DNA of 64,000 bases. It comes from Thermodesulfovibrionia bacterium. GTDB lineage: Bacteria > Nitrospirota > Thermodesulfovibrionia > UBA6902. Both the position numbers and the translations under genes were made by a program. The notes beneath the pieces are model-generated. The model saw only the letters and a list, made by a program, of their open reading frames with translations, was not told the origin of the DNA and ran no database searches. Below are positions 1 through 64,000 of the stretch, piece by piece. The stretch's first letter is position 1. Each line of letters starts with the position of its first letter. The stretch lies in assembly GCA_020053105.1 (NCBI GenBank), contig JAGVNU010000042.1, positions 15,502 through 79,501 on the forward strand. The letters run 5' to 3'.

Positions 1-655
1 TCGAAAAATGGACGTTATACCAGTGCCATATAAACAGGAACAGAGCGGCCAGAAGCGCTTCATCACTATGGGCGATTAATAAAAAGTTCAAGACCCCTCC
101 CGGCAGTATTTGTGTGAAAAGTTCCTTGTTCCACAAAATAACTCCTGAAGCCCCGATGACAACCATACCCCAGAAAGGGGCCCAGTAATCAAATTTTTCT
201 TTCCATGTCATCTCATCCCCGTCAGGTCGTTTAGCAGTAAGAAACAGGAGATACTTCATTAGGTCCCTTATATCATATGCATCCTTCAGATTGGGCGCCA
301 TCTTTTGGGTAAGCACAATTTTTAAAGCTCCAAACTTCTTTAACGCACCTTTCTTTTTAGCCGGCTCAATATAATATTTACGGATTACATAAATCAGGTA
401 AAAAATATGGTAGAAAAATAATCCCACCAATATGGCGCCGTTGACTTTATGGACGGTCGGGGCATACTGAATGCCGCCGAACAGAGAATAAAGATAGGGG
501 GCCCATGAAGCTTCATTAAATTTAAGGGGCATGCCGGTTAAGACAAGAATAACGATTGTGAAGGCCAGAATAAAATGCTGTATCCTCTGGTTAAGGGAAA
601 ACCTGTAAAAGTATTTTTGACCGTCTTTTATCTTTATTGCCGGATATTTTTCCAT
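1..655 (-). CDS. Di-haem b-type cytochrome membrane subunit (FdnI/PhsC/CbcB-like), 3' end beyond window edge
   Basis: Not in the ORF track because it runs off the window. Reverse-strand ATG at 655-653 lies directly after the stop of the 659..1717 gene. My translation is MEKYPAIKIKDGQKYFYRFSLNQRIQHFILAFTIVILVLTGMPLKF...HSDEALLAALFLFIWHWYNVHFS. It is a clear paralogue of the 6251..7129 product (shared QHF, LTG, FGG, YH, H[AS]DEA, WHW[SY]NVH blocks) and has several hydrophobic helices with conserved His. Confidence 0.75.
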   Translation of the reverse strand, partial: MEKYPAIKIKDGQKYFYRFSLNQRIQHFILAFTIVILVLTGMPLKFNEASWAPYLYSLFGGIQYAPTVHKVNGAILVGLFFYHIFYLIYVIRKYYIEPAKKKGALKKFGALKIVLTQKMAPNLKDAYDIRDLMKYLLFLTAKRPDGDEMTWKEKFDYWAPFWGMVVIGASGVILWNKELFTQILPGGVLNFLLIAHSDEALLAALFLFIWHWYNVHFS

Positions 656-658
656 GGT

Positions 659-1717
659 CTATTTCCTCCGTCCTATTGTTGCATGCGGAAAGAACCTCCT
701 TACCAAATCAAGGAATATAATCCCCATGAGGGGAAGCAATGTGCCGCCGGTCAGGACAATAAAGAAAAACGTGAAAAAATACTGTGCCGGGCTCTGCGTC
801 AGGTTGAATTCAGAATGGACCCCGTAGTTTGCAAGCTTTGGTGAAGCACTCGGATGGCAATCTATGGTAGCGCAGACTTTACCTTTATTGGTTTCATGTA
901 TGGATGATAAAGGGTCCTTGTGACTAAGCATCTGGTGAACGGATTCTCCCTTATTAACATGACAGTCAAGACAGTCAGGAACCCGTTCGTCAAGGAAAGT
1001 GGCCGCCTTGCCGTGGAAGGTCTCTCCGTATGAAAAAACTGCCTTTGTCGACAGGCCGTGCCTTGTTACTAAAGAGGAATCGTCGTGGCATCTTCCGCAC
1101 ATTTCCGCAATATTCAGGGGGTTCCTGCTTTTGTGCAGCCTTGTTGTCACATGGTTATAAAACTGATAAATGAAATCATCTTTTTTGTGACATACCCTGC
1201 ATCTGCCGAGAGATGCTTCAGAGATGCCGGGCCGTACTTTTTTAAAGAACGAAAGAGGTCTGTATAACGGCTCGTCATGACAGTCTTTGCATGAAGGATA
1301 ATCCTCAGAAAATTTCTTGTCGTTGCCGATCTTATCAACTTTCCCGTGTACACTGGTTTTTATGAAAGTAGCCACATCTTTATGTGAGAATTTTGTTTCG
1401 GTGGTGGGCTCTATAATGTGGCATTCTACGAGGCAATCGACCTTTTTAGCAGCTTTATGTGGAATTTCGGTAATGTCGGTATGGCAACCTTCACATTTAA
1501 CCTTTGCGTGAACGCCGTTATTATAGATAGACTCATTAATAAAAAACAGTCTCATGCGTCCTTCTTCATCGACTCTGCTCAGTCCTGGATATTTGTGGCA
1601 CAAGAGACAGTTGCCGATGTCTGCTGCAAAAGAAGTTTTTTGTACTGAATCAGAGATGAGAATCAGGAACGATAAAGAGAAGATGAAGCATATTTTCTTA
1701 GCCCGGGTTAAATTCAT
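659..1717 (-). CDS. Membrane-anchored multihaem c-type cytochrome (6 CxxCH + CX3CH + CX4CH), Cbc-type partner of the downstream cytochrome b
   Basis: 352-aa ORF with an N-terminal signal/anchor. Motifs: CLLCH, CEGCH, CKDCH, CRVCH, CGRCH, CLDCH plus CLVECH and CATIDCH. C-terminal TM helix (YFFTFFFIVLTGGTLLPLMGIIFL). Paralogue of 7174..8256 (NCLLCHKYPGLSRVDEEGR vs NCLMCHKYRQIGRIDEKGR). Confidence 0.85.
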   Translation of the reverse strand: MNLTRAKKICFIFSLSFLILISDSVQKTSFAADIGNCLLCHKYPGLSRVDEEGRMRLFFINESIYNNGVHAKVKCEGCHTDITEIPHKAAKKVDCLVECHIIEPTTETKFSHKDVATFIKTSVHGKVDKIGNDKKFSEDYPSCKDCHDEPLYRPLSFFKKVRPGISEASLGRCRVCHKKDDFIYQFYNHVTTRLHKSRNPLNIAEMCGRCHDDSSLVTRHGLSTKAVFSYGETFHGKAATFLDERVPDCLDCHVNKGESVHQMLSHKDPLSSIHETNKGKVCATIDCHPSASPKLANYGVHSEFNLTQSPAQYFFTFFFIVLTGGTLLPLMGIIFLDLVRRFFPHATIGRRK

Positions 1718-1967
1718 ATGTTCAACCCTCCTGAGTTGAAATTGACTTTAATCATGCAGCCTGCCCACGATACTAAAATATAGTAACCCCTCTGGTAAAA
1801 CTATGTTTAACTAATGGACAAGTATAATTTGTTCTATCCCATAAACTCATGCAAGCCATGAGTAACTCAGATTACAAAAATTGACTTAACTATTTTTACT
1901 ACAATAAATTCTGTTTGTAAAATAATTAATTATTATAGGACTATTAAACGGGAATTGCGTGCTGATA

Positions 1968-4262
1968 TTATTCGATGAATTTAATCAGTGAAGCAGGGGG
2001 TTCAACTCTTTCATTGGGGTCATGAAAGTATTTATATCTGAAGATCGCGTCAAGGCCGTGGCAGTCTATGCAGATATTATTATAGCTTACATTCCGAAGA
2101 AAGCTGTTTGTTGCATTGCCTTCAAGGTTTTTGTTGACACCTTTTTCTTTAACGAGAGGGCTCCACTGATGAGCATTATGACATGAAGGACAGGAGATGT
2201 TCCCGACGTTTACTTCGGCCCCGGTTATTTTGTCGAATATAGGGGAGAAATCGAGAGACTGTCTGTCACTGCGCAGGACATTATTTATTAATCTTTCTTC
2301 GGGATGAGAAGCGATCGCGGGTATTTTAGTTTTCGCGATTCCATCTGAGGAATGACATCCGTTACATAGAGAGTCTATCAGATCCTCATCGCCGGTTATT
2401 TTTCCGTATGCCCGGCCCCATAGTTTCATATTATTGGGACTGTTATGGACAAGGTGGCATACTCCGCACTGCCCCGATTCCCTGACTGTCTGGCCTAGCA
2501 GGTTTTTCGCTTCCGGACCAGTGATATTCATATCGTGGTCGGTCCCATCAACAAATGCCTTTTCTTTATGACAGGTCTTACACAGGTCGGATGATGGAGA
2601 GTTGGATTTTCTAAGGAAACTGTTTCCGGCGTCCCCTTCAACATTTTCAGATGTATAATTCTGCACAGGATTAATTGGGTCCCACGTGTGAGGGTCATGG
2701 CATGTTAAGCATGCGATTTTCCCGTCGGCTGTTTTATTCCCTTCATTGTCAAACAACGGCAGGGTCGTCGTAATATTGAACTTGTCCAACGTTACTCCCA
2801 CTGCGTGATAGTTGTCTCCGAGAAGTTTGGCCTTTGCCGCTCCGTTGCTGTTGTGGCAACCTGTACAAAGCTGTGAGGCGGTATCTTTATCGCTGGAGAT
2901 TTTTTTTGCCCATAAACGGTTTGATACAGCGTTATGGGGGATATGACATACGCCGCAGGGGCCGGAAACGAGAGGGGTAAAACCCTGCACGTTTTTTTCT
3001 TCGGGTGCGGTTACCGCAAGGTTGTGGTCGGATGTTGCCAATTGTTCTTTGTCAGTATGACACTTAAGACATAGAATGGAAGAGTCATTGGCTAGTCTGA
3101 GAAAACTGTTCGAAGAATCTCCCTCAACATCTTTGCCGCCTTTATTAATGAGCGAGTTCGGGTCCCATCTGTGAATATCATGACAGGTAAAACACTGAAC
3201 ATTTCCTTTTGGATTTTTGGCGCCGTCTTCTGAAAATAAAGGAAGTTCATCAGACAGTTTTACGTCTGAAGCCAGCTTTGCATTAATAGGGTGTGAATAT
3301 TCTCCTATGCGCTTTGTCTTATAATCAGTATTTTCTCCGTGGCATGTAAGACACATCTGTGATGCTGGATTCCCTTCTTTAATCGGTCTTGCCCAAAGCC
3401 TGTTGCCGGCTGCGTTATGCGGTGTGTGACAAGCACTGCAGGGGCCTGAATCAGATAGCTGCTGTTTCTTGATGTTCTTTTCATCCGGGAGGGTTGTACG
3501 CAGATCATGTTTTGTATCGACCAGGGATTTCTGCTTTTCGTGGCAGAGAGAACATAGGTCCGAGTTTCTGTTGTCGACGATCAGAATCTTGTTCCCTTTG
3601 GCCCCATGTACTTTGTGGCAGGACTGACATACTACCTTATTTTTTTCTGATGCGGGTTTTGCGCCTAATTCAAATAGCTTCACAGGCAGTTCGAGTGCTT
3701 TAGTATGCACAGGATGCCCGTTTGAGAACTTAAATGAAGCTTCATTCCGATGGCACTTCTCGCACAGACTGGAATCAATATTAACTTCCCTGAAAACAGA
3801 GGTCCTTCCGGTAGGGTCACCGTGCTGCGCAGCTGCGCCTTTTCCGTGGGCTGAATGGCAGGTGCCACAGTATATTTCGTCTTTCACACTCAGAGGCAGG
3901 TCTATGGGGACCGTTATATTTTTTGAGGGCTTCACAAAAACCGGATGCCGGTTATAGGTCCACGTAATGTGACGTGATTCCATTACATATCCGTCATGAC
4001 AGCTGTAACATATTTCTTCGGAGCTGACAACGCCCTGAGTATCCTTCATCAGGACATTGCCAGATGGAAATTCTACAAGCGTTTCCTGGTCGGTCCTGAA
4101 GTCTTCCATCCACTCGATATGACAGACAACACAGTCTCTTTTAGAAGACATTTCAAGGGCAAACGTGTAATGATTGAAAATAAGAAAAAAGAAGGCAGTG
4201 AGTAAAATATATAATGAGTACTTATTGAATCTGACGTTGGAAATCATTAGCTTTAATTCCAA
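1968..4262 (-). CDS. 18-haem c-type cytochrome built from repeated 4-haem modules
   Basis: 764-aa ORF with an N-terminal hydrophobic signal (YSLYILLTAFFFLIFNHYTFA). I counted 18 CxxCH motifs. A repeating unit recurs (CxxCH-xPHN..NRLW, CxxCH, CxTCHD[IP]H.WDP, NSFLR...CxxCH). Start may be Met1 (4262) or Met6 (4247). Confidence 0.9.
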   Translation of the reverse strand: MELKLMISNVRFNKYSLYILLTAFFFLIFNHYTFALEMSSKRDCVVCHIEWMEDFRTDQETLVEFPSGNVLMKDTQGVVSSEEICYSCHDGYVMESRHITWTYNRHPVFVKPSKNITVPIDLPLSVKDEIYCGTCHSAHGKGAAAQHGDPTGRTSVFREVNIDSSLCEKCHRNEASFKFSNGHPVHTKALELPVKLFELGAKPASEKNKVVCQSCHKVHGAKGNKILIVDNRNSDLCSLCHEKQKSLVDTKHDLRTTLPDEKNIKKQQLSDSGPCSACHTPHNAAGNRLWARPIKEGNPASQMCLTCHGENTDYKTKRIGEYSHPINAKLASDVKLSDELPLFSEDGAKNPKGNVQCFTCHDIHRWDPNSLINKGGKDVEGDSSNSFLRLANDSSILCLKCHTDKEQLATSDHNLAVTAPEEKNVQGFTPLVSGPCGVCHIPHNAVSNRLWAKKISSDKDTASQLCTGCHNSNGAAKAKLLGDNYHAVGVTLDKFNITTTLPLFDNEGNKTADGKIACLTCHDPHTWDPINPVQNYTSENVEGDAGNSFLRKSNSPSSDLCKTCHKEKAFVDGTDHDMNITGPEAKNLLGQTVRESGQCGVCHLVHNSPNNMKLWGRAYGKITGDEDLIDSLCNGCHSSDGIAKTKIPAIASHPEERLINNVLRSDRQSLDFSPIFDKITGAEVNVGNISCPSCHNAHQWSPLVKEKGVNKNLEGNATNSFLRNVSYNNICIDCHGLDAIFRYKYFHDPNERVEPPASLIKFIE

Positions 4263-4387
4263 ATCGCAAGCACTAAATAATAAATAAATGCCAATTCATA
4301 ACGAGGGGGAAATTTGAAATACTGGAAAGTTTTGTAATTGGAATTTATTTGTTAAATGGGACTTGTGTGAATTATTTTTTTTTGTTT

Positions 4388-5305
4388 TCATTCTAATATC
4401 TTCAGTACGCTTATTGCGTTTCCTCTCATTTCCACTACGAGTAGTCTATCATTTTTATCAGCAATAATTCCTACCGGAGACTTAAATTTTTTTATCCTGT
4501 TGTTTTCGCAAATGACCCCGAGGAACCGCCCCAGGTCCGTAAATGCCTGTATCACTCCCATATAACTGTCGCTTATGAACACCCTGTTTTTCTTGCCCAG
4601 GGCCACCCCCTTAGGTCTGAACAGATGTCCCTGCAGTACCCCCCATGAACCAATAGACACGATATGTTTTCCGAACGGATCAAATTTCTGGACCCTGGTA
4701 TTAAGCACATCAACGATAAAGATTTCATTGTATTCATTTAATGTCATAATTCCAGGGTATCTGAATTCCCCGGAGGTCTCTCCGAATCCTCCCCACTCGA
4801 AATCATACGTGCCGTTTTGTTTGTACACCTTAATCTTATGGTTATTATTATCAGATACATAGAGGAAATTATTTAAGTTAGAGGCAGCAACATCGACTGG
4901 TTCAGAAGGCGCCTCCCCGTGGCCGGCCTTAACCGTAAACATGTATAAAAAATTGCCTTCGGAATCAAAAACCTGAATCCTGCTATTCCCGGTATCGGCA
5001 ATAAAAACTTTCCCTGAGTCAGATATATCAATTCCGAGGGGCAGCTTGAACTGTCCCTTTTCAGTCCCCTCGCTGCCAAAAGAGAATTTCCATCCCCCGT
5101 TATCGTTAACTACAATTATCCGGCTGTTAACTCCATCTACGAGGTATATGTTCCCCTTTGAATCCAGGGCGATATCACTTGGCTGATTTGCTCCAGGCTT
5201 GATGTCGAAGAGAAATTTGGTGTTGATGCATTCTATTGCAAATGAACTCGCTGGCAGGAAAAGAACAACAATAATTAATATTAATTGAACAAGAAAAGGT
5301 AGCAA
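4388..5305 (-). CDS. Secreted NHL-repeat beta-propeller protein
   Basis: 305-aa ORF with a signal peptide (LILIIVVLFLPASSFA). Repeated NHL-type blades, e.g. PSDIALDSKGNIYLVDGVNSRIIVV, PLGIDISDSGKVFIADTGNSRIQVF, YPGIMTLNEYNEIFIVDVLNTRVQKF, PKGVALGKKNRVFISDSYMGVIQAF. Confidence 0.85.
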   Translation of the reverse strand: MLPFLVQLILIIVVLFLPASSFAIECINTKFLFDIKPGANQPSDIALDSKGNIYLVDGVNSRIIVVNDNGGWKFSFGSEGTEKGQFKLPLGIDISDSGKVFIADTGNSRIQVFDSEGNFLYMFTVKAGHGEAPSEPVDVAASNLNNFLYVSDNNNHKIKVYKQNGTYDFEWGGFGETSGEFRYPGIMTLNEYNEIFIVDVLNTRVQKFDPFGKHIVSIGSWGVLQGHLFRPKGVALGKKNRVFISDSYMGVIQAFTDLGRFLGVICENNRIKKFKSPVGIIADKNDRLLVVEMRGNAISVLKILE

Positions 5306-5345
5306 GGCGATTATTTTCAGTAATGTTTTTGTTTTATATTAACAT

Positions 5346-5386
5346 TCCCACAGAGATTTCCGAAATGTCAGGAAATCTCTGTGGGA
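5346..5386 (-). other. Perfect 16-bp stem / 9-nt loop hairpin between tri-haem cytochrome gene and NHL gene
   Basis: tcccacagagatttcc (5346-5361), loop gaaatgtca, ggaaatctctgtggga (5371-5386). No U-tract follows on either strand. Confidence 0.6.
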
Positions 5387-5403
5387 GAGAATTGCAAGAA
5401 AGA

Positions 5404-6234
5404 CTATTCTGAAAACAGGTTAGGGATGTAGAACTCTTCATATTTAGTCACCATCCCTTTAATGTTTAACTGCTCAAGGTCTATGATTCTGTTTGCTGAG
5501 AACCCCAAGGTTCTAAAATCAAGAATGCCATTTCTTGAGTGGCAAACTTTGCATTCATGTCCTTTAGCTTTAATATGCACATGGAATTTCTTTTTAACGT
5601 TATCTCTCTGCTCAGGAGTAAGTTTGTCCCTGACCTTTACATAATCCTGAGCCAAATCTGAATCCTGTATCTGAATCGCCGACTTGAATTTATCTCCGCT
5701 TCTGTAAAAGGGAGATATCTTGGAAAACTGGTCTTCAACCTCAACCAGGTTTCCGGACTCAGTATCATATGAAGTACCAAAAAATGGTCCCTTTGGATTT
5801 TCGTTCAAAGGGTTATACCACTTATAAATTACGCTCATTCCTGGTTGTTCTTCGATATGACATGTTTCGCATACGAAAAATTGTGTGTGCATGTTCAACA
5901 TTGCCCGTACTTTCTTATTTTTGCTGTGGGGGTAGTCGGAATGACATATGTAACAGACAGGGCGCATATTTTCAGGGAGTTGGGGATATTCGACAACATG
6001 ATGAAAATGCCTGTGCTTCTCGTATTCCTCCTGCTGCCTCACTTCATCGAGGATCGCTGATTTTTGAGATTCTTCGATCTTCTCCTTTATCGGTACTAAA
6101 ACAGCAGGGCCGTGAGGAGAAAAAGTGATCTGGTATATAACTGCTATCAATACTGAAAGCGTAATAATCTTAAAAATAAACCCGATTACATAAACTGATT
6201 TGGGATGTTCTAATCGCTTTGGTTCGCCTGGCAC
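5404..6234 (-). CDS. Membrane-anchored tri-haem c-type cytochrome
   Basis: 276-aa ORF with one N-terminal TM helix (VYVIGFIFKIITLSVLIAVIY). Motifs CYICH, CETCH, CKVCH. I do not recognise the family more precisely. Confidence 0.7.
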   Translation of the reverse strand: MPGEPKRLEHPKSVYVIGFIFKIITLSVLIAVIYQITFSPHGPAVLVPIKEKIEESQKSAILDEVRQQEEYEKHRHFHHVVEYPQLPENMRPVCYICHSDYPHSKNKKVRAMLNMHTQFFVCETCHIEEQPGMSVIYKWYNPLNENPKGPFFGTSYDTESGNLVEVEDQFSKISPFYRSGDKFKSAIQIQDSDLAQDYVKVRDKLTPEQRDNVKKKFHVHIKAKGHECKVCHSRNGILDFRTLGFSANRIIDLEQLNIKGMVTKYEEFYIPNLFSE

Positions 6235-6250
6235 TTTAAAGTCACCTCCT

Positions 6251-7129
6251 TTAGTTCGTGTCGTAGCCGTTTTCTCTTAAGATTTTTTTCATATATTCTC
6301 TTTCTTCCGGAAACTCTTTCAGATTGTAAACGTATTCCAGGAAGTGCTCTTCTATTTGATGTTCTCTGGTAATTCTTCCAGTCAGAAAAGACCACTGAAG
6401 AGGGAATCTGCCGGGGACCAGGTGTACATTTGACCAGTGCCAAAAGACAATAACTGTAATTGCCATGATCGCTTCATCGGCGTGCATCAACCTGGCCAGG
6501 TCCTGACCGAATCTGGGGTTAGGCCAGATAGTTGCCATTGTCTCGGGAAACAATAATGACGTTCCCGCTGATACCAGCACAAAGGTCCCCCATAAAATCG
6601 CAACGTAGTGAAGTTTCTGCTTGTACATGAATTTATACATCTTGGGACGTTGCTCCTCTTTCCCCAAGAAATATTTAATATCGTGGACCATATCATGAGC
6701 ATCCTTTATAAGGGGAATCTGTGTCCTGTTAATATTAAATTTTTTTGTCATGATTTTGTGGAGGGTCCCGCCGATAATTGTTATAAGGTGGTATACGCTT
6801 GCAATAACCATTAATGCTGCTGCTATTCTATGGATAAGTCGTGCCGTGTCCGGTCCGCCAAAAAGCTTCATCACGAGAGGCGCCCACCATAGGCTGGCGA
6901 AGTGTAAAGTCAGCCCAGTGGCTGCAAGGATGAGGAATGTTATAAATGTTAAAAAATGCTGGATAACTATATGATATGAGTAACGCGGGAGGTCTCCCAG
7001 CGGATCTGATTTTACATATTTATATATGTCTCTCGGGATATTTCCCACGCCTTCAACGTATGTATAGTATTCATCAGCCCCCGCCTCTTTGGAAGAAGCC
7101 GCGATATTTTCACTAGATGTTGACATCAT
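6251..7129 (-). CDS. Di-haem b-type cytochrome membrane subunit (FdnI/PhsC/CbcB-like)
   Basis: 292-aa ORF with multiple TM helices carrying conserved His (HIVIQHF, HRIAAALMV..YH, HADEAIMAITVIVFWHWSNVH). Lies immediately downstream of the multihaem gene 7174..8256. Paralogue of the partial gene at 1..655. Confidence 0.8.
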   Translation of the reverse strand: MMSTSSENIAASSKEAGADEYYTYVEGVGNIPRDIYKYVKSDPLGDLPRYSYHIVIQHFLTFITFLILAATGLTLHFASLWWAPLVMKLFGGPDTARLIHRIAAALMVIASVYHLITIIGGTLHKIMTKKFNINRTQIPLIKDAHDMVHDIKYFLGKEEQRPKMYKFMYKQKLHYVAILWGTFVLVSAGTSLLFPETMATIWPNPRFGQDLARLMHADEAIMAITVIVFWHWSNVHLVPGRFPLQWSFLTGRITREHQIEEHFLEYVYNLKEFPEEREYMKKILRENGYDTN

Positions 7130-7173
7130 CCCTCCTTATATATAGAGATATTCCTGTATTTCGTCTCATGATA

Positions 7174-8256
7174 TTATTTGGATTTCTTCCGCTTCGATTC
7201 TCCGCGCCAGGATGTTCCACGTACGATCTGCATGCTAATCCCGTCTTTTCTTCTGCCGTAGGATTCGAGCATTGCAAGGCCTATCAAGCTGAAAACTGAT
7301 CCATAAAATACAAATCCCAAAATAACATTCACAGAATATAAAAACGGTTTTTCATGCGGCCCGATTTCTGAATGCACATCAATTTGAGCAAACCTTTCAG
7401 TTACGTTTTCATGACACTGTTTGCACGTTTTTACAAGGTTTGCTTTATTCACTGTGGCGTGCGGTTCATCTTTCTTGTAAATGTCATGTATTGAGCTTGT
7501 GGCATGACAACTCACACAGTCGGCAGCTGTTTGCGATCCCAAGCCTATAGCTTTGCCATGGATTGACTCATTATAAGTTTTTACCGCCTCCATGCTTTCC
7601 CTGGAGACCTTCAGCTTTTTCATTAGCACAAGATCAGCATGGCAATTCTTGGCGCACAACTGGACAATTTCCTGAGGCGAGCGTGAGGTCTTGGACCGCA
7701 GGCGATGGGTTATATGTTTATAAGCTTGCGTAACGCCTTTTCTTTCATGACAATTCAAACAACGGCTTAAGGTCTCTTCAAAGGCGATCCTTTGTTCATC
7801 GACCCGTGTATAAATAGGATTAAGATGACAATATTTGCAATATGGTTTTGCCGCCTTTAATTCTGCAGAGTCATCGTCTTTGGAGCCGTGAACGCTCCTG
7901 TTATATACATCTATAATTTTCTTATGAGAAAAATTTTCATTCGAGAAGGGGGGCTTGATGTGACACTCGTTGGCACAATTGACTTCTTGTGTTACAGGAT
8001 CATGAGGAAGTTTATCTATATATGTGTGGCAGTCTCTGCAGGGGACGTTTCTGTGGACAGCATTAGCGTAAATATTTTCACTGACAAAATAACTCCTCTT
8101 ACGTCCCTTCTCATCAATCCGCCCGATCTGGCGATACTTATGACACATAAGGCAATTCTCTTTGTCTGCTGCATCAACACCGGGAGCCATAAAAGAGAAC
8201 AAAAGGAATATCGCAAGGAATAAAGTTTTACTAGTTAAAATTTTTATAAATTCCAA
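7174..8256 (-). CDS. Membrane-anchored multihaem c-type cytochrome (6 CxxCH + 2 CX3CH), Cbc-type
   Basis: 360-aa ORF with a signal peptide (LFLAIFLLFSFMAPGVDA). Motifs: CLMCH, CRDCH, CKYCH, CLNCH, CVSCH, CKQCH plus CANECH and CAKNCH. C-terminal TM helix (VILGFVFYGSVFSLIGLAML). Confidence 0.85.
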   Translation of the reverse strand: MEFIKILTSKTLFLAIFLLFSFMAPGVDAADKENCLMCHKYRQIGRIDEKGRKRSYFVSENIYANAVHRNVPCRDCHTYIDKLPHDPVTQEVNCANECHIKPPFSNENFSHKKIIDVYNRSVHGSKDDDSAELKAAKPYCKYCHLNPIYTRVDEQRIAFEETLSRCLNCHERKGVTQAYKHITHRLRSKTSRSPQEIVQLCAKNCHADLVLMKKLKVSRESMEAVKTYNESIHGKAIGLGSQTAADCVSCHATSSIHDIYKKDEPHATVNKANLVKTCKQCHENVTERFAQIDVHSEIGPHEKPFLYSVNVILGFVFYGSVFSLIGLAMLESYGRRKDGISMQIVRGTSWRGESKRKKSK

Positions 8257-8576
8257 ATCCCTCTCCTCCTATTCATGCAAAGATATTTATTGGTTTTGAG
8301 GTCTATCGGGGCCACATATCATGCCAGCGGAGATCTACCCCTGAATAGCAACTGTTAATAATAACATATGGAATACATATGTTTGCTTAAATTATATTAA
8401 TAAAATTATAAGTCATTCTTTTGAGAGTTTACAAAAGTGAGTATTATTAACATTTGAAATATCTTTTGTCAAGAATCGTGGCTTCTCATTTTATGATGTT
8501 GAAATTTGCAACCAGAATGATTTTCAATAAAGTGGAAATAAAGTAGGTGGCCTGGCGTGTATGTTATATTTAAGTA

Positions 8577-10097
8577 ATGTTTAATAGTCTGAAGTTTAAA
8601 ATAAGTATTACTGCCTTCCTTATTATATCAGTCATAATGACTTTATCCACATGGCGGGACATTAAAGAAACTGAACGGAAGCTTCTTGAAGGTCAGAAGG
8701 AAAAAGTAGTATTGCTTTCCGAAAGGATATCACACAGCATAATGGTGCTTATGTTGAAGAACAGGTGGCAGGATTTACAAGCTTTTTTAGAAAGTATGAC
8801 CAATGATTCCCGTGAGCTGAGGTCCATTAGAATATCTGAGCCGGATAAAGGAGTTATAGTAGCATCTTCAACCAGGCAGGATATAGGCGGACATATTAAT
8901 AGACGGGATAGAGATATGTTTAATAAGAAGGCAATAAATGATGCTTATCTGACGGAAAAAAATGCTCAGGGTTTTGCTTCGAAACTCACTGTTATCCAGA
9001 ATCAGACGATCTGTCACCGGTGCCACGGTTCTGAAAAAGAGATATTAGGGGTGATGGGAGTGGATATTTCCCTGGATGAAGTATATAAGTCCATAAATCA
9101 ATTTCAAAAAGAACGGTTATTGGATGCCGCGATGGGATTCTTGATGATCGGTGGAGGATTTATGCTCGTTATAGGGTTGTTAATAGACAGACCTATAAAG
9201 AAAATGATCCGGATTATACGTAGAATTGAAGGCGGGGACTTGTCTGCCAGGATGGAGGAAGATAAGAAAGATGAGTTCGGTCTTATGGCAAAAAGTTTTA
9301 ATAGTATGCTTGAATCGCTTGATGCGGCTAAACAGGAAATAGAAATGTGCCATTCAGAACAAATGCAGAGGGCGGCAAAACTGGCATCTCTTGGAGAGAT
9401 TATCTCCGGAATTGCTCATGAAATAAAAAATCCACTTACTGGAATAAGTTGTGCTGTGCAGGTTTTTCAGTCGGAAATGAGTGAAGATGATAGCAGGAAA
9501 GCTGTCACCACTGAAATATTGAATCACATAAAAAGACTTGACCGGACAGTTAAGGATTTGCTGAATTATGCTAAACCCAAGCCCCCTAATTTCTTGGCTC
9601 TTAATATTAATGATGCATTGAATAAGGCTGTTTTTTTCGTTTATCCTGAGGCCAAAAAACAGAATGTATCTATAGATACCATTGTTGAAGGAGAAATCCC
9701 GGATATTATGATGGATCCCGACCAGATGCAGCAGGTCTTCTTAAATTTAATGATAAACGCAGTGCAGGCCATGCCGGATGGAGGAAAGCTTAAGATAACA
9801 ACGTTAAAATCCGACATAGATAAGGAAGAGCATATTGAAATTATTAAATTACTGCACGGAGAAAAGGCGGTTATCGTTAGATTTGAAGATACGGGCAAAG
9901 GGATAGAAGGCGAATATCTGAATAGTATATTTGATCCATTCTTTACAAAAAAATCAAAAGGAACAGGGCTTGGTTTAGCAATAAGCAGGAGAATTATACA
10001 TGAGCATGGTGGCGAGATTGATGTGGAAAGTAAAGTCGGAAAAGGGAGTGTATTCTCTATATACTTGCCGTTAATGCAAAAAAGAGAAGGCGTGTAA
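8577..10097 (+). CDS. Sensor histidine kinase with a periplasmic CxxCH (c-haem) sensor domain, HAMP, HisKA and HATPase domains
   Basis: 506-aa ORF. TM1 (ISITAFLIISVIMTL), then a roughly 150-aa periplasmic segment containing QTICHRCHGSEKEILGVMGVDISL, which resembles the Tll0287/DUF3365-type haem-c sensor as I recall it. TM2, HAMP, H-box SGIAHEIKNPLTGI, G-boxes GTGLGLAISRRI. Confidence 0.85.
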   Translation: MFNSLKFKISITAFLIISVIMTLSTWRDIKETERKLLEGQKEKVVLLSERISHSIMVLMLKNRWQDLQAFLESMTNDSRELRSIRISEPDKGVIVASSTRQDIGGHINRRDRDMFNKKAINDAYLTEKNAQGFASKLTVIQNQTICHRCHGSEKEILGVMGVDISLDEVYKSINQFQKERLLDAAMGFLMIGGGFMLVIGLLIDRPIKKMIRIIRRIEGGDLSARMEEDKKDEFGLMAKSFNSMLESLDAAKQEIEMCHSEQMQRAAKLASLGEIISGIAHEIKNPLTGISCAVQVFQSEMSEDDSRKAVTTEILNHIKRLDRTVKDLLNYAKPKPPNFLALNINDALNKAVFFVYPEAKKQNVSIDTIVEGEIPDIMMDPDQMQQVFLNLMINAVQAMPDGGKLKITTLKSDIDKEEHIEIIKLLHGEKAVIVRFEDTGKGIEGEYLNSIFDPFFTKKSKGTGLGLAISRRIIHEHGGEIDVESKVGKGSVFSIYLPLMQKREGV

Positions 10098-10138
10098 GAA
10101 GTTATTAACTCATTATAAATCAACCGGCACAGTGAAGA

Positions 10139-11554
10139 TTGTGCAGAATATTAATTGTTCCGTTATGTTATGGAGGGTTATTGGCTCAAAGCAAGATACT
10201 TGTCATTGATGATGAGGAATTTATAACCAGGAGTCTTAAGCAGCATCTGGAAAAAGAGGAATATGAGGTAGCTACCGCTGCTACCGGGGAAGAGGGAATT
10301 GAGATGTTCAAGGCTGAACCCCCCGATATTATTATCCTAGATCTAAATATGCCCGGGATGGGTGGTATTGAGACACTGAAGACCATCAGAAACCTGAGCA
10401 GTGATGTTGTTGTAATTATAATAACTGCCCATGGTGACATAGAAACCGCAGTTTCGGCTATAAAATTAGGGGCTTATGACTTTGTGGAGAAACCTTTTGA
10501 ACTGGACAGAATTTCTGTTCTCATCAGGAAGGCTTCTGAAACGGTACATCTAAAAAGAGAAGTTACTTTCCTCAGAGAGGAAAAATTCGACACTTACAGC
10601 TTCAATAATATTATAGGGAATTCTCAAATAATGAAGGATGTTATCAATCTTGCAAAAAAAGTAGCTGCAAGTGATGCTAATACGATTCTCATTCAGGGTG
10701 AGAGCGGGACCGGCAAAAGTCTGCTCGCAAGGGCAATTCATTATCATAGTGCGAGGGCCTCGGGACCATTTGTCGAAATAACCTGTACGGCGATACCTGA
10801 GGCGCTGATAGAGAGTGAGCTTTTCGGCCATGAAAGAGGTTCATTTACAGATGCTAAAGTATCCAAAAAAGGGCTATTTGAGGTTGCCAGCGGAGGAACT
10901 ATATATCTGGATGAAATAGGAGATATTAAATTGTCAACACAGGCCAAGCTATTGAGGGCCCTTGAAGAAAAGACATTTAAAAGGGTTGGCGGACTTAAAG
11001 ATATTAAAGTTAATGTACGGATTGTCGCAACAACGAACAAAAAAAACCTGGAAGGGGCAGTAAGAGAGGGGTCTTTCAGGGCAGACCTTTATTACAGGCT
11101 AAAGGTATTTCCGATCTTCCTTTCACCCTTGAGAGAACGAAGGGAAGATATTATCCCTCTCGCAATGCATCACATTAATAGATTCAATAAGGAATTCAAA
11201 AAAAATGTTAAGATGATCTCTCCTGACTCCGAAAAGCTGTTGTTGAATTACCCCTGGTTTGGTAATGCCCGGGAACTTAGGAACATTGTTGAGAGAATAT
11301 GCATTCTGGAAGATACCGATATAATTTATCCCAGACATCTTCCCTCTGAAATAGTTGAGTATGTTAATTCGGAAGCGGAGGAAGGCGGTTCAATAGATTT
11401 TCCCAGCGAGGGCCTTTCTCTGAGAAATGTGGAAAAGGATCTTATTGTCCAGGCCCTCAAGAAGGCCGACAATAACCAGACAAAGGCTGCCAAGTTGCTC
11501 AGTATTTCACGAGATGCATTGAGATATAAGATGCAGAAGTTCAATTTGCTTTGA
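10139..11554 (+). CDS. Sigma54-dependent response regulator (REC + AAA+ + Fis-type HTH; NtrC family)
   Basis: 471-aa ORF. REC domain (ILVIDDEE...DLNMPGMGG), Walker A GESGTGKS, ESELFGHERGSFTDA (GAFTGA-region), RADLYYRL, C-terminal HTH NQTKAAKLLSISRDALRYKMQKF. Start is uncertain (TTG at 10139; no good SD). Confidence 0.9.
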   Translation: MCRILIVPLCYGGLLAQSKILVIDDEEFITRSLKQHLEKEEYEVATAATGEEGIEMFKAEPPDIIILDLNMPGMGGIETLKTIRNLSSDVVVIIITAHGDIETAVSAIKLGAYDFVEKPFELDRISVLIRKASETVHLKREVTFLREEKFDTYSFNNIIGNSQIMKDVINLAKKVAASDANTILIQGESGTGKSLLARAIHYHSARASGPFVEITCTAIPEALIESELFGHERGSFTDAKVSKKGLFEVASGGTIYLDEIGDIKLSTQAKLLRALEEKTFKRVGGLKDIKVNVRIVATTNKKNLEGAVREGSFRADLYYRLKVFPIFLSPLRERREDIIPLAMHHINRFNKEFKKNVKMISPDSEKLLLNYPWFGNARELRNIVERICILEDTDIIYPRHLPSEIVEYVNSEAEEGGSIDFPSEGLSLRNVEKDLIVQALKKADNNQTKAAKLLSISRDALRYKMQKFNLL

Positions 11555-11859
11555 AATATGTTAACAGGCAATAAACCCAACGGGAGGAACATATATTGTT
11601 TTTCATTATTAACTTATAAGGCTGTCCCCTTTTATAATGAAAGTAGATATAATAGAAAAATTATCTTGCCTGATACGCTGAAATGGTTATGAGTCATTAT
11701 TCACAACTGTGTCAAATAACACGCTTAGAAGTGATGATGACTAAGCTGGCTAAGAGTCAGTTTGCAATCATCTAATAATGATTAATCCCTTTATGTTATA
11801 TCATACTAAGAGCATGAATAATGACAGGAAGAAGATTAATTGCCTATAGAACTCAAGAC

Positions 11860-11875
11860 TGGCATATGAATTGCT
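11860..11875 (+). promoter_or_regulatory. Sigma54 -24/-12 promoter (TGGCAT-N5-TTGCT) upstream of first OmcS-like gene
   Basis: tggcatatgaattgct. GG at 11861-62 and GC at 11873-74 give the canonical 12-nt offset. About 115 nt upstream of the ATG at 11990, next to a sigma54 activator gene. Confidence 0.75.
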
Positions 11876-11989
11876 TATGTTAAGGTAGTATAAATGACTT
11901 TATGATTGCTTAATTCTTAAGCTAAAATAAAAAAGGAGGTGGCTAAAACAAAAATGAAGACAAACCAAAAAACAAAGGAGGTAATTAAA

Positions 11990-12985
11990 ATGAGAAAAAT
12001 AATTATGGCAGTATTGCTGGCGTTTCTTTCAGTCACGCTGGTAAGTGTGTCTGCTTATGCAGCCATTAGTGGCACATGTAGTGACTGCCACACAATGCAC
12101 AACAGCCAGGACGGGGCTGCGGTTGACAGTAGTGGTACGAATGATAATCTTACAAAATTCGATTGTATCGGTTGTCATAGCGGAAATATTGCTGCTGCAC
12201 CCAATGTGACCGGCGAAGGAGCGACTATGACAGCGGGAGGTACATTTAAGAGCAGCATAGTCGGAAGCACTTCCAGCCGGACACATAATGTTCGTGACAT
12301 ATCTTGGACTGTTGATGAAGTAGCTCTTCTTAACACGACACCGGGTTCGGTGGCTGGAGGTTTTACAGAGCCTGCCGGCGCTACTGAATTGACCTGTGCA
12401 GGAACAACTGGCTGCCACGGGCAGGCCACAGGCGGATTTTCGGGCTTTCATCACAATGCTTATCCGAATGCATACCGGTTTCTCAGAATCAATGACGGCG
12501 CTAGCTACACGGATGTAAATGGAGTGGGTTCAGCCGACTGGGAGGTAGGCGGAGCTACAACAACAAATCACAACATATATGACGGTGATGGAACCAACAG
12601 CATAAGCACATTTTGCGCAATGTGTCATGGTGGTTTCCATGGAGGCAGCAATACCGCCAGTTCAAGTCCCTTTCAGAGACACCCGACTGACGAAGAAGCT
12701 TTAATTGATAACGTTGACGGAGCAGGAATCACAATAACATCTGCTACAATTAACGAGACTCCATTCGGTTTCACGAGCGCTCAAATTGCCTTAGGGATGG
12801 TGACTACCGATGTTACTACGGGATCAGCCTACACTGCTCCTAATGGATTAGTTACCTGCCTGTCTTGCCACAGGGCACATGGTTCAGCACAGAGTGACCT
12901 TCTGAGGTTCGACTATAGTACTATGAATGCCGGCAACAGTGTAGACAACGGAGGTTGTGAGACCTGTCATACAGCTCAAAGGTAG
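11990..12985 (+). CDS. OmcS-family multihaem (5 CxxCH + CX5CH) cytochrome, paralogue 1
   Basis: ORF track 11939..12985. I prefer the ATG at 11990 (AAGGAGG 9 nt upstream). Signal peptide ...SVSAYA, then [18 protein letters not shown]. Further motifs: [49 protein letters not shown]-terminal CETCHTAQR. These blocks match, in the same order, the G. sulfurreducens OmcS sequence as I remember it (CEGCHTMHNS ... LRHP ... NCLSCHRAHASG ... CNKCHAKD). Confidence 0.8.
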   Translation: MRKIIMAVLLAFLSVTLVSVSAYAAISGTCSDCHTMHNSQDGAAVDSSGTNDNLTKFDCIGCHSGNIAAAPNVTGEGATMTAGGTFKSSIVGSTSSRTHNVRDISWTVDEVALLNTTPGSVAGGFTEPAGATELTCAGTTGCHGQATGGFSGFHHNAYPNAYRFLRINDGASYTDVNGVGSADWEVGGATTTNHNIYDGDGTNSISTFCAMCHGGFHGGSNTASSSPFQRHPTDEEALIDNVDGAGITITSATINETPFGFTSAQIALGMVTTDVTTGSAYTAPNGLVTCLSCHRAHGSAQSDLLRFDYSTMNAGNSVDNGGCETCHTAQR

Positions 12986-12996
12986 AGATGAAGGGT

Positions 12997-13030
12997 AAAA
13001 AGGAGCCGGTATCTTGCCGGCTCCTTTTTT
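12997..13030 (+). terminator. Rho-independent terminator after OmcS-like gene 1
   Basis: Stem ggagccgg (13002-09) / ccggctcc (13017-24), 7-nt loop, A-run before and tttttt (13025-30) after. Confidence 0.8.
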
Positions 13031-13100
13031 AAGGTTCATCAAAAAATGTAATATGATGGGGAATTAAGAAGGTTCTGAAAATCAATTCTTGGAAATTACT

Positions 13101-14141
13101 ATGGGCCCTCAAATAAAAATAATAATAAGTCTGATAGGCATTTTACTTGCTTTTCTACCGGTACAGGTTTCATCAAAGGTAGCAGGACCATGTGTGAATT
13201 GTCATACTATGCATAATTCACAGGATGGAGCAAATGTCAGCGGGGCAGGCCCTAATCAATATTTGATGAACGTCGGAGCAAATATATGTGTAGCCTGTCA
13301 TTCATCAGATGTTGCAAATGAGACAATCAAGGATATAGGCGGCGGCACCAGAATACCGATTGTCTATAATACTTCCGGTTATCCGACAAATCCGCTTGCA
13401 GGTGGAAATTTCTATTATGTTTCCACAGGCAGCCCAAAGGTAGATAAAGACGCTTACGGGCATAATGTATATGGCATTTCAGCTCAGGATGCAAATATCT
13501 CTACTGTCGAAGGGGCTCCGGGCAACAAGAGTTGCGGCGGTGTTGCCAATGTATGCCATCGTACCCTTGCTGTAGAGCCGCAATCAAACAACTTTGATAA
13601 GGGCGGCTGTCAGGGGTGCCATGTTAATGTGTTTCATCATACCGATAATAATGAATACCGCTTTCTGAGTGGTCATGAAGGAACAAATTATTATGTTGAG
13701 GGAGTTGAAGATGCAAACTGGGAACAGACCCCGACACTGGCTAATCACAATGTATATAAAGGATATGACGGACCTGTCGGAGATAGTGTGACTTTAGAGA
13801 CTACAAAAAGTATAAGCTCCTATTGCGGTGGATGCCATTACTATTTTCATAGAGAAACTGCAACGGGCGGACCATCAAGCCCGTGGTTAAGGCATCCAAC
13901 TGACATTAAATTGCCTGAGACCGGTGAGTATGCGGCGTACAACCCGCCCACCGAATATAATAACCAGACGCCTGTTGCTTATACGAATCCATCAAGCCCG
14001 ACAAGGGCCACAGCCATTGTCATGTGTTTGTCATGTCATAGACCGCATGGTTCTGATCAGCCTGACATGCTGAGGTGGGATTATAGTACAAGCGAATTAG
14101 GCGGTTCAGGCGGGTGTTTAAACTGTCACACGACAAAATAG
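13101..14141 (+). CDS. OmcS-family multihaem (6 CxxCH + CX6CH) cytochrome, paralogue 2
   Basis: ORF track 13089..14141; ATG at 13101 preferred. Signal peptide, then [18 protein letters not shown]. Further motifs: [77 protein letters not shown] at the C-terminus. Confidence 0.8.
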   Translation: MGPQIKIIISLIGILLAFLPVQVSSKVAGPCVNCHTMHNSQDGANVSGAGPNQYLMNVGANICVACHSSDVANETIKDIGGGTRIPIVYNTSGYPTNPLAGGNFYYVSTGSPKVDKDAYGHNVYGISAQDANISTVEGAPGNKSCGGVANVCHRTLAVEPQSNNFDKGGCQGCHVNVFHHTDNNEYRFLSGHEGTNYYVEGVEDANWEQTPTLANHNVYKGYDGPVGDSVTLETTKSISSYCGGCHYYFHRETATGGPSSPWLRHPTDIKLPETGEYAAYNPPTEYNNQTPVAYTNPSSPTRATAIVMCLSCHRPHGSDQPDMLRWDYSTSELGGSGGCLNCHTTK

Positions 14142-14251
14142 GTCGCTGATTGTTATGAGATCTTTGTATATGCCCGGATGATGCAAAAAGGTCAGATTAA
14201 TCAAGGAATAGCTAAAAGAGCGATTATTTGTTAGATATAGAGGAGCAAACA

Positions 14252-15370
14252 ATGGAAGACAAATATTTCAACGATAAAAGGATCCTGATATTTTGTAGTG
14301 CAGTAATAATGTCACTATTTCTGACAGGCATCCCTTTTTCACTTTTTGCCGCAATTACCGGGGAATGCGCCAACTGCCACACTATGCACAACAGTCAGGA
14401 TGCATCGGTCATGGCAGATTACGGGGCATCCGGCAAGCCATGGAAAGGCAGTGGTCCAAATGATGCGCTGACTCGTGGTGATTGTCTCGGATGTCACGGC
14501 ATTGGTACTTCCAAAGTTGTAACCTTAGGCACAAGTGAGATACCTCAGGTTTATCATACTGATGCAACCGGTGATCTGGCAGGCGGCAACTTTGCTTATA
14601 TACTTGGTACAAAGGGTAGTGGCGCATCTGATGCTAAGGGACATAATATAGTAGAAATTGGTGATGCTGAAAGTACATTATCAGAGCCTCCGGGGCACCA
14701 TTCACCCAGCAGCATAAGAGTTAATATCACCTGTTCAGGAATAACCGGCTGTCATGGTAAACGAGCTTCAGGGGAAATCTTGAAAGGGGTCCATCATAAA
14801 AATGTTGATGGTGCGCTTGATACCTCTGACCAGGTTTATAACAGTTACAGATTTCTTTACGGGGTCAAGGGCTTTGAAAATACGACAGGTTCTTATAAAT
14901 GGCAGAACTTTGATAAAGATAATCATAATGAGTATTTTGGTGCAACTACCCCCATGAGTTACACCGGTTGTAATATCTGCCATACTCCGCAGGGGATCCA
15001 GCCTACTAATCATACAATAAGCGGTTTCTGTGGAACATGTCATCGAGAATTTCACACGGTTGAGGGTATTGGCGGCGACACCAGTACTCCGTTCCAGAGA
15101 CATCCAACGGATGTGATCTTGCCTGGCAGCGGTGAGTACGCAAGTTACAATGGGGTCGGCAATCAATATAGTGTACAGGCCCCGGTAGCCAGAACAGCGA
15201 ATCCTATTATTTCCATTAGCGATACGGTCATTCCTGGAACAGATGTAGTCATGTGTCTCTCCTGCCATATGGCACACGCGTCCAATTATCCTGACATGCT
15301 GAGGTGGGATTACAGTGCGATAGAATTAGGTGGTTCAGGAGGTTGCCTTATATGCCACACATCAAAATAA
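14252..15370 (+). CDS. OmcS-family multihaem (6 CxxCH + CX5CH) cytochrome, paralogue 3
   Basis: ORF track 14228..15370; ATG at 14252 follows GAGGAG. Signal ...SLFA, then [17 protein letters not shown]. Further motifs: [91 protein letters not shown]. Confidence 0.8.
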
Positions 15371-15394
15371 AATACTGTTAATATGGTTCTTAAA

Positions 15395-15425
15395 GAAGCC
15401 CGGTTGATTATGTCAGCCGGGCTTC
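15395..15425 (+). terminator. Terminator-like hairpin after OmcS-like gene 3 (weak U-tract)
   Basis: gaagcccgg (15395-15403) / ccgggcttc (15417-15425), 13-nt loop, followed by ttcagtat. Confidence 0.5.
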
Positions 15426-15700
15426 TTCAGTATATGGCCAGCGATATTTTCTGTAGTTTGTTAACGCAATGATCTCTCCATGATTGTGATATTTCCTGAA
15501 ATATATTAATAAAACTATAAGTACATTGAATTACATAACAACTTATTGCTATTATTTAAAACTTGATCTGATAGTTCGTTGTAAAATCACAATATTTTTT
15601 GCGACGCTTAACATAAGAATAAAGCAGGGGAAATCAGTCGCCACCTTAATGATTTGGTGCTTATTTGCAAAGCGCAGCTGAATCGCATTTTGTACCCATA

Positions 15701-16672
15701 ATGGAAAAAAAAACCAATCAAGCGAGAATCCTGTTACAGAGGACAACTTATTTTCTTTCTTCTGTTCTAGTTGTGCTGTCGTTGGTCCCTTCAGCTCTGG
15801 AGTCCCAGCAGCTTGGTTCTGCCATTATTACCTATCAGGAGAGCATCACTACTGATGAAGAGGACAGAAATCTGGTATTGCCCTCGTTTATTTATGCAGA
15901 TTTATTAACAGGTGAAGTTTATGTTATAGATGGTAAGGGCAGAATTATTATATTTTCACCCGAGCTGTTTCCGTTAATTACACTCGGCAAAAGGGACGGA
16001 GTTGAAGCGCCTCAGGGGTTGACTGTGGATGCTGAAGGTAATCTTTATATTGCCCAGGCCGCATCAAAAAGCAATCCGAAAAACAGGATTTCGGTTTACA
16101 ATGCATGCCTGAAGTGGGAAAGGGATATATATTTGGAGGATTTTGAGGGGAGCGGTTCATTTGCCCCTTATCGCCTTGCAATAGACAAGAAGGGGAATCT
16201 GTATGTGGCGGCAAGCCATTTCCCCGGTGTCGTGTATGTAGATACAACGGGTCGTTTTATTGATATTATTGCACCTGAGGAGGATGGGAAAAAAATAAAA
16301 TTAAATAGTGTCGTTATTGACAAGGCAGGGAAAATATATGTTGTAAGTGAGGATCAGAGTCATATTTATGTTTATGATGAAAATAGAAAATTTATTAATA
16401 AATTCGGTGAAAAAGGCGGAAGCACGGGTAAACTCAGCCGTCCCAAGGCCATTGGGGTGGATGACCGAACAGGCAGAAGCTTTGTCGTGGATTATATGCG
16501 CCACACGGTAACTTCATATGATAAGGAAGGTAAGTACCTTTTTGAATTTGGTGGGCTCGGGTGGAGCGAAGGATGGTTCCAGCACCCGGTCAATTTAGCG
16601 ATTGACAATAAAGGCAGGATCTTTGTGGCAGATTTATTTAATCAGCGGGTACAGGTGTTTAATTCCTGGTAA
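15701..16672 (+). CDS. Secreted NHL-repeat beta-propeller protein
   Basis: ORF track 15665..16672; ATG at 15701 preferred. Hydrophobic signal (YFLSSVLVVLSLVPSALE). NHL-type blades, e.g. PQGLTVDAEGNLYIAQ, PYRLAIDKKGNLYVA, PKAIGVDDRTGRSFVVDYMRHTVTSYD, PVNLAIDNKGRIFVADLFNQRVQVF. Confidence 0.85.
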   Translation: MEKKTNQARILLQRTTYFLSSVLVVLSLVPSALESQQLGSAIITYQESITTDEEDRNLVLPSFIYADLLTGEVYVIDGKGRIIIFSPELFPLITLGKRDGVEAPQGLTVDAEGNLYIAQAASKSNPKNRISVYNACLKWERDIYLEDFEGSGSFAPYRLAIDKKGNLYVAASHFPGVVYVDTTGRFIDIIAPEEDGKKIKLNSVVIDKAGKIYVVSEDQSHIYVYDENRKFINKFGEKGGSTGKLSRPKAIGVDDRTGRSFVVDYMRHTVTSYDKEGKYLFEFGGLGWSEGWFQHPVNLAIDNKGRIFVADLFNQRVQVFNSW

Positions 16673-16853
16673 CTTATAATTAGAGTTTTTTTTATAAAGA
16701 CGCCAAGCTGGATTCGTATATAATTTCCGCGAAGGCGGCAATCAGGAATTCTGGGTCTAATATGATACTCCGGCTTTCTGCCGTAACGCGTACCGGGTCA
16801 ATACGGTGACTAAAATTAGGCAAAAACTTTATTTAATATAGGGCAGTAGAAAC

Positions 16854-18431
16854 ATGAAAAATACTAAATATATCTTAAGACTCCGGCTTTTCATGATATT
16901 TTTTGCAACTGTCATTTTTCCCCCGGGTTGTATGACTCCGGAAGAGCAGGCAAGTCACCCTGAGATGTTTAAGTGTCAGGTGTCCCTTTTTTTTAACGGC
17001 CCTGACATGGCTGCCAGTGATATCACCTTTGAGCTGGCGGGAGTCAATATAGTAGCAGAAGATGGGACTTCCAGAGAAGTTGTGCGCGCTCCTCTCCGTA
17101 TTAATTCCAATGATATAAAAGGCCGTCAAATATTTCTGGGTGAAAAATCTTTACCTGAAGGCAAGTACGAAAAGCTTCAGTTTGTCATAAAGGAAGCGTC
17201 TATCAGTAAAAAAGGGAAGACCTCACATCTAGCGTTGCCGCCCGGGGGAGTGGAGTTAGGCATTGATGTTTCCTTAAGAAGAAATCAGAGTACCACATTA
17301 TTTCTGAACTGGAATGCTGATGCATCTGTCAGTGAGGACTACCTATTCAACCCTGTATTTACGGTAAAGAGTCAGGGCGCTGAATTAAGTTCTCTGCTTA
17401 TTTACGTAACTAATGAGGATTCGGACTCCGTCTCGGTGATTAACAGGCAGGCCGGTGAGATAGCCGCGACAGTATTGGTGGGGAAAAAGCCGAGGGGGAT
17501 TGCGACTTCAATTACGGGAGAGCGCCTTAAGGTTTATGTTGTGAATTCAGGCTCAAACAGTATCTCAGTAATCGACCCTACAACGAATAAAATAGAGAAT
17601 GAGATCCCTATCAGGTTCGGCAGGCAGCCGGAAGCTATCGCTGTAGCAGGCATATCCGCTGATAAGGAGCTGATATTTGTCGCCAATTACGGCTCCAATT
17701 CAGTTTCCCTGGTGGACGCATCCACTTATCAGGAGCTGGAGAAGATAGATGTAGGGCGAGGCCCAATAGCAATTGCAACAGACCCACCGGTGGAGGATCT
17801 TATGGGATCGAGGTTTCTCAGCTTTGATGATATTAACTTATTAAGAAGTTACAGGGAAAGGTTTTTTAATGTTTATGTAGTCAATCAAAATTCCAACAGC
17901 GTTTCCGTGTTGAGGATTGACGCTGTGGCTAAGAAGAGCGTGGAAGTTATTAATCTAAGCGTGGAATGGAGACCCGTCGCGCTAAGCGTGGATTATCAAA
18001 GGGGCAAGGTTTATATAGCCAATTATGATTCTGACAAACTGTCTGTTATAGATATCCCCAAAACAGTAAAGGGCATTACGTCAGATGCTGTCAGCACCAT
18101 TAATAATGTGGGATTTTCTATAATAGGTGTCATCGCTGACCCGGCCTTCGACAGGCTGTATTTATTAAAAGAACGTACCGGGGAGGTAGTGATTGTCAGA
18201 CCTTTTACAGACAACCTTGATACCCTCAGGACAGTGATGCCTCCGGTAATGGGGACTATTGCCGTGGGGAGTTCGCCAAGAGCACTCGTTTTAGATCCTG
18301 AAGCCAGAAAGCTGTATGTAGTTAACAGCGGATCAGACAATATTTCAGTTATAGATAAAACCACAATAAATGAAGAGCAGATCATCCCTGTAGGCAAGAA
18401 GCCTTACGGTATAACATTTTTCCAGAAATGA
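16854..18431 (+). CDS. Lipoprotein with N-terminal DUF4382-like domain and YVTN-type beta-propeller
   Basis: 525-aa ORF with a lipobox-like FPPGC. The N-terminal roughly 170 aa resemble the DUF4382 pattern (LPEGKYEKLQFVI...LALPPGGVELGIDV...LFLNWNADASV). Then repeated YVTN-like blades (IYVTNEDSDSVSVINRQAGEI, VYVVNSGSNSISVIDPTTNKI, IFVANYGSNSVSLVDASTYQ, VYVVNQNSNSVSVL, VYIANYDSDKLSVID, LYVVNSGSDNISVIDKTT). Confidence 0.8.
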   Translation: MKNTKYILRLRLFMIFFATVIFPPGCMTPEEQASHPEMFKCQVSLFFNGPDMAASDITFELAGVNIVAEDGTSREVVRAPLRINSNDIKGRQIFLGEKSLPEGKYEKLQFVIKEASISKKGKTSHLALPPGGVELGIDVSLRRNQSTTLFLNWNADASVSEDYLFNPVFTVKSQGAELSSLLIYVTNEDSDSVSVINRQAGEIAATVLVGKKPRGIATSITGERLKVYVVNSGSNSISVIDPTTNKIENEIPIRFGRQPEAIAVAGISADKELIFVANYGSNSVSLVDASTYQELEKIDVGRGPIAIATDPPVEDLMGSRFLSFDDINLLRSYRERFFNVYVVNQNSNSVSVLRIDAVAKKSVEVINLSVEWRPVALSVDYQRGKVYIANYDSDKLSVIDIPKTVKGITSDAVSTINNVGFSIIGVIADPAFDRLYLLKERTGEVVIVRPFTDNLDTLRTVMPPVMGTIAVGSSPRALVLDPEARKLYVVNSGSDNISVIDKTTINEEQIIPVGKKPYGITFFQK

Positions 18432-18449
18432 TAAATTGCAGAAGATATA

Positions 18450-18465
18450 TGGAATCAGAATTGCG
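18450..18465 (+). promoter_or_regulatory. Candidate sigma54 -24/-12 element (TGGAAT-N5-TTGCG) upstream of the OM barrel gene
   Basis: tggaatcagaattgcg. GG 18451-52 and GC 18463-64 have the correct 12-nt offset, but the -24 hexamer deviates from TGGCAC at two positions. Confidence 0.35.
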
Positions 18466-18540
18466 GACTTCACATTTCATGCCCCGGATTATTATTGCTT
18501 GCATATCTGAAATGTTAAATCCGGGACAAAAAGATGACCT

Positions 18541-20829
18541 ATGAGGATTATATTATGCAATATTTCAGTCCTTATAATGTCCGTATTTTTATTAAACTCT
18601 TTTTCTCACTCACAGGGATTGAGCGGATATTTTGATATAAATAAAAATATCACTAAAGAATATGAGGATGGTGAAAGGACATCATCTTCCGAAGCATTAA
18701 ACCGTAATTTATATCTTAAGTTGCAGGAACCGATTACACCGGTGCTTTCTTATCAGTTTAACTTACGGACAAATTTTCTGGATTCAGAGACAACGGACTC
18801 CCTGGACGTGACTTCGACAAGGTACACCAGGTCGCTTGAGCCGGCGCTGGATCTGATTCTCGGGAACCCGGGGTATAATTTTAGTGCAGGCGCACGCCGC
18901 AGGGAACAATGGACCGCAGCGCATATGAATAATGACAACAGAAAGACAAATGAATATTATTATTCCAGATTCAGCCTGTCCCCCGAGGCATTGCCTTCTT
19001 TGACACTTCAGATAGACAAACAGAAGAACTATGATTATCTTTCTCCGAGGGCCGTGGATGACAGCAACACGGTATATTCCATCAACTCAGCGTATGATTT
19101 GCCGCCCGGAGATGTGAAGTTCAGATATACGGTCAATTATTCATATACTATAAACCAGACCCCTTTAAAGCTTAACAATAAAACTGTAATTGATAATTTT
19201 AACACCACGTATAACATTGGATATTCCAGCCGCTTCTGGCAAAATAAAGCCGACTACTCCATAGGCTATCAGGGGAATTATTCAAGGAGCAAGAGTGAGC
19301 AGTTTGTTACTCAAACGGGCATTGTCCTGAATGAGAGGGTCCCTTTTGCTGGGCTTTATATATTTGACGATATACCTGTTGATCCCACTACCGGGGCCTT
19401 AAATACTGAAAACAATCTCATAAATAATGATGTTACTACACCGATAACAAGCATAAACATCGGCCCAATCAGCCCCGCTACAACCCATATAAATCATAAT
19501 ATAGGCATCTGGGTTTCACAGGAAAATTCTGTAGACCGGTTATATATTTATGTTGATAGAGACGTAAGCGGCGATATAAATCTGGGAAACGTCAGCAACT
19601 GGAAGGTTTATAAGAGCAATTCAAATACAGCAGTAACAACCTGGACAGAGGTGGCCATAAACCAGGTGACGATTTCTATTAATACCCTTGATGGCATATT
19701 CCGCTATGAGCTAAAATTTTTGACCGAGCAAAATGCCGCCTATTTTAAGGCCGTTAACCTGGCGACTGTTAACTCCAGCAATGTAGGACCGACCGATCCG
19801 GTATATGTGACGGAGATTGAGGCCCTCGGCAATGATCTGGCGGATGAGGAAAAACTCGTTGACGCATCTAATACTTTTTCACAGCAACTAAGTTTAAATA
19901 CCAGTTTCAGGCCCACAAGCAAGCTGACCTTCGCACTTTATTATTCTATAGACAGGTCGGACCAGAACATGGTTTCAGTTGTAAATTCTGTAGGAGGCGT
20001 TTTCGAAAATATCTTCAGTGATTCCTTCGGGGACGATAAATGGGATTTCACAAGTAATGTAACAAGGGGCTACAGCGCGTCTTCTACCTGGCTGACGCAC
20101 AGGTTCCTTACCACCTCATTCCGTGTACAACGGAATGAATCCTTTGACAATATAGAAGAGACAGACTTTAATTCAAATTCCTACAGTCTGTCTTTTTTCA
20201 CTGAGCCGCTTCCGACACTTAATGCCAATTTATCATTAATCAGAAGTGACAATTTCAGTTTCGGTGATAAGGCCTCTGCGAATGATTCTATTCTGTTAAG
20301 TGTAGGTTCCAGACTATACAGGGACCTGAACATGATCACGGATGCAGTTTATACCAGGGCATACTCATTTGCGAGTGAGACCACTTCTACAACCCAGCAG
20401 ATAAACGGGACACTGGACGCCCTTCTTACCCGGAAATTGTCAGGGACCTTTACTTATCATATCAGCCGGACCTTGTCTGACGGCACGCCTTCAGATTTAA
20501 AGGATGGGTCTGTTTTTATTACTTACCGGCCGGGGAAGCTGATCAATTTCTCCGGCAATTTTAAAATAACAGATTCAGATGGGGAAACATCAATCGCAGA
20601 GGGAATGCTGATGGACTGGCTTCCTCTGCCTGCTATCAGATTAAATGCAAACTATCAGCACAGTGATTCAGAGCCGGGACCTGTAAAGACGGACACTATT
20701 AACGGATATGTAATATGGTATGTAACAAAGTTTGCAGATGTCCGCTTTATAAACAGTTACTCGAAACAGGTTGATAATAAAGAGACGGAAAATTACAGTA
20801 TGAGCGCAAGCTTAAATTGCAGATTCTGA
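18541..20829 (+). CDS. Large outer-membrane beta-barrel protein with an inserted jelly-roll (discoidin/F5-8C-like) domain
   Basis: 762-aa ORF with a signal peptide (VLIMSVFLLNSFSHSQG). Long runs of alternating-hydrophobicity strands (FTYHISRT, VFITYRPG, INFSGNFKIT, VIWYVTKFADVRFINSY). C-terminal OMP beta-signal ending ...YSMSASLNCRF. The central roughly 160 aa (nt about 19350-19830) end in VYVTEIEALG, typical of discoidin-like domains. Confidence 0.7.
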   Translation: MRIILCNISVLIMSVFLLNSFSHSQGLSGYFDINKNITKEYEDGERTSSSEALNRNLYLKLQEPITPVLSYQFNLRTNFLDSETTDSLDVTSTRYTRSLEPALDLILGNPGYNFSAGARRREQWTAAHMNNDNRKTNEYYYSRFSLSPEALPSLTLQIDKQKNYDYLSPRAVDDSNTVYSINSAYDLPPGDVKFRYTVNYSYTINQTPLKLNNKTVIDNFNTTYNIGYSSRFWQNKADYSIGYQGNYSRSKSEQFVTQTGIVLNERVPFAGLYIFDDIPVDPTTGALNTENNLINNDVTTPITSINIGPISPATTHINHNIGIWVSQENSVDRLYIYVDRDVSGDINLGNVSNWKVYKSNSNTAVTTWTEVAINQVTISINTLDGIFRYELKFLTEQNAAYFKAVNLATVNSSNVGPTDPVYVTEIEALGNDLADEEKLVDASNTFSQQLSLNTSFRPTSKLTFALYYSIDRSDQNMVSVVNSVGGVFENIFSDSFGDDKWDFTSNVTRGYSASSTWLTHRFLTTSFRVQRNESFDNIEETDFNSNSYSLSFFTEPLPTLNANLSLIRSDNFSFGDKASANDSILLSVGSRLYRDLNMITDAVYTRAYSFASETTSTTQQINGTLDALLTRKLSGTFTYHISRTLSDGTPSDLKDGSVFITYRPGKLINFSGNFKITDSDGETSIAEGMLMDWLPLPAIRLNANYQHSDSEPGPVKTDTINGYVIWYVTKFADVRFINSYSKQVDNKETENYSMSASLNCRF

Positions 20830-20872
20830 AGTTGTAACATATAATACTGCCTGTTTAATAGAATAAACTTGA

Positions 20873-21487
20873 ATGGGAATGAACATGATTGACAGGGTGA
20901 CCAAGGGAAAATGCGGCCGGTTTCAGATATATGTATTAACGGTCCTTTGTTTTTTTATATTTTTTACAGGCGGGTGCAGCACCACCTCGAAGAAATATAC
21001 CCGCCCTGACTTCGACATAAACTCGATTAACACCATTGCGGTGCTTCCCCTTGAGAACTTCACTTCAGACAATTACGCGGACGAAAAGATCAGAAGTAAA
21101 ATAAGCATTGAACTCTTATCACGGGACCTTAACATTATTGAGCCCGGCGAAATCATTTCGGTCTTAAGGGAACTGAAGATTAAATCCGTTGATTCCATTC
21201 GAAATAAGGACATGGTGAGCATAGGAAGCATGTTAAATGTTGAGGCTGTTCTCACCGGGTCGGTGGAAGCATTCGGGATAAGCAGAGGAATTGCGGCGTC
21301 ATATCCCGAGGTGTCTGTCCATCTGATGATGTTTGACACGGTCACAGGGAATATTGTCTGGTCGGCCTGGCATACAAGCGGCGGCGCAAGTTTCTGGACG
21401 AGGCATTTCGGCGCAGAAGGCAGCACCCTCGATAACGTATCTGAAAGGGTAATTAAAGAGGCATTTGATGCTCTATATAGTCGTTAA
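20873..21487 (+). CDS. Lipoprotein with a CsgG/LpoB/TolB-N-like alpha/beta domain (family shared with next two genes)
   Basis: 204-aa ORF with lipobox FFTGGC. Domain starts NTIAVLPLENFTSDNYADEKIR. C-terminal block HTSGGASFWTRHFGAEGSTLDNVSERVIKEAFDALY is paralogous to the 21573..22160 product. Confidence 0.7.
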   Translation: MGMNMIDRVTKGKCGRFQIYVLTVLCFFIFFTGGCSTTSKKYTRPDFDINSINTIAVLPLENFTSDNYADEKIRSKISIELLSRDLNIIEPGEIISVLRELKIKSVDSIRNKDMVSIGSMLNVEAVLTGSVEAFGISRGIAASYPEVSVHLMMFDTVTGNIVWSAWHTSGGASFWTRHFGAEGSTLDNVSERVIKEAFDALYSR

Positions 21488-21572
21488 CTGCCGGTCATGG
21501 GGAAAATTAATTATAAGGCCTGCCGGCGGAGAATTACATAACTGGAAATTGATACTTGATGAATAAAGGAGA

Positions 21573-22160
21573 ATGGCTATGCGTTTATTGAAAAAATATG
21601 TACCGGCATTAATGGGTTTAATCCTGTTTATTATTTCGGGATGCCGAGGCGATATCCCGGTTTATCATATCAGTGAGGACATAGATTTCAGTTATTACAA
21701 GAGAGTAGCGGTTGTTCCTTTTGATAATCTGACAAATGACAAATATGCCGATGAGATCGTGAGGCAGGTGGTTGTGAGCGAGCTTTTGGCATCAGGCCTT
21801 GTTGACGTTGTGTTTCCAGGTGAAGTCAAGAGCGCCATTGCCGAGCTGGGCATTAAATCCGTCTCTGCACTGACGGCAAACCAAATCAAGTCGCTGTGTA
21901 ATACACTTAAGGTGGAAGCGCTCATTGTCGGGGCGGTTGAAGAATACGGCGAAGTGAGGATGGGAAATATCTCAGCGCCCCAGGTTACGTTGAGCTTAAT
22001 GATGGCGGATGCGAACACCGGGTCTATCGTGTGGTCCATTACGAAAACACGCGGAGGCGCAGGTTTTATGGCACGGCATTTTGGAGCAAGGCATGAAACA
22101 GTCAGTGAAACTGTGTTGTTGCTTGTAAGAGAATCAATCAGGACTCTATATAAGCAGTAA
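21573..22160 (+). CDS. Lipoprotein, paralogue of 20873..21487
   Basis: 195-aa ORF with lipobox FIISGC. Motifs KRVAVVPFDNLTNDKYADEIVR and KTRGGAGFMARHFGARHETVSETVLLLVRESIRTLY. Confidence 0.7.
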   Translation: MAMRLLKKYVPALMGLILFIISGCRGDIPVYHISEDIDFSYYKRVAVVPFDNLTNDKYADEIVRQVVVSELLASGLVDVVFPGEVKSAIAELGIKSVSALTANQIKSLCNTLKVEALIVGAVEEYGEVRMGNISAPQVTLSLMMADANTGSIVWSITKTRGGAGFMARHFGARHETVSETVLLLVRESIRTLYKQ

Positions 22161-22284
22161 TTGGTCATTGCCTTATGATCAGCTGTTAACATCCACTGAC
22201 ATTTAACCTGTGTCGGTCTAAAGACTAAACGATTACCATGGCCAACATACAAATATCAAAGGTTTCTGTCCTGGGATTTATATA

Positions 22285-24126
22285 ATGAAGAAAGTAATTA
22301 TCAGCTTCATTATATTTATTGTCGGGGCACTGTCTCTCTTTATATATTCCTCGAATAATGAGGGAAGGGCCACCCGATTATCAGGTGAGGAAATGACTTC
22401 TGAGAAGAAGGTATCGACGTCCCCTGCAAAAGGTCCCACCGGTTCTGCGGAAGTACCCTTGATCACGGGCCCAGAAATCAAAGAGCCTGCAACAAGCAGG
22501 GATGAGACCGAAAAACCTATTGAAGATGCTATTCATAAGAAAGAGCCGGCGATAAAAGCTGAAGCAAGATTGGAAGCGGCCCTGCCGGTGCAAGAGATAA
22601 AAGAAAAAGGAGAACAGCCTGCGACTTTTACTGCTGAAGTTTCCCCGGGGGAAATGAATAGAAAAGACGAAGCCAGGCCTCTCGAAAAAGAGACGGACCG
22701 GTTTGTTGAGAAAAAGGAATTAATTATTAAAGAAGAACCTGTCGGAACGGCTGAAAAAATAACGGTAGCCGCGCCCGTAGAGGAGATAATAATAACTGTC
22801 GATAAGCCGGTCCTTATTAAGGAAGTGGAAAAGGCCGCAATACCCCGTGAGGAAATTAAACAGCCGATCATAAAGACAGCATTGGCCAGGGAAGAGTCAC
22901 GTGTTGTGGAAGAAAAAGCGGAGACCATGCCTGCCGGAGGATTGATTATAATGCCGATTGAAACTCCGGCGACTGTCCTTAGCAAACTATCGTCTGCAGG
23001 ATCGAAGGATATAATGCCTGAGAGGGCAAAAGAGCAGCCTTCTGTAAAGATGGAACCGGCTGTTGCTGTTGTCTCTACTGAGAAGGCCACGGTCAAGGGA
23101 GAAATAATTTCCCTGGCAGAGAAAACGAAAGGGGACATGGAAAAGCCTGGGCCGTTTACCGGTGAGATGTTGATTGAAGGGAATAACAAAAGGATTGCGA
23201 TATTCCCATTTGAAAACTTATCTGATAACAGGGACGCATTCAAACATGTTTTACCGCTTTTGATAGATAAGCTGGAAAAAAGAGGGTTTGAAGTTGTTGA
23301 TGAGGACGACCTCAACAATTTTTTATGCGGGGAAAGGGTCCGGTCCACGGGTTATATTTCAAGAGAACTCTCCGGGAAAATACGAAAGAGATTTAACGTA
23401 TCAACTATTCTGGCAGGGGCCATAATTTCCTTCTCCGATGAAGATATCCCAGAGTTTGGAATCCTTGCGCGCATGGTAGAAACATCCGGCGGCACAATCA
23501 TCTGGGCGGATTATTCCGCTGCAACAGGGGAGGATTTCATTGCGGTCCTGGAGCTGGGGAGATTGAAGACGGTATTCAGTTTAATTCCAAAGGTCATTGA
23601 TATATTGTTTGCATCATATAAAGACGGAGATATTAACAGGGAAACAAAACATTTGCACAGAATTGCCGTGATGCCTTTCAAGAATAACACCGGCTTCAAT
23701 AATGCGGGAATTATCGCCACCTATATGTTCATAGTGGAAATATTTAAAAGCCGGCTTTTTATACCTGTAGAATATGGTGATATCAGAGATATAATCATTA
23801 AACAGGGCATAAGGCTTAAAGGTGATATCGGTTATGAAAATATCAGCGAGCTTTCAAATGAATTGAAAGCAAGGGGTATCCTGGTGGGTGTAGTCGATAA
23901 TTATTCGAACGGCGCCGATGGTTCCATGTCCCCGAATGCTGGCATTACCGCAAGGCTTGTCGATGGCAGTAATAAAAAAATTATGTGGTATAATAGCAGC
24001 CAATTGAGCGGAGAAGATAACATTATTGCCCTTGACTGGGGCAGGATCAGGTCAGTCCATTCAGTTGCTTATAAGGCTGTTTCCGGTTTAGTGAAAGAAA
24101 TGAGCAGGAAAAAATGGCGTGATTAG
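22285..24126 (+). CDS. Envelope protein: signal/anchor + about 290-aa E/K/P/A-rich low-complexity linker + two copies of the same lipoprotein alpha/beta domain
   Basis: 613-aa ORF with an N-terminal hydrophobic helix (VIISFIIFIVGALSLFIY). Residues about 30-320 are rich in E, K, P, I, A. Two domain starts: KRIAIFPFENLSDNRDAF and HRIAVMPFKNNTGFNNAG. Confidence 0.7.
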   Translation: MKKVIISFIIFIVGALSLFIYSSNNEGRATRLSGEEMTSEKKVSTSPAKGPTGSAEVPLITGPEIKEPATSRDETEKPIEDAIHKKEPAIKAEARLEAALPVQEIKEKGEQPATFTAEVSPGEMNRKDEARPLEKETDRFVEKKELIIKEEPVGTAEKITVAAPVEEIIITVDKPVLIKEVEKAAIPREEIKQPIIKTALAREESRVVEEKAETMPAGGLIIMPIETPATVLSKLSSAGSKDIMPERAKEQPSVKMEPAVAVVSTEKATVKGEIISLAEKTKGDMEKPGPFTGEMLIEGNNKRIAIFPFENLSDNRDAFKHVLPLLIDKLEKRGFEVVDEDDLNNFLCGERVRSTGYISRELSGKIRKRFNVSTILAGAIISFSDEDIPEFGILARMVETSGGTIIWADYSAATGEDFIAVLELGRLKTVFSLIPKVIDILFASYKDGDINRETKHLHRIAVMPFKNNTGFNNAGIIATYMFIVEIFKSRLFIPVEYGDIRDIIIKQGIRLKGDIGYENISELSNELKARGILVGVVDNYSNGADGSMSPNAGITARLVDGSNKKIMWYNSSQLSGEDNIIALDWGRIRSVHSVAYKAVSGLVKEMSRKKWRD

Positions 24127-24154
24127 TTATAGCCTTGCTATTGGATCGTAAATT

Positions 24155-25816
24155 ATGAAAGCCGTCTTGAATATGCGGAGTGTTTTGATAATGCGCGGGA
24201 ATAATTTGTCTTTTTTTTGCCTTTGCTCATTGTTCTGTGTTCTGGTTGTTTCCGGCTGTGCATCGGTCCCCGGAGAGGGGAAAAATGCACTGGCATGGGT
24301 CGATGGAGAGCCGGTCACCAGAGAAGATCTCGGATATTCACTGCAGATTGCCCATCGCCGGGAGGACCTCTCAAATGCGAAGAAATTCGATATGTCCCAG
24401 TATATACAGAAGTTGATAGATGACAGATTGATTGTGCAGGAAGCGCTGCGTATGGGACTGGAAGATTCTCCAGAGCTCCAGGAGAAGATCAGGGAATATG
24501 TACTGAGGGAGTCGGTAGTAAAACTTTATAATGAGGAAATTGTCGGCAAGGCTTCTGTGACCCCGGAAGATGTGAAAAAATACTACAGGGAAAACTACGA
24601 GGGTTTTACTTTAAACATTATCGAGGCAGGCAGTGAGGATGAAGCAGGTGAGATAATACGCAAACTTCAGGGCGGTGAAGGGTTTGATAAATTTGCCCTT
24701 GATTATGCTTCTCATTCAGAAAACCAGAATCCCAAAGATCTTGTAGTCAAAAAAAAGAACCTGAGGCCGGCCATACAGGAGGCTGTTTCCGGTTTAAAAC
24801 CTGGAGACATAAGCGGTGTTATAAAAGACCAGGACAAATATTACATTGTGAAATTATTAGACAGACAGGCTGCGCTGGATGAGGACCTGGCATCTGTCCG
24901 TGCCAGCATTGCGAGCATTCTAAGAGATGAGAAGATTAAGAAACGAAGCGATGATTATCTCGCTGAACTTCGCAAAAAATCAGATGTTAAAATTGACAGG
25001 GACCTTTTGGCCTCTATTAAACTGGAAGAAGGAAATAAGACACGCGAAGAATGGTTAAATGATAAAAGGCCCCTTGTGCAGGTAAATAACATGACTCTTG
25101 CAGCCGGCGATTTTGCCGCTATGCTCCCGGAAAAGCCTCTTAAATCAAACGAAGAAATCCTCGATCAGTGGATTGACCGCAAGGTTGTAGATATTGAGGC
25201 GCTGGGCCGGCATTATGATATAAACACAGACCTGAAAGACATGTTGCAGCGTTATAAAAATGTGCTTCTTAAGACCGCATTTGTGAGGAAAGTAATTAAC
25301 CCTCAAATAAAGGTATCAGATAAAGATGCGGAAGATTATTACCATGGCCACCAGAATGAGTACGCCAAACAAGGTAAATACAAGATCCAGCAGATTACAT
25401 TGAAGTCTCAGGAAGACGCACAAGCGGTACTTAATAGTCTGGCAGGCGGCGCCAGTTTCTCCTGGCTTGCCAAGACCAAATCAAATGACCCATTAGCCCC
25501 ATCCGGCGGGGTCTCGGATTGGCAGACTAAAGCTCAATTGCCCGGGCCTGTAAAGGATATTATTGATGATCTTAAGCAGGGAGAGGTTAGCCCGGTATTT
25601 CAAATTGACGGGGAATATCTGATAATCAGACTCATGGAGAAGTCCGGGTTTGAAATTGAGGAATTCCGTAATGTGAAGGTAACCGTTTTAAATTCAGTTT
25701 ACAAGGAAAAATATAATGAAATATACGATGCATATATTAATAAATTAAGAAATGAAGCCAGGATAGAGCTGAATGATGAGGCTATCCGGTCTTTTGAAGA
25801 AACCTTTATAAAATAG
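24155..25816 (+). CDS. SurA/PpiD-like periplasmic chaperone lipoprotein with parvulin-like PPIase domain(s)
   Basis: 553-aa ORF with lipobox VVSGC. SurA-N-like helical region (SQYIQKLIDDRLIVQEALRMG). Parvulin-like segments (PEDVKKYYRENYEGF...GDISGVIKDQDKYYIVKLLD and DAEDYYHGHQNEY...GGVSDW...GEVSPVFQIDGEYLIIRLME). The first lacks the GGDLG signature. Confidence 0.7.
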   Translation: MKAVLNMRSVLIMRGNNLSFFCLCSLFCVLVVSGCASVPGEGKNALAWVDGEPVTREDLGYSLQIAHRREDLSNAKKFDMSQYIQKLIDDRLIVQEALRMGLEDSPELQEKIREYVLRESVVKLYNEEIVGKASVTPEDVKKYYRENYEGFTLNIIEAGSEDEAGEIIRKLQGGEGFDKFALDYASHSENQNPKDLVVKKKNLRPAIQEAVSGLKPGDISGVIKDQDKYYIVKLLDRQAALDEDLASVRASIASILRDEKIKKRSDDYLAELRKKSDVKIDRDLLASIKLEEGNKTREEWLNDKRPLVQVNNMTLAAGDFAAMLPEKPLKSNEEILDQWIDRKVVDIEALGRHYDINTDLKDMLQRYKNVLLKTAFVRKVINPQIKVSDKDAEDYYHGHQNEYAKQGKYKIQQITLKSQEDAQAVLNSLAGGASFSWLAKTKSNDPLAPSGGVSDWQTKAQLPGPVKDIIDDLKQGEVSPVFQIDGEYLIIRLMEKSGFEIEEFRNVKVTVLNSVYKEKYNEIYDAYINKLRNEARIELNDEAIRSFEETFIK

Positions 25817-25826
25817 TAATCTTCTG

Positions 25827-27803
25827 TTGAGGGCTATGAGGATGAAATCCGGATTTAAACATATCATTTTTAAAATTTCTTTGTTGGCAGTTGTATTTCT
25901 TTTTGTCCAGTGCGCGCCAGAAATAAAACCTTCCAGAAAAGGTTTTGTGCCTAAACCATGCATGGACTGCCATACCGAGACCCAGAGCGAGTTTTCAAAA
26001 CAGTACGTGCATGATCCTATGAGTAAGCGTGATTGTGAGGCATGTCATCTTCGCCACGGAAGACTGGCAGTTAAATCATTTGTCGAAAGGGAAGAAAGAA
26101 AGCTCTGTTTTATTTGTCACACGAAGATGGCCTCAGATGTTGAAGGGATGACAAGCGTACATACAGTCCTGAAACAGGGCAAGTGCCTGCCGTGCCACAA
26201 CGCCCATGCGTCTGATAATAAAGCCCTTCAGAAAAAGGTGGGGAACGAGCAGTGTTTTATGTGTCATGATAAGGCCCCTTTTGAAAGGACGAAGCGGCAT
26301 AAGCCGCTTGATGACGGGTGCATTGCATGTCATGCGGCTCATGGGTCTCAATATAATGGCAACCTGATCAAAGCGGAAGTGGATCTGTGCCGGTCCTGTC
26401 ATAAATATGAGGAGGACGGTTTCAGAAATGCCCATAAAAAATATCCCGTTGAAAAGGGTAACTGCTCCGGATGCCACACATCTCACAGTTCCTCAAACGA
26501 CAGGCTTTTGAGAGAATCGGTCCATGAACCTCTCATTTCGGGACAGTGTAATTCATGCCACAAACCGGATACGGACCCGGAACCTTTTGCGGTCATTGCC
26601 CCGGACGGTAAACTTTGTTATACATGCCATGAAAAAGAAGAAAAAAAATATAAGACTGCATACGTGCATCCCCTGACGAATGAGGGCAAATGCCTGAGCT
26701 GTCACAGTCCTCATGCATCAGACTATCCCAGGGTCACAATTAGAGATAAAAATGATCTTTGCACGGACTGCCATATGGAAAAGCCGAATATTAAGGTCAG
26801 CAACCTCCATGCACCTATAAAAAAAGACGGCTGCACTGCCTGCCATAATCCGCATGCATCGGAAAATAAGTTTTACCTGAAAGCAGCGGAAAAAAAGATA
26901 TGTTTTTCGTGCCATCCCAAAGTAGAAGAAGAGTTGATAAAGGCGGCATATTCACACAAGCCTTTTCTGGACATCGAATGCTCAAAATGCCATGATTCCC
27001 ATGGTTCAAACAATGCTGCAATGGTCAGGATGCCGCTGACCGACCTGTGTTATGAGTGTCATAAAGACGCGGCAGAAAAATATTTCAAGACCTATGTCCA
27101 TAAACCGGTGAGTGACAGGCAATGCTCAGCCTGCCATGCGTCACATGCCTCAGAATATGATAAATTATTAAAGAATTCAGAGGCGGATCTGTGTATGAAG
27201 TGCCATGAGAGCATGTATCTTGAAATGGAAGAGGAAGGCACCCATCCGCTGTTTAAAGACAAAAAGTGCGGCACCTGCCACGATCCGCATGCAAGCGACA
27301 ATGTTGCATCCACCATTATGCCGGCCAATAAACTTTGCTTTACGTGTCACGAAGCTGTAATGGCAGGGATAACTAAAAGCGCTGTTAAGCATCTTCCTGT
27401 AGAAGAGGGCAAATGTTCTGAGTGTCACAGTCCTCACGGGACGAAGCTTAAATATCAGTTATTAAACCGCCCCAATGAACTATGTCTCTCGTGCCATGAG
27501 AGGATAATTACTACAACAGCGAGAAAGGGCCATATATACATGGAAAACGGTGACTGCCTAAGCTGCCATAGTTCGCATTATTCAGACATGAAGCATCTAC
27601 TCAAGGGCGCTGACCCTGCAATATGTGTTCAATGTCACTCTACAGATACGGAAAGACTGCTGAAAGTGCACCGGGAATCGATAAACAAAATAGGCCGCTG
27701 CACAAGTTGTCATGAACCTCATGTAACGGAACGCCAGGGCTTACTGAGAGAGATAATGCACGAACCGTTTACCAGGGGAGATTGTGAGGCCTGCCATGTA
27801 TAG
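25827..27803 (+). CDS. 26-haem c-type cytochrome (probable lipoprotein)
   Basis: 658-aa ORF. I counted 26 CxxCH motifs, regularly spaced about 20-25 aa apart, many as CxxCHxxH[AG]S pairs. Possible lipobox LFVQC. The last haem motif (CEACHV) is the C-terminus. Start is uncertain (TTG 25827, ATG 25836 or 25842). Confidence 0.9.
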   Translation: MRAMRMKSGFKHIIFKISLLAVVFLFVQCAPEIKPSRKGFVPKPCMDCHTETQSEFSKQYVHDPMSKRDCEACHLRHGRLAVKSFVEREERKLCFICHTKMASDVEGMTSVHTVLKQGKCLPCHNAHASDNKALQKKVGNEQCFMCHDKAPFERTKRHKPLDDGCIACHAAHGSQYNGNLIKAEVDLCRSCHKYEEDGFRNAHKKYPVEKGNCSGCHTSHSSSNDRLLRESVHEPLISGQCNSCHKPDTDPEPFAVIAPDGKLCYTCHEKEEKKYKTAYVHPLTNEGKCLSCHSPHASDYPRVTIRDKNDLCTDCHMEKPNIKVSNLHAPIKKDGCTACHNPHASENKFYLKAAEKKICFSCHPKVEEELIKAAYSHKPFLDIECSKCHDSHGSNNAAMVRMPLTDLCYECHKDAAEKYFKTYVHKPVSDRQCSACHASHASEYDKLLKNSEADLCMKCHESMYLEMEEEGTHPLFKDKKCGTCHDPHASDNVASTIMPANKLCFTCHEAVMAGITKSAVKHLPVEEGKCSECHSPHGTKLKYQLLNRPNELCLSCHERIITTTARKGHIYMENGDCLSCHSSHYSDMKHLLKGADPAICVQCHSTDTERLLKVHRESINKIGRCTSCHEPHVTERQGLLREIMHEPFTRGDCEACHV

Positions 27804-29127
27804 GGAAAAAATTAAAAATATAATATTAAAAATGAAAAATAACGGGAATGAAAAAGTTTTCAATTCAATGACCTGCAGTTTGCAATTTGCGGTTTACTTT
27901 TTTATAGTCGGTTTTCTGCTCTTGTGGGGCAGTGCCGTCCATGCGCAGGTTAAACTGAAAACAAAAGTGCCTGACCTTTGTTTTGAATGCCATAAAGAGC
28001 TGAAAAAGGCCCAGTCAGATCCGTTTGTACATTTTTTGTTTAAAGAAGGAAAATGCGTTACCTGTCACGACGCTCATGTTGGCAAGAGAAAGGGCCTGCT
28101 GGTTGATCAGGTTGATACTATCTGCCTCGGATGTCATGACAGCATAAGGAATCTGGTTGAAAATACGATAGTCCACGGCGCTCTCAGGGAACATAACTGC
28201 ACAGAATGCCACTCCGCGCACAGTGCGAAAAATAAGTATCTGCTGGCCAAAGAGGAAAAGGGCCTCTGTCTGACTTGTCATGAAAATTTAAACCAACAAT
28301 TGCAGAAGCCATATATATGCCGTCCTTTTAAGGACGGGGAGTGTTCAGCCTGTCACAATTCTCATGCATCTTCGGTTAATAGTCTTCTGGTCTCCCCGCC
28401 TGATAAGCTGTGCAAAAAATGTCACGAACCAAAATGCAGGGCCGGCTCGGTATCTATCGCTTCTGCAGTGGAAGAGATGGATTGTACTACATGTCATTCC
28501 GGTCATAGTTCCCTTGATAAAGGCCTTCTCGGTCCCTTCGGTCATAAGGTCTTTCTCGACAAGAATTGTGAGGAGTGCCATAATCCGATCAAATCACCGC
28601 GAGACATAACCACTAAGTTAAAAGGGGCGGATTTATGTTTCAAATGCCATAAAAGAAACATGTCAAAATATGAATATGTCGACAATGACATACATGTTAA
28701 AGATGCCAGGAACCCGTGCAGTGTCTGTCATGATGAGCATGCTTCAACCCAGAAGAATCTCACAAAGAAGGAATCCGATGTTTGCGCAAAGTGCCATGAA
28801 AGTACGGAAAGAAGGACAGCGGCAATGGAAAGGGCACTGAAATCAGCAGGATGTGAGCCGATAAAGAACAGAAAGTGTTTCGAGTGTCATATACCTTCTC
28901 ACTCATCCCGTCCGCTTGATTACCGGGCAGATGAAATTCCGCTTTGCGCCCGATGTCATTCAGCACAGCATAAGATTACTCATCCGGTTGGAAGTGATAT
29001 TAAAGATCCCCGCAACGGCCGGCCTTTGACCTGTAATTCATGCCATAGTATGCATTCTGCCAATGCCGACTTTATGCTTACTCATGACAGAAAGAGGGCA
29101 CTCTGTATCCAGTGTCACAAGATGTGA
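27796..29127 (+). CDS. 16-haem c-type cytochrome
   Basis: ORF track 27784..29127. The ATG at 27796 follows GAGG and overlaps the upstream stop codon. TM/signal FAVYFFIVGFLLLWGSAVHA. I counted 16 CxxCH motifs. Confidence 0.9.
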   Translation: MYREKIKNIILKMKNNGNEKVFNSMTCSLQFAVYFFIVGFLLLWGSAVHAQVKLKTKVPDLCFECHKELKKAQSDPFVHFLFKEGKCVTCHDAHVGKRKGLLVDQVDTICLGCHDSIRNLVENTIVHGALREHNCTECHSAHSAKNKYLLAKEEKGLCLTCHENLNQQLQKPYICRPFKDGECSACHNSHASSVNSLLVSPPDKLCKKCHEPKCRAGSVSIASAVEEMDCTTCHSGHSSLDKGLLGPFGHKVFLDKNCEECHNPIKSPRDITTKLKGADLCFKCHKRNMSKYEYVDNDIHVKDARNPCSVCHDEHASTQKNLTKKESDVCAKCHESTERRTAAMERALKSAGCEPIKNRKCFECHIPSHSSRPLDYRADEIPLCARCHSAQHKITHPVGSDIKDPRNGRPLTCNSCHSMHSANADFMLTHDRKRALCIQCHKM

Positions 29128-29189
29128 GATATGGGGGAGGAATGCCGCTTGTCCATCCAAAATATCTGGCTAATTCCAGGTCAACCGTA

Positions 29190-29205
29190 AGGCATTATTA
29201 TTGCA
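29190..29205 (+). promoter_or_regulatory. Sigma54 -24/-12 promoter (AGGCAT-N5-TTGCA) upstream of OmcS-like gene 4
   Basis: aggcattattattgca. GG 29191-92 and GC 29203-04 have the 12-nt offset. About 48 nt upstream of the TTG start at 29253. Confidence 0.6.
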
Positions 29206-29252
29206 TAAATTGCGGCCTGATATATAAACTATAGAAGGAGCGTTGTGTAAAT

Positions 29253-30344
29253 TTGATCAGATTAAAACGTTACATATTCCTTCCGGTAGTCATCCTGGTA
29301 ATTGCTCTATTTTCGGCTGAACTGCCGGCTGTGATTACGGGACAATGCAGCGATTGCCATACTATGCATAACAGTCAGAACGGGGCTGCCATGGTTTCGT
29401 ATGTATTCGGTTCTGAAACAACAGACGCAAAGGAGTATCTCCTCGTTGGAACGTGTTTAGGCTGCCACGCCCAGGGGGGGGCAAGCATGGTTGCAAATGT
29501 AAACGGCATTGATACACCCCAGGTTTATCACACTGATGCAACAGGCGATTTAGCGGGTGGTAACTTTGCCTATATTCTTGGCACAAAGGGATCAGGCGCA
29601 TCTGATGCGAAGGGGCATAATGTTGTCGATTTTGGCAATACTGAAGATACCCTTTTGTCTCCACCGGGGCATCATGAGCCTGACGGGATAGGGATAAATA
29701 TTACCTGCGCAGGGATAGCCGGCTGTCACGGAGTTCGAACATCCAGTGGCGGCATCTATGGTAATCATCACCGCAATGAAGACGGAAAGCTCACAACTGC
29801 TGATCAGGCATATAACAGTTACAGGTTTTTGACTGGAGTAAAAGGACTTGAGGACTCTGACTGGGAGAAAACAAAAAGTGTGTCAGACCACAATGAGTAT
29901 TTCGGGGCGACCTCACCGATGACTTTCAGTTCAAACTGCAATATCTGCCATAATCCACAGGGGATACGACCTTCAAATAATACAATTAGCGGATTCTGCG
30001 GGACCTGTCACAGATATTTTCATGTGTCAGATCAAGTTAATGGGATTTCTTCCCCCTCTCCTTTTACAAGGCATCCTACCGATGTGATTTTGCCGGGAAG
30101 TGGTGAGTATGCAAGTTATAACGGGGGAAGTAATCCGTATAGTTTAGTGGCCCCTGTGGCCCGGACTACAATTCCTGATGTTCCTGGGGATACCGTTGCA
30201 CCTGGCACGGATGTTGTTATGTGCCTGTCATGTCATACTGCTCATGCAAGTGACAACTCTGACATGATGAGATGGGACTATAAGAGTACAACCCTGGCAA
30301 CGGCCATTTCGGGATGTAATGTATGTCATACAGCAAAAAATTAA
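29253..30344 (+). CDS. OmcS-family multihaem (6 CxxCH + CX5CH) cytochrome, paralogue 4
   Basis: 363-aa ORF with a TTG start 12 nt after GAAGGAG. Signal ...AELPA, then [18 protein letters not shown]. Further motifs: [91 protein letters not shown]. Closest paralogue of 14252..15370. Confidence 0.8.
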   Translation: MIRLKRYIFLPVVILVIALFSAELPAVITGQCSDCHTMHNSQNGAAMVSYVFGSETTDAKEYLLVGTCLGCHAQGGASMVANVNGIDTPQVYHTDATGDLAGGNFAYILGTKGSGASDAKGHNVVDFGNTEDTLLSPPGHHEPDGIGINITCAGIAGCHGVRTSSGGIYGNHHRNEDGKLTTADQAYNSYRFLTGVKGLEDSDWEKTKSVSDHNEYFGATSPMTFSSNCNICHNPQGIRPSNNTISGFCGTCHRYFHVSDQVNGISSPSPFTRHPTDVILPGSGEYASYNGGSNPYSLVAPVARTTIPDVPGDTVAPGTDVVMCLSCHTAHASDNSDMMRWDYKSTTLATAISGCNVCHTAKN

Positions 30345-30397
30345 TGAGAGGGAGAGAATCTACAGGGATGAGAAGACGGCATAACGAAGAGTACATA

Positions 30398-31735
30398 ATG
30401 GATACTGTGAAATCGTCAACTTTTTATAAGTTGAAGACATTATTATTGACGATATTGAGTTCACTTGCCTTATCCGGAATGTATTATATTGAACCGGCCA
30501 ATGCCGGAACATACCTGAATTCCGCTCATGGCAATTCTACATACGGAGTTAAAAGAAGCGCATCGGGTTTTCCAACTGACTATACAAAAGGTCTCTGCGG
30601 TCACTGCCATGAGCAGCACTCCAGTGTGGATGGATCTGAACCGGAGCCGATTGACGGGTCCCCGTCTACTTATGAGTTATTTTATAGCAACTATGTGAAT
30701 CAGACAGATAATATTTGCTTTCAATGCCATAAAGATATCAGTTCGTATCAGACCGGCGGCAGTCTGGTAAACCGGAGCTACAGCTTCAGGGCTGGTGGAT
30801 GGACTGCTGATTCGCTCAATGATCTCCTTGAAGCTTTTTCAGTTGCTTCTCCTGGTTCATCACATTATCTTGATAATGTAACTACGTTAATTACTGCGAA
30901 AAGCTGGAATTATACATCTGACTCTAATCCCTGCGATGCATGCCATAATCCTCACGCAGCCCAGGGTGATCCAGTCGGCGCCCCAAACAGCGCCAAAAGT
31001 TCCGGCACAAGGGGCTGGCCTGTTTCCCGTCCAAGCCTGCACAGTGAAGACAATAGTGTATGGGGCCTCTGGGGAGATAGCTCAGGGGAAAAGATGAGCG
31101 ATTACGCCGGAGTACTCACATATCAGGCCCCTTACCGGTATAATTCCACAACCACGTATGAACCTGATGGCTCTACAACACAGAATGGGTCCAACCTGAC
31201 GGATTATGTTACCTTCTGTACAGACTGCCATAATACTACAAATACAATCTATAGCACTACGCTTGGAAGGAACCTGCGCGCTGTTGACTGGACCGCAGCC
31301 AAGCACGGCAAAGGGGCTGCTGTACTGGATAGCGCTTCCGACATTTTCCCGCCTTATCAGGACGCCCAGTTAGGTAATTATGTTATGTCCTGTACGGATT
31401 GTCACGAGCCGCATGGGTCTACAAATGTATTCTTTATCAGGGGAGAGGTGAATGGCAGCGTTCCGGTCACTGTTCTTACAGAGGCAGGAACAAACGACGG
31501 TCCGGGCAGCAGGTGCAACAGTGAGTGGACCTACCTTTGCGGTAAATGCCATAAAAGGCTTGTCAGTTCGGATGGACATGCGCATCCTTCATTTATTCCG
31601 CCGGATACTGAAGGCTGTTCAGACGCATCCTGTCATAGCGGTGATGACGGGTGTATTTACACGTCATGCGGCACATGTCACTATCATGAATCCGACACTG
31701 TTTTCGGAACACCCTACGGCGAAAAATTATTTTGA
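30398..31735 (+). CDS. Secreted multihaem c-type cytochrome (7 CxxCH + CX4CH), family distinct from OmcS-like genes
   Basis: ORF track 30323..31735. Start is uncertain (ATG 30368 or 30398). Signal LLLTILSSLALSGMYYIEPANA. Motifs: CGHCH, CFQCH, CDACH, CTDCH x2, CGKCH, CSDASCH, CGTCH. Ser/Thr/Asn/Gly-rich. Confidence 0.8.
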   Translation: MDTVKSSTFYKLKTLLLTILSSLALSGMYYIEPANAGTYLNSAHGNSTYGVKRSASGFPTDYTKGLCGHCHEQHSSVDGSEPEPIDGSPSTYELFYSNYVNQTDNICFQCHKDISSYQTGGSLVNRSYSFRAGGWTADSLNDLLEAFSVASPGSSHYLDNVTTLITAKSWNYTSDSNPCDACHNPHAAQGDPVGAPNSAKSSGTRGWPVSRPSLHSEDNSVWGLWGDSSGEKMSDYAGVLTYQAPYRYNSTTTYEPDGSTTQNGSNLTDYVTFCTDCHNTTNTIYSTTLGRNLRAVDWTAAKHGKGAAVLDSASDIFPPYQDAQLGNYVMSCTDCHEPHGSTNVFFIRGEVNGSVPVTVLTEAGTNDGPGSRCNSEWTYLCGKCHKRLVSSDGHAHPSFIPPDTEGCSDASCHSGDDGCIYTSCGTCHYHESDTVFGTPYGEKLF

Positions 31736-31759
31736 ATTAATTTATGGAGGACACTAATA

Positions 31760-32014
31760 ATGGCCAAGTGTTTATTCACAATCGTCGGGACCTGCTTATG
31801 CGTGATATTCAGTTTGCAAACCAATTTGGTATATGCTGCCTCAAAAGGCAATCCTGTTGTTATGCAGGACCATATCGAAAAAGTAAAGCGTAAGAACCCT
31901 GCTGGATACCAGGAGATGGTTGACAAGGCAGGAGGGAACATAACAAGCTGCGTAAGCTGCCATACAGACATAGGCAAAAAGAAAAACGGCCCCAGCCAGA
32001 TAAATCCCAGATAG
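31760..32014 (+). CDS. Small secreted monohaem cytochrome c
   Basis: 84-aa ORF. GGAGGA SD, signal peptide (CLFTIVGTCLCVIFSLQTNLVYA), single CVSCH motif. Confidence 0.6.
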   Translation: MAKCLFTIVGTCLCVIFSLQTNLVYAASKGNPVVMQDHIEKVKRKNPAGYQEMVDKAGGNITSCVSCHTDIGKKKNGPSQINPR

Positions 32015-32109
32015 ACATATCAGATAAATACCAGAACTGTATAATGTTACTGATTGTCGTTTGCTACAGTTATTATGGTATGGTCTTTTCCCAACGCAAG
32101 ATATAACTA

Positions 32110-33006
32110 TTAAAACTTGTCCTTATGGCAGGCTACGCAAATCTGCAGGTTGACCCCGGACAACCGTAGTCTGTATTTCTCGCTTGCGCCCTTTGAACTT
32201 GCCCTGTCCCTCGGAATAACGCCTCTTTCATGCGGATTATGACACGTGGGGCAGGTAATTTTGCCTTCATAATTAAGCGGAAGAATGATCCCGAATTTCG
32301 TTTCCGTTTCCTTCATGTTTTCTACAATGGTAGGATTTGGAGTGACCAGGTGGTTGGCATTAATAGGATGAAACTGACTTTGCTTGTAATGACATCTGAA
32401 ACATAACACTTCAAGGTTGCCGATTAGTTTGACTTCTTTGAAAGTAGCATGCTGCTCATCGGGCTTTTCCGCGTGGCAGTATAAACATTTATCGACAATA
32501 ATAGCTCCAGCTTCCGTGATCTGGTTGTGCGGGTCGAGCATTGTGTATTTCTTTTCATCATGGCATCTGAAACAAAGGGTTGTACGGCTCACATACGGCG
32601 CTCCCCTCAAGAACCTTTTATTAATGGTTTTATATCGGGGACTTTTTTGACATTGCAAGTACATATCATGACATGTGGCGCAAGTAACCTTCCCGTCTTT
32701 TAATGGGAAGTCTCCAGGAATTTTCCTCTTTTTTTCCTCAGTAGGAACTATATCTACGGGATGTATGTATGTGCCGGGAGTATAGCCGTGGCACTTGCAT
32801 AGCTGTGTATAATCACCGCCGAATTTCAGGAATTGCTCGCCGCCTTCGTCAGGGGTCTTTTCGTGACACTCGCTGCAGTATTTACCTGAATAATGTACGT
32901 CAGTCTTGTCCGTAACCTCTTCCGTACCATTTACAGCTGCTTGTGCGGATGTCAACAGCGCCAGGAGAATGACGGGGAATATTATTTTAATTACCAATTT
33001 ATTCAT
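32110..33006 (-). CDS. Periplasmic 7-haem c-type cytochrome
   Basis: 298-aa ORF with a signal peptide (IIFPVILLALLTSAQA). Motifs: CSECH, CATCH, CFRCH x2, CLYCH, CPTCH, CVACH. Confidence 0.85.
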   Translation of the reverse strand: MNKLVIKIIFPVILLALLTSAQAAVNGTEEVTDKTDVHYSGKYCSECHEKTPDEGGEQFLKFGGDYTQLCKCHGYTPGTYIHPVDIVPTEEKKRKIPGDFPLKDGKVTCATCHDMYLQCQKSPRYKTINKRFLRGAPYVSRTTLCFRCHDEKKYTMLDPHNQITEAGAIIVDKCLYCHAEKPDEQHATFKEVKLIGNLEVLCFRCHYKQSQFHPINANHLVTPNPTIVENMKETETKFGIILPLNYEGKITCPTCHNPHERGVIPRDRASSKGASEKYRLRLSGVNLQICVACHKDKF

Positions 33007-33058
33007 CTTATCGATAATTATTTTCTGTTTAATGAAAAAAATTAAGATGGGTTATATG

Positions 33059-33730
33059 TCAGGATATTAAATCCTTGTTTATCTGAATATCCATGTGACG
33101 CTTAACGGTCTCAATATACGCCTGTATTGTCTGATTGCTTTTTGAAGAGCGGAAGATGGACCTCAACTGGTCCTTGTTTTCTACATTCATAGACTCAAGA
33201 ATTTGTAATTCTTCTGAAGAAAGCTCTGCAGTCTCTCCGATTAAATTGCTCATTTTGGAAATAAGCAAGTCGTTTCTCATCGTGTTTTCAAAGGACTGGG
33301 TGGTTAAGCGGTTTAATTTCAGCGCCCTTTTATATACCTCAGGGTCAAATATGCCGTTTCTCTGAAAATAAGGGGTGCTTACTATAGCTTCCTGAAGCTC
33401 TTTTTCGGTCACCGTTATCCCGGCTTTTGAAGCGGCGGCAACCAGTACCATCCTGTTTACCAGTGTAGCAAGGACCCGGTCTTTAAGGTTTAACTTTTCA
33501 ATTTCCTCAGGGCTCTTCTTCTGTTCTTTAAGACGGTTGACTTCATTATCATATGCCCTCCAGTATTCATCGATGGTTATCTTTTCATCCTCAACACTGG
33601 CGACAAATGCTGACTGAATATTATCTTTTGGCCCAATACCCCAGAATATGAATGCAACAGAGATCATTATGGTGATAGCGCCGAGAACGAACACCGTGAA
33701 GAACTTATGGCTCTGCATTATTTTTAGCAT
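33059..33730 (-). CDS. Membrane-anchored SurA-N/PpiD-N-like periplasmic chaperone (no PPIase domain)
   Basis: 223-aa ORF with an N-terminal TM helix (FFTVFVLGAITIMISVAFIFWGI), then a PpiD-like helical region (ITIDEYWRAYDNEV...RVLATLVNRMVLVAAASKAGITVTEKELQEAI). Confidence 0.6.
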   Translation of the reverse strand: MLKIMQSHKFFTVFVLGAITIMISVAFIFWGIGPKDNIQSAFVASVEDEKITIDEYWRAYDNEVNRLKEQKKSPEEIEKLNLKDRVLATLVNRMVLVAAASKAGITVTEKELQEAIVSTPYFQRNGIFDPEVYKRALKLNRLTTQSFENTMRNDLLISKMSNLIGETAELSSEELQILESMNVENKDQLRSIFRSSKSNQTIQAYIETVKRHMDIQINKDLIS

Positions 33731-33777
33731 AGGATAATATAGCTTATAGGGCAGTTAAAGGGCAAGACTGCAGAAAA

Positions 33778-34716
33778 TTAATGGCCGTATACTTCATCCA
33801 GGATTTTCCCGGCGCCTTGTGCGAGGAGCTTTTCAGCCAGTGCTGTTCCAAGAGATTCGGCATTTTCAGGATCGCCCTCTAATATATCTTTAATAAGTGT
33901 TTTACCGTCCAGGCTTCCAACTAACCCTTCAATAACAATCCTGCCGTCCTTTAATTTTGCATAAGCGGCGATAGGCACCTGGCATCCGCCTTCAAGTTTT
34001 TTAAGGAACGCGCGTTCGGCCCTGACGCAGACTGAGGTCTCTTCATGATTCAATTTCTTCAGAAGTCCGTTAATGAATTCATCATCCACCCGGCACTCAA
34101 TTCCTACTGCACCCTGTCCAATGGCGGGAAGACTGACTTCAACCGGCAGTATTTCCGTAATCCTGGCTGCAAAGCCGAGCCTCTTTACCCCGGCTGTGGC
34201 AAGAATGACGGCGTCGAATTCACCTTCAGCGACCTTCCTGAGCCTTGTATCGACATTACCCCGGAGCTGTGTGATCTTAAGGTCAGGACGCAGGTTTAAC
34301 AATTGGCAGATTCTTCTGAGGCTGCTTGTGCCGATATTTGCTCCCTGGGGCAGATCACCAAAACTTTTTATACCTTTCCTTGCAATAAATGCATCCCTCG
34401 GGTCTTCCCGTTTGGTGATCGCGGAAAGATGAAGGCCCTCGGGCAGATCAGTCGGGACATCCTTCATACTGTGTACAGCCAGGTCGGCCTCTCCCCTGAG
34501 CATCGCTTCTTCAATTTCCTTTACAAAAAGCCCTTTCCCACCGACCTGCGCGAGCGGGACGTCGAGGATCTTGTCCCCCGTTGTCTTTATCTTGTTCAGT
34601 TCAATATCAAAATCCGGGCCCATTTCCAGAAGCAGGGACTTTATCCATTCCGCCTGCCATAAAGCCAGTTTGCTTCCCCTTGTTGCGATAACTATTTTAC
34701 GTTTTGTCATTATCAT
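33778..34716 (-). CDS. hemC: Hydroxymethylbilane synthase (porphobilinogen deaminase)
   Basis: 312-aa ORF. Motifs: KIVIATRGSKLALWQA, TTGDKILDVPLAQVGGKGLFVKEIE, AVHSMKDVP, GTSSLRR, RGNVDTRL, GGCQVPIA. Confidence 0.95.
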   Translation of the reverse strand: MIMTKRKIVIATRGSKLALWQAEWIKSLLLEMGPDFDIELNKIKTTGDKILDVPLAQVGGKGLFVKEIEEAMLRGEADLAVHSMKDVPTDLPEGLHLSAITKREDPRDAFIARKGIKSFGDLPQGANIGTSSLRRICQLLNLRPDLKITQLRGNVDTRLRKVAEGEFDAVILATAGVKRLGFAARITEILPVEVSLPAIGQGAVGIECRVDDEFINGLLKKLNHEETSVCVRAERAFLKKLEGGCQVPIAAYAKLKDGRIVIEGLVGSLDGKTLIKDILEGDPENAESLGTALAEKLLAQGAGKILDEVYGH

Positions 34717-35977
34717 CCTCTATTTGTAAATTATACAGTTTCTGGATAATACCCAGCATTTGTTCCTTGTCTTCCTCCTCTGCCTTTAGCGCGGCGGTCG
34801 GGGGATGGATGAGCTTGTTAACAATGGAGGAGGTAAGCTGTTCTATAGCTCTAATGGTTTTTTCTTCCAGCGGGCCCATCTTCATGAGGGTTTTTTCCAG
34901 CTCGCTCTTTCTTATTTCCTCTGCCTTGTTCCTGAGGGCAACAATGGTCGGCGTTGCAGTCAACGAAGCAGTCCATTTCAGGAAGGACCCGATTTCGTCA
35001 TCCACGATCTGCTCTGCCTTTTCAGCCTCTTTGGCCCTCTCCTGAATGTTTGTTTCGATGATCCCCTGAAGGTTATCTACATCATACAGGTATACATTAT
35101 CGAGGTCGTTGATTTCAGGATCGATGTTTCTCGGCACCGAGATATCAATGATGAACATGGGCTTCTGCTTTCTTTCTTTCATTATCCTGTGGACCTGTTC
35201 TTTCATTAAGATATAATGCGGGGCCCCGGTAGAGCAGATGACAATATCAATATGTCGCAATTCCTGCGTAAAATTATCAAACAGGACCACCTTCCCGCGG
35301 AACTCATGGGCAAGCTCTTCCGCCCGTGCCGTTGTACGATTGGTTACATAACCGTCTTTTATCCCGCTGTTTATCAGATGCCTGGCAGCGAGTTCCGCCA
35401 TCTCGCCGGCGCCGATAAGCATAAAGGATTTTGAGGACAGGTCGTCAAATATTTTTTTGGCGAGTTCAACGGCCGCAAAACTGATACTGACGGCGCTTTC
35501 CGCGATCTTTGTCTCTGTCCTGACACGCTTTGCCACGGAAACGGATTTCCGCATCAGTTTGTTGAGATACATGCCGGTAGTTTTATTCTGAAGGGCAGCG
35601 TCATAAGCATCCTTTAACTGGCCGAGGATCTGCGGCTCTCCGACAACCATGGAGTCAAGGCTTGCCGCAACCCTGTACATGTGTCTGATCGCTTCCTGGC
35701 CTTTATGGATGTACAGGGATTTATCAAGGAGCGCCTTCGGCACTTTATGGAAATCCGATATGAAATCTTTTATGCCCTCGACCCCGGCATTGATTTCATT
35801 TACCCCCGCATATATTTCAACCCTGTTGCATGTTGATAATATGATATTTTCTTTTACCACATCGGAGGTCTTCAGGATATTCACGGCCTCTTCAAGCTTG
35901 GGGCCGTTAAAGGCCACTTTTTCCCTGACCTCGATAGGCGCTGTCTTGTGGTTTAGTCCGACTACTAATATTTCCAT
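34697..35977 (-). CDS. hemA: Glutamyl-tRNA reductase
   Basis: ORF track 34697..36016. The internal ATG at 35977 gives MEILVVGLNHKTAPIEVREK. Further motifs: STCNRVEIY, GEPQILGQ, LIGAGEMAELAARHL. Overlaps hemC by 20 nt. Confidence 0.95.
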   Translation of the reverse strand: MEILVVGLNHKTAPIEVREKVAFNGPKLEEAVNILKTSDVVKENIILSTCNRVEIYAGVNEINAGVEGIKDFISDFHKVPKALLDKSLYIHKGQEAIRHMYRVAASLDSMVVGEPQILGQLKDAYDAALQNKTTGMYLNKLMRKSVSVAKRVRTETKIAESAVSISFAAVELAKKIFDDLSSKSFMLIGAGEMAELAARHLINSGIKDGYVTNRTTARAEELAHEFRGKVVLFDNFTQELRHIDIVICSTGAPHYILMKEQVHRIMKERKQKPMFIIDISVPRNIDPEINDLDNVYLYDVDNLQGIIETNIQERAKEAEKAEQIVDDEIGSFLKWTASLTATPTIVALRNKAEEIRKSELEKTLMKMGPLEEKTIRAIEQLTSSIVNKLIHPPTAALKAEEEDKEQMLGIIQKLYNLQIEDDNDKT

Positions 35978-36042
35978 ATTTAATAAAAGTGATGAGTAAT
36001 GAGTAAGAGTAGTCACATATCACGCATTACTCATCACATCAC

Positions 36043-36870
36043 TTACATGAATACATGACTTCCTTTCAGGATAAGGGTAACACCATAGAAGGCGAATATT
36101 ATTATTACAAAGCCGACGATCGAGAGAATGGCCGCCTTTTTGCCGCGCCATCCGACGGTAAGCCGCAAATGGAGTACAAGCGCATAAATAAGCCATGTTA
36201 TGAGGGACCATACCTCTTTTGGGTCCCATCTCCAGTAAGTTCCCCAGGCGGAGTTGGCCCATATTACACCGGTGATCATCGCAAAGGTCAAAAGCGGAAA
36301 CCCCAGTGTTATGAGGTGGTAGTTAATATCGTCAAGGACCTGAAGGCTCGGCAGCTTCTGAAACAGCCCTCCCAGGTGCTTTGATTTCACGAAACGCTCC
36401 TGCAGGAGATACATGATTCCGATGCCGCAAGCCATTGCAAAAGCGGCATCGCCCAGAAAGGCCAGTATCACATGGATACCGAACCAGTAGCTTTGAAGCA
36501 CCGGGCTTAAGGCCTTTATCTCACGAGGGAAAATTGAAGCTGAAAACATAAGTAGAAAAACTATGGGCATGATAAACGAACTCAGCAGCCCGAGCTTATA
36601 ACGGAGTTCATGGAAAAAGAACAATATCAGCACACACCATGAAAAGAATGAGGTTGCCTCGTGCATGTTCGTGACGGGGATATGCCCGCCCTGAATGTAC
36701 CTTACAATTATATTTGCGGTGTGAAAAAGAAAACCCGTTGCCGCAAGATAAAACGCCAGCCGGGAAGAGGTTTTTTTCCCCCGGAAGATCTCTACTATTC
36801 CTGCGATTGTGGCTATAAAATAAAAGGTAAGCGCCAGTTCAAATAAAAGGACATTTATTTCCATCTGCAA
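36043..36870 (-). CDS. ccsA: System II cytochrome c biogenesis haem-handling protein (CcsA/HemX-type)
   Basis: 275-aa polytopic membrane ORF with the Trp-rich WWD motif WANSAWGTYWRWDPKEVWSLITWL and conserved His residues. First gene of the ccsA-hemA-hemC operon. Confidence 0.85.
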   Translation of the reverse strand: MQMEINVLLFELALTFYFIATIAGIVEIFRGKKTSSRLAFYLAATGFLFHTANIIVRYIQGGHIPVTNMHEATSFFSWCVLILFFFHELRYKLGLLSSFIMPIVFLLMFSASIFPREIKALSPVLQSYWFGIHVILAFLGDAAFAMACGIGIMYLLQERFVKSKHLGGLFQKLPSLQVLDDINYHLITLGFPLLTFAMITGVIWANSAWGTYWRWDPKEVWSLITWLIYALVLHLRLTVGWRGKKAAILSIVGFVIIIFAFYGVTLILKGSHVFM

Positions 36871-36911
36871 AATTATATACTCCTTAGCTGTCGGATGTTT
36901 ATCGACCAGAC

Positions 36912-36936
36912 AATTAATGTAGTTTACACATTAATT
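36912..36936. promoter_or_regulatory. Perfect 9-bp inverted repeat (AATTAATGT-N7-ACATTAATT) upstream of ccsA-hemA-hemC
   Basis: aattaatgt (36912-20), agtttac, acattaatt (36928-36). About 45-65 nt upstream of the ccsA start (36870, minus strand). Candidate operator for an unknown regulator. Confidence 0.4.
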
Positions 36937-36988
36937 ATATCTCGGCGTTAATCAGAATATTCTTAATTCTATTATATTGTACCTGTAA

Positions 36989-37546
36989 TTAGTTTATATA
37001 TTTTTTGATATAGGCAATGAATTTGTCAATTTCGCCCTGTTTTTTTATCAGGTCTATCCGGAAAGTCAGGGCATTTTTTTGTGATAGAGAGGTCATTGAA
37101 GAAGAATTTTTTATTTGCCGGGGGGAATTAATAACGATGACATCTGCCTTTTCACTCAGCTCTCTGGCCGATGGTTTTATCTGTCCGTCCTCTCCGATAA
37201 TAAATATAATCAGATCGGGATTCAGATATTTTGCAGGACTGTTACCCTCAAACACTACACCTTTAAGCCCATCCATCATGCCCATCGCAAGACCCAAATC
37301 ATGTTCCAGATCGCTGCCGCTGCTTTTTACCCATACAACCTTTTCAGCGCCGGACCGGGACATGATTGCGGTATCTTTGTCTTTTTGCATGATGATGTCA
37401 GGATCATCAATGACAGAAGTATAGAGAGGGGTCTTTGTGAATTTGACAGCACCGAAGCCTTTGAGGTTTTCAAGCAGGATCGAGCAGAGCGTTGTCTTTC
37501 CCACGCTGCTGTGGGCCCCGGTTACGGAGATTATTTTAAATGACAT
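36989..37546 (-). CDS. MobB-like P-loop NTPase
   Basis: ORF track 36989..37582; ATG at 37546 gives MSFKIISVTGAHSSVGKTTLCSILLENL. The layout resembles MobB (P-loop, then AVKFTK.., KDTAIMSRSGAEKVVWV). Assignment is tentative. Confidence 0.45.
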   Translation of the reverse strand: MSFKIISVTGAHSSVGKTTLCSILLENLKGFGAVKFTKTPLYTSVIDDPDIIMQKDKDTAIMSRSGAEKVVWVKSSGSDLEHDLGLAMGMMDGLKGVVFEGNSPAKYLNPDLIIFIIGEDGQIKPSARELSEKADVIVINSPRQIKNSSSMTSLSQKNALTFRIDLIKKQGEIDKFIAYIKKYIN

Positions 37547-37600
37547 AAATACAGGATACAGGATGCAGGATGTAAGGCGCAAGATTTGGCGGCAATATAG

Positions 37601-38024
37601 TCAATTTGACGAGGGTTTTTGCTTTTCCTCAATACTACCGTCATGGCTACGGGCCCAGTCAATAGAGCCGTGTAGTTTGTAAAGGTGGAAAACACCTTCA
37701 AGGTAACTTCCTTGATCTTCGCTGGCACGTGGGCGTCCTACGATGTCGTACCCAAAAAAACGGGGAATCGTAATTGCGCAGTTGCATGAAAGAAAACCCG
37801 TCAATGACCACTAATCCCAGGTCGCCAGCCGCCCGTTCAAAGCACAAGTCATAGTTTGTTGTGAAAATTTTCAGGCGTGGATCAAGAATGACCTTCTTAC
37901 AATCACCGACAAAATTAGATACATCCGTGTCTTTATTTACTTGTAAAAAGGCATCACAGCGGGAAAGAAATTCTTCGATATTGGGGGTAAGTGTTTTTAA
38001 ATCATATGTAATTTTGCCAGCCAA
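37601..38024 (-). pseudogene. Frameshifted, truncated SIR2-like (SIR2_2 / defence-type) gene remnant
   Basis: Two overlapping minus-strand ORFs in different frames. One has KIFTTNYDLCFERAAGDLGLVVIDGFSF (TTNYD motif). The other has VFHLYKLHGSIDWARSHDGS (KLHGS motif). No C-terminal effector or continuation. Confidence 0.6.
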
Positions 38025-38163
38025 CGTAATTGCTGCTTCTATTGGTGTCTTACCGATTGCCGCATCCCATAAAATCTACCATCAGGTTAAACAGCAAGAA
38101 TTAAATAGCAACATGAGGAGCATTATTCAAGTATGCTTGAATAATGAGGAAGGAACGTCCGGC

Positions 38164-39126
38164 TTACTCCTTCTTTTCTCCCTGCGTACCCTCAGGCCTT
38201 TTTTCACAGCGGTCCAGATCGAGGTCTTCGTATGAAGCAGGGTCATGCAGGGACTCCAGATGAGTAAATGCGCTGACATTCGGCAGGGCGCTGCGGATGT
38301 CGGCCTCTATACATTCCAGGAGCTGATGCCCGCGCTCGACAGTCCACATGCCGGGGACAAGTACATGGAGTGATACAAAACGGCGGGACCCTGCCTGACG
38401 GGTGCGGATGGCGTGGCATTCTACGCCGTCGTGGATGTAAGGCTGCAGGGCTTTCATCACCGCATCCTGTTCTTCTGCAGGCAGCGCCGTATCCATCAGC
38501 CCCAGCATGGACTCACGCACAATGCGGACACCTGACCAGACGATATTGCCCGCGACAATTAAGGCGACTACAGGATCTAAACGTTGCCATCCGGTCAGCG
38601 CCACTGCGCCGACACCGGCCAACACGCCGACTGACGTCCACACATCCGTAAGCAGGTGATGTGCGTTTGCCTTGAGAGTGATTGAGTTATGGCGTTTACC
38701 TGCCTTTAACAGGACAAGCGCAACGAATAAGTTGACGAAAGAAGCCGCTACTGAAACCATCAGTCCCAATCCGATCTGCTCAAGCGGTCTTGGCGAGATA
38801 AGCCGTTGCCCTGCCGCAACACCGATGCTTACAGCAGCGATAAGAATCAATGTCCCTTCCACCCCGCTCGAAAAATACTCGGCCTTGCTGTGTCCGTAGG
38901 CATGGTCCTCATCAGCAGGACGGGCGGCTATCGTCAGCATCGCCAGCGCCATGATTGCGCCGACAAGGTTTACAATTGACTCCAGCGCGTCTGAAAGCAG
39001 TCCCACCGAACCTGTCAGCAGGTACGCTATAGTCTTGAGCGCAATGGTGACAATTGCGGCGGAAATCGACAGCCACGCAAAGCGCGTTAGAAATGAACGG
39101 TCAGTAGTTGTATTGTCCTGTGTCAT
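38164..39126 (-). CDS. Cation diffusion facilitator (CDF) family metal efflux transporter
   Basis: 320-aa ORF with six TM helices. CDF motifs: [39 protein letters not shown]-terminal cytoplasmic domain ([21 protein letters not shown]). Visibly higher GC than its neighbours. Confidence 0.85.
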
Positions 39127-39233
39127 TGTTCAATCTAGATTGTAACATATGCGTTTAATGACCTGAGCCCCAAAGATTATGCCCGTAATCAAACGCAAAG
39201 CTGTCTCATGGAAACGCCTATTTTATGGATTAA

Positions 39234-40637
39234 TCAAGCAGGCAGAATGATTGTAAAGCAGCTCCCATGTCCTGCCTCGCTCTCTGCCTTTATACCCCCG
39301 TTATGCGCCTCGATGATTGCCTTTGCTATACTGAGTCCAAGCCCTGATCCTTCAACGCTGCGTGAAACATCCGAACGGTAGAACCTGTCAAATATTCTGT
39401 CCATATCATCTCTTCGGATGCCGGAGCCGGTATCTTTTATCATGACAGTAATATGGCCTCTGTTTTTTGAAAGGGCAACATCTACGGCGCCCCCCGGCTT
39501 GTTATACCTTACCGCATTTTCAATCACATTGAGAAAGGCCTCTGTTAATGTATTCTGATCGCCTGTTATGTCCATATCTTCCGCGTCCCTGAATCGCGGA
39601 TTGATTTTTACTCCGGTCTTGCCGGCAAGGACTCCCGCCAATTGCACGGCCTTTTCAAGAATATTTTTTATGGGAATCATTTGAAAACTTCCGGATGAGA
39701 GTATGCCTGAATCGAGCCGGGCCAGGGAAAGCATGTCTTCCACAATCTTCTTCATCGTGTCAGATGTATGTCTGATTGTGTTTAATGCCGCCGTGTATTC
39801 ATCTGTTGTCCTGTCCTTTTGCAGGAGGACATCGCACTTGGTTTTGATCACGGACAAAGGGGTCTTTAATTCATGGGAGGCGTCTGCTATTAACCGTTTC
39901 TCCGCGTCAAAGGCGGACTGGAGCCTTTCAAGCATTTTATTGAATGACGACGCGATCCCGATCAGCTCTCTTGCCTCCGCTTCCGTTTCTATCCTTTCAT
40001 TGAGTGTCTTGTGTGTTATCGTCTCTATCTTTGAGGAAAATATACTGAGAGGGTCCAGAGATTTTTTTGTTATCCATAAACTGACAAGTCCGCCTGTCAG
40101 AATGCTTAACGGGATTATGATAAACAGAAAGTATCTGAACCTGTTTATCATGCTGAGACTCTCTCTCAGGCTTTCAGCGGTAAATATACTGACCGGCTGT
40201 CCCATGAAATCCAGGTCATGCTGAAGCACACGCAAAGGTTCATTGTCAGGCCCGACGGACAGGTAGATCTTCTCTCCGAGTTTTTCATCACCGGAGACAA
40301 TTTTCCCTGACGCCAGATTAAATTCACTGCTCACGAGTGAGTGGGATATTGCCGCAGGTTCGCCGTTTATCAAAACCTTATAGTAATGCCCTGACCGCGG
40401 GATTGAGTATTCACCTGAAATGACCTCTGAAAGTTCAAGATTAATCCCTCCATCTTCTTCGTGCAGAAGCCCTACGATAAGCTGGGTCTGGGAGTGGAGT
40501 ATATCATCAACCGATGAAATTACTATGTCCCCTATTTTATTGTACAGAAAGAACCCGAGTGCAATCAGCAGAAGCGACGCAAATGAGAACAACCATAATA
40601 GCAGTCTTCCCTTTATGGACCCCGGTACAAGTTTCAT
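39234..40637 (-). CDS. Sensor histidine kinase (heavy-metal CusS-like architecture)
   Basis: 467-aa ORF. Two TM helices flank a periplasmic domain. HAMP, H-box DASHELKTPLSVI, N/G boxes (NAVRYNKPGG, DTGSGI, GSGLGLSIAKAI). 4-nt overlap with the regulator gene. Confidence 0.85.
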   Translation of the reverse strand: MKLVPGSIKGRLLLWLFSFASLLLIALGFFLYNKIGDIVISSVDDILHSQTQLIVGLLHEEDGGINLELSEVISGEYSIPRSGHYYKVLINGEPAAISHSLVSSEFNLASGKIVSGDEKLGEKIYLSVGPDNEPLRVLQHDLDFMGQPVSIFTAESLRESLSMINRFRYFLFIIIPLSILTGGLVSLWITKKSLDPLSIFSSKIETITHKTLNERIETEAEARELIGIASSFNKMLERLQSAFDAEKRLIADASHELKTPLSVIKTKCDVLLQKDRTTDEYTAALNTIRHTSDTMKKIVEDMLSLARLDSGILSSGSFQMIPIKNILEKAVQLAGVLAGKTGVKINPRFRDAEDMDITGDQNTLTEAFLNVIENAVRYNKPGGAVDVALSKNRGHITVMIKDTGSGIRRDDMDRIFDRFYRSDVSRSVEGSGLGLSIAKAIIEAHNGGIKAESEAGHGSCFTIILPA

Positions 40638-41308
40638 TTTCCTTCTTTCAGGACATATCCGGCGCCCCTGACTGTGTGGATTAACTGCACGGCAAAATCT
40701 TTGTCTATCTTGTTTCTCAGATAGTTGATGTAGACATCTATAATGTTGCTGTCAGGGTCCGCGTCCATTTCGTAAATATGCTCCATGAGTTCTGTCCTGC
40801 CGATGACCCTGTTCTTGTTCAGCGCGAGATACTCAAGCATGTTGTATTCTCTGGATGAAAGCTTTATGTCCCTCCCGCCTCTCCTGATTTCCCTGGAATT
40901 TGTATCCATAGTAAGGTCTCCTATAACAATCACAGGGGCCGGTTTCCCCTTGCTTCTTCTGATCACGGACCTGAGCCTTGCAAGCAGCTCCGAAAAATCA
41001 AAGGGCTTTGCGATATAGTCATCAGCCCCGATGTTCAACCCCTTTATCCTGTCTTCGACCTCGCCTCTGGCCGTAAGCATCACCACCGGCATGTCGATCT
41101 TTTTCTTTCGTAATGTGTTGAGTATTGCAAGACCATCCATTTTCGGAAGCATGATATCCAGAAGCAGAACGTCATAGGGATAGTTCTCTGCCATAAACAA
41201 CCCCTCCTCCCCGTCATAGGACACATCCACTGCAAAGGAATTTTCCTCGAGCCCTTTTTTCAGGGTGAGCGCCAGATCTTTTTCGTCTTCTACAATCAGT
41301 ACCTTCAT
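40634..41308 (-). CDS. OmpR-family response regulator (CusR-like)
   Basis: 224-aa ORF. REC domain (MKVLIVEDE...DVLLLDIMLPKMDG...LTARG) plus a winged-helix trans_reg_C domain (LSSREYNMLEYLALNKNRV...IHTVRGAGYVL). Confidence 0.9.
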   Translation of the reverse strand: MKVLIVEDEKDLALTLKKGLEENSFAVDVSYDGEEGLFMAENYPYDVLLLDIMLPKMDGLAILNTLRKKKIDMPVVMLTARGEVEDRIKGLNIGADDYIAKPFDFSELLARLRSVIRRSKGKPAPVIVIGDLTMDTNSREIRRGGRDIKLSSREYNMLEYLALNKNRVIGRTELMEHIYEMDADPDSNIIDVYINYLRNKIDKDFAVQLIHTVRGAGYVLKEGK

Positions 41309-41360
41309 GTATCAGCCGCCATCCTTTTCTTTATACCTGAGATTGTAACATCCGGCATAC

Positions 41361-41694
41361 TTAGTCGTCATCGTTTTTCTGATGATCGCGGTCCCTGCCT
41401 TCGTGTTTTTCTGCCTTGTCCTCGTTTTCGCCCAGTTGAACTGAGATTCCGATGCCCGGCACAGTCGTCTGCCCGGAGTTCGGATCGTAGCCGTTAAAAA
41501 GACCTGCTGTCCAGAATCCGGTCAAAAGCAGAAAGAGAACTCCTGCAAGCGGCCTGGCCAAGAAGCGCATGAATATGAAATAGAGGGGCCTCGTCCGACG
41601 TGAATTGTGCAATGCTGAAGGCTGCCGCAAAGGTGACTGCCAACAGCCAGTGGAACAATCGTGTCGGAAAATCCCAGACTTTAATGCGTGTCAT
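41361..41694 (-). pseudogene. Possible frameshifted/truncated cytochrome b561-family membrane protein
   Basis: MTRIKVWDFPTRLFHWLLAVTFAAAFSIAQF...FHIHALLG is a typical N-terminus of the b561/PF01292-type family. The reading continues in another frame (PLAGVLFLLLTGFWTAG...) and stops far short of the usual 4-TM length. Confidence 0.35.
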
Positions 41695-41774
41695 CTCAAA
41701 ACTCCTTTTTTTTCGAACTACTTGTTGTTCTTCCGGGTGCGGGGCAAATGCCCTGCACCGCATCGTTGACCTTG

Positions 41775-42362
41775 TTATTTTTTGTCCTTTCTGATGTCAA
41801 TCCGGTAGGCATGGAATGTCTTTCCTGAAAGAATGCCTGTGACTTCCGCAATAGCTCCGACCCCGGCCATGCCGGACTCTTCATTAATCACTGTGTCCTT
41901 TGATACGAACACTTCCTTGCCGCTGACAATCCATGTGCCTAACAGACCTTCGGGAATTCTCTCCACTTTGCCGGAGATCCTGAGTTCACTTCCATCCGTC
42001 TGCATTCTATTTTCATTTCCAGATGGCTGCATTCTAATTTCACTTCCAACAGGCTGCTCGGACAAGGCCCTTTTCACCTCAATCTCATATGCCGTAAATG
42101 CCTTACCCGAGAGATTGCCTTCAACCTCCACATATGCCCCGACCGCGGCCTTGCCATGCTTTTCTTTAATGATCGTGTCCTTTGTTACAAGCACTTCCTT
42201 CCCGTTCACAACCCATACTCCGTCAATCCCTTCGGGCATTTTTTCAACAGTCCCGTAAAACTTGCTCTCATATCTTGCGCCCCATACCGCGCCGGCATAC
42301 ACCATGCCGCCTGTTAAGGCCAGGAGTAAAAATACTGCCAGAACATTTAATAAGGTTTTCAT
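41775..42362 (-). CDS. Secreted protein with two DUF5666-like repeats
   Basis: 195-aa ORF with a signal peptide. Internal duplication: FYGTVEKMPEGIDGVWVVNGKEVLVTKDTIIKEKHGKAAVGAYVEVEGNLSGKAFTAYEIEV versus ISGKVERIPEGLLGTWIVSGKEVFVSKDTVINEESGMAGVGAIAEVTGILSGKTFHAYRIDI. Confidence 0.55.
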   Translation of the reverse strand: MKTLLNVLAVFLLLALTGGMVYAGAVWGARYESKFYGTVEKMPEGIDGVWVVNGKEVLVTKDTIIKEKHGKAAVGAYVEVEGNLSGKAFTAYEIEVKRALSEQPVGSEIRMQPSGNENRMQTDGSELRISGKVERIPEGLLGTWIVSGKEVFVSKDTVINEESGMAGVGAIAEVTGILSGKTFHAYRIDIRKDKK

Positions 42363-42562
42363 TGTGTTCTCCTTTCCTGCTGATTGTTTGAATTTATTTT
42401 AATTCGTCTTTGACTTCATCATATCAGGTGGAAGATTAAAGGAAGATTAGAGCTTGATCAAAGAGCAATAGAGAGACCCGGATTGTTGCTGCTGACCGGT
42501 TCAGCCTGTCTTAAAGGGGGGACATTAATATAAATTTTCCACATGGGTCAAAAGACGCTTTA

Positions 42563-42592
42563 TTGACAGGCCTGCTGCAAAGATTGTAGATT
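42563..42592 (+). promoter_or_regulatory. Candidate sigma70 promoter for the fmdE-like gene
   Basis: TTGACA (42563-68), 18-nt spacer, TAGATT (42587-92). About 65 nt upstream of the ATG at 42659. Confidence 0.4.
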
Positions 42593-42658
42593 TGATTACA
42601 CAGAGGCCGGAAAGAAATTTCTGCATGTGTCATTTTAAAAGAATTAGAATTATCAGCT

Positions 42659-43249
42659 ATGTCAACGTATATGGATTTTGAAAAACTGCTCGAAGAATCA
42701 GTAAGGACACACGGCCATCTTTGCCCCGGACAGGTGCTGGGCGTGCGGTTGAGCATACACGGACTGGCCCTCATTGGAATAAATGACCCAAAGGGAGCTG
42801 ACAGGAAAAAGCTGGTGGTCTATGTTGAAATCGACAGGTGCGCCACTGATGCCATCCAGTCTGTGACCGGGTGCAGCCTTGGGAAAAGGTCCCTGAAATT
42901 TATGGATTACGGAAAGATGGCGGCGACTTTCGTAAACCTTGAAACAGGCAGGGCAGTGAGGATACTCGCTAAAGAGGAGGCCAAAGTCATAGCCAAGAAT
43001 TATATCCCGGACATTGAGGATAAATATAAATGCCAGCTTGAAGCTTATAAGATAATGCCCGTTGAAGAGCTTTTTAAATGGAAGGAAGTTGAAGTCAAAA
43101 TTCCTGAAGAGGACATGCCGGGGAGACCCAAAAGAAGGGTCAAATGTGTGAATTGCGGAGAGCATGTCCAGGACAACAGAGACGTTGTTTCAGAAGGCAG
43201 GACGCTTTGCAAGGCCTGTGCGATAGGATCATATTATAGGGCATTGTAG
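42659..43249 (+). CDS. FmdE-family protein with C-terminal zinc-ribbon
   Basis: 196-aa ORF. Has the hallmark THGHLCPGQVLGVR, DRCATDAIQSVTGCSLGKR, and C-terminal CVNCGEHV...CKAC. Confidence 0.8.
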   Translation: MSTYMDFEKLLEESVRTHGHLCPGQVLGVRLSIHGLALIGINDPKGADRKKLVVYVEIDRCATDAIQSVTGCSLGKRSLKFMDYGKMAATFVNLETGRAVRILAKEEAKVIAKNYIPDIEDKYKCQLEAYKIMPVEELFKWKEVEVKIPEEDMPGRPKRRVKCVNCGEHVQDNRDVVSEGRTLCKACAIGSYYRAL

Positions 43250-43275
43250 GGGCGGGATTTTCCCGCCCTATTTTA
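43250..43275 (+). terminator. Rho-independent terminator 1 after fmdE-like gene
   Basis: gggcggga (43250-57) ttt tcccgccc (43261-68), followed by tatttta. Confidence 0.65.
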
Positions 43276-43295
43276 TGTGTACGTTTGTTAACATC

Positions 43296-43328
43296 AGGGG
43301 CGAGACAACCTCGCCCCTATATTTTTTT
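43296..43328 (+). terminator. Rho-independent terminator 2
   Basis: aggggcgag (43296-304) acaac ctcgcccct (43310-18), followed by atattttttt. Confidence 0.75.
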
Positions 43329-43334
43329 CTGGAC

Positions 43335-43362
43335 ACCGTTATGACATATATGTTATAACGGT
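43335..43362. promoter_or_regulatory. 28-bp near-perfect palindrome resembling a ModE (molybdate regulator) box
   Basis: accgttatgacata|tatgttataacggt (13 of 14 arm positions pair). Contains CGTTAT-N12-ATAACG. Ends 4 nt before the ATG of the ModE-N-like gene. Confidence 0.5.
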
Positions 43363-43365
43363 AGC

Positions 43366-43713
43366 ATGGAAGTGAGATCAAAGATATGGATTGAGGCGGA
43401 GGGGAAACCATTATTCGGCAGCGGCAGGGAAGCGCTCCTCAAGGCTATCGACAGATTGGGATCTATCAATAAGGCAGCGAAAGACATCCATATCTCATAC
43501 AGGAAGGCATTGAGTTATATTCAGTCCATGGAAGAGCGTATCGGGAGCAGGCTTGTGGAAAGGCAGGCAGGAGGCGTTAATGGCGGCGGAGCAGTATTGA
43601 CCGAGGAAGCTAAAGACTTTCTAAGAAAATTTGAACTGCTCGAAGAGGGGATAAATGAACTGCTCGACAAGAAGTTCCTTGATATTTTCGGCAACAGTAA
43701 AAAGAAAAGATAA
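43366..43713 (+). CDS. ModE N-terminal-domain-like winged-helix regulator (molybdate-responsive family)
   Basis: 115-aa ORF. Motifs: GREALLKAIDRLGSINKAAKDIHISYRKALSYIQSMEERIGSRLVERQAGGVNGGGAVLTEEA. No Mop domains. Confidence 0.7.
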   Translation: MEVRSKIWIEAEGKPLFGSGREALLKAIDRLGSINKAAKDIHISYRKALSYIQSMEERIGSRLVERQAGGVNGGGAVLTEEAKDFLRKFELLEEGINELLDKKFLDIFGNSKKKR

Positions 43714-43725
43714 TTAGGAGGGACC

Positions 43726-44823
43726 ATGTGTGACGCCTGTCAAACAGATAACAATAACAGCGGTTCCGGCACAAAAACAGTTCCCGTTGCCGAAGCTGTG
43801 GGGATGATACTGCCCCATGATATTACGGAGATAAGACCGGGTGACTTCAAGGGCAGGGCCTTTAAAAAAGGGCATATCGTACGTGAAGAAGATATCGAAC
43901 ATTTAAAACGACTGGGGAAGGAACACCTCTTTATCCTCGAAATCAAAGAGGACGAAATGCATGAAAACGACGCAGCCGGCGCTATGGCAGTAGCGCTGGC
44001 CGGCAAGGGGGTGAAGCCGGCCGGAGAGCCGAACGAGGGCAAGATAAACCTTGTTGCAGAGAGAGACGGCCTGCTGAACATCAACCGTGAAGCGCTCCTC
44101 GGATTCAACATGCTCGGCGAAGTTATGTGCGCAACCATCCACAATAATTCAGTTGTAAAAAAGGGGCAGCTTGTGGCCGGTACACGGGCGGTCCCTCTTG
44201 TGGTGAAAAAATCCATAGTTGATGAAGCGGTAAAAATAGCTGAGAGCGCTCATGGAGTCCTGAGTGTAAAGGAAATCCGAAAGCCGAAGGCAGGGATAGT
44301 CATCACAGGCAATGAAGTATATCACGGCAGGATCAAGGACGCCTTTGAGACTGTAATAAGGAAAAAAATAAAAGCCTTTGACGGAGAAATCATCGGTGTG
44401 CGCTTTGCCCCGGATGATGTAAAGATAATCGAAGACAGGATCAGGGAACTGATTGATGCCGGGGCCGACCTTATCATAACATCAGGCGGCATGTCCGTAG
44501 ACCCGGACGATGTTACGAGGTTTGCAATCAGGAATTTAGGAGTTGAAGAAATGCATTACGGATCGCCGGTCCTGCCCGGCTCGATGTTTCTGGTAGCATA
44601 TTTAGGCAGGGGAGTATCGCAGCATGCCCCAACAGGAATAATCCCGATTCTCGGCATTCCCGCCTGCGGCATGTACGCGGACATCACCGTATTTGATCTG
44701 GTCCTGCCGAGGATACTGGCGGGAGAGAAGATCGGCAGAAGGGAGCTTGCCGAACTGGGACACGGCGGACTTTGCCTGAAGTGTGAAACATGCCGTTATC
44801 CGGTATGTCCGTTCGGGAAGTAA
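43726..44823 (+). CDS. MoeA-like molybdopterin-binding (MoCF-biosynthesis domain) protein
   Basis: 365-aa ORF. MoeA-like N-terminus (VPVAEAVGMILPHDITEIRPGDFKGRAF). MoCF domain (KPKAGIVITGNEVYHGRIKDAF...GADLIITSGGMSVDPDDVT). Cys-rich C-terminus (CLKCETCRYPVCPFGK). Confidence 0.65.
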   Translation: MCDACQTDNNNSGSGTKTVPVAEAVGMILPHDITEIRPGDFKGRAFKKGHIVREEDIEHLKRLGKEHLFILEIKEDEMHENDAAGAMAVALAGKGVKPAGEPNEGKINLVAERDGLLNINREALLGFNMLGEVMCATIHNNSVVKKGQLVAGTRAVPLVVKKSIVDEAVKIAESAHGVLSVKEIRKPKAGIVITGNEVYHGRIKDAFETVIRKKIKAFDGEIIGVRFAPDDVKIIEDRIRELIDAGADLIITSGGMSVDPDDVTRFAIRNLGVEEMHYGSPVLPGSMFLVAYLGRGVSQHAPTGIIPILGIPACGMYADITVFDLVLPRILAGEKIGRRELAELGHGGLCLKCETCRYPVCPFGK

Positions 44824-44851
44824 AAGCTGACAGCTAGTTACAATCAGCCAA

Positions 44852-45850
44852 ATGAAGAAAATAACTCAGCCCATAAAGGATTCATACAACCGCAGGATTG
44901 ATTATCTGCGGGTATCGATAACGGACAAATGCAATCTTAAGTGCATTTACTGCATGCCCTCAAAGGGCCTCAAGTACTTTAAAGAATCCGAGGTCCTGAC
45001 TGATGAGGAAATAGTCAGGTTCGTCCGGATCGCCCACAATCATGGGCTGAGAAAGGTCCGTATCACCGGCGGAGAACCCCTTGTAAGAAAAAATATCCTT
45101 CAACTGGTCTCATCGCTCAAGAAAACAGGCATACGTGATTTAAGCCTCACAACCAACGGGATGCTTCTTGCAGGACTTGCGGGAGACCTCAAACAGGCGG
45201 GGCTTGATCGTGTAAATATAAGCCTTGACACAATGGACGCAAAAATCTACAGGAAGATAACAAAAGAAGGGGACATTGAACGAGTCTGGGAATCCATCAG
45301 GGAAGCTGAAAGGGTCAACCTGACTCCGGTAAAGATAAATGTCGTTCCTATCCGCGGCATCAACGACGGCGAAATATCATCCTTCGCGTCTCTTACGTTG
45401 AAAAACAATTTCCATATAAGATTCATCGAATTCATGCCTGCCAGCTGTAACGGAGTCTGGGCCAAAGACAAATGCGTAAGTTCAGCCGAGATACTGAAAC
45501 AGATATCGGGCCTCGGCAATCTGGAGCGTCTTAAATTCAAGGGAAGGGGCCCTTCAAGGAATTACAGGTTCAAAGGCGCCGCGGGAGTTATAGGTATAAT
45601 CAGCCCCTTAAGCGACCATTTCTGCGGCTATTGCAACCGGCTCAGGCTCACTGCTGACGGAAAGATCAGGCCGTGTCTCTTTTCCAAAGACGAAGTCGAC
45701 ATCAAGACCCCCATGAGGGAAGGCGCCTCAGATGATGAAATGGAAAAATTATTTCTCAGGGCGGTCAAAATCAAGCCCCAAAGACATCTTCTTAATGAAG
45801 ACCCCTCCGCCGGCGGACATTTAAAAGCAATGTCCAAAATTGGCGGGTAA
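44852..45850 (+). CDS. moaA: GTP 3',8-cyclase (radical SAM, molybdenum cofactor biosynthesis protein A)
   Basis: 332-aa ORF. Motifs: YLRVSITDKCNLKCIYCMP, VRITGGEPLVR, LSLTTNG, VNISLDT, second cluster CGYCNRLRLTADGKIRPCL, C-terminal GG. Confidence 0.95.
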   Translation: MKKITQPIKDSYNRRIDYLRVSITDKCNLKCIYCMPSKGLKYFKESEVLTDEEIVRFVRIAHNHGLRKVRITGGEPLVRKNILQLVSSLKKTGIRDLSLTTNGMLLAGLAGDLKQAGLDRVNISLDTMDAKIYRKITKEGDIERVWESIREAERVNLTPVKINVVPIRGINDGEISSFASLTLKNNFHIRFIEFMPASCNGVWAKDKCVSSAEILKQISGLGNLERLKFKGRGPSRNYRFKGAAGVIGIISPLSDHFCGYCNRLRLTADGKIRPCLFSKDEVDIKTPMREGASDDEMEKLFLRAVKIKPQRHLLNEDPSAGGHLKAMSKIGG

Positions 45851-45887
45851 GTTAGTATCATTTAAACCAATATAATTCTTTTAGAAT

Positions 45888-46033
45888 AATGCAGGTGTTG
45901 GGAAATAATTTATTTTTCGATACCTTAAACGCAATTCAAATCAAGGTATTTATATATGTTCCATTCAACGATACATGCATAATTTGATAATGAGTTCATC
46001 GAGTTAAATAGATTATTTACCAATGTCTGCATT
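45888..46033. repeat. MITE-like element copy 1 (about 146 bp, 28-bp terminal inverted repeats)
   Basis: Left end aatgcaggtgttgggaaataatttattt. Reverse complement of the right end is aatgcagacattggtaaataatctattt. The whole element aligns with 53051..53197 (shared core gataccttaaacgcaatt..aatcaagg...atgcataat...gttaaata). Confidence 0.75.
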
Positions 46034-46090
46034 ATTCGGGTAAATATAATTCTGTTTACAAACAAAACCATTTTCTGTAGAATTATCAGC

Positions 46091-46735
46091 ATGCGATTAC
46101 AATCAGCTTATAACCTTTTCCTGTTTATCGCTCTTTCCCTGTGTCTTTCATCTGTCAATAGCTATGCCCAGAAGCCCACGGCAGCAACCTTCTTTGACAT
46201 CGGGATGGAGAATGCAGCGAATGCGGAATATTCGGAAGCAATCGACGCCTTTAAGCATGCAATTAAATTAAACCCCGACTATGCGGAGGCGTATTTCTCC
46301 CTGGGACAATCATATTACAGCATTCACCGGTATGATGAAGCGCTGGCTTCATATAAAAACGCCGTTAAAATCGATCCGAAGTTTGAGGAGGCACTTGTAT
46401 CTTTAGGAATTGTGTCTTCAATGCTCGGCAACGAGAAGGAAGCTGTTAACGCCATGGAATCCGCTATCAGGGTCAATCCCGGTAACGCGGAAACTCACTA
46501 TACGTTCGGCAATTTATTAAGTGATCTCAAACGATATCAGGAAGCGGCTGAAGCATACAAGAAGGCCCTGAAAATAAGACCGCAATTCGCCGAGGCACAC
46601 TTTCATCTCGGAATCGTTTATGTAAAACTGGGCGGGTCTTTGCTCCCTGCCGCTAAAAAGGAGCTTGAGGCGCTAAAGGCATTAAACAAGGCACTTGCAG
46701 AGGAACTTGATGCGATGATAAAAAGCCGGAAATAG
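46091..46735 (+). CDS. Secreted TPR-repeat protein
   Basis: 214-aa ORF with a signal peptide (FIALSLCLSSVNSYA). Four to five TPR units (AEAYFSLGQSYYSIHRYDEALASYKNAVKIDP, AETHYTFGNLLSDLKRYQEAAEAYKKALKIRP, etc.). Confidence 0.85.
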   Translation: MRLQSAYNLFLFIALSLCLSSVNSYAQKPTAATFFDIGMENAANAEYSEAIDAFKHAIKLNPDYAEAYFSLGQSYYSIHRYDEALASYKNAVKIDPKFEEALVSLGIVSSMLGNEKEAVNAMESAIRVNPGNAETHYTFGNLLSDLKRYQEAAEAYKKALKIRPQFAEAHFHLGIVYVKLGGSLLPAAKKELEALKALNKALAEELDAMIKSRK

Positions 46736-46762
46736 AAATTCTCTCTAATCCGGATGGCTCCT

Positions 46763-49261
46763 TTAAAACAGCAGTTTTGAATTCCTCATTTCATCCCTCC
46801 AGGACTCGACCCTTTTAAACACGCTGTCTTCATATGTTTTGACCTGATAAGAATTCCGGCTGCGGCTTATGGTAACAACTCCGTTCATGTCTGTCCTGAA
46901 GACCCTCGTCCCACCCCTTTCATATCTCTCAAGGGTGTCCTTATGCGGATGTCCGAAGGAATTGCCCCTGCCAACGCTTATGACCGCTATTTGAGGGCCG
47001 ACAGCATTAATGAAAGCCCCGGAGCTTGAGGTCCTTCCTCCGTGATGGGGGACTTTAATTATATCGCTTTTGAGGCGGCTGCCAAGATGTAAAATGTCCT
47101 CTTCAGCCTCTTGTTCAATGTCCCCGGTAAATAGAAGCGAGGCATCTTCGGATTCTATTTTCAGGACCAGGGAATCGCTGTTCCTGGTGGAATATTCCTC
47201 TGTGGCCGAGCTTGCGTAGAATTCATCATAAGGATGGAACGCGTAAATCTTGTATCCATTACCTTCAAGCATATCTCCCCGCTTTAGAATTTCGTATGGG
47301 ATGCTTCTTATTGCTGCCCTCCTGAATAATTCCTCCGCTCCATCAGATATAATGCCGTTAAACCATATCTCTCCGACATCCATATTGTCCGCAACATATA
47401 TAAGTCCGCCGTAATGGTCAGGATGAGGATGGCTCATTACCATATAGTCAACCTTCCTTATACCCTTTGACCACAGATATGGCGCAATGACCATGCGCCC
47501 CATATCCGGCTCCAGTGTGCTTCCGTCGATAAGCATAATCTTTCCGTCAGGCAGCTCAACTACAGCAGAGTCCCCCTGCCCTGCATCTAAAAAAGTGACT
47601 GACAGCTTGTCCTCTTTCAGATATGGACCGGCCAAATAAATGCCGATGATAAGGGCCAGGGGCACAGCTCTCCATTTCCGTTTGCTTTTAACAAGAAATA
47701 TCAATGAAAAGAAGTACCCCGCTATTATCAGAAATGAAGGGTTGTGGATGTGAACATTCGCATACGGAATATTCGTAAAACTTTTTATGAGTCTCAGCGT
47801 AAAATTCGTCAGTGTATCAATTAACCCATTTAACGGCATAAAAGACATATTAAATATAAGCGCGATAAAGCTGGAAACAAGTCCGAGCGGGAGGACCACA
47901 AAACAGATAAGCGGGGTCACGACAAGGTTTGTCAGCGGCGATATCAATGGGAACTGTTTGAAATAAAGGGCGACAAACGGCGCTGTCCCCAGTACAGCGG
48001 CAATAGTCATGAATGTCCCTGTTCCAATTTTTTCATATATGCTCTTGAGCGCTTCTTTGATCCCCTCCCTGCTAAAAAGAGACCCCGGGTTATCTAAACT
48101 TGTAATTGAAGCTCCCCCTTTTTTAAAGGGGGACTGAGGGGGATTATCTTCTGCAATTCTCGTCCTTTGCTCCAAAACATACCCGATGGAAAGGACCGCT
48201 GCAAAGGACAGTATAAATGACAGCTCAAACAGCGCATCCGGATTCCAGAGGAGAATAAGGGTTGCCGCAATGGACAGGGAATTAAGCCATTGTTCCCTTC
48301 TACCAAGCAGTAATGCGAGCATGTAAATAAAAACCATTATGAAAGACCTGATCGTCGGAGTGCTCAAGCCTGAAAGCGCCGCATATACGGCCAGCACAGG
48401 CAATGTTAATCCGACGGCTATCTGGGACGGAGTTATATATAACGTCATCCTGGTGAGGCATTTGATTGGAAGACACTTGATGCCTGACTTCGTGATTGTA
48501 AAGAAGATAAAGGCAAGCAGACCGAAGTGGGTGCCGGAGATGCTGAGGACATGCGCCAGCCCTGTTGAGCCGAAGGCGTCTCTCATTTCCCGGCTGATGC
48601 CGCCTGTCAGTCCCGTTATCATGGCATTGTGAAAAGACGCGTTTTCCCTGCTCAGGCTCTTCTCTATTACCCTGCCGAGTTCCTGTCGTATTCTGGATAT
48701 CCAGGCCAGAAGGCCGCCTTCCCTGTCAATAATTTTCATCTGCTTTATATAGCCAGTGGCGATAATACCTTCCTTCTTCAGATCATATGAATACACTCCG
48801 GGATTTCGGTAGGTGCCCGGCTCTCTCAGTCTGGCGAAAGCCGTGATCCTGTCGCCCGGTCCGGCCCGGCTTTCATCAAAATCATCTCCATACAACTCCG
48901 GTATAACCACAAGGCGTACATTGCCATCAATACCATGATCTTCTATAACTACCTCACTAATCGTGAAGCGCAGCTTTTCTCCGGACATCTCAGGGACATC
49001 AATTATTGTTCCTTCAATGTATATATCTTTGTCTGGAAACTTTATCTCCGGGAGGGTGTCCTGCCTGAGATGGCTGTAGAAAAAACCGAATACCACGGTG
49101 AAGATAAATAAAATGATCTTTTTCTTGTTTGCATATCGGCTGAAAAACAGAAAACTTGCTGTCACAATAAAGAGTGCACTAATTGATACGGGGAAACATG
49201 AGAAGAAGTTGAAGGCGGCAATCCCGGATATAAAAGATAAGGCAAAGTTTATCATGCTCAT
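46763..49261 (-). CDS. comEC: DNA internalisation competence protein ComEC/Rec2 (OB-fold/DUF4131 + competence TM domain + metallo-beta-lactamase)
   Basis: 832-aa ORF. Many TM helices. Motifs: GLAHVLSISGTHFGLL. C-terminal MBL domain (VTFLDAGQGDSAVVELPDGK, MSHPHPDHYGG, KVPHHGGRTSSS). Confidence 0.9.
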   Translation of the reverse strand: MSMINFALSFISGIAAFNFFSCFPVSISALFIVTASFLFFSRYANKKKIILFIFTVVFGFFYSHLRQDTLPEIKFPDKDIYIEGTIIDVPEMSGEKLRFTISEVVIEDHGIDGNVRLVVIPELYGDDFDESRAGPGDRITAFARLREPGTYRNPGVYSYDLKKEGIIATGYIKQMKIIDREGGLLAWISRIRQELGRVIEKSLSRENASFHNAMITGLTGGISREMRDAFGSTGLAHVLSISGTHFGLLAFIFFTITKSGIKCLPIKCLTRMTLYITPSQIAVGLTLPVLAVYAALSGLSTPTIRSFIMVFIYMLALLLGRREQWLNSLSIAATLILLWNPDALFELSFILSFAAVLSIGYVLEQRTRIAEDNPPQSPFKKGGASITSLDNPGSLFSREGIKEALKSIYEKIGTGTFMTIAAVLGTAPFVALYFKQFPLISPLTNLVVTPLICFVVLPLGLVSSFIALIFNMSFMPLNGLIDTLTNFTLRLIKSFTNIPYANVHIHNPSFLIIAGYFFSLIFLVKSKRKWRAVPLALIIGIYLAGPYLKEDKLSVTFLDAGQGDSAVVELPDGKIMLIDGSTLEPDMGRMVIAPYLWSKGIRKVDYMVMSHPHPDHYGGLIYVADNMDVGEIWFNGIISDGAEELFRRAAIRSIPYEILKRGDMLEGNGYKIYAFHPYDEFYASSATEEYSTRNSDSLVLKIESEDASLLFTGDIEQEAEEDILHLGSRLKSDIIKVPHHGGRTSSSGAFINAVGPQIAVISVGRGNSFGHPHKDTLERYERGGTRVFRTDMNGVVTISRSRNSYQVKTYEDSVFKRVESWRDEMRNSKLLF

Positions 49262-49339
49262 TCCTGCCTTCTTGTCAGAAAGTCATGTCCCCTGTGGTAA
49301 CTTACAGATTTACAAAGACGATTAATTATCTCTTAATCT

Positions 49340-49860
49340 CTTTTAGGGTATAATTCCCCGCCGCTTGCGGCGAGTATAATAGATGGGATGAGCATCTATA
49401 TACATAAGAGCCATAATGTAACAATATTACTATATCATATTGTATTACCAACCAAGTATCGACGAGTGGTTATAGACAATAAAGTAGATACAGCGATACG
49501 GGATATTTGCTTAGAGATGCAAAAGAGGTATGAGGTACATTTTGTTGAGATAGGAACAGATCGAGATCATGTATATTTTCTTGTGCAATCAGTACTGACA
49601 AAACTGGTAACTATGATAAAAAGCATAACAGCACGCTATGTGTTGGAGCGTTATGCCTGAACTGAAGAAGAAATTGTGGGGAGCACATTTGTGGACAAGT
49701 GGATATTATGTTTCAACAGTAGGTAAACAAGGGAATGAAACCACAATCACCAAATATGTCAAAGAGCAAGGGCGCACAAACGAGTACGAACAATTACACA
49801 AAGATCAGTTGTCACTGTTTCTTTAGATACCCCGTAGGCTTGCCTCGGGGAGTATCATTA
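49340..49860 (+). mobile_element. Decayed IS200/IS605-family element with flanking subterminal hairpins
   Basis: Related hairpin motifs on both sides in the same orientation: ccccgccgcttgcggcgagtat (about 49356-49377) and ccccgtaggcttgcctcggggagtat (about 49830-49855). These flank a Y1-transposase-like gene. Confidence 0.65.
49388..49826 (+). pseudogene. IS200-type TnpA (HUH/Y1 transposase) pseudogene
   Basis: Two ORFs in different frames. First: YHIVLPTKYRRVVI...DRDHVYFLVQ, where the HUH motif reads H-V-Y. Second: PELKKKLWGAHLWTSGYYVSTVGKQGNETTITKYVKEQ. Frameshift near 49640-49660. Confidence 0.7.
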
Positions 49861-50451
49861 TACGCTTTTCTTTGTAATCCAGGTTTAGAAAACAGGCCTT
49901 ATCGAGAAATAGCTGCAGAAGCAGATGTGGCCCTCGGAACTGTTGGATGGATAATGAGAGATTTAAAGGAAATGGGATATCTTCTGGATATGGACAAAGG
50001 TGGGAAAAAATTTGTTGATAGAGATAAGTTTTTTGCGCTGTGGGTAACTACCTACCCCCAACAGCTGCGGCCAAAGCTACTATTGGGCCGGTTCAAAGGG
50101 GAGGAGGACTGGAGGCAAAACAAAAAACTGGACCATGAAATAGCACAATGGGGTGGAGAAGTTGCAGCAGCAAAAATAACACATTACCTTCAACCGGCAG
50201 TAGCAACCATTTATACAGACCGGGCACATTTGAATAATTTTCTTATTGATAATCGATTAAGAAAAGATCCGGCAGGAAATATAGAAGTACTGGAAGGATT
50301 TTGGAAACCAACAAAGCAAACTAATTATGAAGAAACCGTACATCCTTTGCTTGTTTATGCAGATTTAATAGCAACAAACGACCAGAGAAATATAAATGCT
50401 GCAAAAATTATATATGAGCAACATATCATTCGACTTGTCAGGGAAGATTGA
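49852..50451 (+). pseudogene. wHTH (AbiEi-like antitoxin-type) gene, 5' end apparently separated by the IS200 remnant
   Basis: The ORF track entry 49735..50451 starts inside the IS. The meaningful part is LYAFLCNPGLENRPYREIAAEADVALGTVGWIMRDLKEMGYL...VHPLLVYADLIATNDQRNINAAKIIYEQ, with no start codon after the IS. A 21-codon ORF (ATG 49285, MSPVVTYRFTKTINYLLISFR) sits just before the IS in the same absolute frame. Family assignment is from memory. Confidence 0.4.
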
Positions 50452-51283
50452 TCCCGATACCGTTGATGTTCTTCGAGAGATCAAAGAAGTTGCCGATTCT
50501 TTGAATATAGCCTTCTTTGTTGTAGGAGCCACTGCAAGGGACCTCATATTACAGCACTGCTACAATGTAAAACCGCATCGCGCTACTATGGATGTATATA
50601 TTGGGGTAGATGTCGTTGACTGGAATCAATCAACGAACTGTCAAAATCTCTCATTGCAACGGGAAAGTTTGCTGATGCAAAAGAAGCGCAAAGGCTCCTA
50701 TACAACGAGAGACCTGTTGATATCGTCCCCTTTACTCCTATAACAGACAAGAATAAGAAAGTGACCTGGCCTCCTGAACATGAGATATTCATGAGCATGA
50801 TGGGATTCGAAGAGGCTTATGAATATTCCATTTTAGTGCGAATATGCAGCGATCCTATTCTTGACATTAAACTCCCAACCTTGCCGGGACTGGTCCTTAT
50901 GAAGTTAATATCTTGGGAAGAAAAATACCCGGAGAGAAAATTGGATGCTGATGACATACTATTCATTATGAACAACTATAATCGGGCGGATGTCGAAAAC
51001 AGGCTCTATGAAGATGAAATAATAGATCTACTTAAAGAAAGTGAATTTAACATAAGGAAGGCTGGGATTCAGCCTTCTCGGCAGTGATATGGCAAAAATC
51101 GCTGATCAATACACACTCGAAAAGGTAAAAGAAATATTAGATAATGAAACGGGCGAGCATTCCAAATTCAGATTGGTTCAGGCTATGATCAGTGGATCAC
51201 TGGATAGGGCTGCCAAATTTGAAGATATATTGTCACAGTTGAACAGACTGAAAGAGGGCATCTCTGCTGCAAGAACAACCTAA
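50414..51283 (+). pseudogene. Nucleotidyltransferase-fold (TA-toxin-like) gene with at least two frameshifts
   Basis: Three consecutive ORFs in frames 2, 1, 2. Segments: MSNISFDLSGKIDPDTVDVLREIKEVADSLNIAFFVVGATARDLIL...TMDVYIGV; then ...VTWPPEHEIFMSMMGFEEAYE...LVLMKLISWEEKYPERKLDADDILFIM; then MAKIADQYTLEKVKEILD.... Frame switches are near 50630 and 51070. Confidence 0.5.
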
Positions 51284-51287
51284 TGTT

Positions 51288-53015
51288 TCATTTCCTCTTA
51301 AACATCTTCTTCAGATCATCCAGTGAAAGATAGATCCTTGTCGGACGTCCGTGGGGGCATTTATCGGGCTCGTCTGCCTTATCGAGATCAGACATCATCC
51401 TTGAGAGTTCTTCATTGTTGAGGTGCTCGCTGCCCCTGACTGATTTGTGGCAGGCTATCCTGGCGGCTATATTTTTTAAAAGGGCCTCTTCTGTTATATC
51501 TCTTTTAACGCCGATGGTCTCCTCCTCAAGAATGGCTGATGCGATGTCCAGGAGCAGCCCCTTCGTATCCGCCTTACTAAGCGCCCGTGGTATCGACCTG
51601 ACAATGATGTTATTACCACCGAACTCCTCGATATCAAGCCCAAGGCCCTGGAGGATAGCTTTGTGCTTGATTATTAGATTATATTCCTTCACCGGCAGTT
51701 CTATCCTTAAAGGAAGAAAAAGCGGCTCTGACTCAATCGAAGTCTTCTTCAGGAACTTTTCGTACATAATTCTTTCGTGGGCCGCATGCTGGTCGATGAT
51801 CAGCAGACCATCTTTTGCTGCAGTCGCAATGAATGATTCCCCTATATGAAAAAAAGACGCTATATCGGGAGTAATACCGGAAGAAAAAATGTCCGTTTGT
51901 GAATTATTAAATATCCCGGAGGCGGGCTCACTTACAGACGGATAATCCCTCTGTATATTTTGATATCCTGTGCTTCTTCGGAATCCGGCACTCTGAAATA
52001 CTGAAGGAGCGGTTACGTCTATCTCTTGCCCGGGATTAAGCGCTTCATAGACAGCTGCCCTCACAAACCGGTGTATGTCATCCGGCCGTTCAAACTTCAC
52101 CTCACGTTTTGCCGGATGGACATTAACATCAACATTCCGGGGATCAATATCAATGAACAGGAAATATGCCGGATGCCGGTCCCTCGGTATCTGGTTGTCA
52201 TACGCATTGTAGACCGCGTGGTTGACCGTCGGATTTTTTACAGGACGCTTATTAATAAATATGAGCTGATGACTCCGGGCAGCCCGTGTAAAATCAGGCG
52301 ATGAAGTAAAACCATGGACCGTTATTGCTTTAGACTCTTTTTTTACATCCAGAAATTCAGCGGCCATTTCATCCCCGTATAACTGCCTGAACCTCTCCTT
52401 GATATCTGACGCAGAAGGCGCGTTCAGCACCTCGCTGTCATTGTGAATTAGCCTGAAGGAGATCCCCGGATATGCAAATGCCTTCTGGACCACTGTTTCA
52501 ATTACATGAGAAAGTTCTGTCGGGTTGGTCTTTAAAAACTTCCGCCTCGCAGGGGTGTTGTAAAATATGTCCCTGACCTCCATTGTCGTCCCGTTGATCG
52601 GCGGGGCGTCGGAAATCTCCTTATTGTGGTCCGCCCCGATTTCCACCTTTATTCCGTAATCAGCCCCTGCGGCAGCTGTCGTAAGCGTTATCTTAGAAAC
52701 CGACGCTATCGCAGGCAATGCCTCTCCCCTGAACCCGAGTGTGGAAATATCAAAAAGCTCTTCCTCTGTTTTGATTTTGCTTGTAGCATGCCTTTCAAAA
52801 CACATTACCGCGTCTTCCCTGTCCATGCCGCAGCCGTTGTCCGAAACCTTGATCAGTTTCTTGCCGCCGTGCAGCACTTCAACTTCTATTTCAGTGGCGC
52901 CTGCATCAATGGCATTGTCGATAAGCTCTCTGGCAACAGACGCTGGCCGCTCTATTACTTCACCGGCGGCTATTTTATTTATCAGAAGGTCAGGCAAGAC
53001 TGAAATTATTGACAT
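51288..53015 (-). CDS. mutL: DNA mismatch repair protein MutL
   Basis: 575-aa ORF. Motifs: INKIAAGEVIERPASVARELIDNAIDAGA, DNGCGM, TLGFRGEALPAIASVS, NVHPAKREVKF, C-terminal dimerisation domain (DQHAAHERIMYE...CPHGRPT). Confidence 0.95.
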   Translation of the reverse strand: MSIISVLPDLLINKIAAGEVIERPASVARELIDNAIDAGATEIEVEVLHGGKKLIKVSDNGCGMDREDAVMCFERHATSKIKTEEELFDISTLGFRGEALPAIASVSKITLTTAAAGADYGIKVEIGADHNKEISDAPPINGTTMEVRDIFYNTPARRKFLKTNPTELSHVIETVVQKAFAYPGISFRLIHNDSEVLNAPSASDIKERFRQLYGDEMAAEFLDVKKESKAITVHGFTSSPDFTRAARSHQLIFINKRPVKNPTVNHAVYNAYDNQIPRDRHPAYFLFIDIDPRNVDVNVHPAKREVKFERPDDIHRFVRAAVYEALNPGQEIDVTAPSVFQSAGFRRSTGYQNIQRDYPSVSEPASGIFNNSQTDIFSSGITPDIASFFHIGESFIATAAKDGLLIIDQHAAHERIMYEKFLKKTSIESEPLFLPLRIELPVKEYNLIIKHKAILQGLGLDIEEFGGNNIIVRSIPRALSKADTKGLLLDIASAILEEETIGVKRDITEEALLKNIAARIACHKSVRGSEHLNNEELSRMMSDLDKADEPDKCPHGRPTRIYLSLDDLKKMFKRK

Positions 53016-53050
53016 TAAAACCTCTTCAACACTGATAATGCCTTTGCAAT

Positions 53051-53197
53051 AATGCAGGCGTTGGAAAATGAATTATTTTTTGATACCTTAAACGCAATTT
53101 CAATCAAGGGAGTGATGTATATTTTTATTCAAAGCTATATGCATAATCTAATTAATAATTCATCAAGTTAAATAATTCATTTTCCAATGACTGCATT
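53051..53197. repeat. MITE-like element copy 2 (147 bp, 28-bp terminal inverted repeats, 25/28 paired)
   Basis: Left end aatgcaggcgttggaaaatgaattattt. Reverse complement of the right end is aatgcagtcattggaaaatgaattattt. Aligns with 45888..46033. Lies between the UbiD stop (53207) and the mutL start (53015). Confidence 0.75.
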
Positions 53198-53206
53198 ATA
53201 GCCCAA

Positions 53207-54979
53207 CTACCTCCACTTTGCAGGCACTATCGCGGCAATCTTTCCATCCACCTTTTCTTTTGTCTCTTTATCCACCTCCAGCACCGGCGGGTACCAGGGT
53301 TTCATGCGGCAGTCAAAGACCACCGGTTCGCTCAGCCTTGTATGAAACCTGCGGCTCTCAGGTTTATTCCCAGAGATATCACCGGCAGGTTCGAATCGTG
53401 TGAAAAAGGTCCAGAGAAACTCTTTCATATTGAGCGTTGCGGCCCTGCTGTCGTCAACGAGCAGGATTACCGGCCACTCTTCAAGCCCTTTGTGATTTGC
53501 AACCTTACCGCCCAGTGCCGGGTCGTATTCATAATTCCTGCACTGAAGCACGAGAGTACCGGGCAGAAATACCACGGGCTTTTCACAGCCGTCAGGCAAT
53601 GTCCCTTTAAAATCCCCCGGCAGCTTCCTGAGAGGATCTTTCCCCAAGCCCATGAGCACGGCCTTTGAGCCTCTGTTTACCGACGGACCTGTATAATCAA
53701 GCGTGTCCTGTGAAACATTGTCAAATACGAACAGGTCTGTCTGCCAATTGGCCCGTTCAAGGACATGTTCCCAGAGCTTCGCGAAATCAGTTATATCAAT
53801 GTCCCCGTCAGTCACGATCAGGAATTTTGTAAGCGATAACTGGCCTTCACCGAGTATCCTCATCGCAGCTGCAAAGGCCTCTCTCGGGTAACGATTATTG
53901 ACTTTGGCAGCAGCAAGGGAATGGAAGCCGGTGTCGCCGAAAGTCTTTAACTGTTTGACACCGGTCATGACAAGCGGAAAAAGCGGTGAGAGCAGCTCCT
54001 GAAGATAGTCGCCGATATAATAGTCCTCCTGCCGGGGCCTGCCCACAACCGTTGCCGGATAGATTGCATCATTGCGGTGGTAGAGGCGATTTACATTAAA
54101 TACCGGGTAGTCGTGACGCAGAGAGTTATAACCGAAGTGGTCGCCGAACGGACCTTCAGGCCGCCTGATAAATGGTGGAACCTCACCCTTGATAGCAAAC
54201 TCCACATCAGCCACGAGCGCATGTCCGCCGAGGGGATCATCTATCATGTCAAGCCGCTTTCCCAAAAGGAGTGATGCCAGAACAAGTTCAGGAACATCTT
54301 CTGGTACAGGGGCTATTGCCGAAAGAATAAGCGCCGGCGGCCCCCCGATGAAGAGGCTTACAGGGAGGGATTCGTTTCTTTGTTCGGCAACGTTATAGTG
54401 ATATCCTCCGCCTTTATGTATCTGCCAATGTATACCAGTTGTACTGTCATCGTATCTGTGTATCCTGTACATACCAAGGTTATGGCCTTTGCCTTCAGGG
54501 TGTTCTGTATAAACCAGCGGCAGGGTAACAAACGCGCCGCCGTCTGAATGCCATGAAGTGAGCATCGGCAGTTCTGTCAAACGCGGCGGCCTCTGAAGGT
54601 TATCGAGTATGGGAGCGTTCCTGACCTTCTTCGTGCCGATCTTAAGGCCCTGCATTAGAAGCCCTTTCCCGCTCCAGAGCTTGCCCATGTCCGGCGGCAT
54701 GATTCTTTCAGCAAATTTGACCACGTCATTGACAAATTTCACAGGCCGCTTTCCAAAGGCAAGGTCCATCCTGCGTTCCGTGCCGAAGAGGTTTGTTACA
54801 ACAGGGAATCTGCTCCCCTGAACATTTCTGAAAAAGAGCGCAGGTCCACCCTTTTCAATCACCCTTCTGTGTATCTCGGCTATCTCAAGATAAGGATCGA
54901 CAGGGTCATCAACAAAGATCACCTCGTTTTCTTTTTTCAGGATATCGATGTAGGCCCGGAGATCTTTAATGATGTTCAT
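53207..54979 (-). CDS. UbiD-family (prenyl-FMN dependent) decarboxylase
   Basis: 590-aa ORF. UbiD-like blocks: GPALFFRNVQGSRFPVVTNLFG, GGAFVTLPLVYTEHPE, NLGMYR, WQIHKGGGYH, SLLLGKRL, DVEFAIKGEV, EGPFGDHFGYN. Confidence 0.8.
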   Translation of the reverse strand: MNIIKDLRAYIDILKKENEVIFVDDPVDPYLEIAEIHRRVIEKGGPALFFRNVQGSRFPVVTNLFGTERRMDLAFGKRPVKFVNDVVKFAERIMPPDMGKLWSGKGLLMQGLKIGTKKVRNAPILDNLQRPPRLTELPMLTSWHSDGGAFVTLPLVYTEHPEGKGHNLGMYRIHRYDDSTTGIHWQIHKGGGYHYNVAEQRNESLPVSLFIGGPPALILSAIAPVPEDVPELVLASLLLGKRLDMIDDPLGGHALVADVEFAIKGEVPPFIRRPEGPFGDHFGYNSLRHDYPVFNVNRLYHRNDAIYPATVVGRPRQEDYYIGDYLQELLSPLFPLVMTGVKQLKTFGDTGFHSLAAAKVNNRYPREAFAAAMRILGEGQLSLTKFLIVTDGDIDITDFAKLWEHVLERANWQTDLFVFDNVSQDTLDYTGPSVNRGSKAVLMGLGKDPLRKLPGDFKGTLPDGCEKPVVFLPGTLVLQCRNYEYDPALGGKVANHKGLEEWPVILLVDDSRAATLNMKEFLWTFFTRFEPAGDISGNKPESRRFHTRLSEPVVFDCRMKPWYPPVLEVDKETKEKVDGKIAAIVPAKWR

Positions 54980-54985
54980 AATCCG

Positions 54986-56467
54986 TTAGTTCTTTATCAG
55001 TTTTTCCAGCCAGATAAAAAACCTGCCCGAGCGCTTGTAGGCCAGATAAAGGTAAAGCTCAAAAAAACATGTGTAGTTTCGCTTCCTCCATCTCCAGAGA
55101 GACAATGCATGCAGAGGGCCGAATACGATCTTGCTCCAGAAATTCTTTAGAAACCTGTCATACCGGAAAGCCAGAAATGAGTTGATGTAAATGGCATTGA
55201 GCAGACGCGGGTTCTTAATCCACGGGTTTCTCACTTCATCATTGGTAAAGTTCTTCCAGCCTTCAAGATGAGTCGGTGCCTTAAATCCATGCTTTAATGC
55301 TTCCTTATAAAGCAAGGTCCCGGGCAAAGGCACATAAGGCTGGATAGGCACTTCAGCTCCCGGATGTCTTCTGCGTATCTCATCTGCAAAATCCAGGGTC
55401 CTGTTCATCTGTTCTTCTGTCTCGCCCGGCAGTCCAATGAGCAATGAGTACAGGGTCGGGATGTCTCCCCTGGAAGCTACCTCAATACCTGCATCAATCA
55501 TTTTCCTGTTCTGCCCCTTTCTGATAAATTTCAGGACTTCGTCATCAGGTGATTCAACGCCGAAAAAGAGATATACACACCCGCCCTCTTTAAACTTTCT
55601 GATCAGTTCAGGGGTAAAAGTATTTATCCTTACATTGGCGATCCATTTAAAGTTCAGCTCCTTTAAAAGTTCAAGGATATTGACCATCAAATCCTTTTTG
55701 CCAGCTAGGAAGGTATCGTCGTAGAAGGTCAGTTTATTAACTCCGAGTTCTTTGAGTTTCAGCAGCTCGGTCCTGACTTTCTCAAGACTTTTGACCCTGC
55801 AAACATTTTTATGGAAAAAGACGTTATAGCAGAACCCGCATTTATGCGGACACCCCCTTGAGGATTCATATCCGATATTTTCCAGAGTATCAGTCGATCT
55901 TCTTATGTACTCCAAAAGTATTTCTTTCCCTTTACCCTCATATGGGAAGGGCAGGTCTTCTATATTCAGAAAATCCCTGTCCTCGTTCAGTGTATTCTTT
56001 CCATTGCCCTTCCATCCAAGGCCCAGGATGCCGCTGAAATCTTTCTTCCCGTCCTGCATTGCCCTGACGAGTTCCAGCAGCGTCTGTTCTCCTTCCCCTT
56101 TCACAACAAAGTCAACAAGCTCTGACTCAAGCGTCTGCTCTGCCATCATGGATGGATGTGTTCCACCCCATACAAGCGGGATGTCAGGATTGATCCTGCG
56201 GACAAGTTTTGCGAGCCGGAGAGTGTTCTTTATCTGGAAACAGGTCATCGTGGAAAGACCTATCATGAGAGGGTTTCTTGCAACCAGTTCCTTAAATCTT
56301 TCCTTTTTATGTATCCTCTCGTCAAAGTATTCAACAGAAATACCGTGCTGCTCCAGATATGCGCCCAGAGACAGAATTGCCAGTGGGGTCCATGCATGAT
56401 ATGGGAAAGGACTGGCATTTGGATAGGCCAGAAGAATAAAATTGTTCCTGGATTTCATAATATTCAC
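54986..56467 (-). CDS. B12-binding-domain radical SAM enzyme
   Basis: 493-aa ORF. N-terminal cobalamin-binding-like Rossmann region (LMIGLSTMTCFQ...VWGGTHPS), radical SAM cluster motif SSRGCPHKCGFC, then FGVESPDDEVLKFIRKG. Confidence 0.8.
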   Translation of the reverse strand: MNIMKSRNNFILLAYPNASPFPYHAWTPLAILSLGAYLEQHGISVEYFDERIHKKERFKELVARNPLMIGLSTMTCFQIKNTLRLAKLVRRINPDIPLVWGGTHPSMMAEQTLESELVDFVVKGEGEQTLLELVRAMQDGKKDFSGILGLGWKGNGKNTLNEDRDFLNIEDLPFPYEGKGKEILLEYIRRSTDTLENIGYESSRGCPHKCGFCYNVFFHKNVCRVKSLEKVRTELLKLKELGVNKLTFYDDTFLAGKKDLMVNILELLKELNFKWIANVRINTFTPELIRKFKEGGCVYLFFGVESPDDEVLKFIRKGQNRKMIDAGIEVASRGDIPTLYSLLIGLPGETEEQMNRTLDFADEIRRRHPGAEVPIQPYVPLPGTLLYKEALKHGFKAPTHLEGWKNFTNDEVRNPWIKNPRLLNAIYINSFLAFRYDRFLKNFWSKIVFGPLHALSLWRWRKRNYTCFFELYLYLAYKRSGRFFIWLEKLIKN

Positions 56468-56492
56468 GAAAATTTATTTATAGAAGCTTCTC

Positions 56493-57458
56493 TTACTTCT
56501 TAAGCGGATAACTGACGAGTCCGTAAATTGTAGCTACAATAATATCTATGCCTAATAAATAATTCAAGAAAAGCGCCCTGACTGCAAACAAAAGGCCGGC
56601 TTCCCTGCGCATGAAGTTCCACCATTTCAGGTTCGATATAATGAAGATGATTACTAAGGCCCCAAAAATATTCCTGGCCGCCGGTATAGCGGGCATGAAA
56701 AATAGTGAGATAAAACTCAGAAAGGAACAGATCGCCGCAATCCCATTACTCGGTGAGGTTGGCCCTGCGTTGTCTAACTGCCGGTCCTTCAGAAACAAAT
56801 GTATCCACATGACCGCGCGTTTAAAATAATTTCTTACTGCTTCATTGAAATTATTGACAAACTGATGTCTAACCAGCATTTTCGGGTCCAGGAAAATACT
56901 GTCTACCTTGATAATCCTGCGGGCAAGTTCGAAGTCTTCGACATCCGCCCCCTTATATGATTCGTCATACCCTCCTACCCTTTGAAACAATTCCTTCTTA
57001 ATCGCGCCGCACCTCGGGGCAAACACGCTGACCTTGCCTTCCCTTGCGCTGACAAGGTGGATATATTCAAACATCGCCATATAGGTCGGCACAAAACCAC
57101 GGTTTAAAGGTTCTGTCGCGCATACTCCAATCACACAGTTTGCAGAGGGATTTTTTTCAAAGTAGTCCTTAACCTCCCTGACCGTGCCGTCCAGAACGAG
57201 CACATCGGAGTCGAGGAAGAAAATGATATCCCCTTTGGCCTCTTTCACCCCCCTGTTCCTTGCCCTGGCCGGCCCTCCGTTTTTCTCCATCTGAAGGACC
57301 CTTGCCGGATATTTCTTCGCTATTTCTACGGTGTCATCCTTTGAGCAGTCATCAACGATTATGACCTCCATATTATCAACGGCCTGTTTAAAGATCGATT
57401 CCAGAAGGTCAGGCATGAATCTGGACGAATTGTATGTGGGGATTACGATTGAGATCAT
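56493..57458 (-). CDS. Family 2 glycosyltransferase with C-terminal membrane helices
   Basis: 321-aa ORF. Motifs: MISIVIPTYNS, IIVDDCSKDDT, GGPARARNRG, FFLDSDV (DxD). Hydrophobic C-terminal third. Confidence 0.85.
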   Translation of the reverse strand: MISIVIPTYNSSRFMPDLLESIFKQAVDNMEVIIVDDCSKDDTVEIAKKYPARVLQMEKNGGPARARNRGVKEAKGDIIFFLDSDVLVLDGTVREVKDYFEKNPSANCVIGVCATEPLNRGFVPTYMAMFEYIHLVSAREGKVSVFAPRCGAIKKELFQRVGGYDESYKGADVEDFELARRIIKVDSIFLDPKMLVRHQFVNNFNEAVRNYFKRAVMWIHLFLKDRQLDNAGPTSPSNGIAAICSFLSFISLFFMPAIPAARNIFGALVIIFIISNLKWWNFMRREAGLLFAVRALFLNYLLGIDIIVATIYGLVSYPLKK

Positions 57459-57605
57459 TTTTTAAGTATATTATTATACCGTTATGATATGAATTTATAA
57501 ATCCGCACTGTTTTATGATAAATAATAAAAATCAATGTCTTGCAATGGTATCGACTTCCCCTGATAAATCTTTAGGATAAGTATACTTTTGAGCAGCGCC
57601 GTATA

Positions 57606-58574
57606 TCATATTCCGTCAAGGACTTCTTTAACACTGCTTATCACCCTTTTGTTCCAGACTATAGAAATATGATTGACGGGCAAATTAATATGTCTCTCCG
57701 CCCATGGCATTACCGAACTTTCAGCAGTGACCATAAAATCCCCCTTGCCGGGTTTCAGCTCGTCAGGGAGTATGGATGACGGGAATATTTTGATTAATGA
57801 ATCAGGAATTTTCAGGAACGGTTTAGGATACAATTTGTCCCCCTGCTTTTCCCTTCTGTATAGAGTGAGCAGTTCCGTCTTTGTGCCGCCGAATGACATG
57901 TAGTTAATGCCCGCTGATGGAACGTCTTTCAGGCCCTTGAAAAACTCAGATCCCGGCACAAGCTCTTTCAGCGCATTGCCTTCCAGCAGATCTGTCACAT
58001 TTTTAATGACACCGGACACAGTGCCGTGGGTATCTTTTGGAAGAACGCCTTTGAGAAAAGCGGTCAAGGGGGAAAGTTTATTCCCTATCCGTGAAAGAGA
58101 ACTCCCCCCATGCGGGGTCGAGATAGTGATCAGGGCCTTAACTCCGGGGGTCTTCCTTTCCATAGACTTTCTGGCGATCAGGCCTCCCCGGCTGTGTCCG
58201 ATAAGCGCTATCGGTTTGTCGGGGAAAAGCCGCCTTGCCGTATGCATAACTTCATCAAGCTCTTCTACAGCAGCGGCAATCGGCCCCACAGGTCTTCTCT
58301 GACTCCAGCATAAGACATTAAATCCCCTGTCCCTCAATACGGTCCAAAGGGTGTCTACCTTATCCGGGACACTGCCGATAGTGATCATTTTCCCGCCTTT
58401 TAATGGAGTGGGTTTTGGCGGGGTTGCCGCAAATACCCGCAGCGGGATGTTCCTGGCGAATATTTTTGTTCCAAGTGGATCGGTCCAGAAGTTTTTATTC
58501 ATTCCAAGGCCGTGGATGAAGATCACAACGGGTTTGCCTGAGTTGCCCTTATGGACCAATACATCTAATTCCAT
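57606..58574 (-). CDS. Alpha/beta-fold hydrolase (lipase/esterase-like)
   Basis: 322-aa ORF. Motifs: PVVIFIHGLGMNKNFW, nucleophile elbow IALIGHSRGG, TISTPHGGS. Confidence 0.7.
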   Translation of the reverse strand: MELDVLVHKGNSGKPVVIFIHGLGMNKNFWTDPLGTKIFARNIPLRVFAATPPKPTPLKGGKMITIGSVPDKVDTLWTVLRDRGFNVLCWSQRRPVGPIAAAVEELDEVMHTARRLFPDKPIALIGHSRGGLIARKSMERKTPGVKALITISTPHGGSSLSRIGNKLSPLTAFLKGVLPKDTHGTVSGVIKNVTDLLEGNALKELVPGSEFFKGLKDVPSAGINYMSFGGTKTELLTLYRREKQGDKLYPKPFLKIPDSLIKIFPSSILPDELKPGKGDFMVTAESSVMPWAERHINLPVNHISIVWNKRVISSVKEVLDGI

Positions 58575-58593
58575 ATATTAGTTTCGGACTATA

Positions 58594-59025
58594 TTAAAAG
58601 CTTATCTTTTTTAATCCCCCGTCCTTGTCCAGATACACTACCTCTGTTATCTGCGCGTTTCTGATCATGCGGTCACACAGTTTGCAGGGCTTACCCGCAG
58701 CGCAACTCATGTCCTCTTCAAAACCCGCTATATAAATCGTGGCGCCCTTCATCCTCTCAGGAGGGGCATTTATGATTGCATTCTGTTCAGCATGGACCGC
58801 TTCACACAATTCATACCTCTCGCCTGACGGCACGTTGAGTTCCTTTCTTACGCATGTCCCTATGTCTATGCAATTATCTATGCCCCGGGGAGCCCCGTTG
58901 TACCCTGAACTTATCATTACCCTGTCCTTTACAATAACAGCGCCATATTTTCTGCGCAGGCAGGTTGATCTTGATGACACTACCTTTGCTATTTCTATGA
59001 AATAATCATCCCAGTCAGGCCGCAC
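58594..59025 (-). CDS. Deoxycytidylate (dCMP) deaminase / ComEB-type cytidine-deoxycytidylate deaminase
   Basis: 143-aa ORF. Motifs: WDDYFIEIAKVVSSRSTCLRRKYGAVIV, zinc motifs VHAEQNAI and PCKLC. Confidence 0.85.
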   Translation of the reverse strand: MRPDWDDYFIEIAKVVSSRSTCLRRKYGAVIVKDRVMISSGYNGAPRGIDNCIDIGTCVRKELNVPSGERYELCEAVHAEQNAIINAPPERMKGATIYIAGFEEDMSCAAGKPCKLCDRMIRNAQITEVVYLDKDGGLKKISF

Positions 59026-59134
59026 TATATTTCACCTCATATTCCAAAAAATTTGTTCTGTAAATTATAACAGAGACAGCTGTATCCTTCAAAAGCTCAG
59101 GCAGGTATTGCTCTCAAACACTAACAAAGACATT

Positions 59135-59791
59135 TTAGTCTTTGGCCATTATTAATGTGCTGTAACCCTCGTCAGCGAGCTTCCGGGCAAAAACATACGC
59201 GCTGTCATACGTGCTGAACTCCCCTATTCTTACCCTGTGATACTTCTTTCCGTTAAGAGAGACGGCCGTCACGAAAACATCATTATATTCGAATTCAAGT
59301 CCCTTCTTGAGCCGCAGGGCATTTGATTCCTCGATAAATGATCCAACCTGGACAGTTAATGCAGTTGCTACTGTTACGGAAGGTTCAAAGGGCACTCTCT
59401 TTGCGTAGAGCATGTTTCTTCCGAGATCTTCTATCTTGACCTTTCCGACCCCTATTTCCGCAAATCCTATCTGCCTCGCCGCGCCGTAGGAAAGATCCAG
59501 GTCCCGACCCCATATAAACGGGCCCCTGTCATTTACCGTGACGTCCACTGATTTGTCATTTGCCGGGTTTGTAACGCGCAGCCTTGTCCCGAACTTCATT
59601 GTCTTGTGCGCTGCGGTAAACCCATACATGTCATACCGTTCCCCCGAAGACGTGGGCCTGCCGTGAAAGTCCTTGCCGTACCATGAGGCGGTGATGTACC
59701 TTGCCCCAGGCTCGGGTTCATAGTCACGCGGAGGGGTGGAGGCGCAGGATGAGAGAAACACCAGTCCGATTATGACAGCAAGACGTTTCAT
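59135..59791 (-). CDS. rlpA: RlpA-family lipoprotein (double-psi beta-barrel + SPOR domain)
   Basis: ORF track 59135..59848. The ATG at 59791 gives MKRLAVIIGLVFLSSC (lipobox). Motifs: ASWYGKDFHGRPTSSGERYDMYGFTAAHKTMKFGTRLRVTN, VTVNDRGPF, C-terminal SPOR-like VQVGSFIEESNALRLKKGLE...RVRIGEF. Confidence 0.9.
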   Translation of the reverse strand: MKRLAVIIGLVFLSSCASTPPRDYEPEPGARYITASWYGKDFHGRPTSSGERYDMYGFTAAHKTMKFGTRLRVTNPANDKSVDVTVNDRGPFIWGRDLDLSYGAARQIGFAEIGVGKVKIEDLGRNMLYAKRVPFEPSVTVATALTVQVGSFIEESNALRLKKGLEFEYNDVFVTAVSLNGKKYHRVRIGEFSTYDSAYVFARKLADEGYSTLIMAKD

Positions 59792-59893
59792 CGCATTATA
59801 ATAACCAAAATGCTGCCGGGTTTTCCTGCTGTATATTGCTTCCTGCAAGCGCCTAAACAGAGCGTCTTTATATGCTTAATACCGGTTCAAAAA

Positions 59894-62182
59894 TCAACTG
59901 CACTTCGTAAACCCGCAGTCCCTGCACACAGCGCATCCGCCTTCATGCTCAACAGCTCCGCCGCAGTCAGGACACGCGCCGGAGAATATGGCCTTTTCCT
60001 TCTTGGGATGCGAGCCGTTGCCGTTGCTCTTGTTGCCGCGCTCCATATATCTCTCTACGGCCTTTGATATCGCATCAGAGCAGGACGCTATCTTTCCACC
60101 GTTGGCCCATGCAGGGCTGTGGCAGCTTATGCCCCTTAGCTGTTTTTCGATCTCGATGGGTTCGATATTGCTTCTGAAGGCAAGGCTCACAAGCCTGCCG
60201 ATTGCCTCTGCCTGGCTCGAGGCGCAGCCGCCCGCCTTTCCCATTTGAGTGAAGAGTTCGAATAGGTTTCCTTCAGCGTCTTCATTTATTGTGACGTACA
60301 GGTTACCGCAGCCGGTCTTCATCAGCCTCGTTGTGCCTTTGATGACCTCAGGCCTTTTCCTTGGTGTAATTTTAATTGTCGGCTGGACTGCTTCTTTTTC
60401 AGCTTCCTGTTTTGCCGTCTGCCCTGTAGAGAGGACCTGCTCCTCCCTTGAACCATCCCTGTACACCGTAAGTCCCTTGCAGCCAAGGCCATAGGCGAGG
60501 AAATAAACATCCTCAACATCCTTGGGGCATGCGTTGTGGGAGAAATTGACGGTCTTTGAAACCGCGTTATCAACGTGTTTCTGAAAGGCCGCCTGCATCC
60601 TTACATGGTCAAGGGGAGATATATCGTGCGCGGTGATGAACGTCTTTTTCACATCCTCGGGGACTTCATCGATGTCTTTCAGGCTTCCCTTTTCAGCTAT
60701 CCTTTCGATAAGCTCCTTGCTCCAGATTCCCCTTTCCTTTGCTATTCTCTCAAAATGCGGATTCACCTCGTACATCTTTGTGCCTTCAAGGACGTTCCGC
60801 ACAAAAGACACTGCAAACAAAGGCTCTATGCCGCTTGAGCAACCCGCTATTATTGAAAGGGTCCCTGTCGGCGCAATCGTTGTGGTAGTGGCGTTTCTCA
60901 CCGCCATATCATCTGTGTAAATACTCTCTTCAAAATTCGGGAAGACACCCCTTTCAACTGCCAGGAATGCGGACTGTTTTTTGCTTTCCGCCTGGATAAA
61001 TTTCATGACCTCTGATGCAAGCTTTGATGCCTCGACCGAGTTATAGGGAATGCCGAGTTGTATCAGCATGTCGGCCCAGCCCATTACGCCAAGGCCTATT
61101 TTCCGGTTTGCCTTTGTTGCTTCCTCTATTTTTCTCATCGGATACTTGTTTATATCAATAACATTATCAAGGAAATGAACGGAAAGACGCACTGTCTCCC
61201 TGAGGCCGTCCCAGTCTATCATTTCAGAACCCGCACCGGCGCTCCCCTGCTTCCGAGCCTCCGTGCTGTTTGCATTAACGAACCTGGCAAGGTTAATAGA
61301 GCCCAGATTACAAGACTCATACGGCAGAAGCGGCTGCTCTCCGCAGGGATTCGTGCTCTCAATCTGGCCCGCTGCAGGAGTAGGATTGAACTGATTTATC
61401 CTGTCCATGAATATGACACCGGGCTCCCCGTTTTTCCAGGCATGGTTTACGATCAGATTAAATACGCTTCTGGCTTTTAACCGGCGGACAGGCTTCTTTG
61501 TATGGGGATTTATCAGATCATATTCTTCGTCTTTTTCAATTGCCTTCATAAATACATCAGTCAAGGCTACCGACAGGTTGAAATTGTTGAGTTTGGAGAT
61601 ATTGTCTTTTGCAGAGATGAAATCAAGGATATCGGGATGGTCGACACGCAATATCCCCATGTTGGCCCCTCTTCTTGTGCCGCCCTGTTTGATGGCCTCG
61701 GTTGCAGAATCAAAGACCGTCATGAATGAAATCGGGCCCGAGGAGACCCCTTTGGTTGAACCAACGATATCACCTTTTGGTCTTAAATTCGAGAATGAAA
61801 ACCCCGTGCCCCCGCCTGACTTGTGGATGAGGGCCGCGTTTTTCACCGCGTCAAAAATAGATTCCATTGAATCCTCAACAGGGAGAACAAAGCAGGCAGA
61901 TAATTGTCCGAGTCTCCTGCCGGCGTTCATGAGAGTAGGACTGTTTGGCAAAAACTTCAATGACGTCATCAGGGCATAAAACCTGTCCTCAAGGCTGCTG
62001 ATTTCAGCATCGGATTTGCCGTAATTCAGCTCAACTGATGCAACGGCCCTGGCGACCCTGCGGAACAGATCAACCGGCCCCTCAATGGTCTTCCCATCTT
62101 CGTCTTTCTTCAGATATCTCTTCTCAAGGACCTTCATTGCGCTCGGACTTAAATCAATCTGGGTAGATATCATCTCTGCCAT
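59894..62182 (-). CDS. nrdJ: Class II (adenosylcobalamin-dependent) ribonucleotide reductase with C-terminal zinc finger
   Basis: 762-aa ORF. Motifs: LPNSPTLMNAG, SACFVL, GGGTGFSFSNLRPKG, TNPCGEQPLLPYESCNLGSINL, ATTTIAPTGT, KTVNF, C-terminal CPDCGGAVEHEGGCAVCRDCGFTKC. Confidence 0.9.
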   Translation of the reverse strand: MAEMISTQIDLSPSAMKVLEKRYLKKDEDGKTIEGPVDLFRRVARAVASVELNYGKSDAEISSLEDRFYALMTSLKFLPNSPTLMNAGRRLGQLSACFVLPVEDSMESIFDAVKNAALIHKSGGGTGFSFSNLRPKGDIVGSTKGVSSGPISFMTVFDSATEAIKQGGTRRGANMGILRVDHPDILDFISAKDNISKLNNFNLSVALTDVFMKAIEKDEEYDLINPHTKKPVRRLKARSVFNLIVNHAWKNGEPGVIFMDRINQFNPTPAAGQIESTNPCGEQPLLPYESCNLGSINLARFVNANSTEARKQGSAGAGSEMIDWDGLRETVRLSVHFLDNVIDINKYPMRKIEEATKANRKIGLGVMGWADMLIQLGIPYNSVEASKLASEVMKFIQAESKKQSAFLAVERGVFPNFEESIYTDDMAVRNATTTTIAPTGTLSIIAGCSSGIEPLFAVSFVRNVLEGTKMYEVNPHFERIAKERGIWSKELIERIAEKGSLKDIDEVPEDVKKTFITAHDISPLDHVRMQAAFQKHVDNAVSKTVNFSHNACPKDVEDVYFLAYGLGCKGLTVYRDGSREEQVLSTGQTAKQEAEKEAVQPTIKITPRKRPEVIKGTTRLMKTGCGNLYVTINEDAEGNLFELFTQMGKAGGCASSQAEAIGRLVSLAFRSNIEPIEIEKQLRGISCHSPAWANGGKIASCSDAISKAVERYMERGNKSNGNGSHPKKEKAIFSGACPDCGGAVEHEGGCAVCRDCGFTKCS

Positions 62183-62277
62183 TATTCCTCCCTTTTCATT
62201 AACTGCTTATAACATTTTTTCATATATAAATGGATAATAAACCGCGTAGTTATGCTGCTCTGCTTATAATTATTATT

Positions 62278-62324
62278 GCACTCTATTTAGAGGCTGTAGA
62301 AAATTAAACCACAATATGTTGTAT
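62278..62324. promoter_or_regulatory. Two tandem NrdR-box-like 16-mers, 31 bp apart, upstream of nrdJ
   Basis: gcactctatttagagg (62278-93) matches 11/16 and ccacaatatgttgtat (62309-24) matches 13/16 against the remembered consensus acaCwAtATaTwGtgt. They lie about 95-140 nt upstream of the nrdJ ATG (62182, minus strand). Confidence 0.5.
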
Positions 62325-62605
62325 ATGTCAAGCCAAAAAATAAGTATTTTAGAACTATATGATTTTAATGAGGTTTTATTGTGAACAGGCGGTGAATTAA
62401 ATGTGGATTATAACAAGGGGGCCATGTCTGACGGATCTGAGCCGGCCGCTACCCCCCTTATTCTTAACATTTAGATTAATCATTTCGTTTGGAGTTTTCA
62501 GTAAAATAGAAACAATAAACGTAAATTAAATTCTTCCATATAAATGCCGGCAGAATTTTACAATAAATCGCATCCGATTCCAATACTCTTTTCAGGAGGG
62601 AATTT

Positions 62606-63517
62606 ATGGCAGAGGTGAAGATTCAGCGAGTATCCTACGGAGGGTGGGACAACTGCCTGCAGATTTCAAACCGTATTGTCAACCTCATTGTTACGACCGA
62701 TATAGGCCCCAGGATCATTCTATACGGTTTTCCCGGACAGGAAAACGAGATGAGTGAAATTAAATCAACTATGGGATTAACAGGAGGGGACAAATGGAGA
62801 ATTTACGGGGGACATCGTCTCTGGCACAGCCCGGAGGATAGAATCAGGACATATGAACCCGATAACTTCCCGGTGCCGTGGAAGGAAATTACATACGGTG
62901 TCCATACTCTTCAGGCAGTGGAACCAAATACGGGGATAAGGAAAGAGATGGAGATAACGCTCTCTCCTGACAGTACCGCAGTGACGATACTGCACCGTTT
63001 GACAAACAAAGGAAAGTCTCCCGTTGAACTATCGGCATGGAGCATTACCGCAATGGCTCCGGGGGGTAAAGAAGTTGTCCCTCAAACAAATAAAGACACC
63101 AGGTTACTGCCGAACCGCATGATTTCACTCTGGCCCTATACCAGTCTCAACGACAGCCGGGTTTATTTTGGCGGCAAATATATTATCTTGCGCCAGGACC
63201 CGCAGATCAGGCAACCGTTCAAATTCGGCACGTCTAATGAACAGGGATGGGCTGCATATTTCAATCATGACCACCTGTTTGTGAAATATTACAGACACAA
63301 TCCGAATGCCAGATATCCTGATTTAGGAGTATCATACGAGACTTATACAAATGACTACATGCTGGAAATGGAGACACTCTCTCCTCTTACTATGCTGGGA
63401 CCGTCTGCGAGCATTGAGCATGAAGAAAAATGGGAGCTTTTTGACAATTTGCAAATGCCTGATGACGAGGCTGAAATTGAGAGGGTTTTAACAGAGATGA
63501 TTCATATTGCCGGATAA
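62606..63517 (+). CDS. Conserved hypothetical protein (possibly a galactose-mutarotase-like/DUF4380-type fold)
   Basis: 303-aa ORF preceded by AGGAGGG. No signal peptide. GGHRLWHSPE and beta-rich composition. The family call is weak. Confidence 0.5.
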   Translation: MAEVKIQRVSYGGWDNCLQISNRIVNLIVTTDIGPRIILYGFPGQENEMSEIKSTMGLTGGDKWRIYGGHRLWHSPEDRIRTYEPDNFPVPWKEITYGVHTLQAVEPNTGIRKEMEITLSPDSTAVTILHRLTNKGKSPVELSAWSITAMAPGGKEVVPQTNKDTRLLPNRMISLWPYTSLNDSRVYFGGKYIILRQDPQIRQPFKFGTSNEQGWAAYFNHDHLFVKYYRHNPNARYPDLGVSYETYTNDYMLEMETLSPLTMLGPSASIEHEEKWELFDNLQMPDDEAEIERVLTEMIHIAG

Positions 63518-63711
63518 TCCGCTGACCGGCAACAGGCTACCCGTTACACATAACCGTACTGTTATATTCTACTGTCGTTATGCTTCAGTTATTCAATGTC
63601 CCTGCCGAATATATACTTGCAAAGATAACGTTTTTGCGTATTGCGATTGAGATCACAGTTATGTCTTGGATTATCTGATATAAAAGCAGGACTAGAGGTC
63701 AACAATAAACA

Positions 63712-64000
63712 GTGGCTGCGAAACTTGGACAATTGCTTGTCAACGGCAAAATTATTACAGAACCCCAGTTAGACAAGGCCCTTGAATTACAGAAAAAAGA
63801 GGGCGGCCGGGTAGGATCAAATCTTATTAAGCTGGGTTATTTGACTGAGGAATCTTTAGTGGAATTTCTCAGCAGGCAATACGGAGTCCCTGCCGTTGCG
63901 CTTTCAATCCAGGACATTGACCCCTCCATTATTAAATTTGTCCCTTATGAAGTCGCAAATAAATATCAGATATTCCCTATTTCGAAAAATGGCGCTTCGC
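63712..64000 (+). CDS. GspE/PilB-type secretion ATPase, N-terminal (T2SSE_N/MshEN-like) domain, truncated by window edge
   Basis: Not in the ORF track. GTG at 63712 gives VAAKLGQLLVNGKIITEPQLDKALELQKKEGGRVGSNLIKLGYLTEESLVEFLSRQYGVPAVALSIQDIDPSIIKFVPYEVANKYQIFPI, the typical N-terminus of type II secretion / type IV pilus assembly ATPases. Confidence 0.6.
   Translation, partial: MAAKLGQLLVNGKIITEPQLDKALELQKKEGGRVGSNLIKLGYLTEESLVEFLSRQYGVPAVALSIQDIDPSIIKFVPYEVANKYQIFPISKNGAS

Follow-up and report, generated by a model that had tools for sequence, protein, structure and literature searches.

A probable Nitrospirota version of the osc cytochrome-nanowire assembly block, encoding PelC-fold lipoproteins beside a large outer-membrane barrel

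Seven consecutive genes at positions 15,701 to 25,816 of the window (the whole 64,000-nt stretch of a Thermodesulfovibrionia contig that was analysed) are most probably a divergent form, found in Nitrospirota, of the osc (omcS-companion) block for the assembly of cytochrome nanowires, working in the way proposed below. The locus was assigned to the osc system because its genes are homologous, one by one and in identical order, to those found beside genuine OmcS genes. In Geobacter sulfurreducens the osc cluster, GSU2500-GSU2493 (oscD-K), is reported to serve the maturation and secretion of OmcS nanowires (Shen et al. 2025, Cell Chem Biol, doi 10.1016/j.chembiol.2024.12.013). The system itself has thus already been described and is not new, and the statement of an earlier note on this DNA, that no well-characterised system of such composition existed, is out of date. 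The model favoured in that note, a secretion and polymerisation apparatus for the OmcS-like subunits, gains support from this published role of the homologous Geobacter block, with which the window shares both gene order and homology.

Gene content and synteny of the envelope block

All seven genes are encoded on the forward strand and closely spaced in the list of open reading frames, with intergenic gaps of 181, 109, 43, 85, 124 and 28 nt, and none of the seven envelope proteins contains a CxxCH motif. No terminator-like site was found between them on that strand, in a scan for sigma-70 promoters and terminators whose matches showed no excess over chance. The block is flanked by OmcS-like cytochrome genes on one side and, on the other, by two multihaem cytochrome genes with exactly 26 and 16 CxxCH motifs. 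The compact, haem-free arrangement between filament-subunit genes and giant cytochromes that had been noticed by the first reading of the sequence was thus borne out, as were its two beta-propellers and its peptidyl-prolyl isomerase (PPIase), since Pfam and NCBIfam support NHL repeats, a YVTN/lactonase seven-blade propeller and a SurA_N domain followed by two PPIC rotamase domains. Upstream, a sigma-54-like element precedes the first OmcS-like gene (Table 1), but it is at most suggestive, given that matches to this pattern across the 64-kb stretch were no more frequent than expected by chance.

Table 1. Features of the locus, with positions in the window
Feature	Position	Strand	Basis
Sensor histidine kinase, upstream regulator	8577..10097	+	HisKA/HATPase motifs in translation
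Sigma-54-dependent (NtrC-type) response regulator, GSU2506 counterpart	10139..11554	+	Receiver, AAA+ sigma-54 interaction and HTH domains in translation
Sigma-54-like -24/-12 element TGGCATATGAATTGCT	11860..11875	+	One consensus mismatch; intergenic, before first OmcS-like gene
OmcS-like cytochrome 1	11939..12985	+	5 CxxCH + 1 CX5CH
OmcS-like cytochrome 2	13089..14141	+	6 CxxCH
OmcS-like cytochrome 3	14228..15370	+	6 CxxCH + 1 CX5CH; OmcS 6ef8 E=1.2e-7
Secreted NHL-repeat beta-propeller	15701..16672 (ORF from 15665/15701)	+	Pfam NHL 9e-11; signal-peptide-like N-terminus
YVTN 7-blade beta-propeller, probable lipoprotein, OscD (GSU2500) counterpart	16854..18431	+	TIGR02276 2.5e-50
Outer-membrane beta-barrel, 762 aa, OscE (GSU2499) counterpart	18541..20829	+	AF2 model; HMM of the window-type clade
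PelC-fold lipoprotein A, 204 aa, OscF (GSU2498) paralogue	20873..21487	+	Lipobox FTGGC; weak Pfam GNA1162-like and LpoB matches
PelC-fold lipoprotein B, 195 aa, OscF (GSU2498) counterpart	21573..22160	+	Lipobox IISGC; Foldseek and profile matches to PelC
Two-PelC-domain protein, 613 aa, OscG (GSU2497) counterpart	22285..24126	+	Homology to two-domain proteins of canonical loci
Lipoprotein with SurA_N + 2x parvulin PPIase, OscH (GSU2496) counterpart	24155..25816	+	Pfam Rotamase_2 1.9e-32, SurA_N_3; lipobox VVSGC
26-haem cytochrome, OscI (GSU2495) counterpart	25827..27803	+	26 CxxCH; 36-40% identity, E to 1e-137
16-haem cytochrome, OscJ (GSU2494) counterpart	27784..29127	+	16 CxxCH; conserved position
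OmcS-like cytochrome 4	29253..30344	+	Haem motifs
Multihaem cytochrome, 470 aa, closes the cluster	30323..31735	+	

The four OmcS-like genes (three upstream paralogues and one downstream) are genuine relatives of OmcS. The product of the third matched the OmcS structure over residues 45-362, nearly its full length, and in the alignment the haem motifs of these cytochromes line up with those of OmcS, the CHTMHNS motif being invariant. In OmcS, the inter-subunit haem ligand is His16. Subunits of the Nitrospirota clade are just 25-31% identical to OmcS.

To collect canonical loci for comparison, proteins sharing 41-65% identity with OmcS of G. sulfurreducens served as anchors; the best 80 loci were retained, 44 of them with full flanks. 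OmcS-anchored loci of Geobacteraceae, Anaeromyxobacter, Acidobacteriota and Nitrospirota share this block, with its genes arranged as follows: NHL, OmcS, YVTN, barrel, lipoprotein, two-domain protein, PPIase, 26-haem cytochrome, multihaem cytochrome, NHL. Among the 44 fully flanked loci of the best 80, the barrel was present in 39 (and absent nearby in the other five), the lipoprotein in 38, the YVTN propeller, the NHL protein and the two-domain protein in 36 each, and the PPIase in 35. With this order repeated across dozens of independent loci, the arrangement cannot be ascribed to chance. By BLASTP, phmmer and HMM searches, each protein of the block proved homologous to its positional counterpart, with identities of 20-40% and E values from 1e-10 to 1e-137. 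The YVTN propeller, for instance, is 24-27% identical (E 1e-26 to 1e-35) to the protein encoded immediately ahead of the barrel in loci of Geobacteraceae and Anaeromyxobacter, and the PPIase is 23-25% identical to its canonical counterparts over more than 450 aa. The Geobacteraceae set comprised Citrifermentans, Geomonas and Geobacter sp., G. sulfurreducens not being among the best 80 loci, and the mapping to oscD-H rests on Geobacteraceae gene order with oscC (GSU2501), oscI (GSU2495), oscJ (GSU2494) and the eight-gene block GSU2500-2493 as anchors. In the published accounts (PMC13194489, PMC12977616) this block lies downstream of the OmcS-like GSU2501, and GSU2495 is a protein of about 70 kDa with 26 haems (PMC12977616).

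The window-type clade comprises about 65 barrel sequences of at least 37% identity, those with a taxon name belonging to Nitrospirota or Thermodesulfovibrio. Loci of this type were also collected with a smaller alignment, whose reach is limited to this clade. The whole block was kept together with its cytochromes in 13 of the 14 window-type loci judged by eye to be long enough. There is also a closed Nitrospiraceae genome (locus L003, CP070788.1), in which the NHL and YVTN propellers, the barrel and two lipoproteins stand alone, with no cytochrome or PPIase gene within 10 kb.

The likeness to the G. sulfurreducens cluster covers the order propeller, barrel, PelC-like lipoprotein, two-domain protein, PPIase, 26-haem and multihaem cytochrome, the adjacency to OmcS-family genes, and the regulators, since a kinase (GSU2507) and a sigma-54 regulator (GSU2506) are numbered just above omcS (GSU2504) and the same pair lies upstream here. 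The Nitrospirota locus differs in several respects: the OscF-like lipoprotein is duplicated; an NHL propeller, the counterpart of the NHL proteins that flank canonical blocks and probably of GSU2493 type, lies within the block, ahead of the YVTN propeller; the OscG-like protein has no lipobox and carries a tether of about 265 aa; and the OmcS-like subunits are shorter (348-380 versus about 430 aa), are encoded as 3+1 paralogues and have a CX5CH motif in three of the four cases.

The barrel and the PelC-fold proteins

The giant outer-membrane barrel postulated from the sequence was recovered as a confident AF2 model (pLDDT 88) of the 762-aa protein, which ends in ...NCRF, its C-terminal phenylalanine being nearly invariant among homologues. 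From the 29 long DSSP strands of the model we predict a barrel of 28 or 30 strands, into which a CBM32/discoidin-like beta-sandwich domain is inserted at residues ~260-421 (weak F5/8-type-C and CBM32 matches). An HMM built from the window-type clade alone matched the canonical barrels over their full length, with E values of 1e-19 to 1e-55, and the barrel family counts 1035 representatives. Beyond these, Foldseek retrieved only generic large barrels and no specific structural relative, the best TM-score (0.38-0.43, at 9% identity) being to MtrB (6r2q_B). The barrel profile found nothing significant in the PDB except a weak CBM32 match for the insert, no match to MtrB/PioB or any other porin family was obtained in Pfam or the PDB profile search, and an alignment of 46 remote barrels, used as query, returned the same Nitrospirota set with no wider reach.

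The small lipoproteins are PelC homologues, as judged from both predicted fold and sequence profile. Lipoproteins A and B are 37% identical to each other, and B shares 32-36% identity with the one lipoprotein that canonical loci encode; the OscF-like gene is thus present in two copies in window-type loci versus one in 47 of the 47 canonical loci listed. The AF2 model of lipoprotein B (pLDDT 83) had PelC proteins as its best Foldseek matches (TM 0.70-0.82, E~1e-10), and its profile retrieved PelC from the PDB by hmmsearch with E=1.2e-9. The 613-aa protein starts with a hydrophobic N-terminus followed by an acidic linker of ~265 aa, rich in E, K, A and P, and by two PelC-fold domains (~300-430 and ~450-613). 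Of the three related lipoproteins claimed at first, the relatedness therefore stood, as this protein holds two copies of the same domain, and so did the lipoboxes of A and B; the 613-aa protein has no lipobox and, its N-terminal cysteine being absent, is here not a lipoprotein. PelC itself assembles into a ring of twelve subunits that sits on the barrel of PelB (PDB 5t10, 5t11, 9h80; PMC12141448), and the homology of the domain to PelC lends support, by analogy, to the idea that these roughly 170-aa domains may form rings. The PelC relationship and the lipoprotein duplication are details added here, which may already stand in Shen et al. 2025.

PelC proved a nearer relative than CsgG, the channel with which the lipoproteins had been compared: the CsgG superposition gave a TM-score of ~0.4 with an rmsd of ~11 A, and no block protein matched Pfam CsgG. 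The 195-aa protein is not known to have the membrane-spanning hairpins of CsgG. The chaperone/usher comparison was likewise abandoned, since PapC and FimD gave TM-scores of just 0.23-0.34 and a PapD-like chaperone domain is absent. With curli and chaperone-usher pili the locus would share the secretion and polymerisation of an extracellular fibre via an outer-membrane channel, and the small lipoproteins fall into the broad lipoprotein fold group of CsgG.

Proposed working and alternative readings

In Geobacter, OscH (the PPIase) is reported to act in folding, the channel-like OscEFG in secretion and the beta-propeller OscD in filament morphology (PMC13194489, PMC12977616, bioRxiv 10.1101/2025.10.22.684050); by analogy, the same roles for the filament would hold for OscD-H counterparts in the Nitrospirota block. 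The OmcS-like subunits would be exported through the inner membrane by Sec and loaded with haem in the periplasm, where the lipoprotein SurA/parvulin chaperone (OscH-like) would fold them and keep them assembly-competent. The OscF-like lipoproteins A and B, together with the two OscG-like PelC-fold domains, may assemble into a ring or funnel where the OscE-like barrel of ~30 strands has its periplasmic rim, as PelC does on PelB, and this barrel would either release the subunits or anchor the growing filament by its base in the outer membrane. The YVTN (OscD-like) and NHL propellers would scaffold or restrict filament morphology, and the neighbouring 26- and 16-haem cytochromes could supply electrons to the filament base. 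Counting against this reading are the cytochrome-free locus of CP070788.1, the five of 44 OmcS loci that have no barrel nearby, and the observation by others that OmcS is dispensable for some electron-transfer phenotypes (PMC13194489).

The other model of the earlier note, a porin-cytochrome conduit in which the 26- or 16-haem cytochrome sits inside the barrel like MtrA inside MtrB, and in which lipoproteins and PPIase assemble the conduit and not a filament, appears rather unlikely. The two cytochromes are invariably linked to the block, a filament needs to be charged from the periplasm somehow (PMC10954620), and by TM-score MtrB is the barrel's best match. This match is weak, however, on a par with TonB-dependent receptors and ushers, and the absence of any porin family match points the same way. 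MtrCAB and the Geobacter Pcc/Ext conduits do resemble the locus in combining a large outer-membrane barrel with multihaem cytochromes of the periplasm and cytochromes of the outer surface, but the barrel found here falls outside their sequence families and they have neither propellers, PelC-like lipoproteins nor a PPIase. Moreover, the cytochrome genes lie four to five genes away from the barrel, whereas Geobacter porin-cytochrome conduits are described as four-gene clusters including the porin (PMC4282303), and the genetics reported for the homologous block, in the accounts cited above for OscD-H, favours OmcS secretion and morphology. A conduit may nevertheless be an additional role of the block.

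We regard as highly unlikely that the block is a PelBC-like exporter of a polysaccharide or other polymer, its PelC-like ring and its barrel with a carbohydrate-binding insert secreting a matrix or glycan that merely accompanies the cytochromes. The small lipoproteins have lipoboxes and are encoded next to an outer-membrane barrel, as in PelBC. Their PelC homology, the weak CBM32/discoidin similarity of the insert and the cytochrome-free instance in CP070788.1 would fit such a reading, and glycosylation genes often follow OmcE clusters (bioRxiv 10.1101/2025.10.22.684050). Against it, no glycosyltransferase, synthase or PelA/D-G-like gene occurs in or beside the block, the barrel is much larger than that of PelB and unrelated to it, and OmcS-like genes are near-constantly linked to the block across phyla. 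The Pel export system proper was discarded for the want of pel-like genes and of PelB similarity in the barrel, and the presumed cargo here is not a polysaccharide but a haem protein in folded form, or a filament.

An assembly block for OmcS-like filaments remains the preferred reading, and by description it also resembles the OmcE nanowire clusters, which have two multihaem cytochromes, two beta-propeller lipoproteins, a filament subunit and a large beta-barrel, but whose subunit belongs to a different family (tetrahaem OmcE; bioRxiv 10.1101/2025.10.22.684050). Tentatively, and with a good deal of doubt, the window-type clade might even represent a distinct nanowire system, with short OmcS-related subunits that have as many as seven haem sites, including an unusual CX5CH, with paralogues that perhaps form different or mixed filaments, and with a hetero-oligomeric PelC-like ring of four different domains (A, B, G1 and G2; e.g. 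3 x 4 = 12), tethered by the OscG-like linker, through which the system would be mounted on the ~30-strand barrel.

Implications for cytochrome-nanowire assembly

Recent work still treats as unresolved how folded, haem-loaded cytochromes are exported and polymerised to give conductive filaments of micrometre length (bioRxiv 10.1101/2025.10.22.684050). The present analysis extends the published osc block, with recognisable homology at each position, to a Nitrospirota clade that has diverged deeply. The PelC homology of the small lipoproteins suggests a concrete architecture that can be tested, in which a ring of lipoproteins sits on a giant barrel and for which the duplicated-lipoprotein variant offers a natural comparison of stoichiometry. 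For annotation, the barrel and the PelC-like pair may mark nanowire capacity more reliably than the fast-evolving cytochromes do. If the window-type clade does hold a distinct nanowire system, it would provide a structural model for a folded haem polymer that crosses, or is anchored in, the outer membrane.

Composition of the block and its flanking cytochromes

ORF calls confirmed the seven genes that the earlier note had placed here, separated by 28-181 nt and with no terminator-like sites between them in an intergenic scan. The claimed absence of haem motifs also held, as none of the seven proteins contains a CxxCH; the next two downstream genes encode exactly 26 and 16 of them. The note had further described three related lipoproteins. 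Three related proteins are indeed encoded: lipoproteins A and B are 37% identical to each other, and the 613-aa protein carries two further copies of their domain after a ~265-aa linker rich in E, K, A and P. Since no lipobox Cys was found in the 613-aa protein, however, the set comprises two lipoproteins and one two-domain paralogue. A 271-aa antisense ORF (22533-23348, -) within the low-complexity linker most likely reflects sequence composition rather than a true gene.

Features of the block and of the divergently oriented cluster; identities are to counterparts in Geomonas, Citrifermentans, Geobacter sp. AOG1 and Anaeromyxobacter
Feature	Position	Strand	Basis	Identity (%)
Secreted NHL-repeat propeller	15701-16672	+	ORF call, domain search	
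YVTN/lactonase-type 7-blade propeller, lipobox-like FPPGC	16854-18431	+	ORF call, family search	24-27
Giant beta-barrel, 762 aa	18541-20829	+	structure model; no family match in domain searches	21-25
Lipoprotein A, 204 aa	20873-21487			
Lipoprotein B, 195 aa	21573-22160			32-36
Two-domain protein, 613 aa	22285-24126			20-25
PPIase: lipoprotein, SurA-like N-domain, two parvulin PPIase domains	24155-25816	+	domain search	23-25
26-haem cytochrome				36-40
360-aa cytochrome, hydrophobic C-terminus	7174-8256	-		
Cytochrome b561/DUF4405 membrane protein	6251-7129	-		
276-aa protein, no family match	within 659-8256	-		
Second NHL propeller	4388-5305	-		
764-aa multihaem cytochrome	1968-4262	-		
Further cytochrome	659-1717	-		

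The cytochromes on either side of the block proved to be related to OmcS: the 14228-15370 product matched OmcS (PDB 6ef8) over almost its full length (E=1.2e-7), and the four OmcS-like paralogues (25-31% identity to OmcS) have their haem motifs in register. All four retain CHTMHNS, which contains OmcS His16, the ligand to a haem of the neighbouring subunit. The existence of such a His-haem bond between subunits has been confirmed (PMC12307469). At the position of the third OmcS CxxCH, three of the four (11939-12985, 14228-15370 and 29253-30344) carry CX5CH, and an extra CxxCH in two of these three raises the number of candidate haem sites from six to seven.

A giant barrel and PelC-fold lipoproteins

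The barrel model (pLDDT 88) showed 29 long DSSP strands, implying a strand number of 28 or 30, and the sequence ends in an outer-membrane signature (...NCRF). By standard barrel geometry, ~30 strands would measure ~55 Å across between C-alpha atoms, and the OmcS filament is roughly 4 nm wide, so that such a barrel could have room for a folded OmcS-size protein or the filament base. Residues ~260-421 of the model form an inserted beta-sandwich domain, whose likeness to F5/8-type-C and CBM32 domains is weak and sub-threshold. Insert-only matches (profile positions ~253-425) occurred in proteins of unrelated length (P0131, P0144, P0147, P0153, P0167 and L117 1845-3071), so the insert is a mobile domain that also exists independently of the barrel. 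The barrel has close relatives in Nitrospirota and Thermodesulfovibrio metagenome bins, and its family (1035 representatives at 50% clustering in the profile search) takes in Thermosulfidibacteraceae, Omnitrophota, Spirochaetota and Schekmanbacteria.

The model of lipoprotein B (pLDDT 83) best matched G. metallireducens PelC, the P. phytofirmans dodecamer and the PelBC complex (TM 0.70-0.82, E~1e-10), with GNA1162, FlgT, CsgG (TM ~0.4) and LpoB ranking below, and a sequence profile of the lipoprotein family, run against the PDB, also picked out PelC (E=1.2e-9). PelC forms a twelve-lipoprotein ring sitting on the PelB barrel (PMC12141448). One small lipoprotein is present in 47/47 canonical loci (those anchored on true OmcS homologues) and always two in the window clade (Nitrospirota loci with window-like barrels), giving three and four PelC-fold domains per set, respectively; both numbers divide twelve, but a link to ring stoichiometry would as yet be numerology.

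Conservation of the block and its relation to osc

Loci with barrels merely 30-41% identical to that of the window retain the entire arrangement: OmcS-like genes, NHL, YVTN, barrel, two lipoproteins, two-domain protein, PPIase, ~26-haem, ~16-haem, OmcS-like and cytochrome genes. A scan anchored on G. sulfurreducens OmcS (rebuilt sequence, placed first; one genome per species) recovered at least 78 loci with proteins 41-65% identical to OmcS, the taxa listed including Geobacteraceae, Citrifermentans, Geomonas, Anaeromyxobacter, Acidobacteriota and Nitrospirota. When their six-frame ORFs were searched with the window proteins, a recurring order emerged: NHL, OmcS (1-3 copies), YVTN (~470 aa), barrel (~740 aa), one lipoprotein (~195 aa), two-domain protein (~375 aa), PPIase (~590 aa), 26-haem, ~450-aa cytochrome and NHL. 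Among the 44 listed loci with full 10-kb flanks, the barrel was present in 39, the lipoprotein in 38, the YVTN propeller and the two-domain protein in 36 each, and the PPIase in 35. An HMM built solely from window-clade barrels matched canonical barrels over their full length, insert included (E 1e-19 to 1e-55).

In G. sulfurreducens, omcS, omcT and oscC (GSU2501) have been placed in the osc (omcS-companion) operon, with oscI as GSU2495 and oscJ as GSU2494 (PMC13194489), and the eight genes downstream of GSU2501, GSU2500-GSU2493, have been described as the 'nanowire secretion' cluster in which GSU2495 is a ~70-kDa protein with 26 haems (PMC12977616). In Geobacteraceae loci, five genes lie between the 26-haem gene and the nearest OmcS-like gene before it, a spacing that fits an assignment of OscD as YVTN propeller, OscE as barrel, OscF as small lipoprotein, OscG as two-domain protein and OscH as PPIase. 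Giant OscG-like proteins (897-1464 aa; L006, L008, L012, L036, L073, L077) and barrel ORFs of 1053-1252 aa (L032, L033, L073, L081) in canonical loci suggest extra domains or fusions. GSU2506 (sigma-54 regulator) and GSU2507 (kinase), numbered just above omcS (GSU2504), are matched by the corresponding pair at 8577-11554. Near this sigma-54-dependent regulator, sigma-54-like -24/-12 elements lie in intergenic DNA before the first and fourth OmcS-like genes (11860-11875 and 29190-29205, +), but with a window-wide count at chance level they are suggestive only.

Proposed working and alternatives

We consider it likely that the block is an osc-type module for nanowire assembly or anchoring. A porin-cytochrome conduit, in which the barrel would house the 26- or 16-haem protein, appears improbable but could coexist with such a role; the likeness of the barrel to MtrB is weak (TM 0.38-0.43). 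The PelC fold of the small lipoproteins and the CBM-like barrel insert would suit a PelBC-like polymer exporter, as would one locus lacking cytochromes: in a closed Nitrospiraceae MAG chromosome (L003, CP070788.1, 7342-13556), NHL, YVTN, a barrel 51% identical to ours and two lipoproteins stand with no two-domain protein, PPIase or cytochrome within 10 kb, so the system is either reduced or split there, or its core is put to another use. Glycan-synthesis genes are absent from the block and its immediate neighbourhood, however, and linkage to OmcS-like genes is near-constant, leaving this exporter very unlikely. The earlier note had held that frequent occurrence without OmcS-like genes would count against its reading; in a metagenome scan that used the window-clade barrel as anchor (36 loci), PPIase and cytochromes accompanied the barrel in all sufficiently long loci, L003 being the sole exception.

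Composition, homology and folds come from the present analysis, the roles from the literature and analogy. In the nanowire-assembly reading, the PPIase would chaperone haem-loaded subunits, a PelC-like ring would dock beneath the barrel, the barrel would pass or anchor the polymer, the propellers might shape it and the 26- and 16-haem proteins may charge it. The divergently oriented cluster (659-8256, -) resembles a module that passes electrons from inner-membrane quinol to the periplasm and could feed the nanowire cluster. Directly downstream of the nanowire cluster, 32110-36870 (-) carries genes for a multihaem cytochrome and a stand-alone SurA_N-domain protein (33059-33730), together with hemC, hemA and a CcsA-type cytochrome c assembly gene, so that haem synthesis and cytochrome maturation are encoded beside the cluster.

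Homology to the published 'nanowire secretion' cluster supports the dedicated apparatus for OmcS-like subunits favoured by the earlier note, which was aware of no well-characterised secretion system of this composition, a remark superseded by that same cluster; the current view is summarised in bioRxiv 10.1101/2025.10.22.684050. From gene order, homology and the osc literature, the system is thus one already described, and the window carries a divergent member of it.

Follow-up and report, generated by a model that had tools for sequence, protein, structure and literature searches.

The three adjacent genes described here, which we call A, B and C, probably encode the Nitrospirota version of the outer-membrane parts OscF and OscG, with an extra paralogue and a long spacer, in a cluster that resembles the osc (OmcS-companion) genes of Geobacter sulfurreducens. 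They lie in a stretch of 64,000 nucleotides from a Thermodesulfovibrionia bacterium, which was analysed at its full length and is referred to as the window. The osc context was missed by an earlier note on this DNA. The osc machinery, which exports or anchors cytochrome "nanowires" of the OmcS type, has already been described; particular to the window are paralogue A, the loss of the lipobox in OscG and the long spacer. The genes and their parts are as follows:

20873..21487, plus strand: gene A, an ORF of 204 aa with a lipobox (FTGGC, Cys35) and one PelC-like alpha/beta domain
21573..22160, plus strand: gene B, an ORF of 195 aa with a lipobox (ISGC, Cys24) and one PelC-like domain
22285..24126, plus strand: gene C, an ORF of 613 aa in which an N-terminal helix and a disordered spacer precede a pair of PelC-like domains
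22288..22359, plus strand: residues 2-25 of C, a hydrophobic helix without cysteine (pLDDT 86-91)
22360..23178, plus strand: residues 26-298 of C, the E/K/A/P/I-rich disordered spacer (from composition and pLDDT)
22921..22968, plus strand: residues 213-228 of C, the spacer island ETMPAGGLIIMPIETP (from the alignment of 13 long-spacer orthologues)
23179..23622, plus strand: residues ~299-446 of C, PelC-like alpha/beta domain 1 (high pLDDT; PelC and GNA1162 by Foldseek)
23647..24123, plus strand: residues ~455-613 of C, PelC-like alpha/beta domain 2 (AlphaFold model, Foldseek)

The earlier note had proposed that one domain occurs four times in three adjacent genes, and this holds: the ORFs have the coordinates it gave, its four domain starts are all found in the sequence, and BLASTP and profile searches agree. 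Compared piece against piece, BLASTP gave 127 bits for A against B (37% identity in 187 aligned residues), 59 bits for the two C domains against each other (28% in 144), 52 bits for B against domain 2 of C (26% in 156) and 40 bits for A against domain 1 of C (22% in 120). In a scan of 4,291 ORFs, a profile built only from two-domain homologues of C picked out both B (E=1e-21) and A (E=1e-14), which places the similarity of the four domains far above chance. The C-terminal block GG[AS][SG]F..RHFGA, which A and B had been said to share, is near-invariant in the 38 aligned B/A homologues at G161, G162, F165, H169, F170 and G171. The description of all these domains as lipoprotein domains stands for A and B, which carry lipoboxes, and fails for C: its N-terminal hydrophobic segment, MKKVIISFIIFIVGALSLFIY, has 18 uninterrupted hydrophobic residues, no lipobox and no cysteine, and because of this last feature C itself is not a lipoprotein. 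For A and B, we infer lipidation and sorting to the outer membrane.

By its sequence relationships, A is a second OscF-like paralogue specific to one clade. Its mean identity is 40% to the B clade versus 28% to canonical OscF-position proteins, and A-type orthologues occur in loci L001, L002, L003, L083, L084 and L085. The second OscF-like paralogue is kept in all seven loci of the closest Nitrospirota clade, so that the gene triplet expected in orthologous clusters is found there, whereas the wider family has a doublet of OscF plus OscG. The closest relatives of B are 85-90% identical to it. In BLASTP searches, B matched the OscF-position ORF of Geomobilimonas luticola, a cultured member of the Geobacterales (E=5e-40, 37% identity), and the core of C the OscG-position ORF of the same species (E=1e-26, 25% identity).

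Around A, B and C, the window has the following genes:

8577..11554, plus strand: histidine kinase and sigma-54-dependent response regulator, the first genes of the cluster
11939..15370, plus strand: three tandem OmcS-like multihaem cytochromes (348 aa with 5 CXXCH motifs, 350 aa with 6 and 380 aa with 6)
15665..16672, plus strand: NHL-repeat beta-propeller protein
16854..18431, plus strand: YVTN beta-propeller lipoprotein with a DUF4382-like N-terminus, in the OscD position
18541..20829, plus strand: putative large outer-membrane beta-barrel of 762 aa with a signal peptide and a C-terminal ...CRF, in the OscE position
24155..25816, plus strand: SurA-N/PpiC-type peptidyl-prolyl isomerase, in the OscH position
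25827..27803, plus strand: 26-haem cytochrome with 13 paired CXXCH motifs, in the OscI position
27784..29127, plus strand: 16-haem cytochrome, in the OscJ position

A genome scan with the OmcS chain as query returned 78 loci, and in about 38 of these the genes follow the order NHL protein, OmcS-like cytochrome, YVTN protein, barrel, single-domain lipoprotein, two-domain protein, PPIase and 26-haem cytochrome. This osc-type order after OmcS homologues is seen in Geobacterales, Anaeromyxobacter, Nitrospirota and other groups. The two-domain profile scored E=1e-60 to 1e-92 on the ORFs in the OscG position and 1e-11 to 1e-18 on those in the OscF position. The kinase and sigma-54 regulator pair also lies upstream of many OmcS loci, and the window has a sigma-54-like site at 11860-11874. 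The barrel candidate has neither a Pfam match nor a PDB sequence match; in related loci, a protein of 724-841 aa occupies the same position. As judged by alignment, the cytochromes of the window are only distantly OmcS-like: the 380-aa protein (14228-15370) aligns to residues 7-347 of OmcS (6ef8) at E=1.2e-7, and one of its OmcS-like paralogues in the window has no PDB match. Six CXXCH motifs were counted in three of the window's cytochromes.

In Geobacter, OscH has been assigned to folding, OscE, OscF and OscG to the secretion of OmcS and OscD to morphology (PMC13194489, summarising Shen et al. 2025, Cell Chem Biol 32:239). The same source identifies oscC with GSU2501 and oscI with GSU2495, and from this numbering the letters D, E, F, G and H fall to the five genes in between. 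Thus B appears to correspond to OscF and C to OscG, on the basis of synteny, this interpolation of gene names, a secondary summary and homology to Geobacterales loci; the homology was compared at the OscF and OscG positions of Geobacterales and other loci, a set that does not include the osc locus of G. sulfurreducens. The need for OscE, OscF and OscG in OmcS-type secretion is a statement of the Geobacter literature, which we carry to the window by analogy. The likeness to the G. sulfurreducens cluster extends to the cytochromes, the YVTN propeller, the barrel, F, G, the PPIase and the 26-haem cytochrome, all in the same positions, and to the succession of a single-domain lipoprotein and a two-domain protein. 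However, there are differences: (i) A and B stand where the other cluster has one single-domain gene, which makes four domains here against three there; (ii) the OscG of the window carries a helix without cysteine and a spacer of ~270 aa, where most homologues have a lipobox and 7-35 aa; and (iii) the host belongs to the Nitrospirota and its cytochromes are distant from OmcS.

The fold class suggested earlier, that of CsgG, LpoB and TolB-N, is borne out by Foldseek, by sub-threshold Pfam matches and by the B-family profile, and the domains do not map to an enzyme family. AlphaFold2 modelled B with a mean pLDDT of 83.6, and in the models domain 1 of C has the same order of strands and helices as B. 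With these models, Foldseek returned PelC and GNA1162 at the top, then FlgT, CsgG, TolB-N and LpoB. The best matches of B were PelC structures (5t0z, 5t11 and 9h80; E ~1e-10, TM-score to target 0.7-0.83), the E-values for PelC across the B and C models being 1e-8 to 1e-10; the PelC structures compared were PDB 5t0z, 5t10, 5t11 and 9h80. Among PDB sequences, the B-family profile also matched PelC chains, at E=1e-7 and 2e-4, making PelC the best match to the window domains both in structure and by sequence profile. In Pfam, A and B gave only sub-threshold matches to GNA1162-like, LpoB, TolB_N and CsgG families, and C gave none.

PelC is a dodecameric lipoprotein ring mounted on the PelB beta-barrel (PMC12141448). 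It belongs to the exopolysaccharide exporter PelBC and is a small lipidated alpha/beta domain that serves export across the outer membrane; its gene adjoins that of an outer-membrane barrel, as the window genes adjoin that of a putative one. Its lipobox cysteine has a counterpart in A and B and none in C, although most OscG homologues have one. Unlike the window proteins, whose three genes supply as many as four different domains, PelC is a homo-dodecamer from one gene; its cargo is a cationic polysaccharide, where that of the window would be a haem protein. Neither pel genes nor a TPR-barrel PelB accompany A, B and C, whose neighbours are cytochromes, propellers and a PPIase. GNA1162/DUF799 (PDB 4hrv) has the same fold (Foldseek E 1e-7 to 1e-9), and GNA1162-like PF05643 is the best Pfam family for A, below the Pfam cut-off. 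In GNA1162 operons, DUF799 is paired with DUF4810 and a CsgG-like gene, whereas all three of these partners are absent from the window cluster. FlgT/FlgO of the H-ring and CsgG belong to the same fold superfamily and serve in ring-shaped, outer-membrane-associated assemblies, and many homologues of C have precomputed FlgO (PF17680) matches; yet their structural scores are lower, and neither flagellar nor curli genes lie near A, B and C.

On balance we favour a mechanism in which A, B and C supply the PelC-like periplasmic part of an osc-type outer-membrane apparatus. Both A and B would carry a lipid and rest on the outer membrane's inner leaflet. With one domain from each of them and two from C, a PelC-like ring would assemble where the 762-aa barrel opens into the periplasm. 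Ring and barrel would act as a gate or socket for the hexahaem OmcS-like cytochromes encoded upstream, exporting them and/or holding them as a surface filament, after delivery by the PpiC/SurA-like chaperone in the OscH position. In this clade, the lipid anchor of OscG (C) would have been swapped for a helix without cysteine and a disordered spacer of ~270 residues, which would most likely link the ring at the outer membrane with the inner one or, failing that, reach far into the periplasm. A hetero-oligomeric ring, as the earlier note had imagined, is plausible by analogy, given the homology to PelC (at ~20% identity) and the barrel candidate directly upstream, although LpoB and TolB-N share the fold and yet are not rings. 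We infer the formation and composition of the ring, its contact with the barrel, its substrate and the membrane anchoring of C.

The spacer of C agrees with the long E/K/P/A/I-rich region noted earlier before the two domains and comprises ~273 residues (E 17%, K 12%, A 11%, P 9%, I 9%; charged-residue fraction 0.35); a search of its DNA for tandem repeats found none. AlphaFold2 predicts it to be disordered, with pLDDT <50 and no secondary structure over residues 31-299. Its length is near-constant in most of the eight closest full-length orthologues, where domain 1 starts at 303-329, but ranges from ~30 to ~540 across the whole family, so that a conserved linker length holds among close relatives only. 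Most OscG homologues are lipoproteins with a spacer of 7-35 aa; by this comparison the long spacer is lineage-specific. Long N-terminal extensions, which speak for a tether, occur in ~35 of the best 150 family representatives. Within it, ETMPAGGLIIMPIETP is the only conserved island, with P216 invariant in the 13 long-spacer orthologues. The N-terminal helix of C is a putative inner-membrane signal-anchor, and equivalent helices without cysteine are found in other long-spacer homologues. The random-coil estimate of the end-to-end distance of the spacer is ~13.5 nm and its contour length ~98 nm. A periplasm-spanning tether, made of the helix, the disordered region of ~270 aa and the C-terminal domains, is thus plausible. 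In architecture only, C resembles TonB and TolA, in which a spacer rich in Glu, Lys and Pro likewise separates an N-terminal helix from a C-terminal domain that works at the outer membrane; Pfam detected no TonB_C or TolA domain in C, and there were no ExbBD/TolQR-like genes among the subset of window ORFs scanned. LpoB offers a further parallel: its fold is related, and a long disordered linker joins its membrane anchor to the globular domain and spans part of the periplasm. By contrast with C, whose anchor is not a lipid and whose context is one of cytochromes, LpoB is monomeric and works in peptidoglycan synthesis, as an outer-membrane lipoprotein that activates PBP1B, and the spacer of C is, we presume, about five times longer than the LpoB linker.

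Other explanations have to be weighed against this proposal. That the spacer is no tether at all is the most serious of them, and we regard it as possible, if somewhat unlikely: cleavage of the N-terminus as a Sec signal peptide would remove the tether and leave a free periplasmic arm. Such an arm would either serve as an entropic spacer that passes the peptidoglycan or bind OmcS-like subunits or the PPIase as a holdase or docking device, with the PAGGLIIMP island as the binding motif. The window sequence G-A-L-S looks like a signal-peptidase site, as does A-x-S in several orthologues; there is a single conserved motif in an otherwise unconserved spacer; some long-spacer homologues keep the lipobox; and sister loci have peptidoglycan-binding OmpA modules instead of membrane anchors. 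However, the hydrophobic run of 18 residues is followed immediately by polar and charged ones, the would-be -1 position is F, L or T in orthologues, AlphaFold confidently predicts a helix of ~24 residues, and a helix of 17-22 residues without cysteine is common to many independent long-spacer homologues. The same ring could also belong to an electron conduit, as MtrB sheathes MtrA: the 762-aa barrel, which we take to be of MtrB size, would sheathe a multihaem cytochrome (e.g. the 26-haem one), with the ring sealing or stabilising its entrance or anchoring the base of a filament. The 26-haem and 16-haem cytochromes lie directly downstream and are as syntenic as the ring genes, and in the words of Petersen et al. 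the barrel is no more than 'putatively functioning as a secretion or anchor'. Yet the sole functional statement that we found gives OscE, OscF and OscG to OmcS secretion (PMC13194489), and the known role of PelC is export (PMC12141448); we consider the conduit unlikely, but the observations on the window fit both readings, and both may be true.

The two remaining explanations concern the domains themselves. A, B and C might be general envelope-housekeeping lipoproteins, either LpoB-like PBP activators or of the GNA1162/DUF799 type, that merely lie beside cytochrome genes: at E <=0.01, 32 of the 38 B-family members match Pfam LpoB and 20 of the 38 GNA1162-like, and one source names a member LpoB. 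Nevertheless, OmcS-type clusters of several phyla keep these genes strictly in the slot between barrel and PPIase, the matches to TIGR02722 (18.7 bits, cut-off 110.55) and PF13036 (19.3 bits, cut-off 22.3) fall short, PelC is the closer relative by Foldseek and by profile, and the loci examined for A-B-C sit in cytochrome clusters and not beside PBP genes, all of which makes this explanation highly improbable. Just as hard to credit is a CsgG-like transmembrane channel made by the domains alone. In CsgG itself, every protomer adds transmembrane beta-hairpins to a channel of 36 strands, and csgE/F are its partners. CsgG is indeed among the Foldseek and Pfam matches, but the window domains have ~150 aa against ~250 for CsgG, their TM-score to CsgG is <=0.5 with an RMSD of 9-14 A (0.7-0.83 to PelC), the models have no extra beta-hairpins, the Pfam CsgG match reaches 12.8 bits against a cut-off of 20.8, and a dedicated barrel gene (candidate) adjoins.

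By what route cytochrome nanowires pass the outer membrane, and how they are fixed to it, is still described as unanswered (bioRxiv 10.1101/2025.10.22.684050). OscF/OscG-type proteins are relatives, in sequence and structure, of PelC, whose 12-mer ring on a barrel is solved, and from this kinship the OscEFG unit gains a concrete structural model. Natural experiments come with the Nitrospirota variant, in which one subunit is duplicated and envelope-reaching modules are swappable on the same subunits (disordered spacer plus helix, OmpA, Ig-like arrays). In sister loci an OmpA module is found on A (L002) or on C (L084, P0028) and an E/K/P tail on A (L083), and in OscG-like proteins at a greater distance there are arrays of Calx-beta, PKD or MBG; these modules and arrays also speak for the tether. 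Together, the duplication and the swappable modules point to OscG as an adaptor that positions the gate in the envelope. The cluster also marks an uncultured, groundwater-type Nitrospirota lineage as a likely maker of OmcS-like extracellular cytochromes.

A more specific version, which we think quite improbable as a whole, would have a ring of four distinct domains (A, B, C1 and C2), with the ~270-residue spacer of OscG as a tether to the inner membrane and PAGGLIIMP as a docking site. In such a trans-envelope arrangement, the candidate partners of PAGGLIIMP are the barrel, the chaperone or the cargo. A four-domain ring could, for example, hold three copies of each domain, making 12; the Geobacter type would hold four copies of three domains.

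Genes A, B and C, three neighbours on the + strand that between them encode four PelC-like domains, very probably represent the OscF- and OscG-type proteins of an osc-like cluster, the gene set that accompanies the nanowire cytochrome OmcS. The genes around them lie on the same strand:

Genes A, B and C and their same-strand cluster (window coordinates)
8577-11554, same strand: histidine kinase and sigma-54 response regulator
11939-15370, same strand: three cytochromes (348-380 aa; 5 or 6 CXXCH motifs each)
15665-16672, same strand: NHL propeller
16854-18431, same strand: YVTN propeller lipoprotein
18541-20829, same strand: 762-aa barrel candidate, no family match, ending in ...CRF
20873-21487, + strand: A, ORF of 204 aa
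21573-22160, + strand: B, ORF of 195 aa
22285-24126, + strand: C, ORF of 613 aa
24155-25816, same strand: SurA-N/PpiC isomerase
25827-27803, same strand: 26-haem cytochrome
27784-29127, same strand: 16-haem cytochrome
29253-31735, same strand: two additional multihaem cytochromes

The shared strand and the short intergenic gaps (85 nt between A and B, 124 nt between B and C, 43 and 28 nt to the flanking genes) make A, B, C and the flanking genes compatible with a single transcription unit. Four homologous domains had been read from the sequence in the earlier note (one each in A and B, two in C), and two approaches agree in recovering them: pairwise BLASTP of the pieces gave 37% identity between A and B (187 aa, 127 bits), 28% between domains 1 and 2 of C (144 aa, 59 bits), 26% between B and domain 2 of C (156 aa, 52 bits) and 22% between A and domain 1 of C (120 aa, 40 bits), and a profile with two-domain C homologues as its sole input retrieved B (E=1e-21) and A (E=1e-14) from 4,291 six-frame ORFs. 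The C-terminal block GGxxFxxRHFGA, also pointed out then, proved almost invariant across 38 A/B-type sequences. A and B have lipobox cysteines (Cys35 and Cys24, respectively), with Ser and Arg at position +2 and not Asp, the inner-membrane retention residue of E. coli, whose rule may not be that of this phylum. C had been labelled a lipoprotein as well, mistakenly, since its N-terminus consists of 18 hydrophobic residues without a cysteine. B is much better conserved than C, their closest database relatives, apparently from the same genomes, being 85-90% and 57-66% identical, respectively.

In Pfam and NCBIfam, A and B gave sub-threshold matches alone (GNA1162-like, LpoB, TolB_N and CsgG), and C had no match. 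AlphaFold2 models were built with family alignments: that of B (mean pLDDT 83.6) has the topology beta-alpha-beta-alpha-alpha-beta3-alpha, and that of C comprises a confident N-terminal helix (residues 2-25), a region with pLDDT <50 and without secondary structure (residues 31-299) and, beyond it, two confident domains sharing the topology of B. PelC was the top Foldseek match in the PDB for both models (G. metallireducens 5t0z, the P. phytofirmans dodecamer 5t10/5t11 and the PelBC complex 9h80), in the case of B with E ~1e-10 and a TM-score to target of 0.70-0.83. GNA1162 (4hrv) ranked second for both, and CT253, FlgT, the flagellar LPHT ring, CsgG, TolB-N and LpoB ranked lower; the fold class first suggested, CsgG/LpoB/TolB-N-like, was thus right. 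PelC chains were also matched by a B-family sequence profile (E=1e-7 and 2e-4). As judged from predicted models and profiles, PelC is the nearest solved relative of the A, B and C domains; it forms a ring of twelve lipoproteins that sits on the PelB barrel, at its periplasmic rim (PMC12141448).

The 380-aa cytochrome of the window aligns with OmcS (6ef8) over residues 7-347 (E=1.2e-7), and no PDB sequence match was obtained for the first OmcS-like paralogue (11939-12985) or for the barrel candidate. We searched species-representative genomes using the OmcS chain sequence (6ef8 alignment) and obtained 78 loci, from Geobacterales, Geomonas, Citrifermentans, Anaeromyxobacter, Nitrospirota, Rokubacteria, Acidobacteriota and others; G. 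sulfurreducens was absent among these 78, and cultured Geobacterales relatives served as its stand-in. With locus ORFs annotated by comparison with the window proteins, about 38 loci share the order (kinase, regulator), NHL, OmcS-like, YVTN, barrel, single-domain lipoprotein, two-domain protein, PPIase and 26-haem cytochrome. A secondary source (PMC13194489) gives oscC as GSU2501 and oscI as GSU2495 and, in summarising Shen et al. 2025, lists roles in folding (OscH), secretion (OscE, OscF and OscG) and morphology (OscD). The five genes between oscC and oscI pair one to one with the YVTN, barrel, single-domain, two-domain and PPIase genes, which makes B orthologous to OscF and C orthologous to OscG; in comparison with Geomobilimonas luticola, identity is 37% for B (E=5e-40) and 25% for C (E=1e-26). 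The abstract of the 2025 Shen study reportedly speaks of a 'channel-like OscEFG'. The structural intuition of the earlier note was largely right, its mislabelling of C aside; the cytochrome-nanowire context had escaped it.

The window belongs to a variant of this arrangement. OmcS-anchored loci have one gene at the OscF position, whereas two, A-type and B-type, are present in the window and in all six of the Nitrospirota loci related to it (L001, L002, L003, L083, L084 and L085), so that the A-B-C triplet is kept in these seven loci. Mean identity to canonical OscF-position proteins is 34% for B and 28% for A, and in the same comparison A-type and B-type proteins are 40% identical; by these identities B is the more conservative copy of the pair. 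OscG-position proteins are mostly lipoproteins (xxGC) with 7-35 residues ahead of domain 1, in contrast to the OscG of the window lineage, which has a Cys-less helix and a spacer of ~270-280 residues. A full-length C query returned just 55 matches, its low-complexity spacer filling the candidates; a core alignment was hence used, and of its 387 matches those listed are all from Nitrospirota. In the two-domain family (624 representatives of 50%-identity clusters, E up to 1e-30), N-terminal extensions >120 aa occur in ~35 of the 150 best members, the E/P/K-rich ones typically after a Cys-less helix.

The spacer of C (residues 26-298) is composed of E (17%), K (12%), A (11%), P (9%) and I (9%) among others, with a charged-residue fraction of 0.35 and a slightly negative net charge. 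No tandem DNA repeats were found in it, so that a recent repeat expansion is not its origin; in P0008, a C orthologue of 694 aa, an ~80-aa internal duplication inside the spacer shows evolution by segmental length change. Conservation of its length, a matter raised in the earlier note, holds for most of the eight full-length orthologues closest to C (57-66% identity), in which domain 1 starts at 303-329, and is lost in intermediate relatives (105-283) and in most others (30-75). Its sequence is unconserved except for one proline-flanked hydrophobic island:

22921-22968, C residues 213-228: ETMPAGGLIIMPIETP, with P216 invariant in 13 orthologues

This island may act as a motif for docking or beta-augmentation.

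We propose that A and B would be lipidated and would assemble, with both domains of C, into a PelC-like ring below the OscE-position barrel, ring and barrel acting as a gate or socket for OmcS-like cytochromes supplied by the PpiC/SurA-like chaperone. What the data show directly is homology, fold, disorder and synteny; ring, barrel contact, cargo and anchoring are inferred. That A, B and C form a ring on the barrel seems to us slightly better than an even bet. The same ring could instead serve a porin-cytochrome conduit or a filament anchor, and not export. Two other readings are that the domains alone form a CsgG-like channel, against which domain size and TM-scores argue, and that A, B and C are LpoB-like housekeeping lipoproteins, an unlikely reading in view of their strict synteny and sub-threshold scores. 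Membership tests led us to reject a self-contained CsgG-like channel, an LpoB-type PBP activator and a TonB/TolA family member, C having no Pfam match and the window ORFs that were scanned including no ExbBD/TolQR-like gene.

As regards C, its helix may be retained in the inner membrane, with the spacer reaching across the periplasm, which is a few tens of nm wide. The computed random-coil end-to-end distance of ~13.5 nm and contour length of ~98 nm mean that the spacer could bridge it. A cleaved signal peptide followed by a free periplasmic arm is the competing reading, and C as an inner-membrane tether is a tentative proposal, with rather less than an even chance.

Several relatives carry other additions. 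The A-type protein of L002 (8011-9354) has a coiled coil and a C-terminal OmpA domain, and C of that locus is a short lipoprotein; the C-type protein of L084 (8001-9644, P0028) ends in an OmpA peptidoglycan-binding domain; and the A-type protein of L083 (6291-7238) has an ~110-aa E/K/P-rich tail, its C partner having a helix and an ~190-aa spacer. These additions suggest that selection has repeatedly favoured attachment of the complex to the wall or the periplasm. In other lineages, more distant OscG-like proteins carry long Ig-like arrays (Calx-beta x3-14, PKD/Big, MBG x7), C-terminally or between lipobox and PelC-like domains:

L039, 15450-19841: OscG-like protein with Ig-like array
L014, 17490-20318: OscG-like protein with Ig-like array
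L045, 15458-17386: OscG-like protein with Ig-like array
L068, 15549-18998: OscG-like protein with Ig-like array
P0357 and P0381: OscG-like proteins with Ig-like arrays

Such arrays would be rigid spacers, the counterpart of the disordered one in the window. The osc cluster as a kind of system (2025) and the fold family are already known; new, as far as we have checked, are PelC as the closest solved analogue of OscF/OscG-type proteins, the A-B-C arrangement of four domains, conserved within one Nitrospirota clade, and the repeated addition of spacers or peptidoglycan-binding modules to OscG/OscF-type subunits.

The cluster includes four paralogous OmcS-like cytochromes (~350-380 aa), three in tandem upstream (11939-15370) and one downstream (29253-30344). 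Their divergence from Geobacter OmcS is much greater than that of the OmcS homologues in other Nitrospirota MAGs, which are 50-68% identical to it; this implies two distinct types of osc-like cluster in this phylum. A sigma-54-type promoter-like site, TGGCAT-N5-TTGC (11860-11874, + strand), precedes the first OmcS-like gene by 65 nt and comes just after the sigma-54 activator gene; it is suggestive for its position alone, the window-wide count of such sites being not above chance. Sigma-70 promoter and terminator scans of the window were at background level. The sequencing-run search gave one weak match (7% of words), to a DNA run from a groundwater metagenome; RNA runs gave no match. A second, divergent electron-transfer set (659-8256, - strand) encodes several multihaem cytochromes (one of them 764 aa long), an NHL protein and a cytochrome b-like membrane protein (DUF4405/Ni_hydr_CYTB), and may be an inner-membrane quinol-oxidising module supplying the cluster. 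Directly downstream of the cluster (32110-36870, - strand) are a multihaem cytochrome, a SurA_N-only protein, hemC, hemA and a CcsA-type cytochrome c assembly gene, so that the cytochrome island has genes of haem synthesis and maturation beside it.
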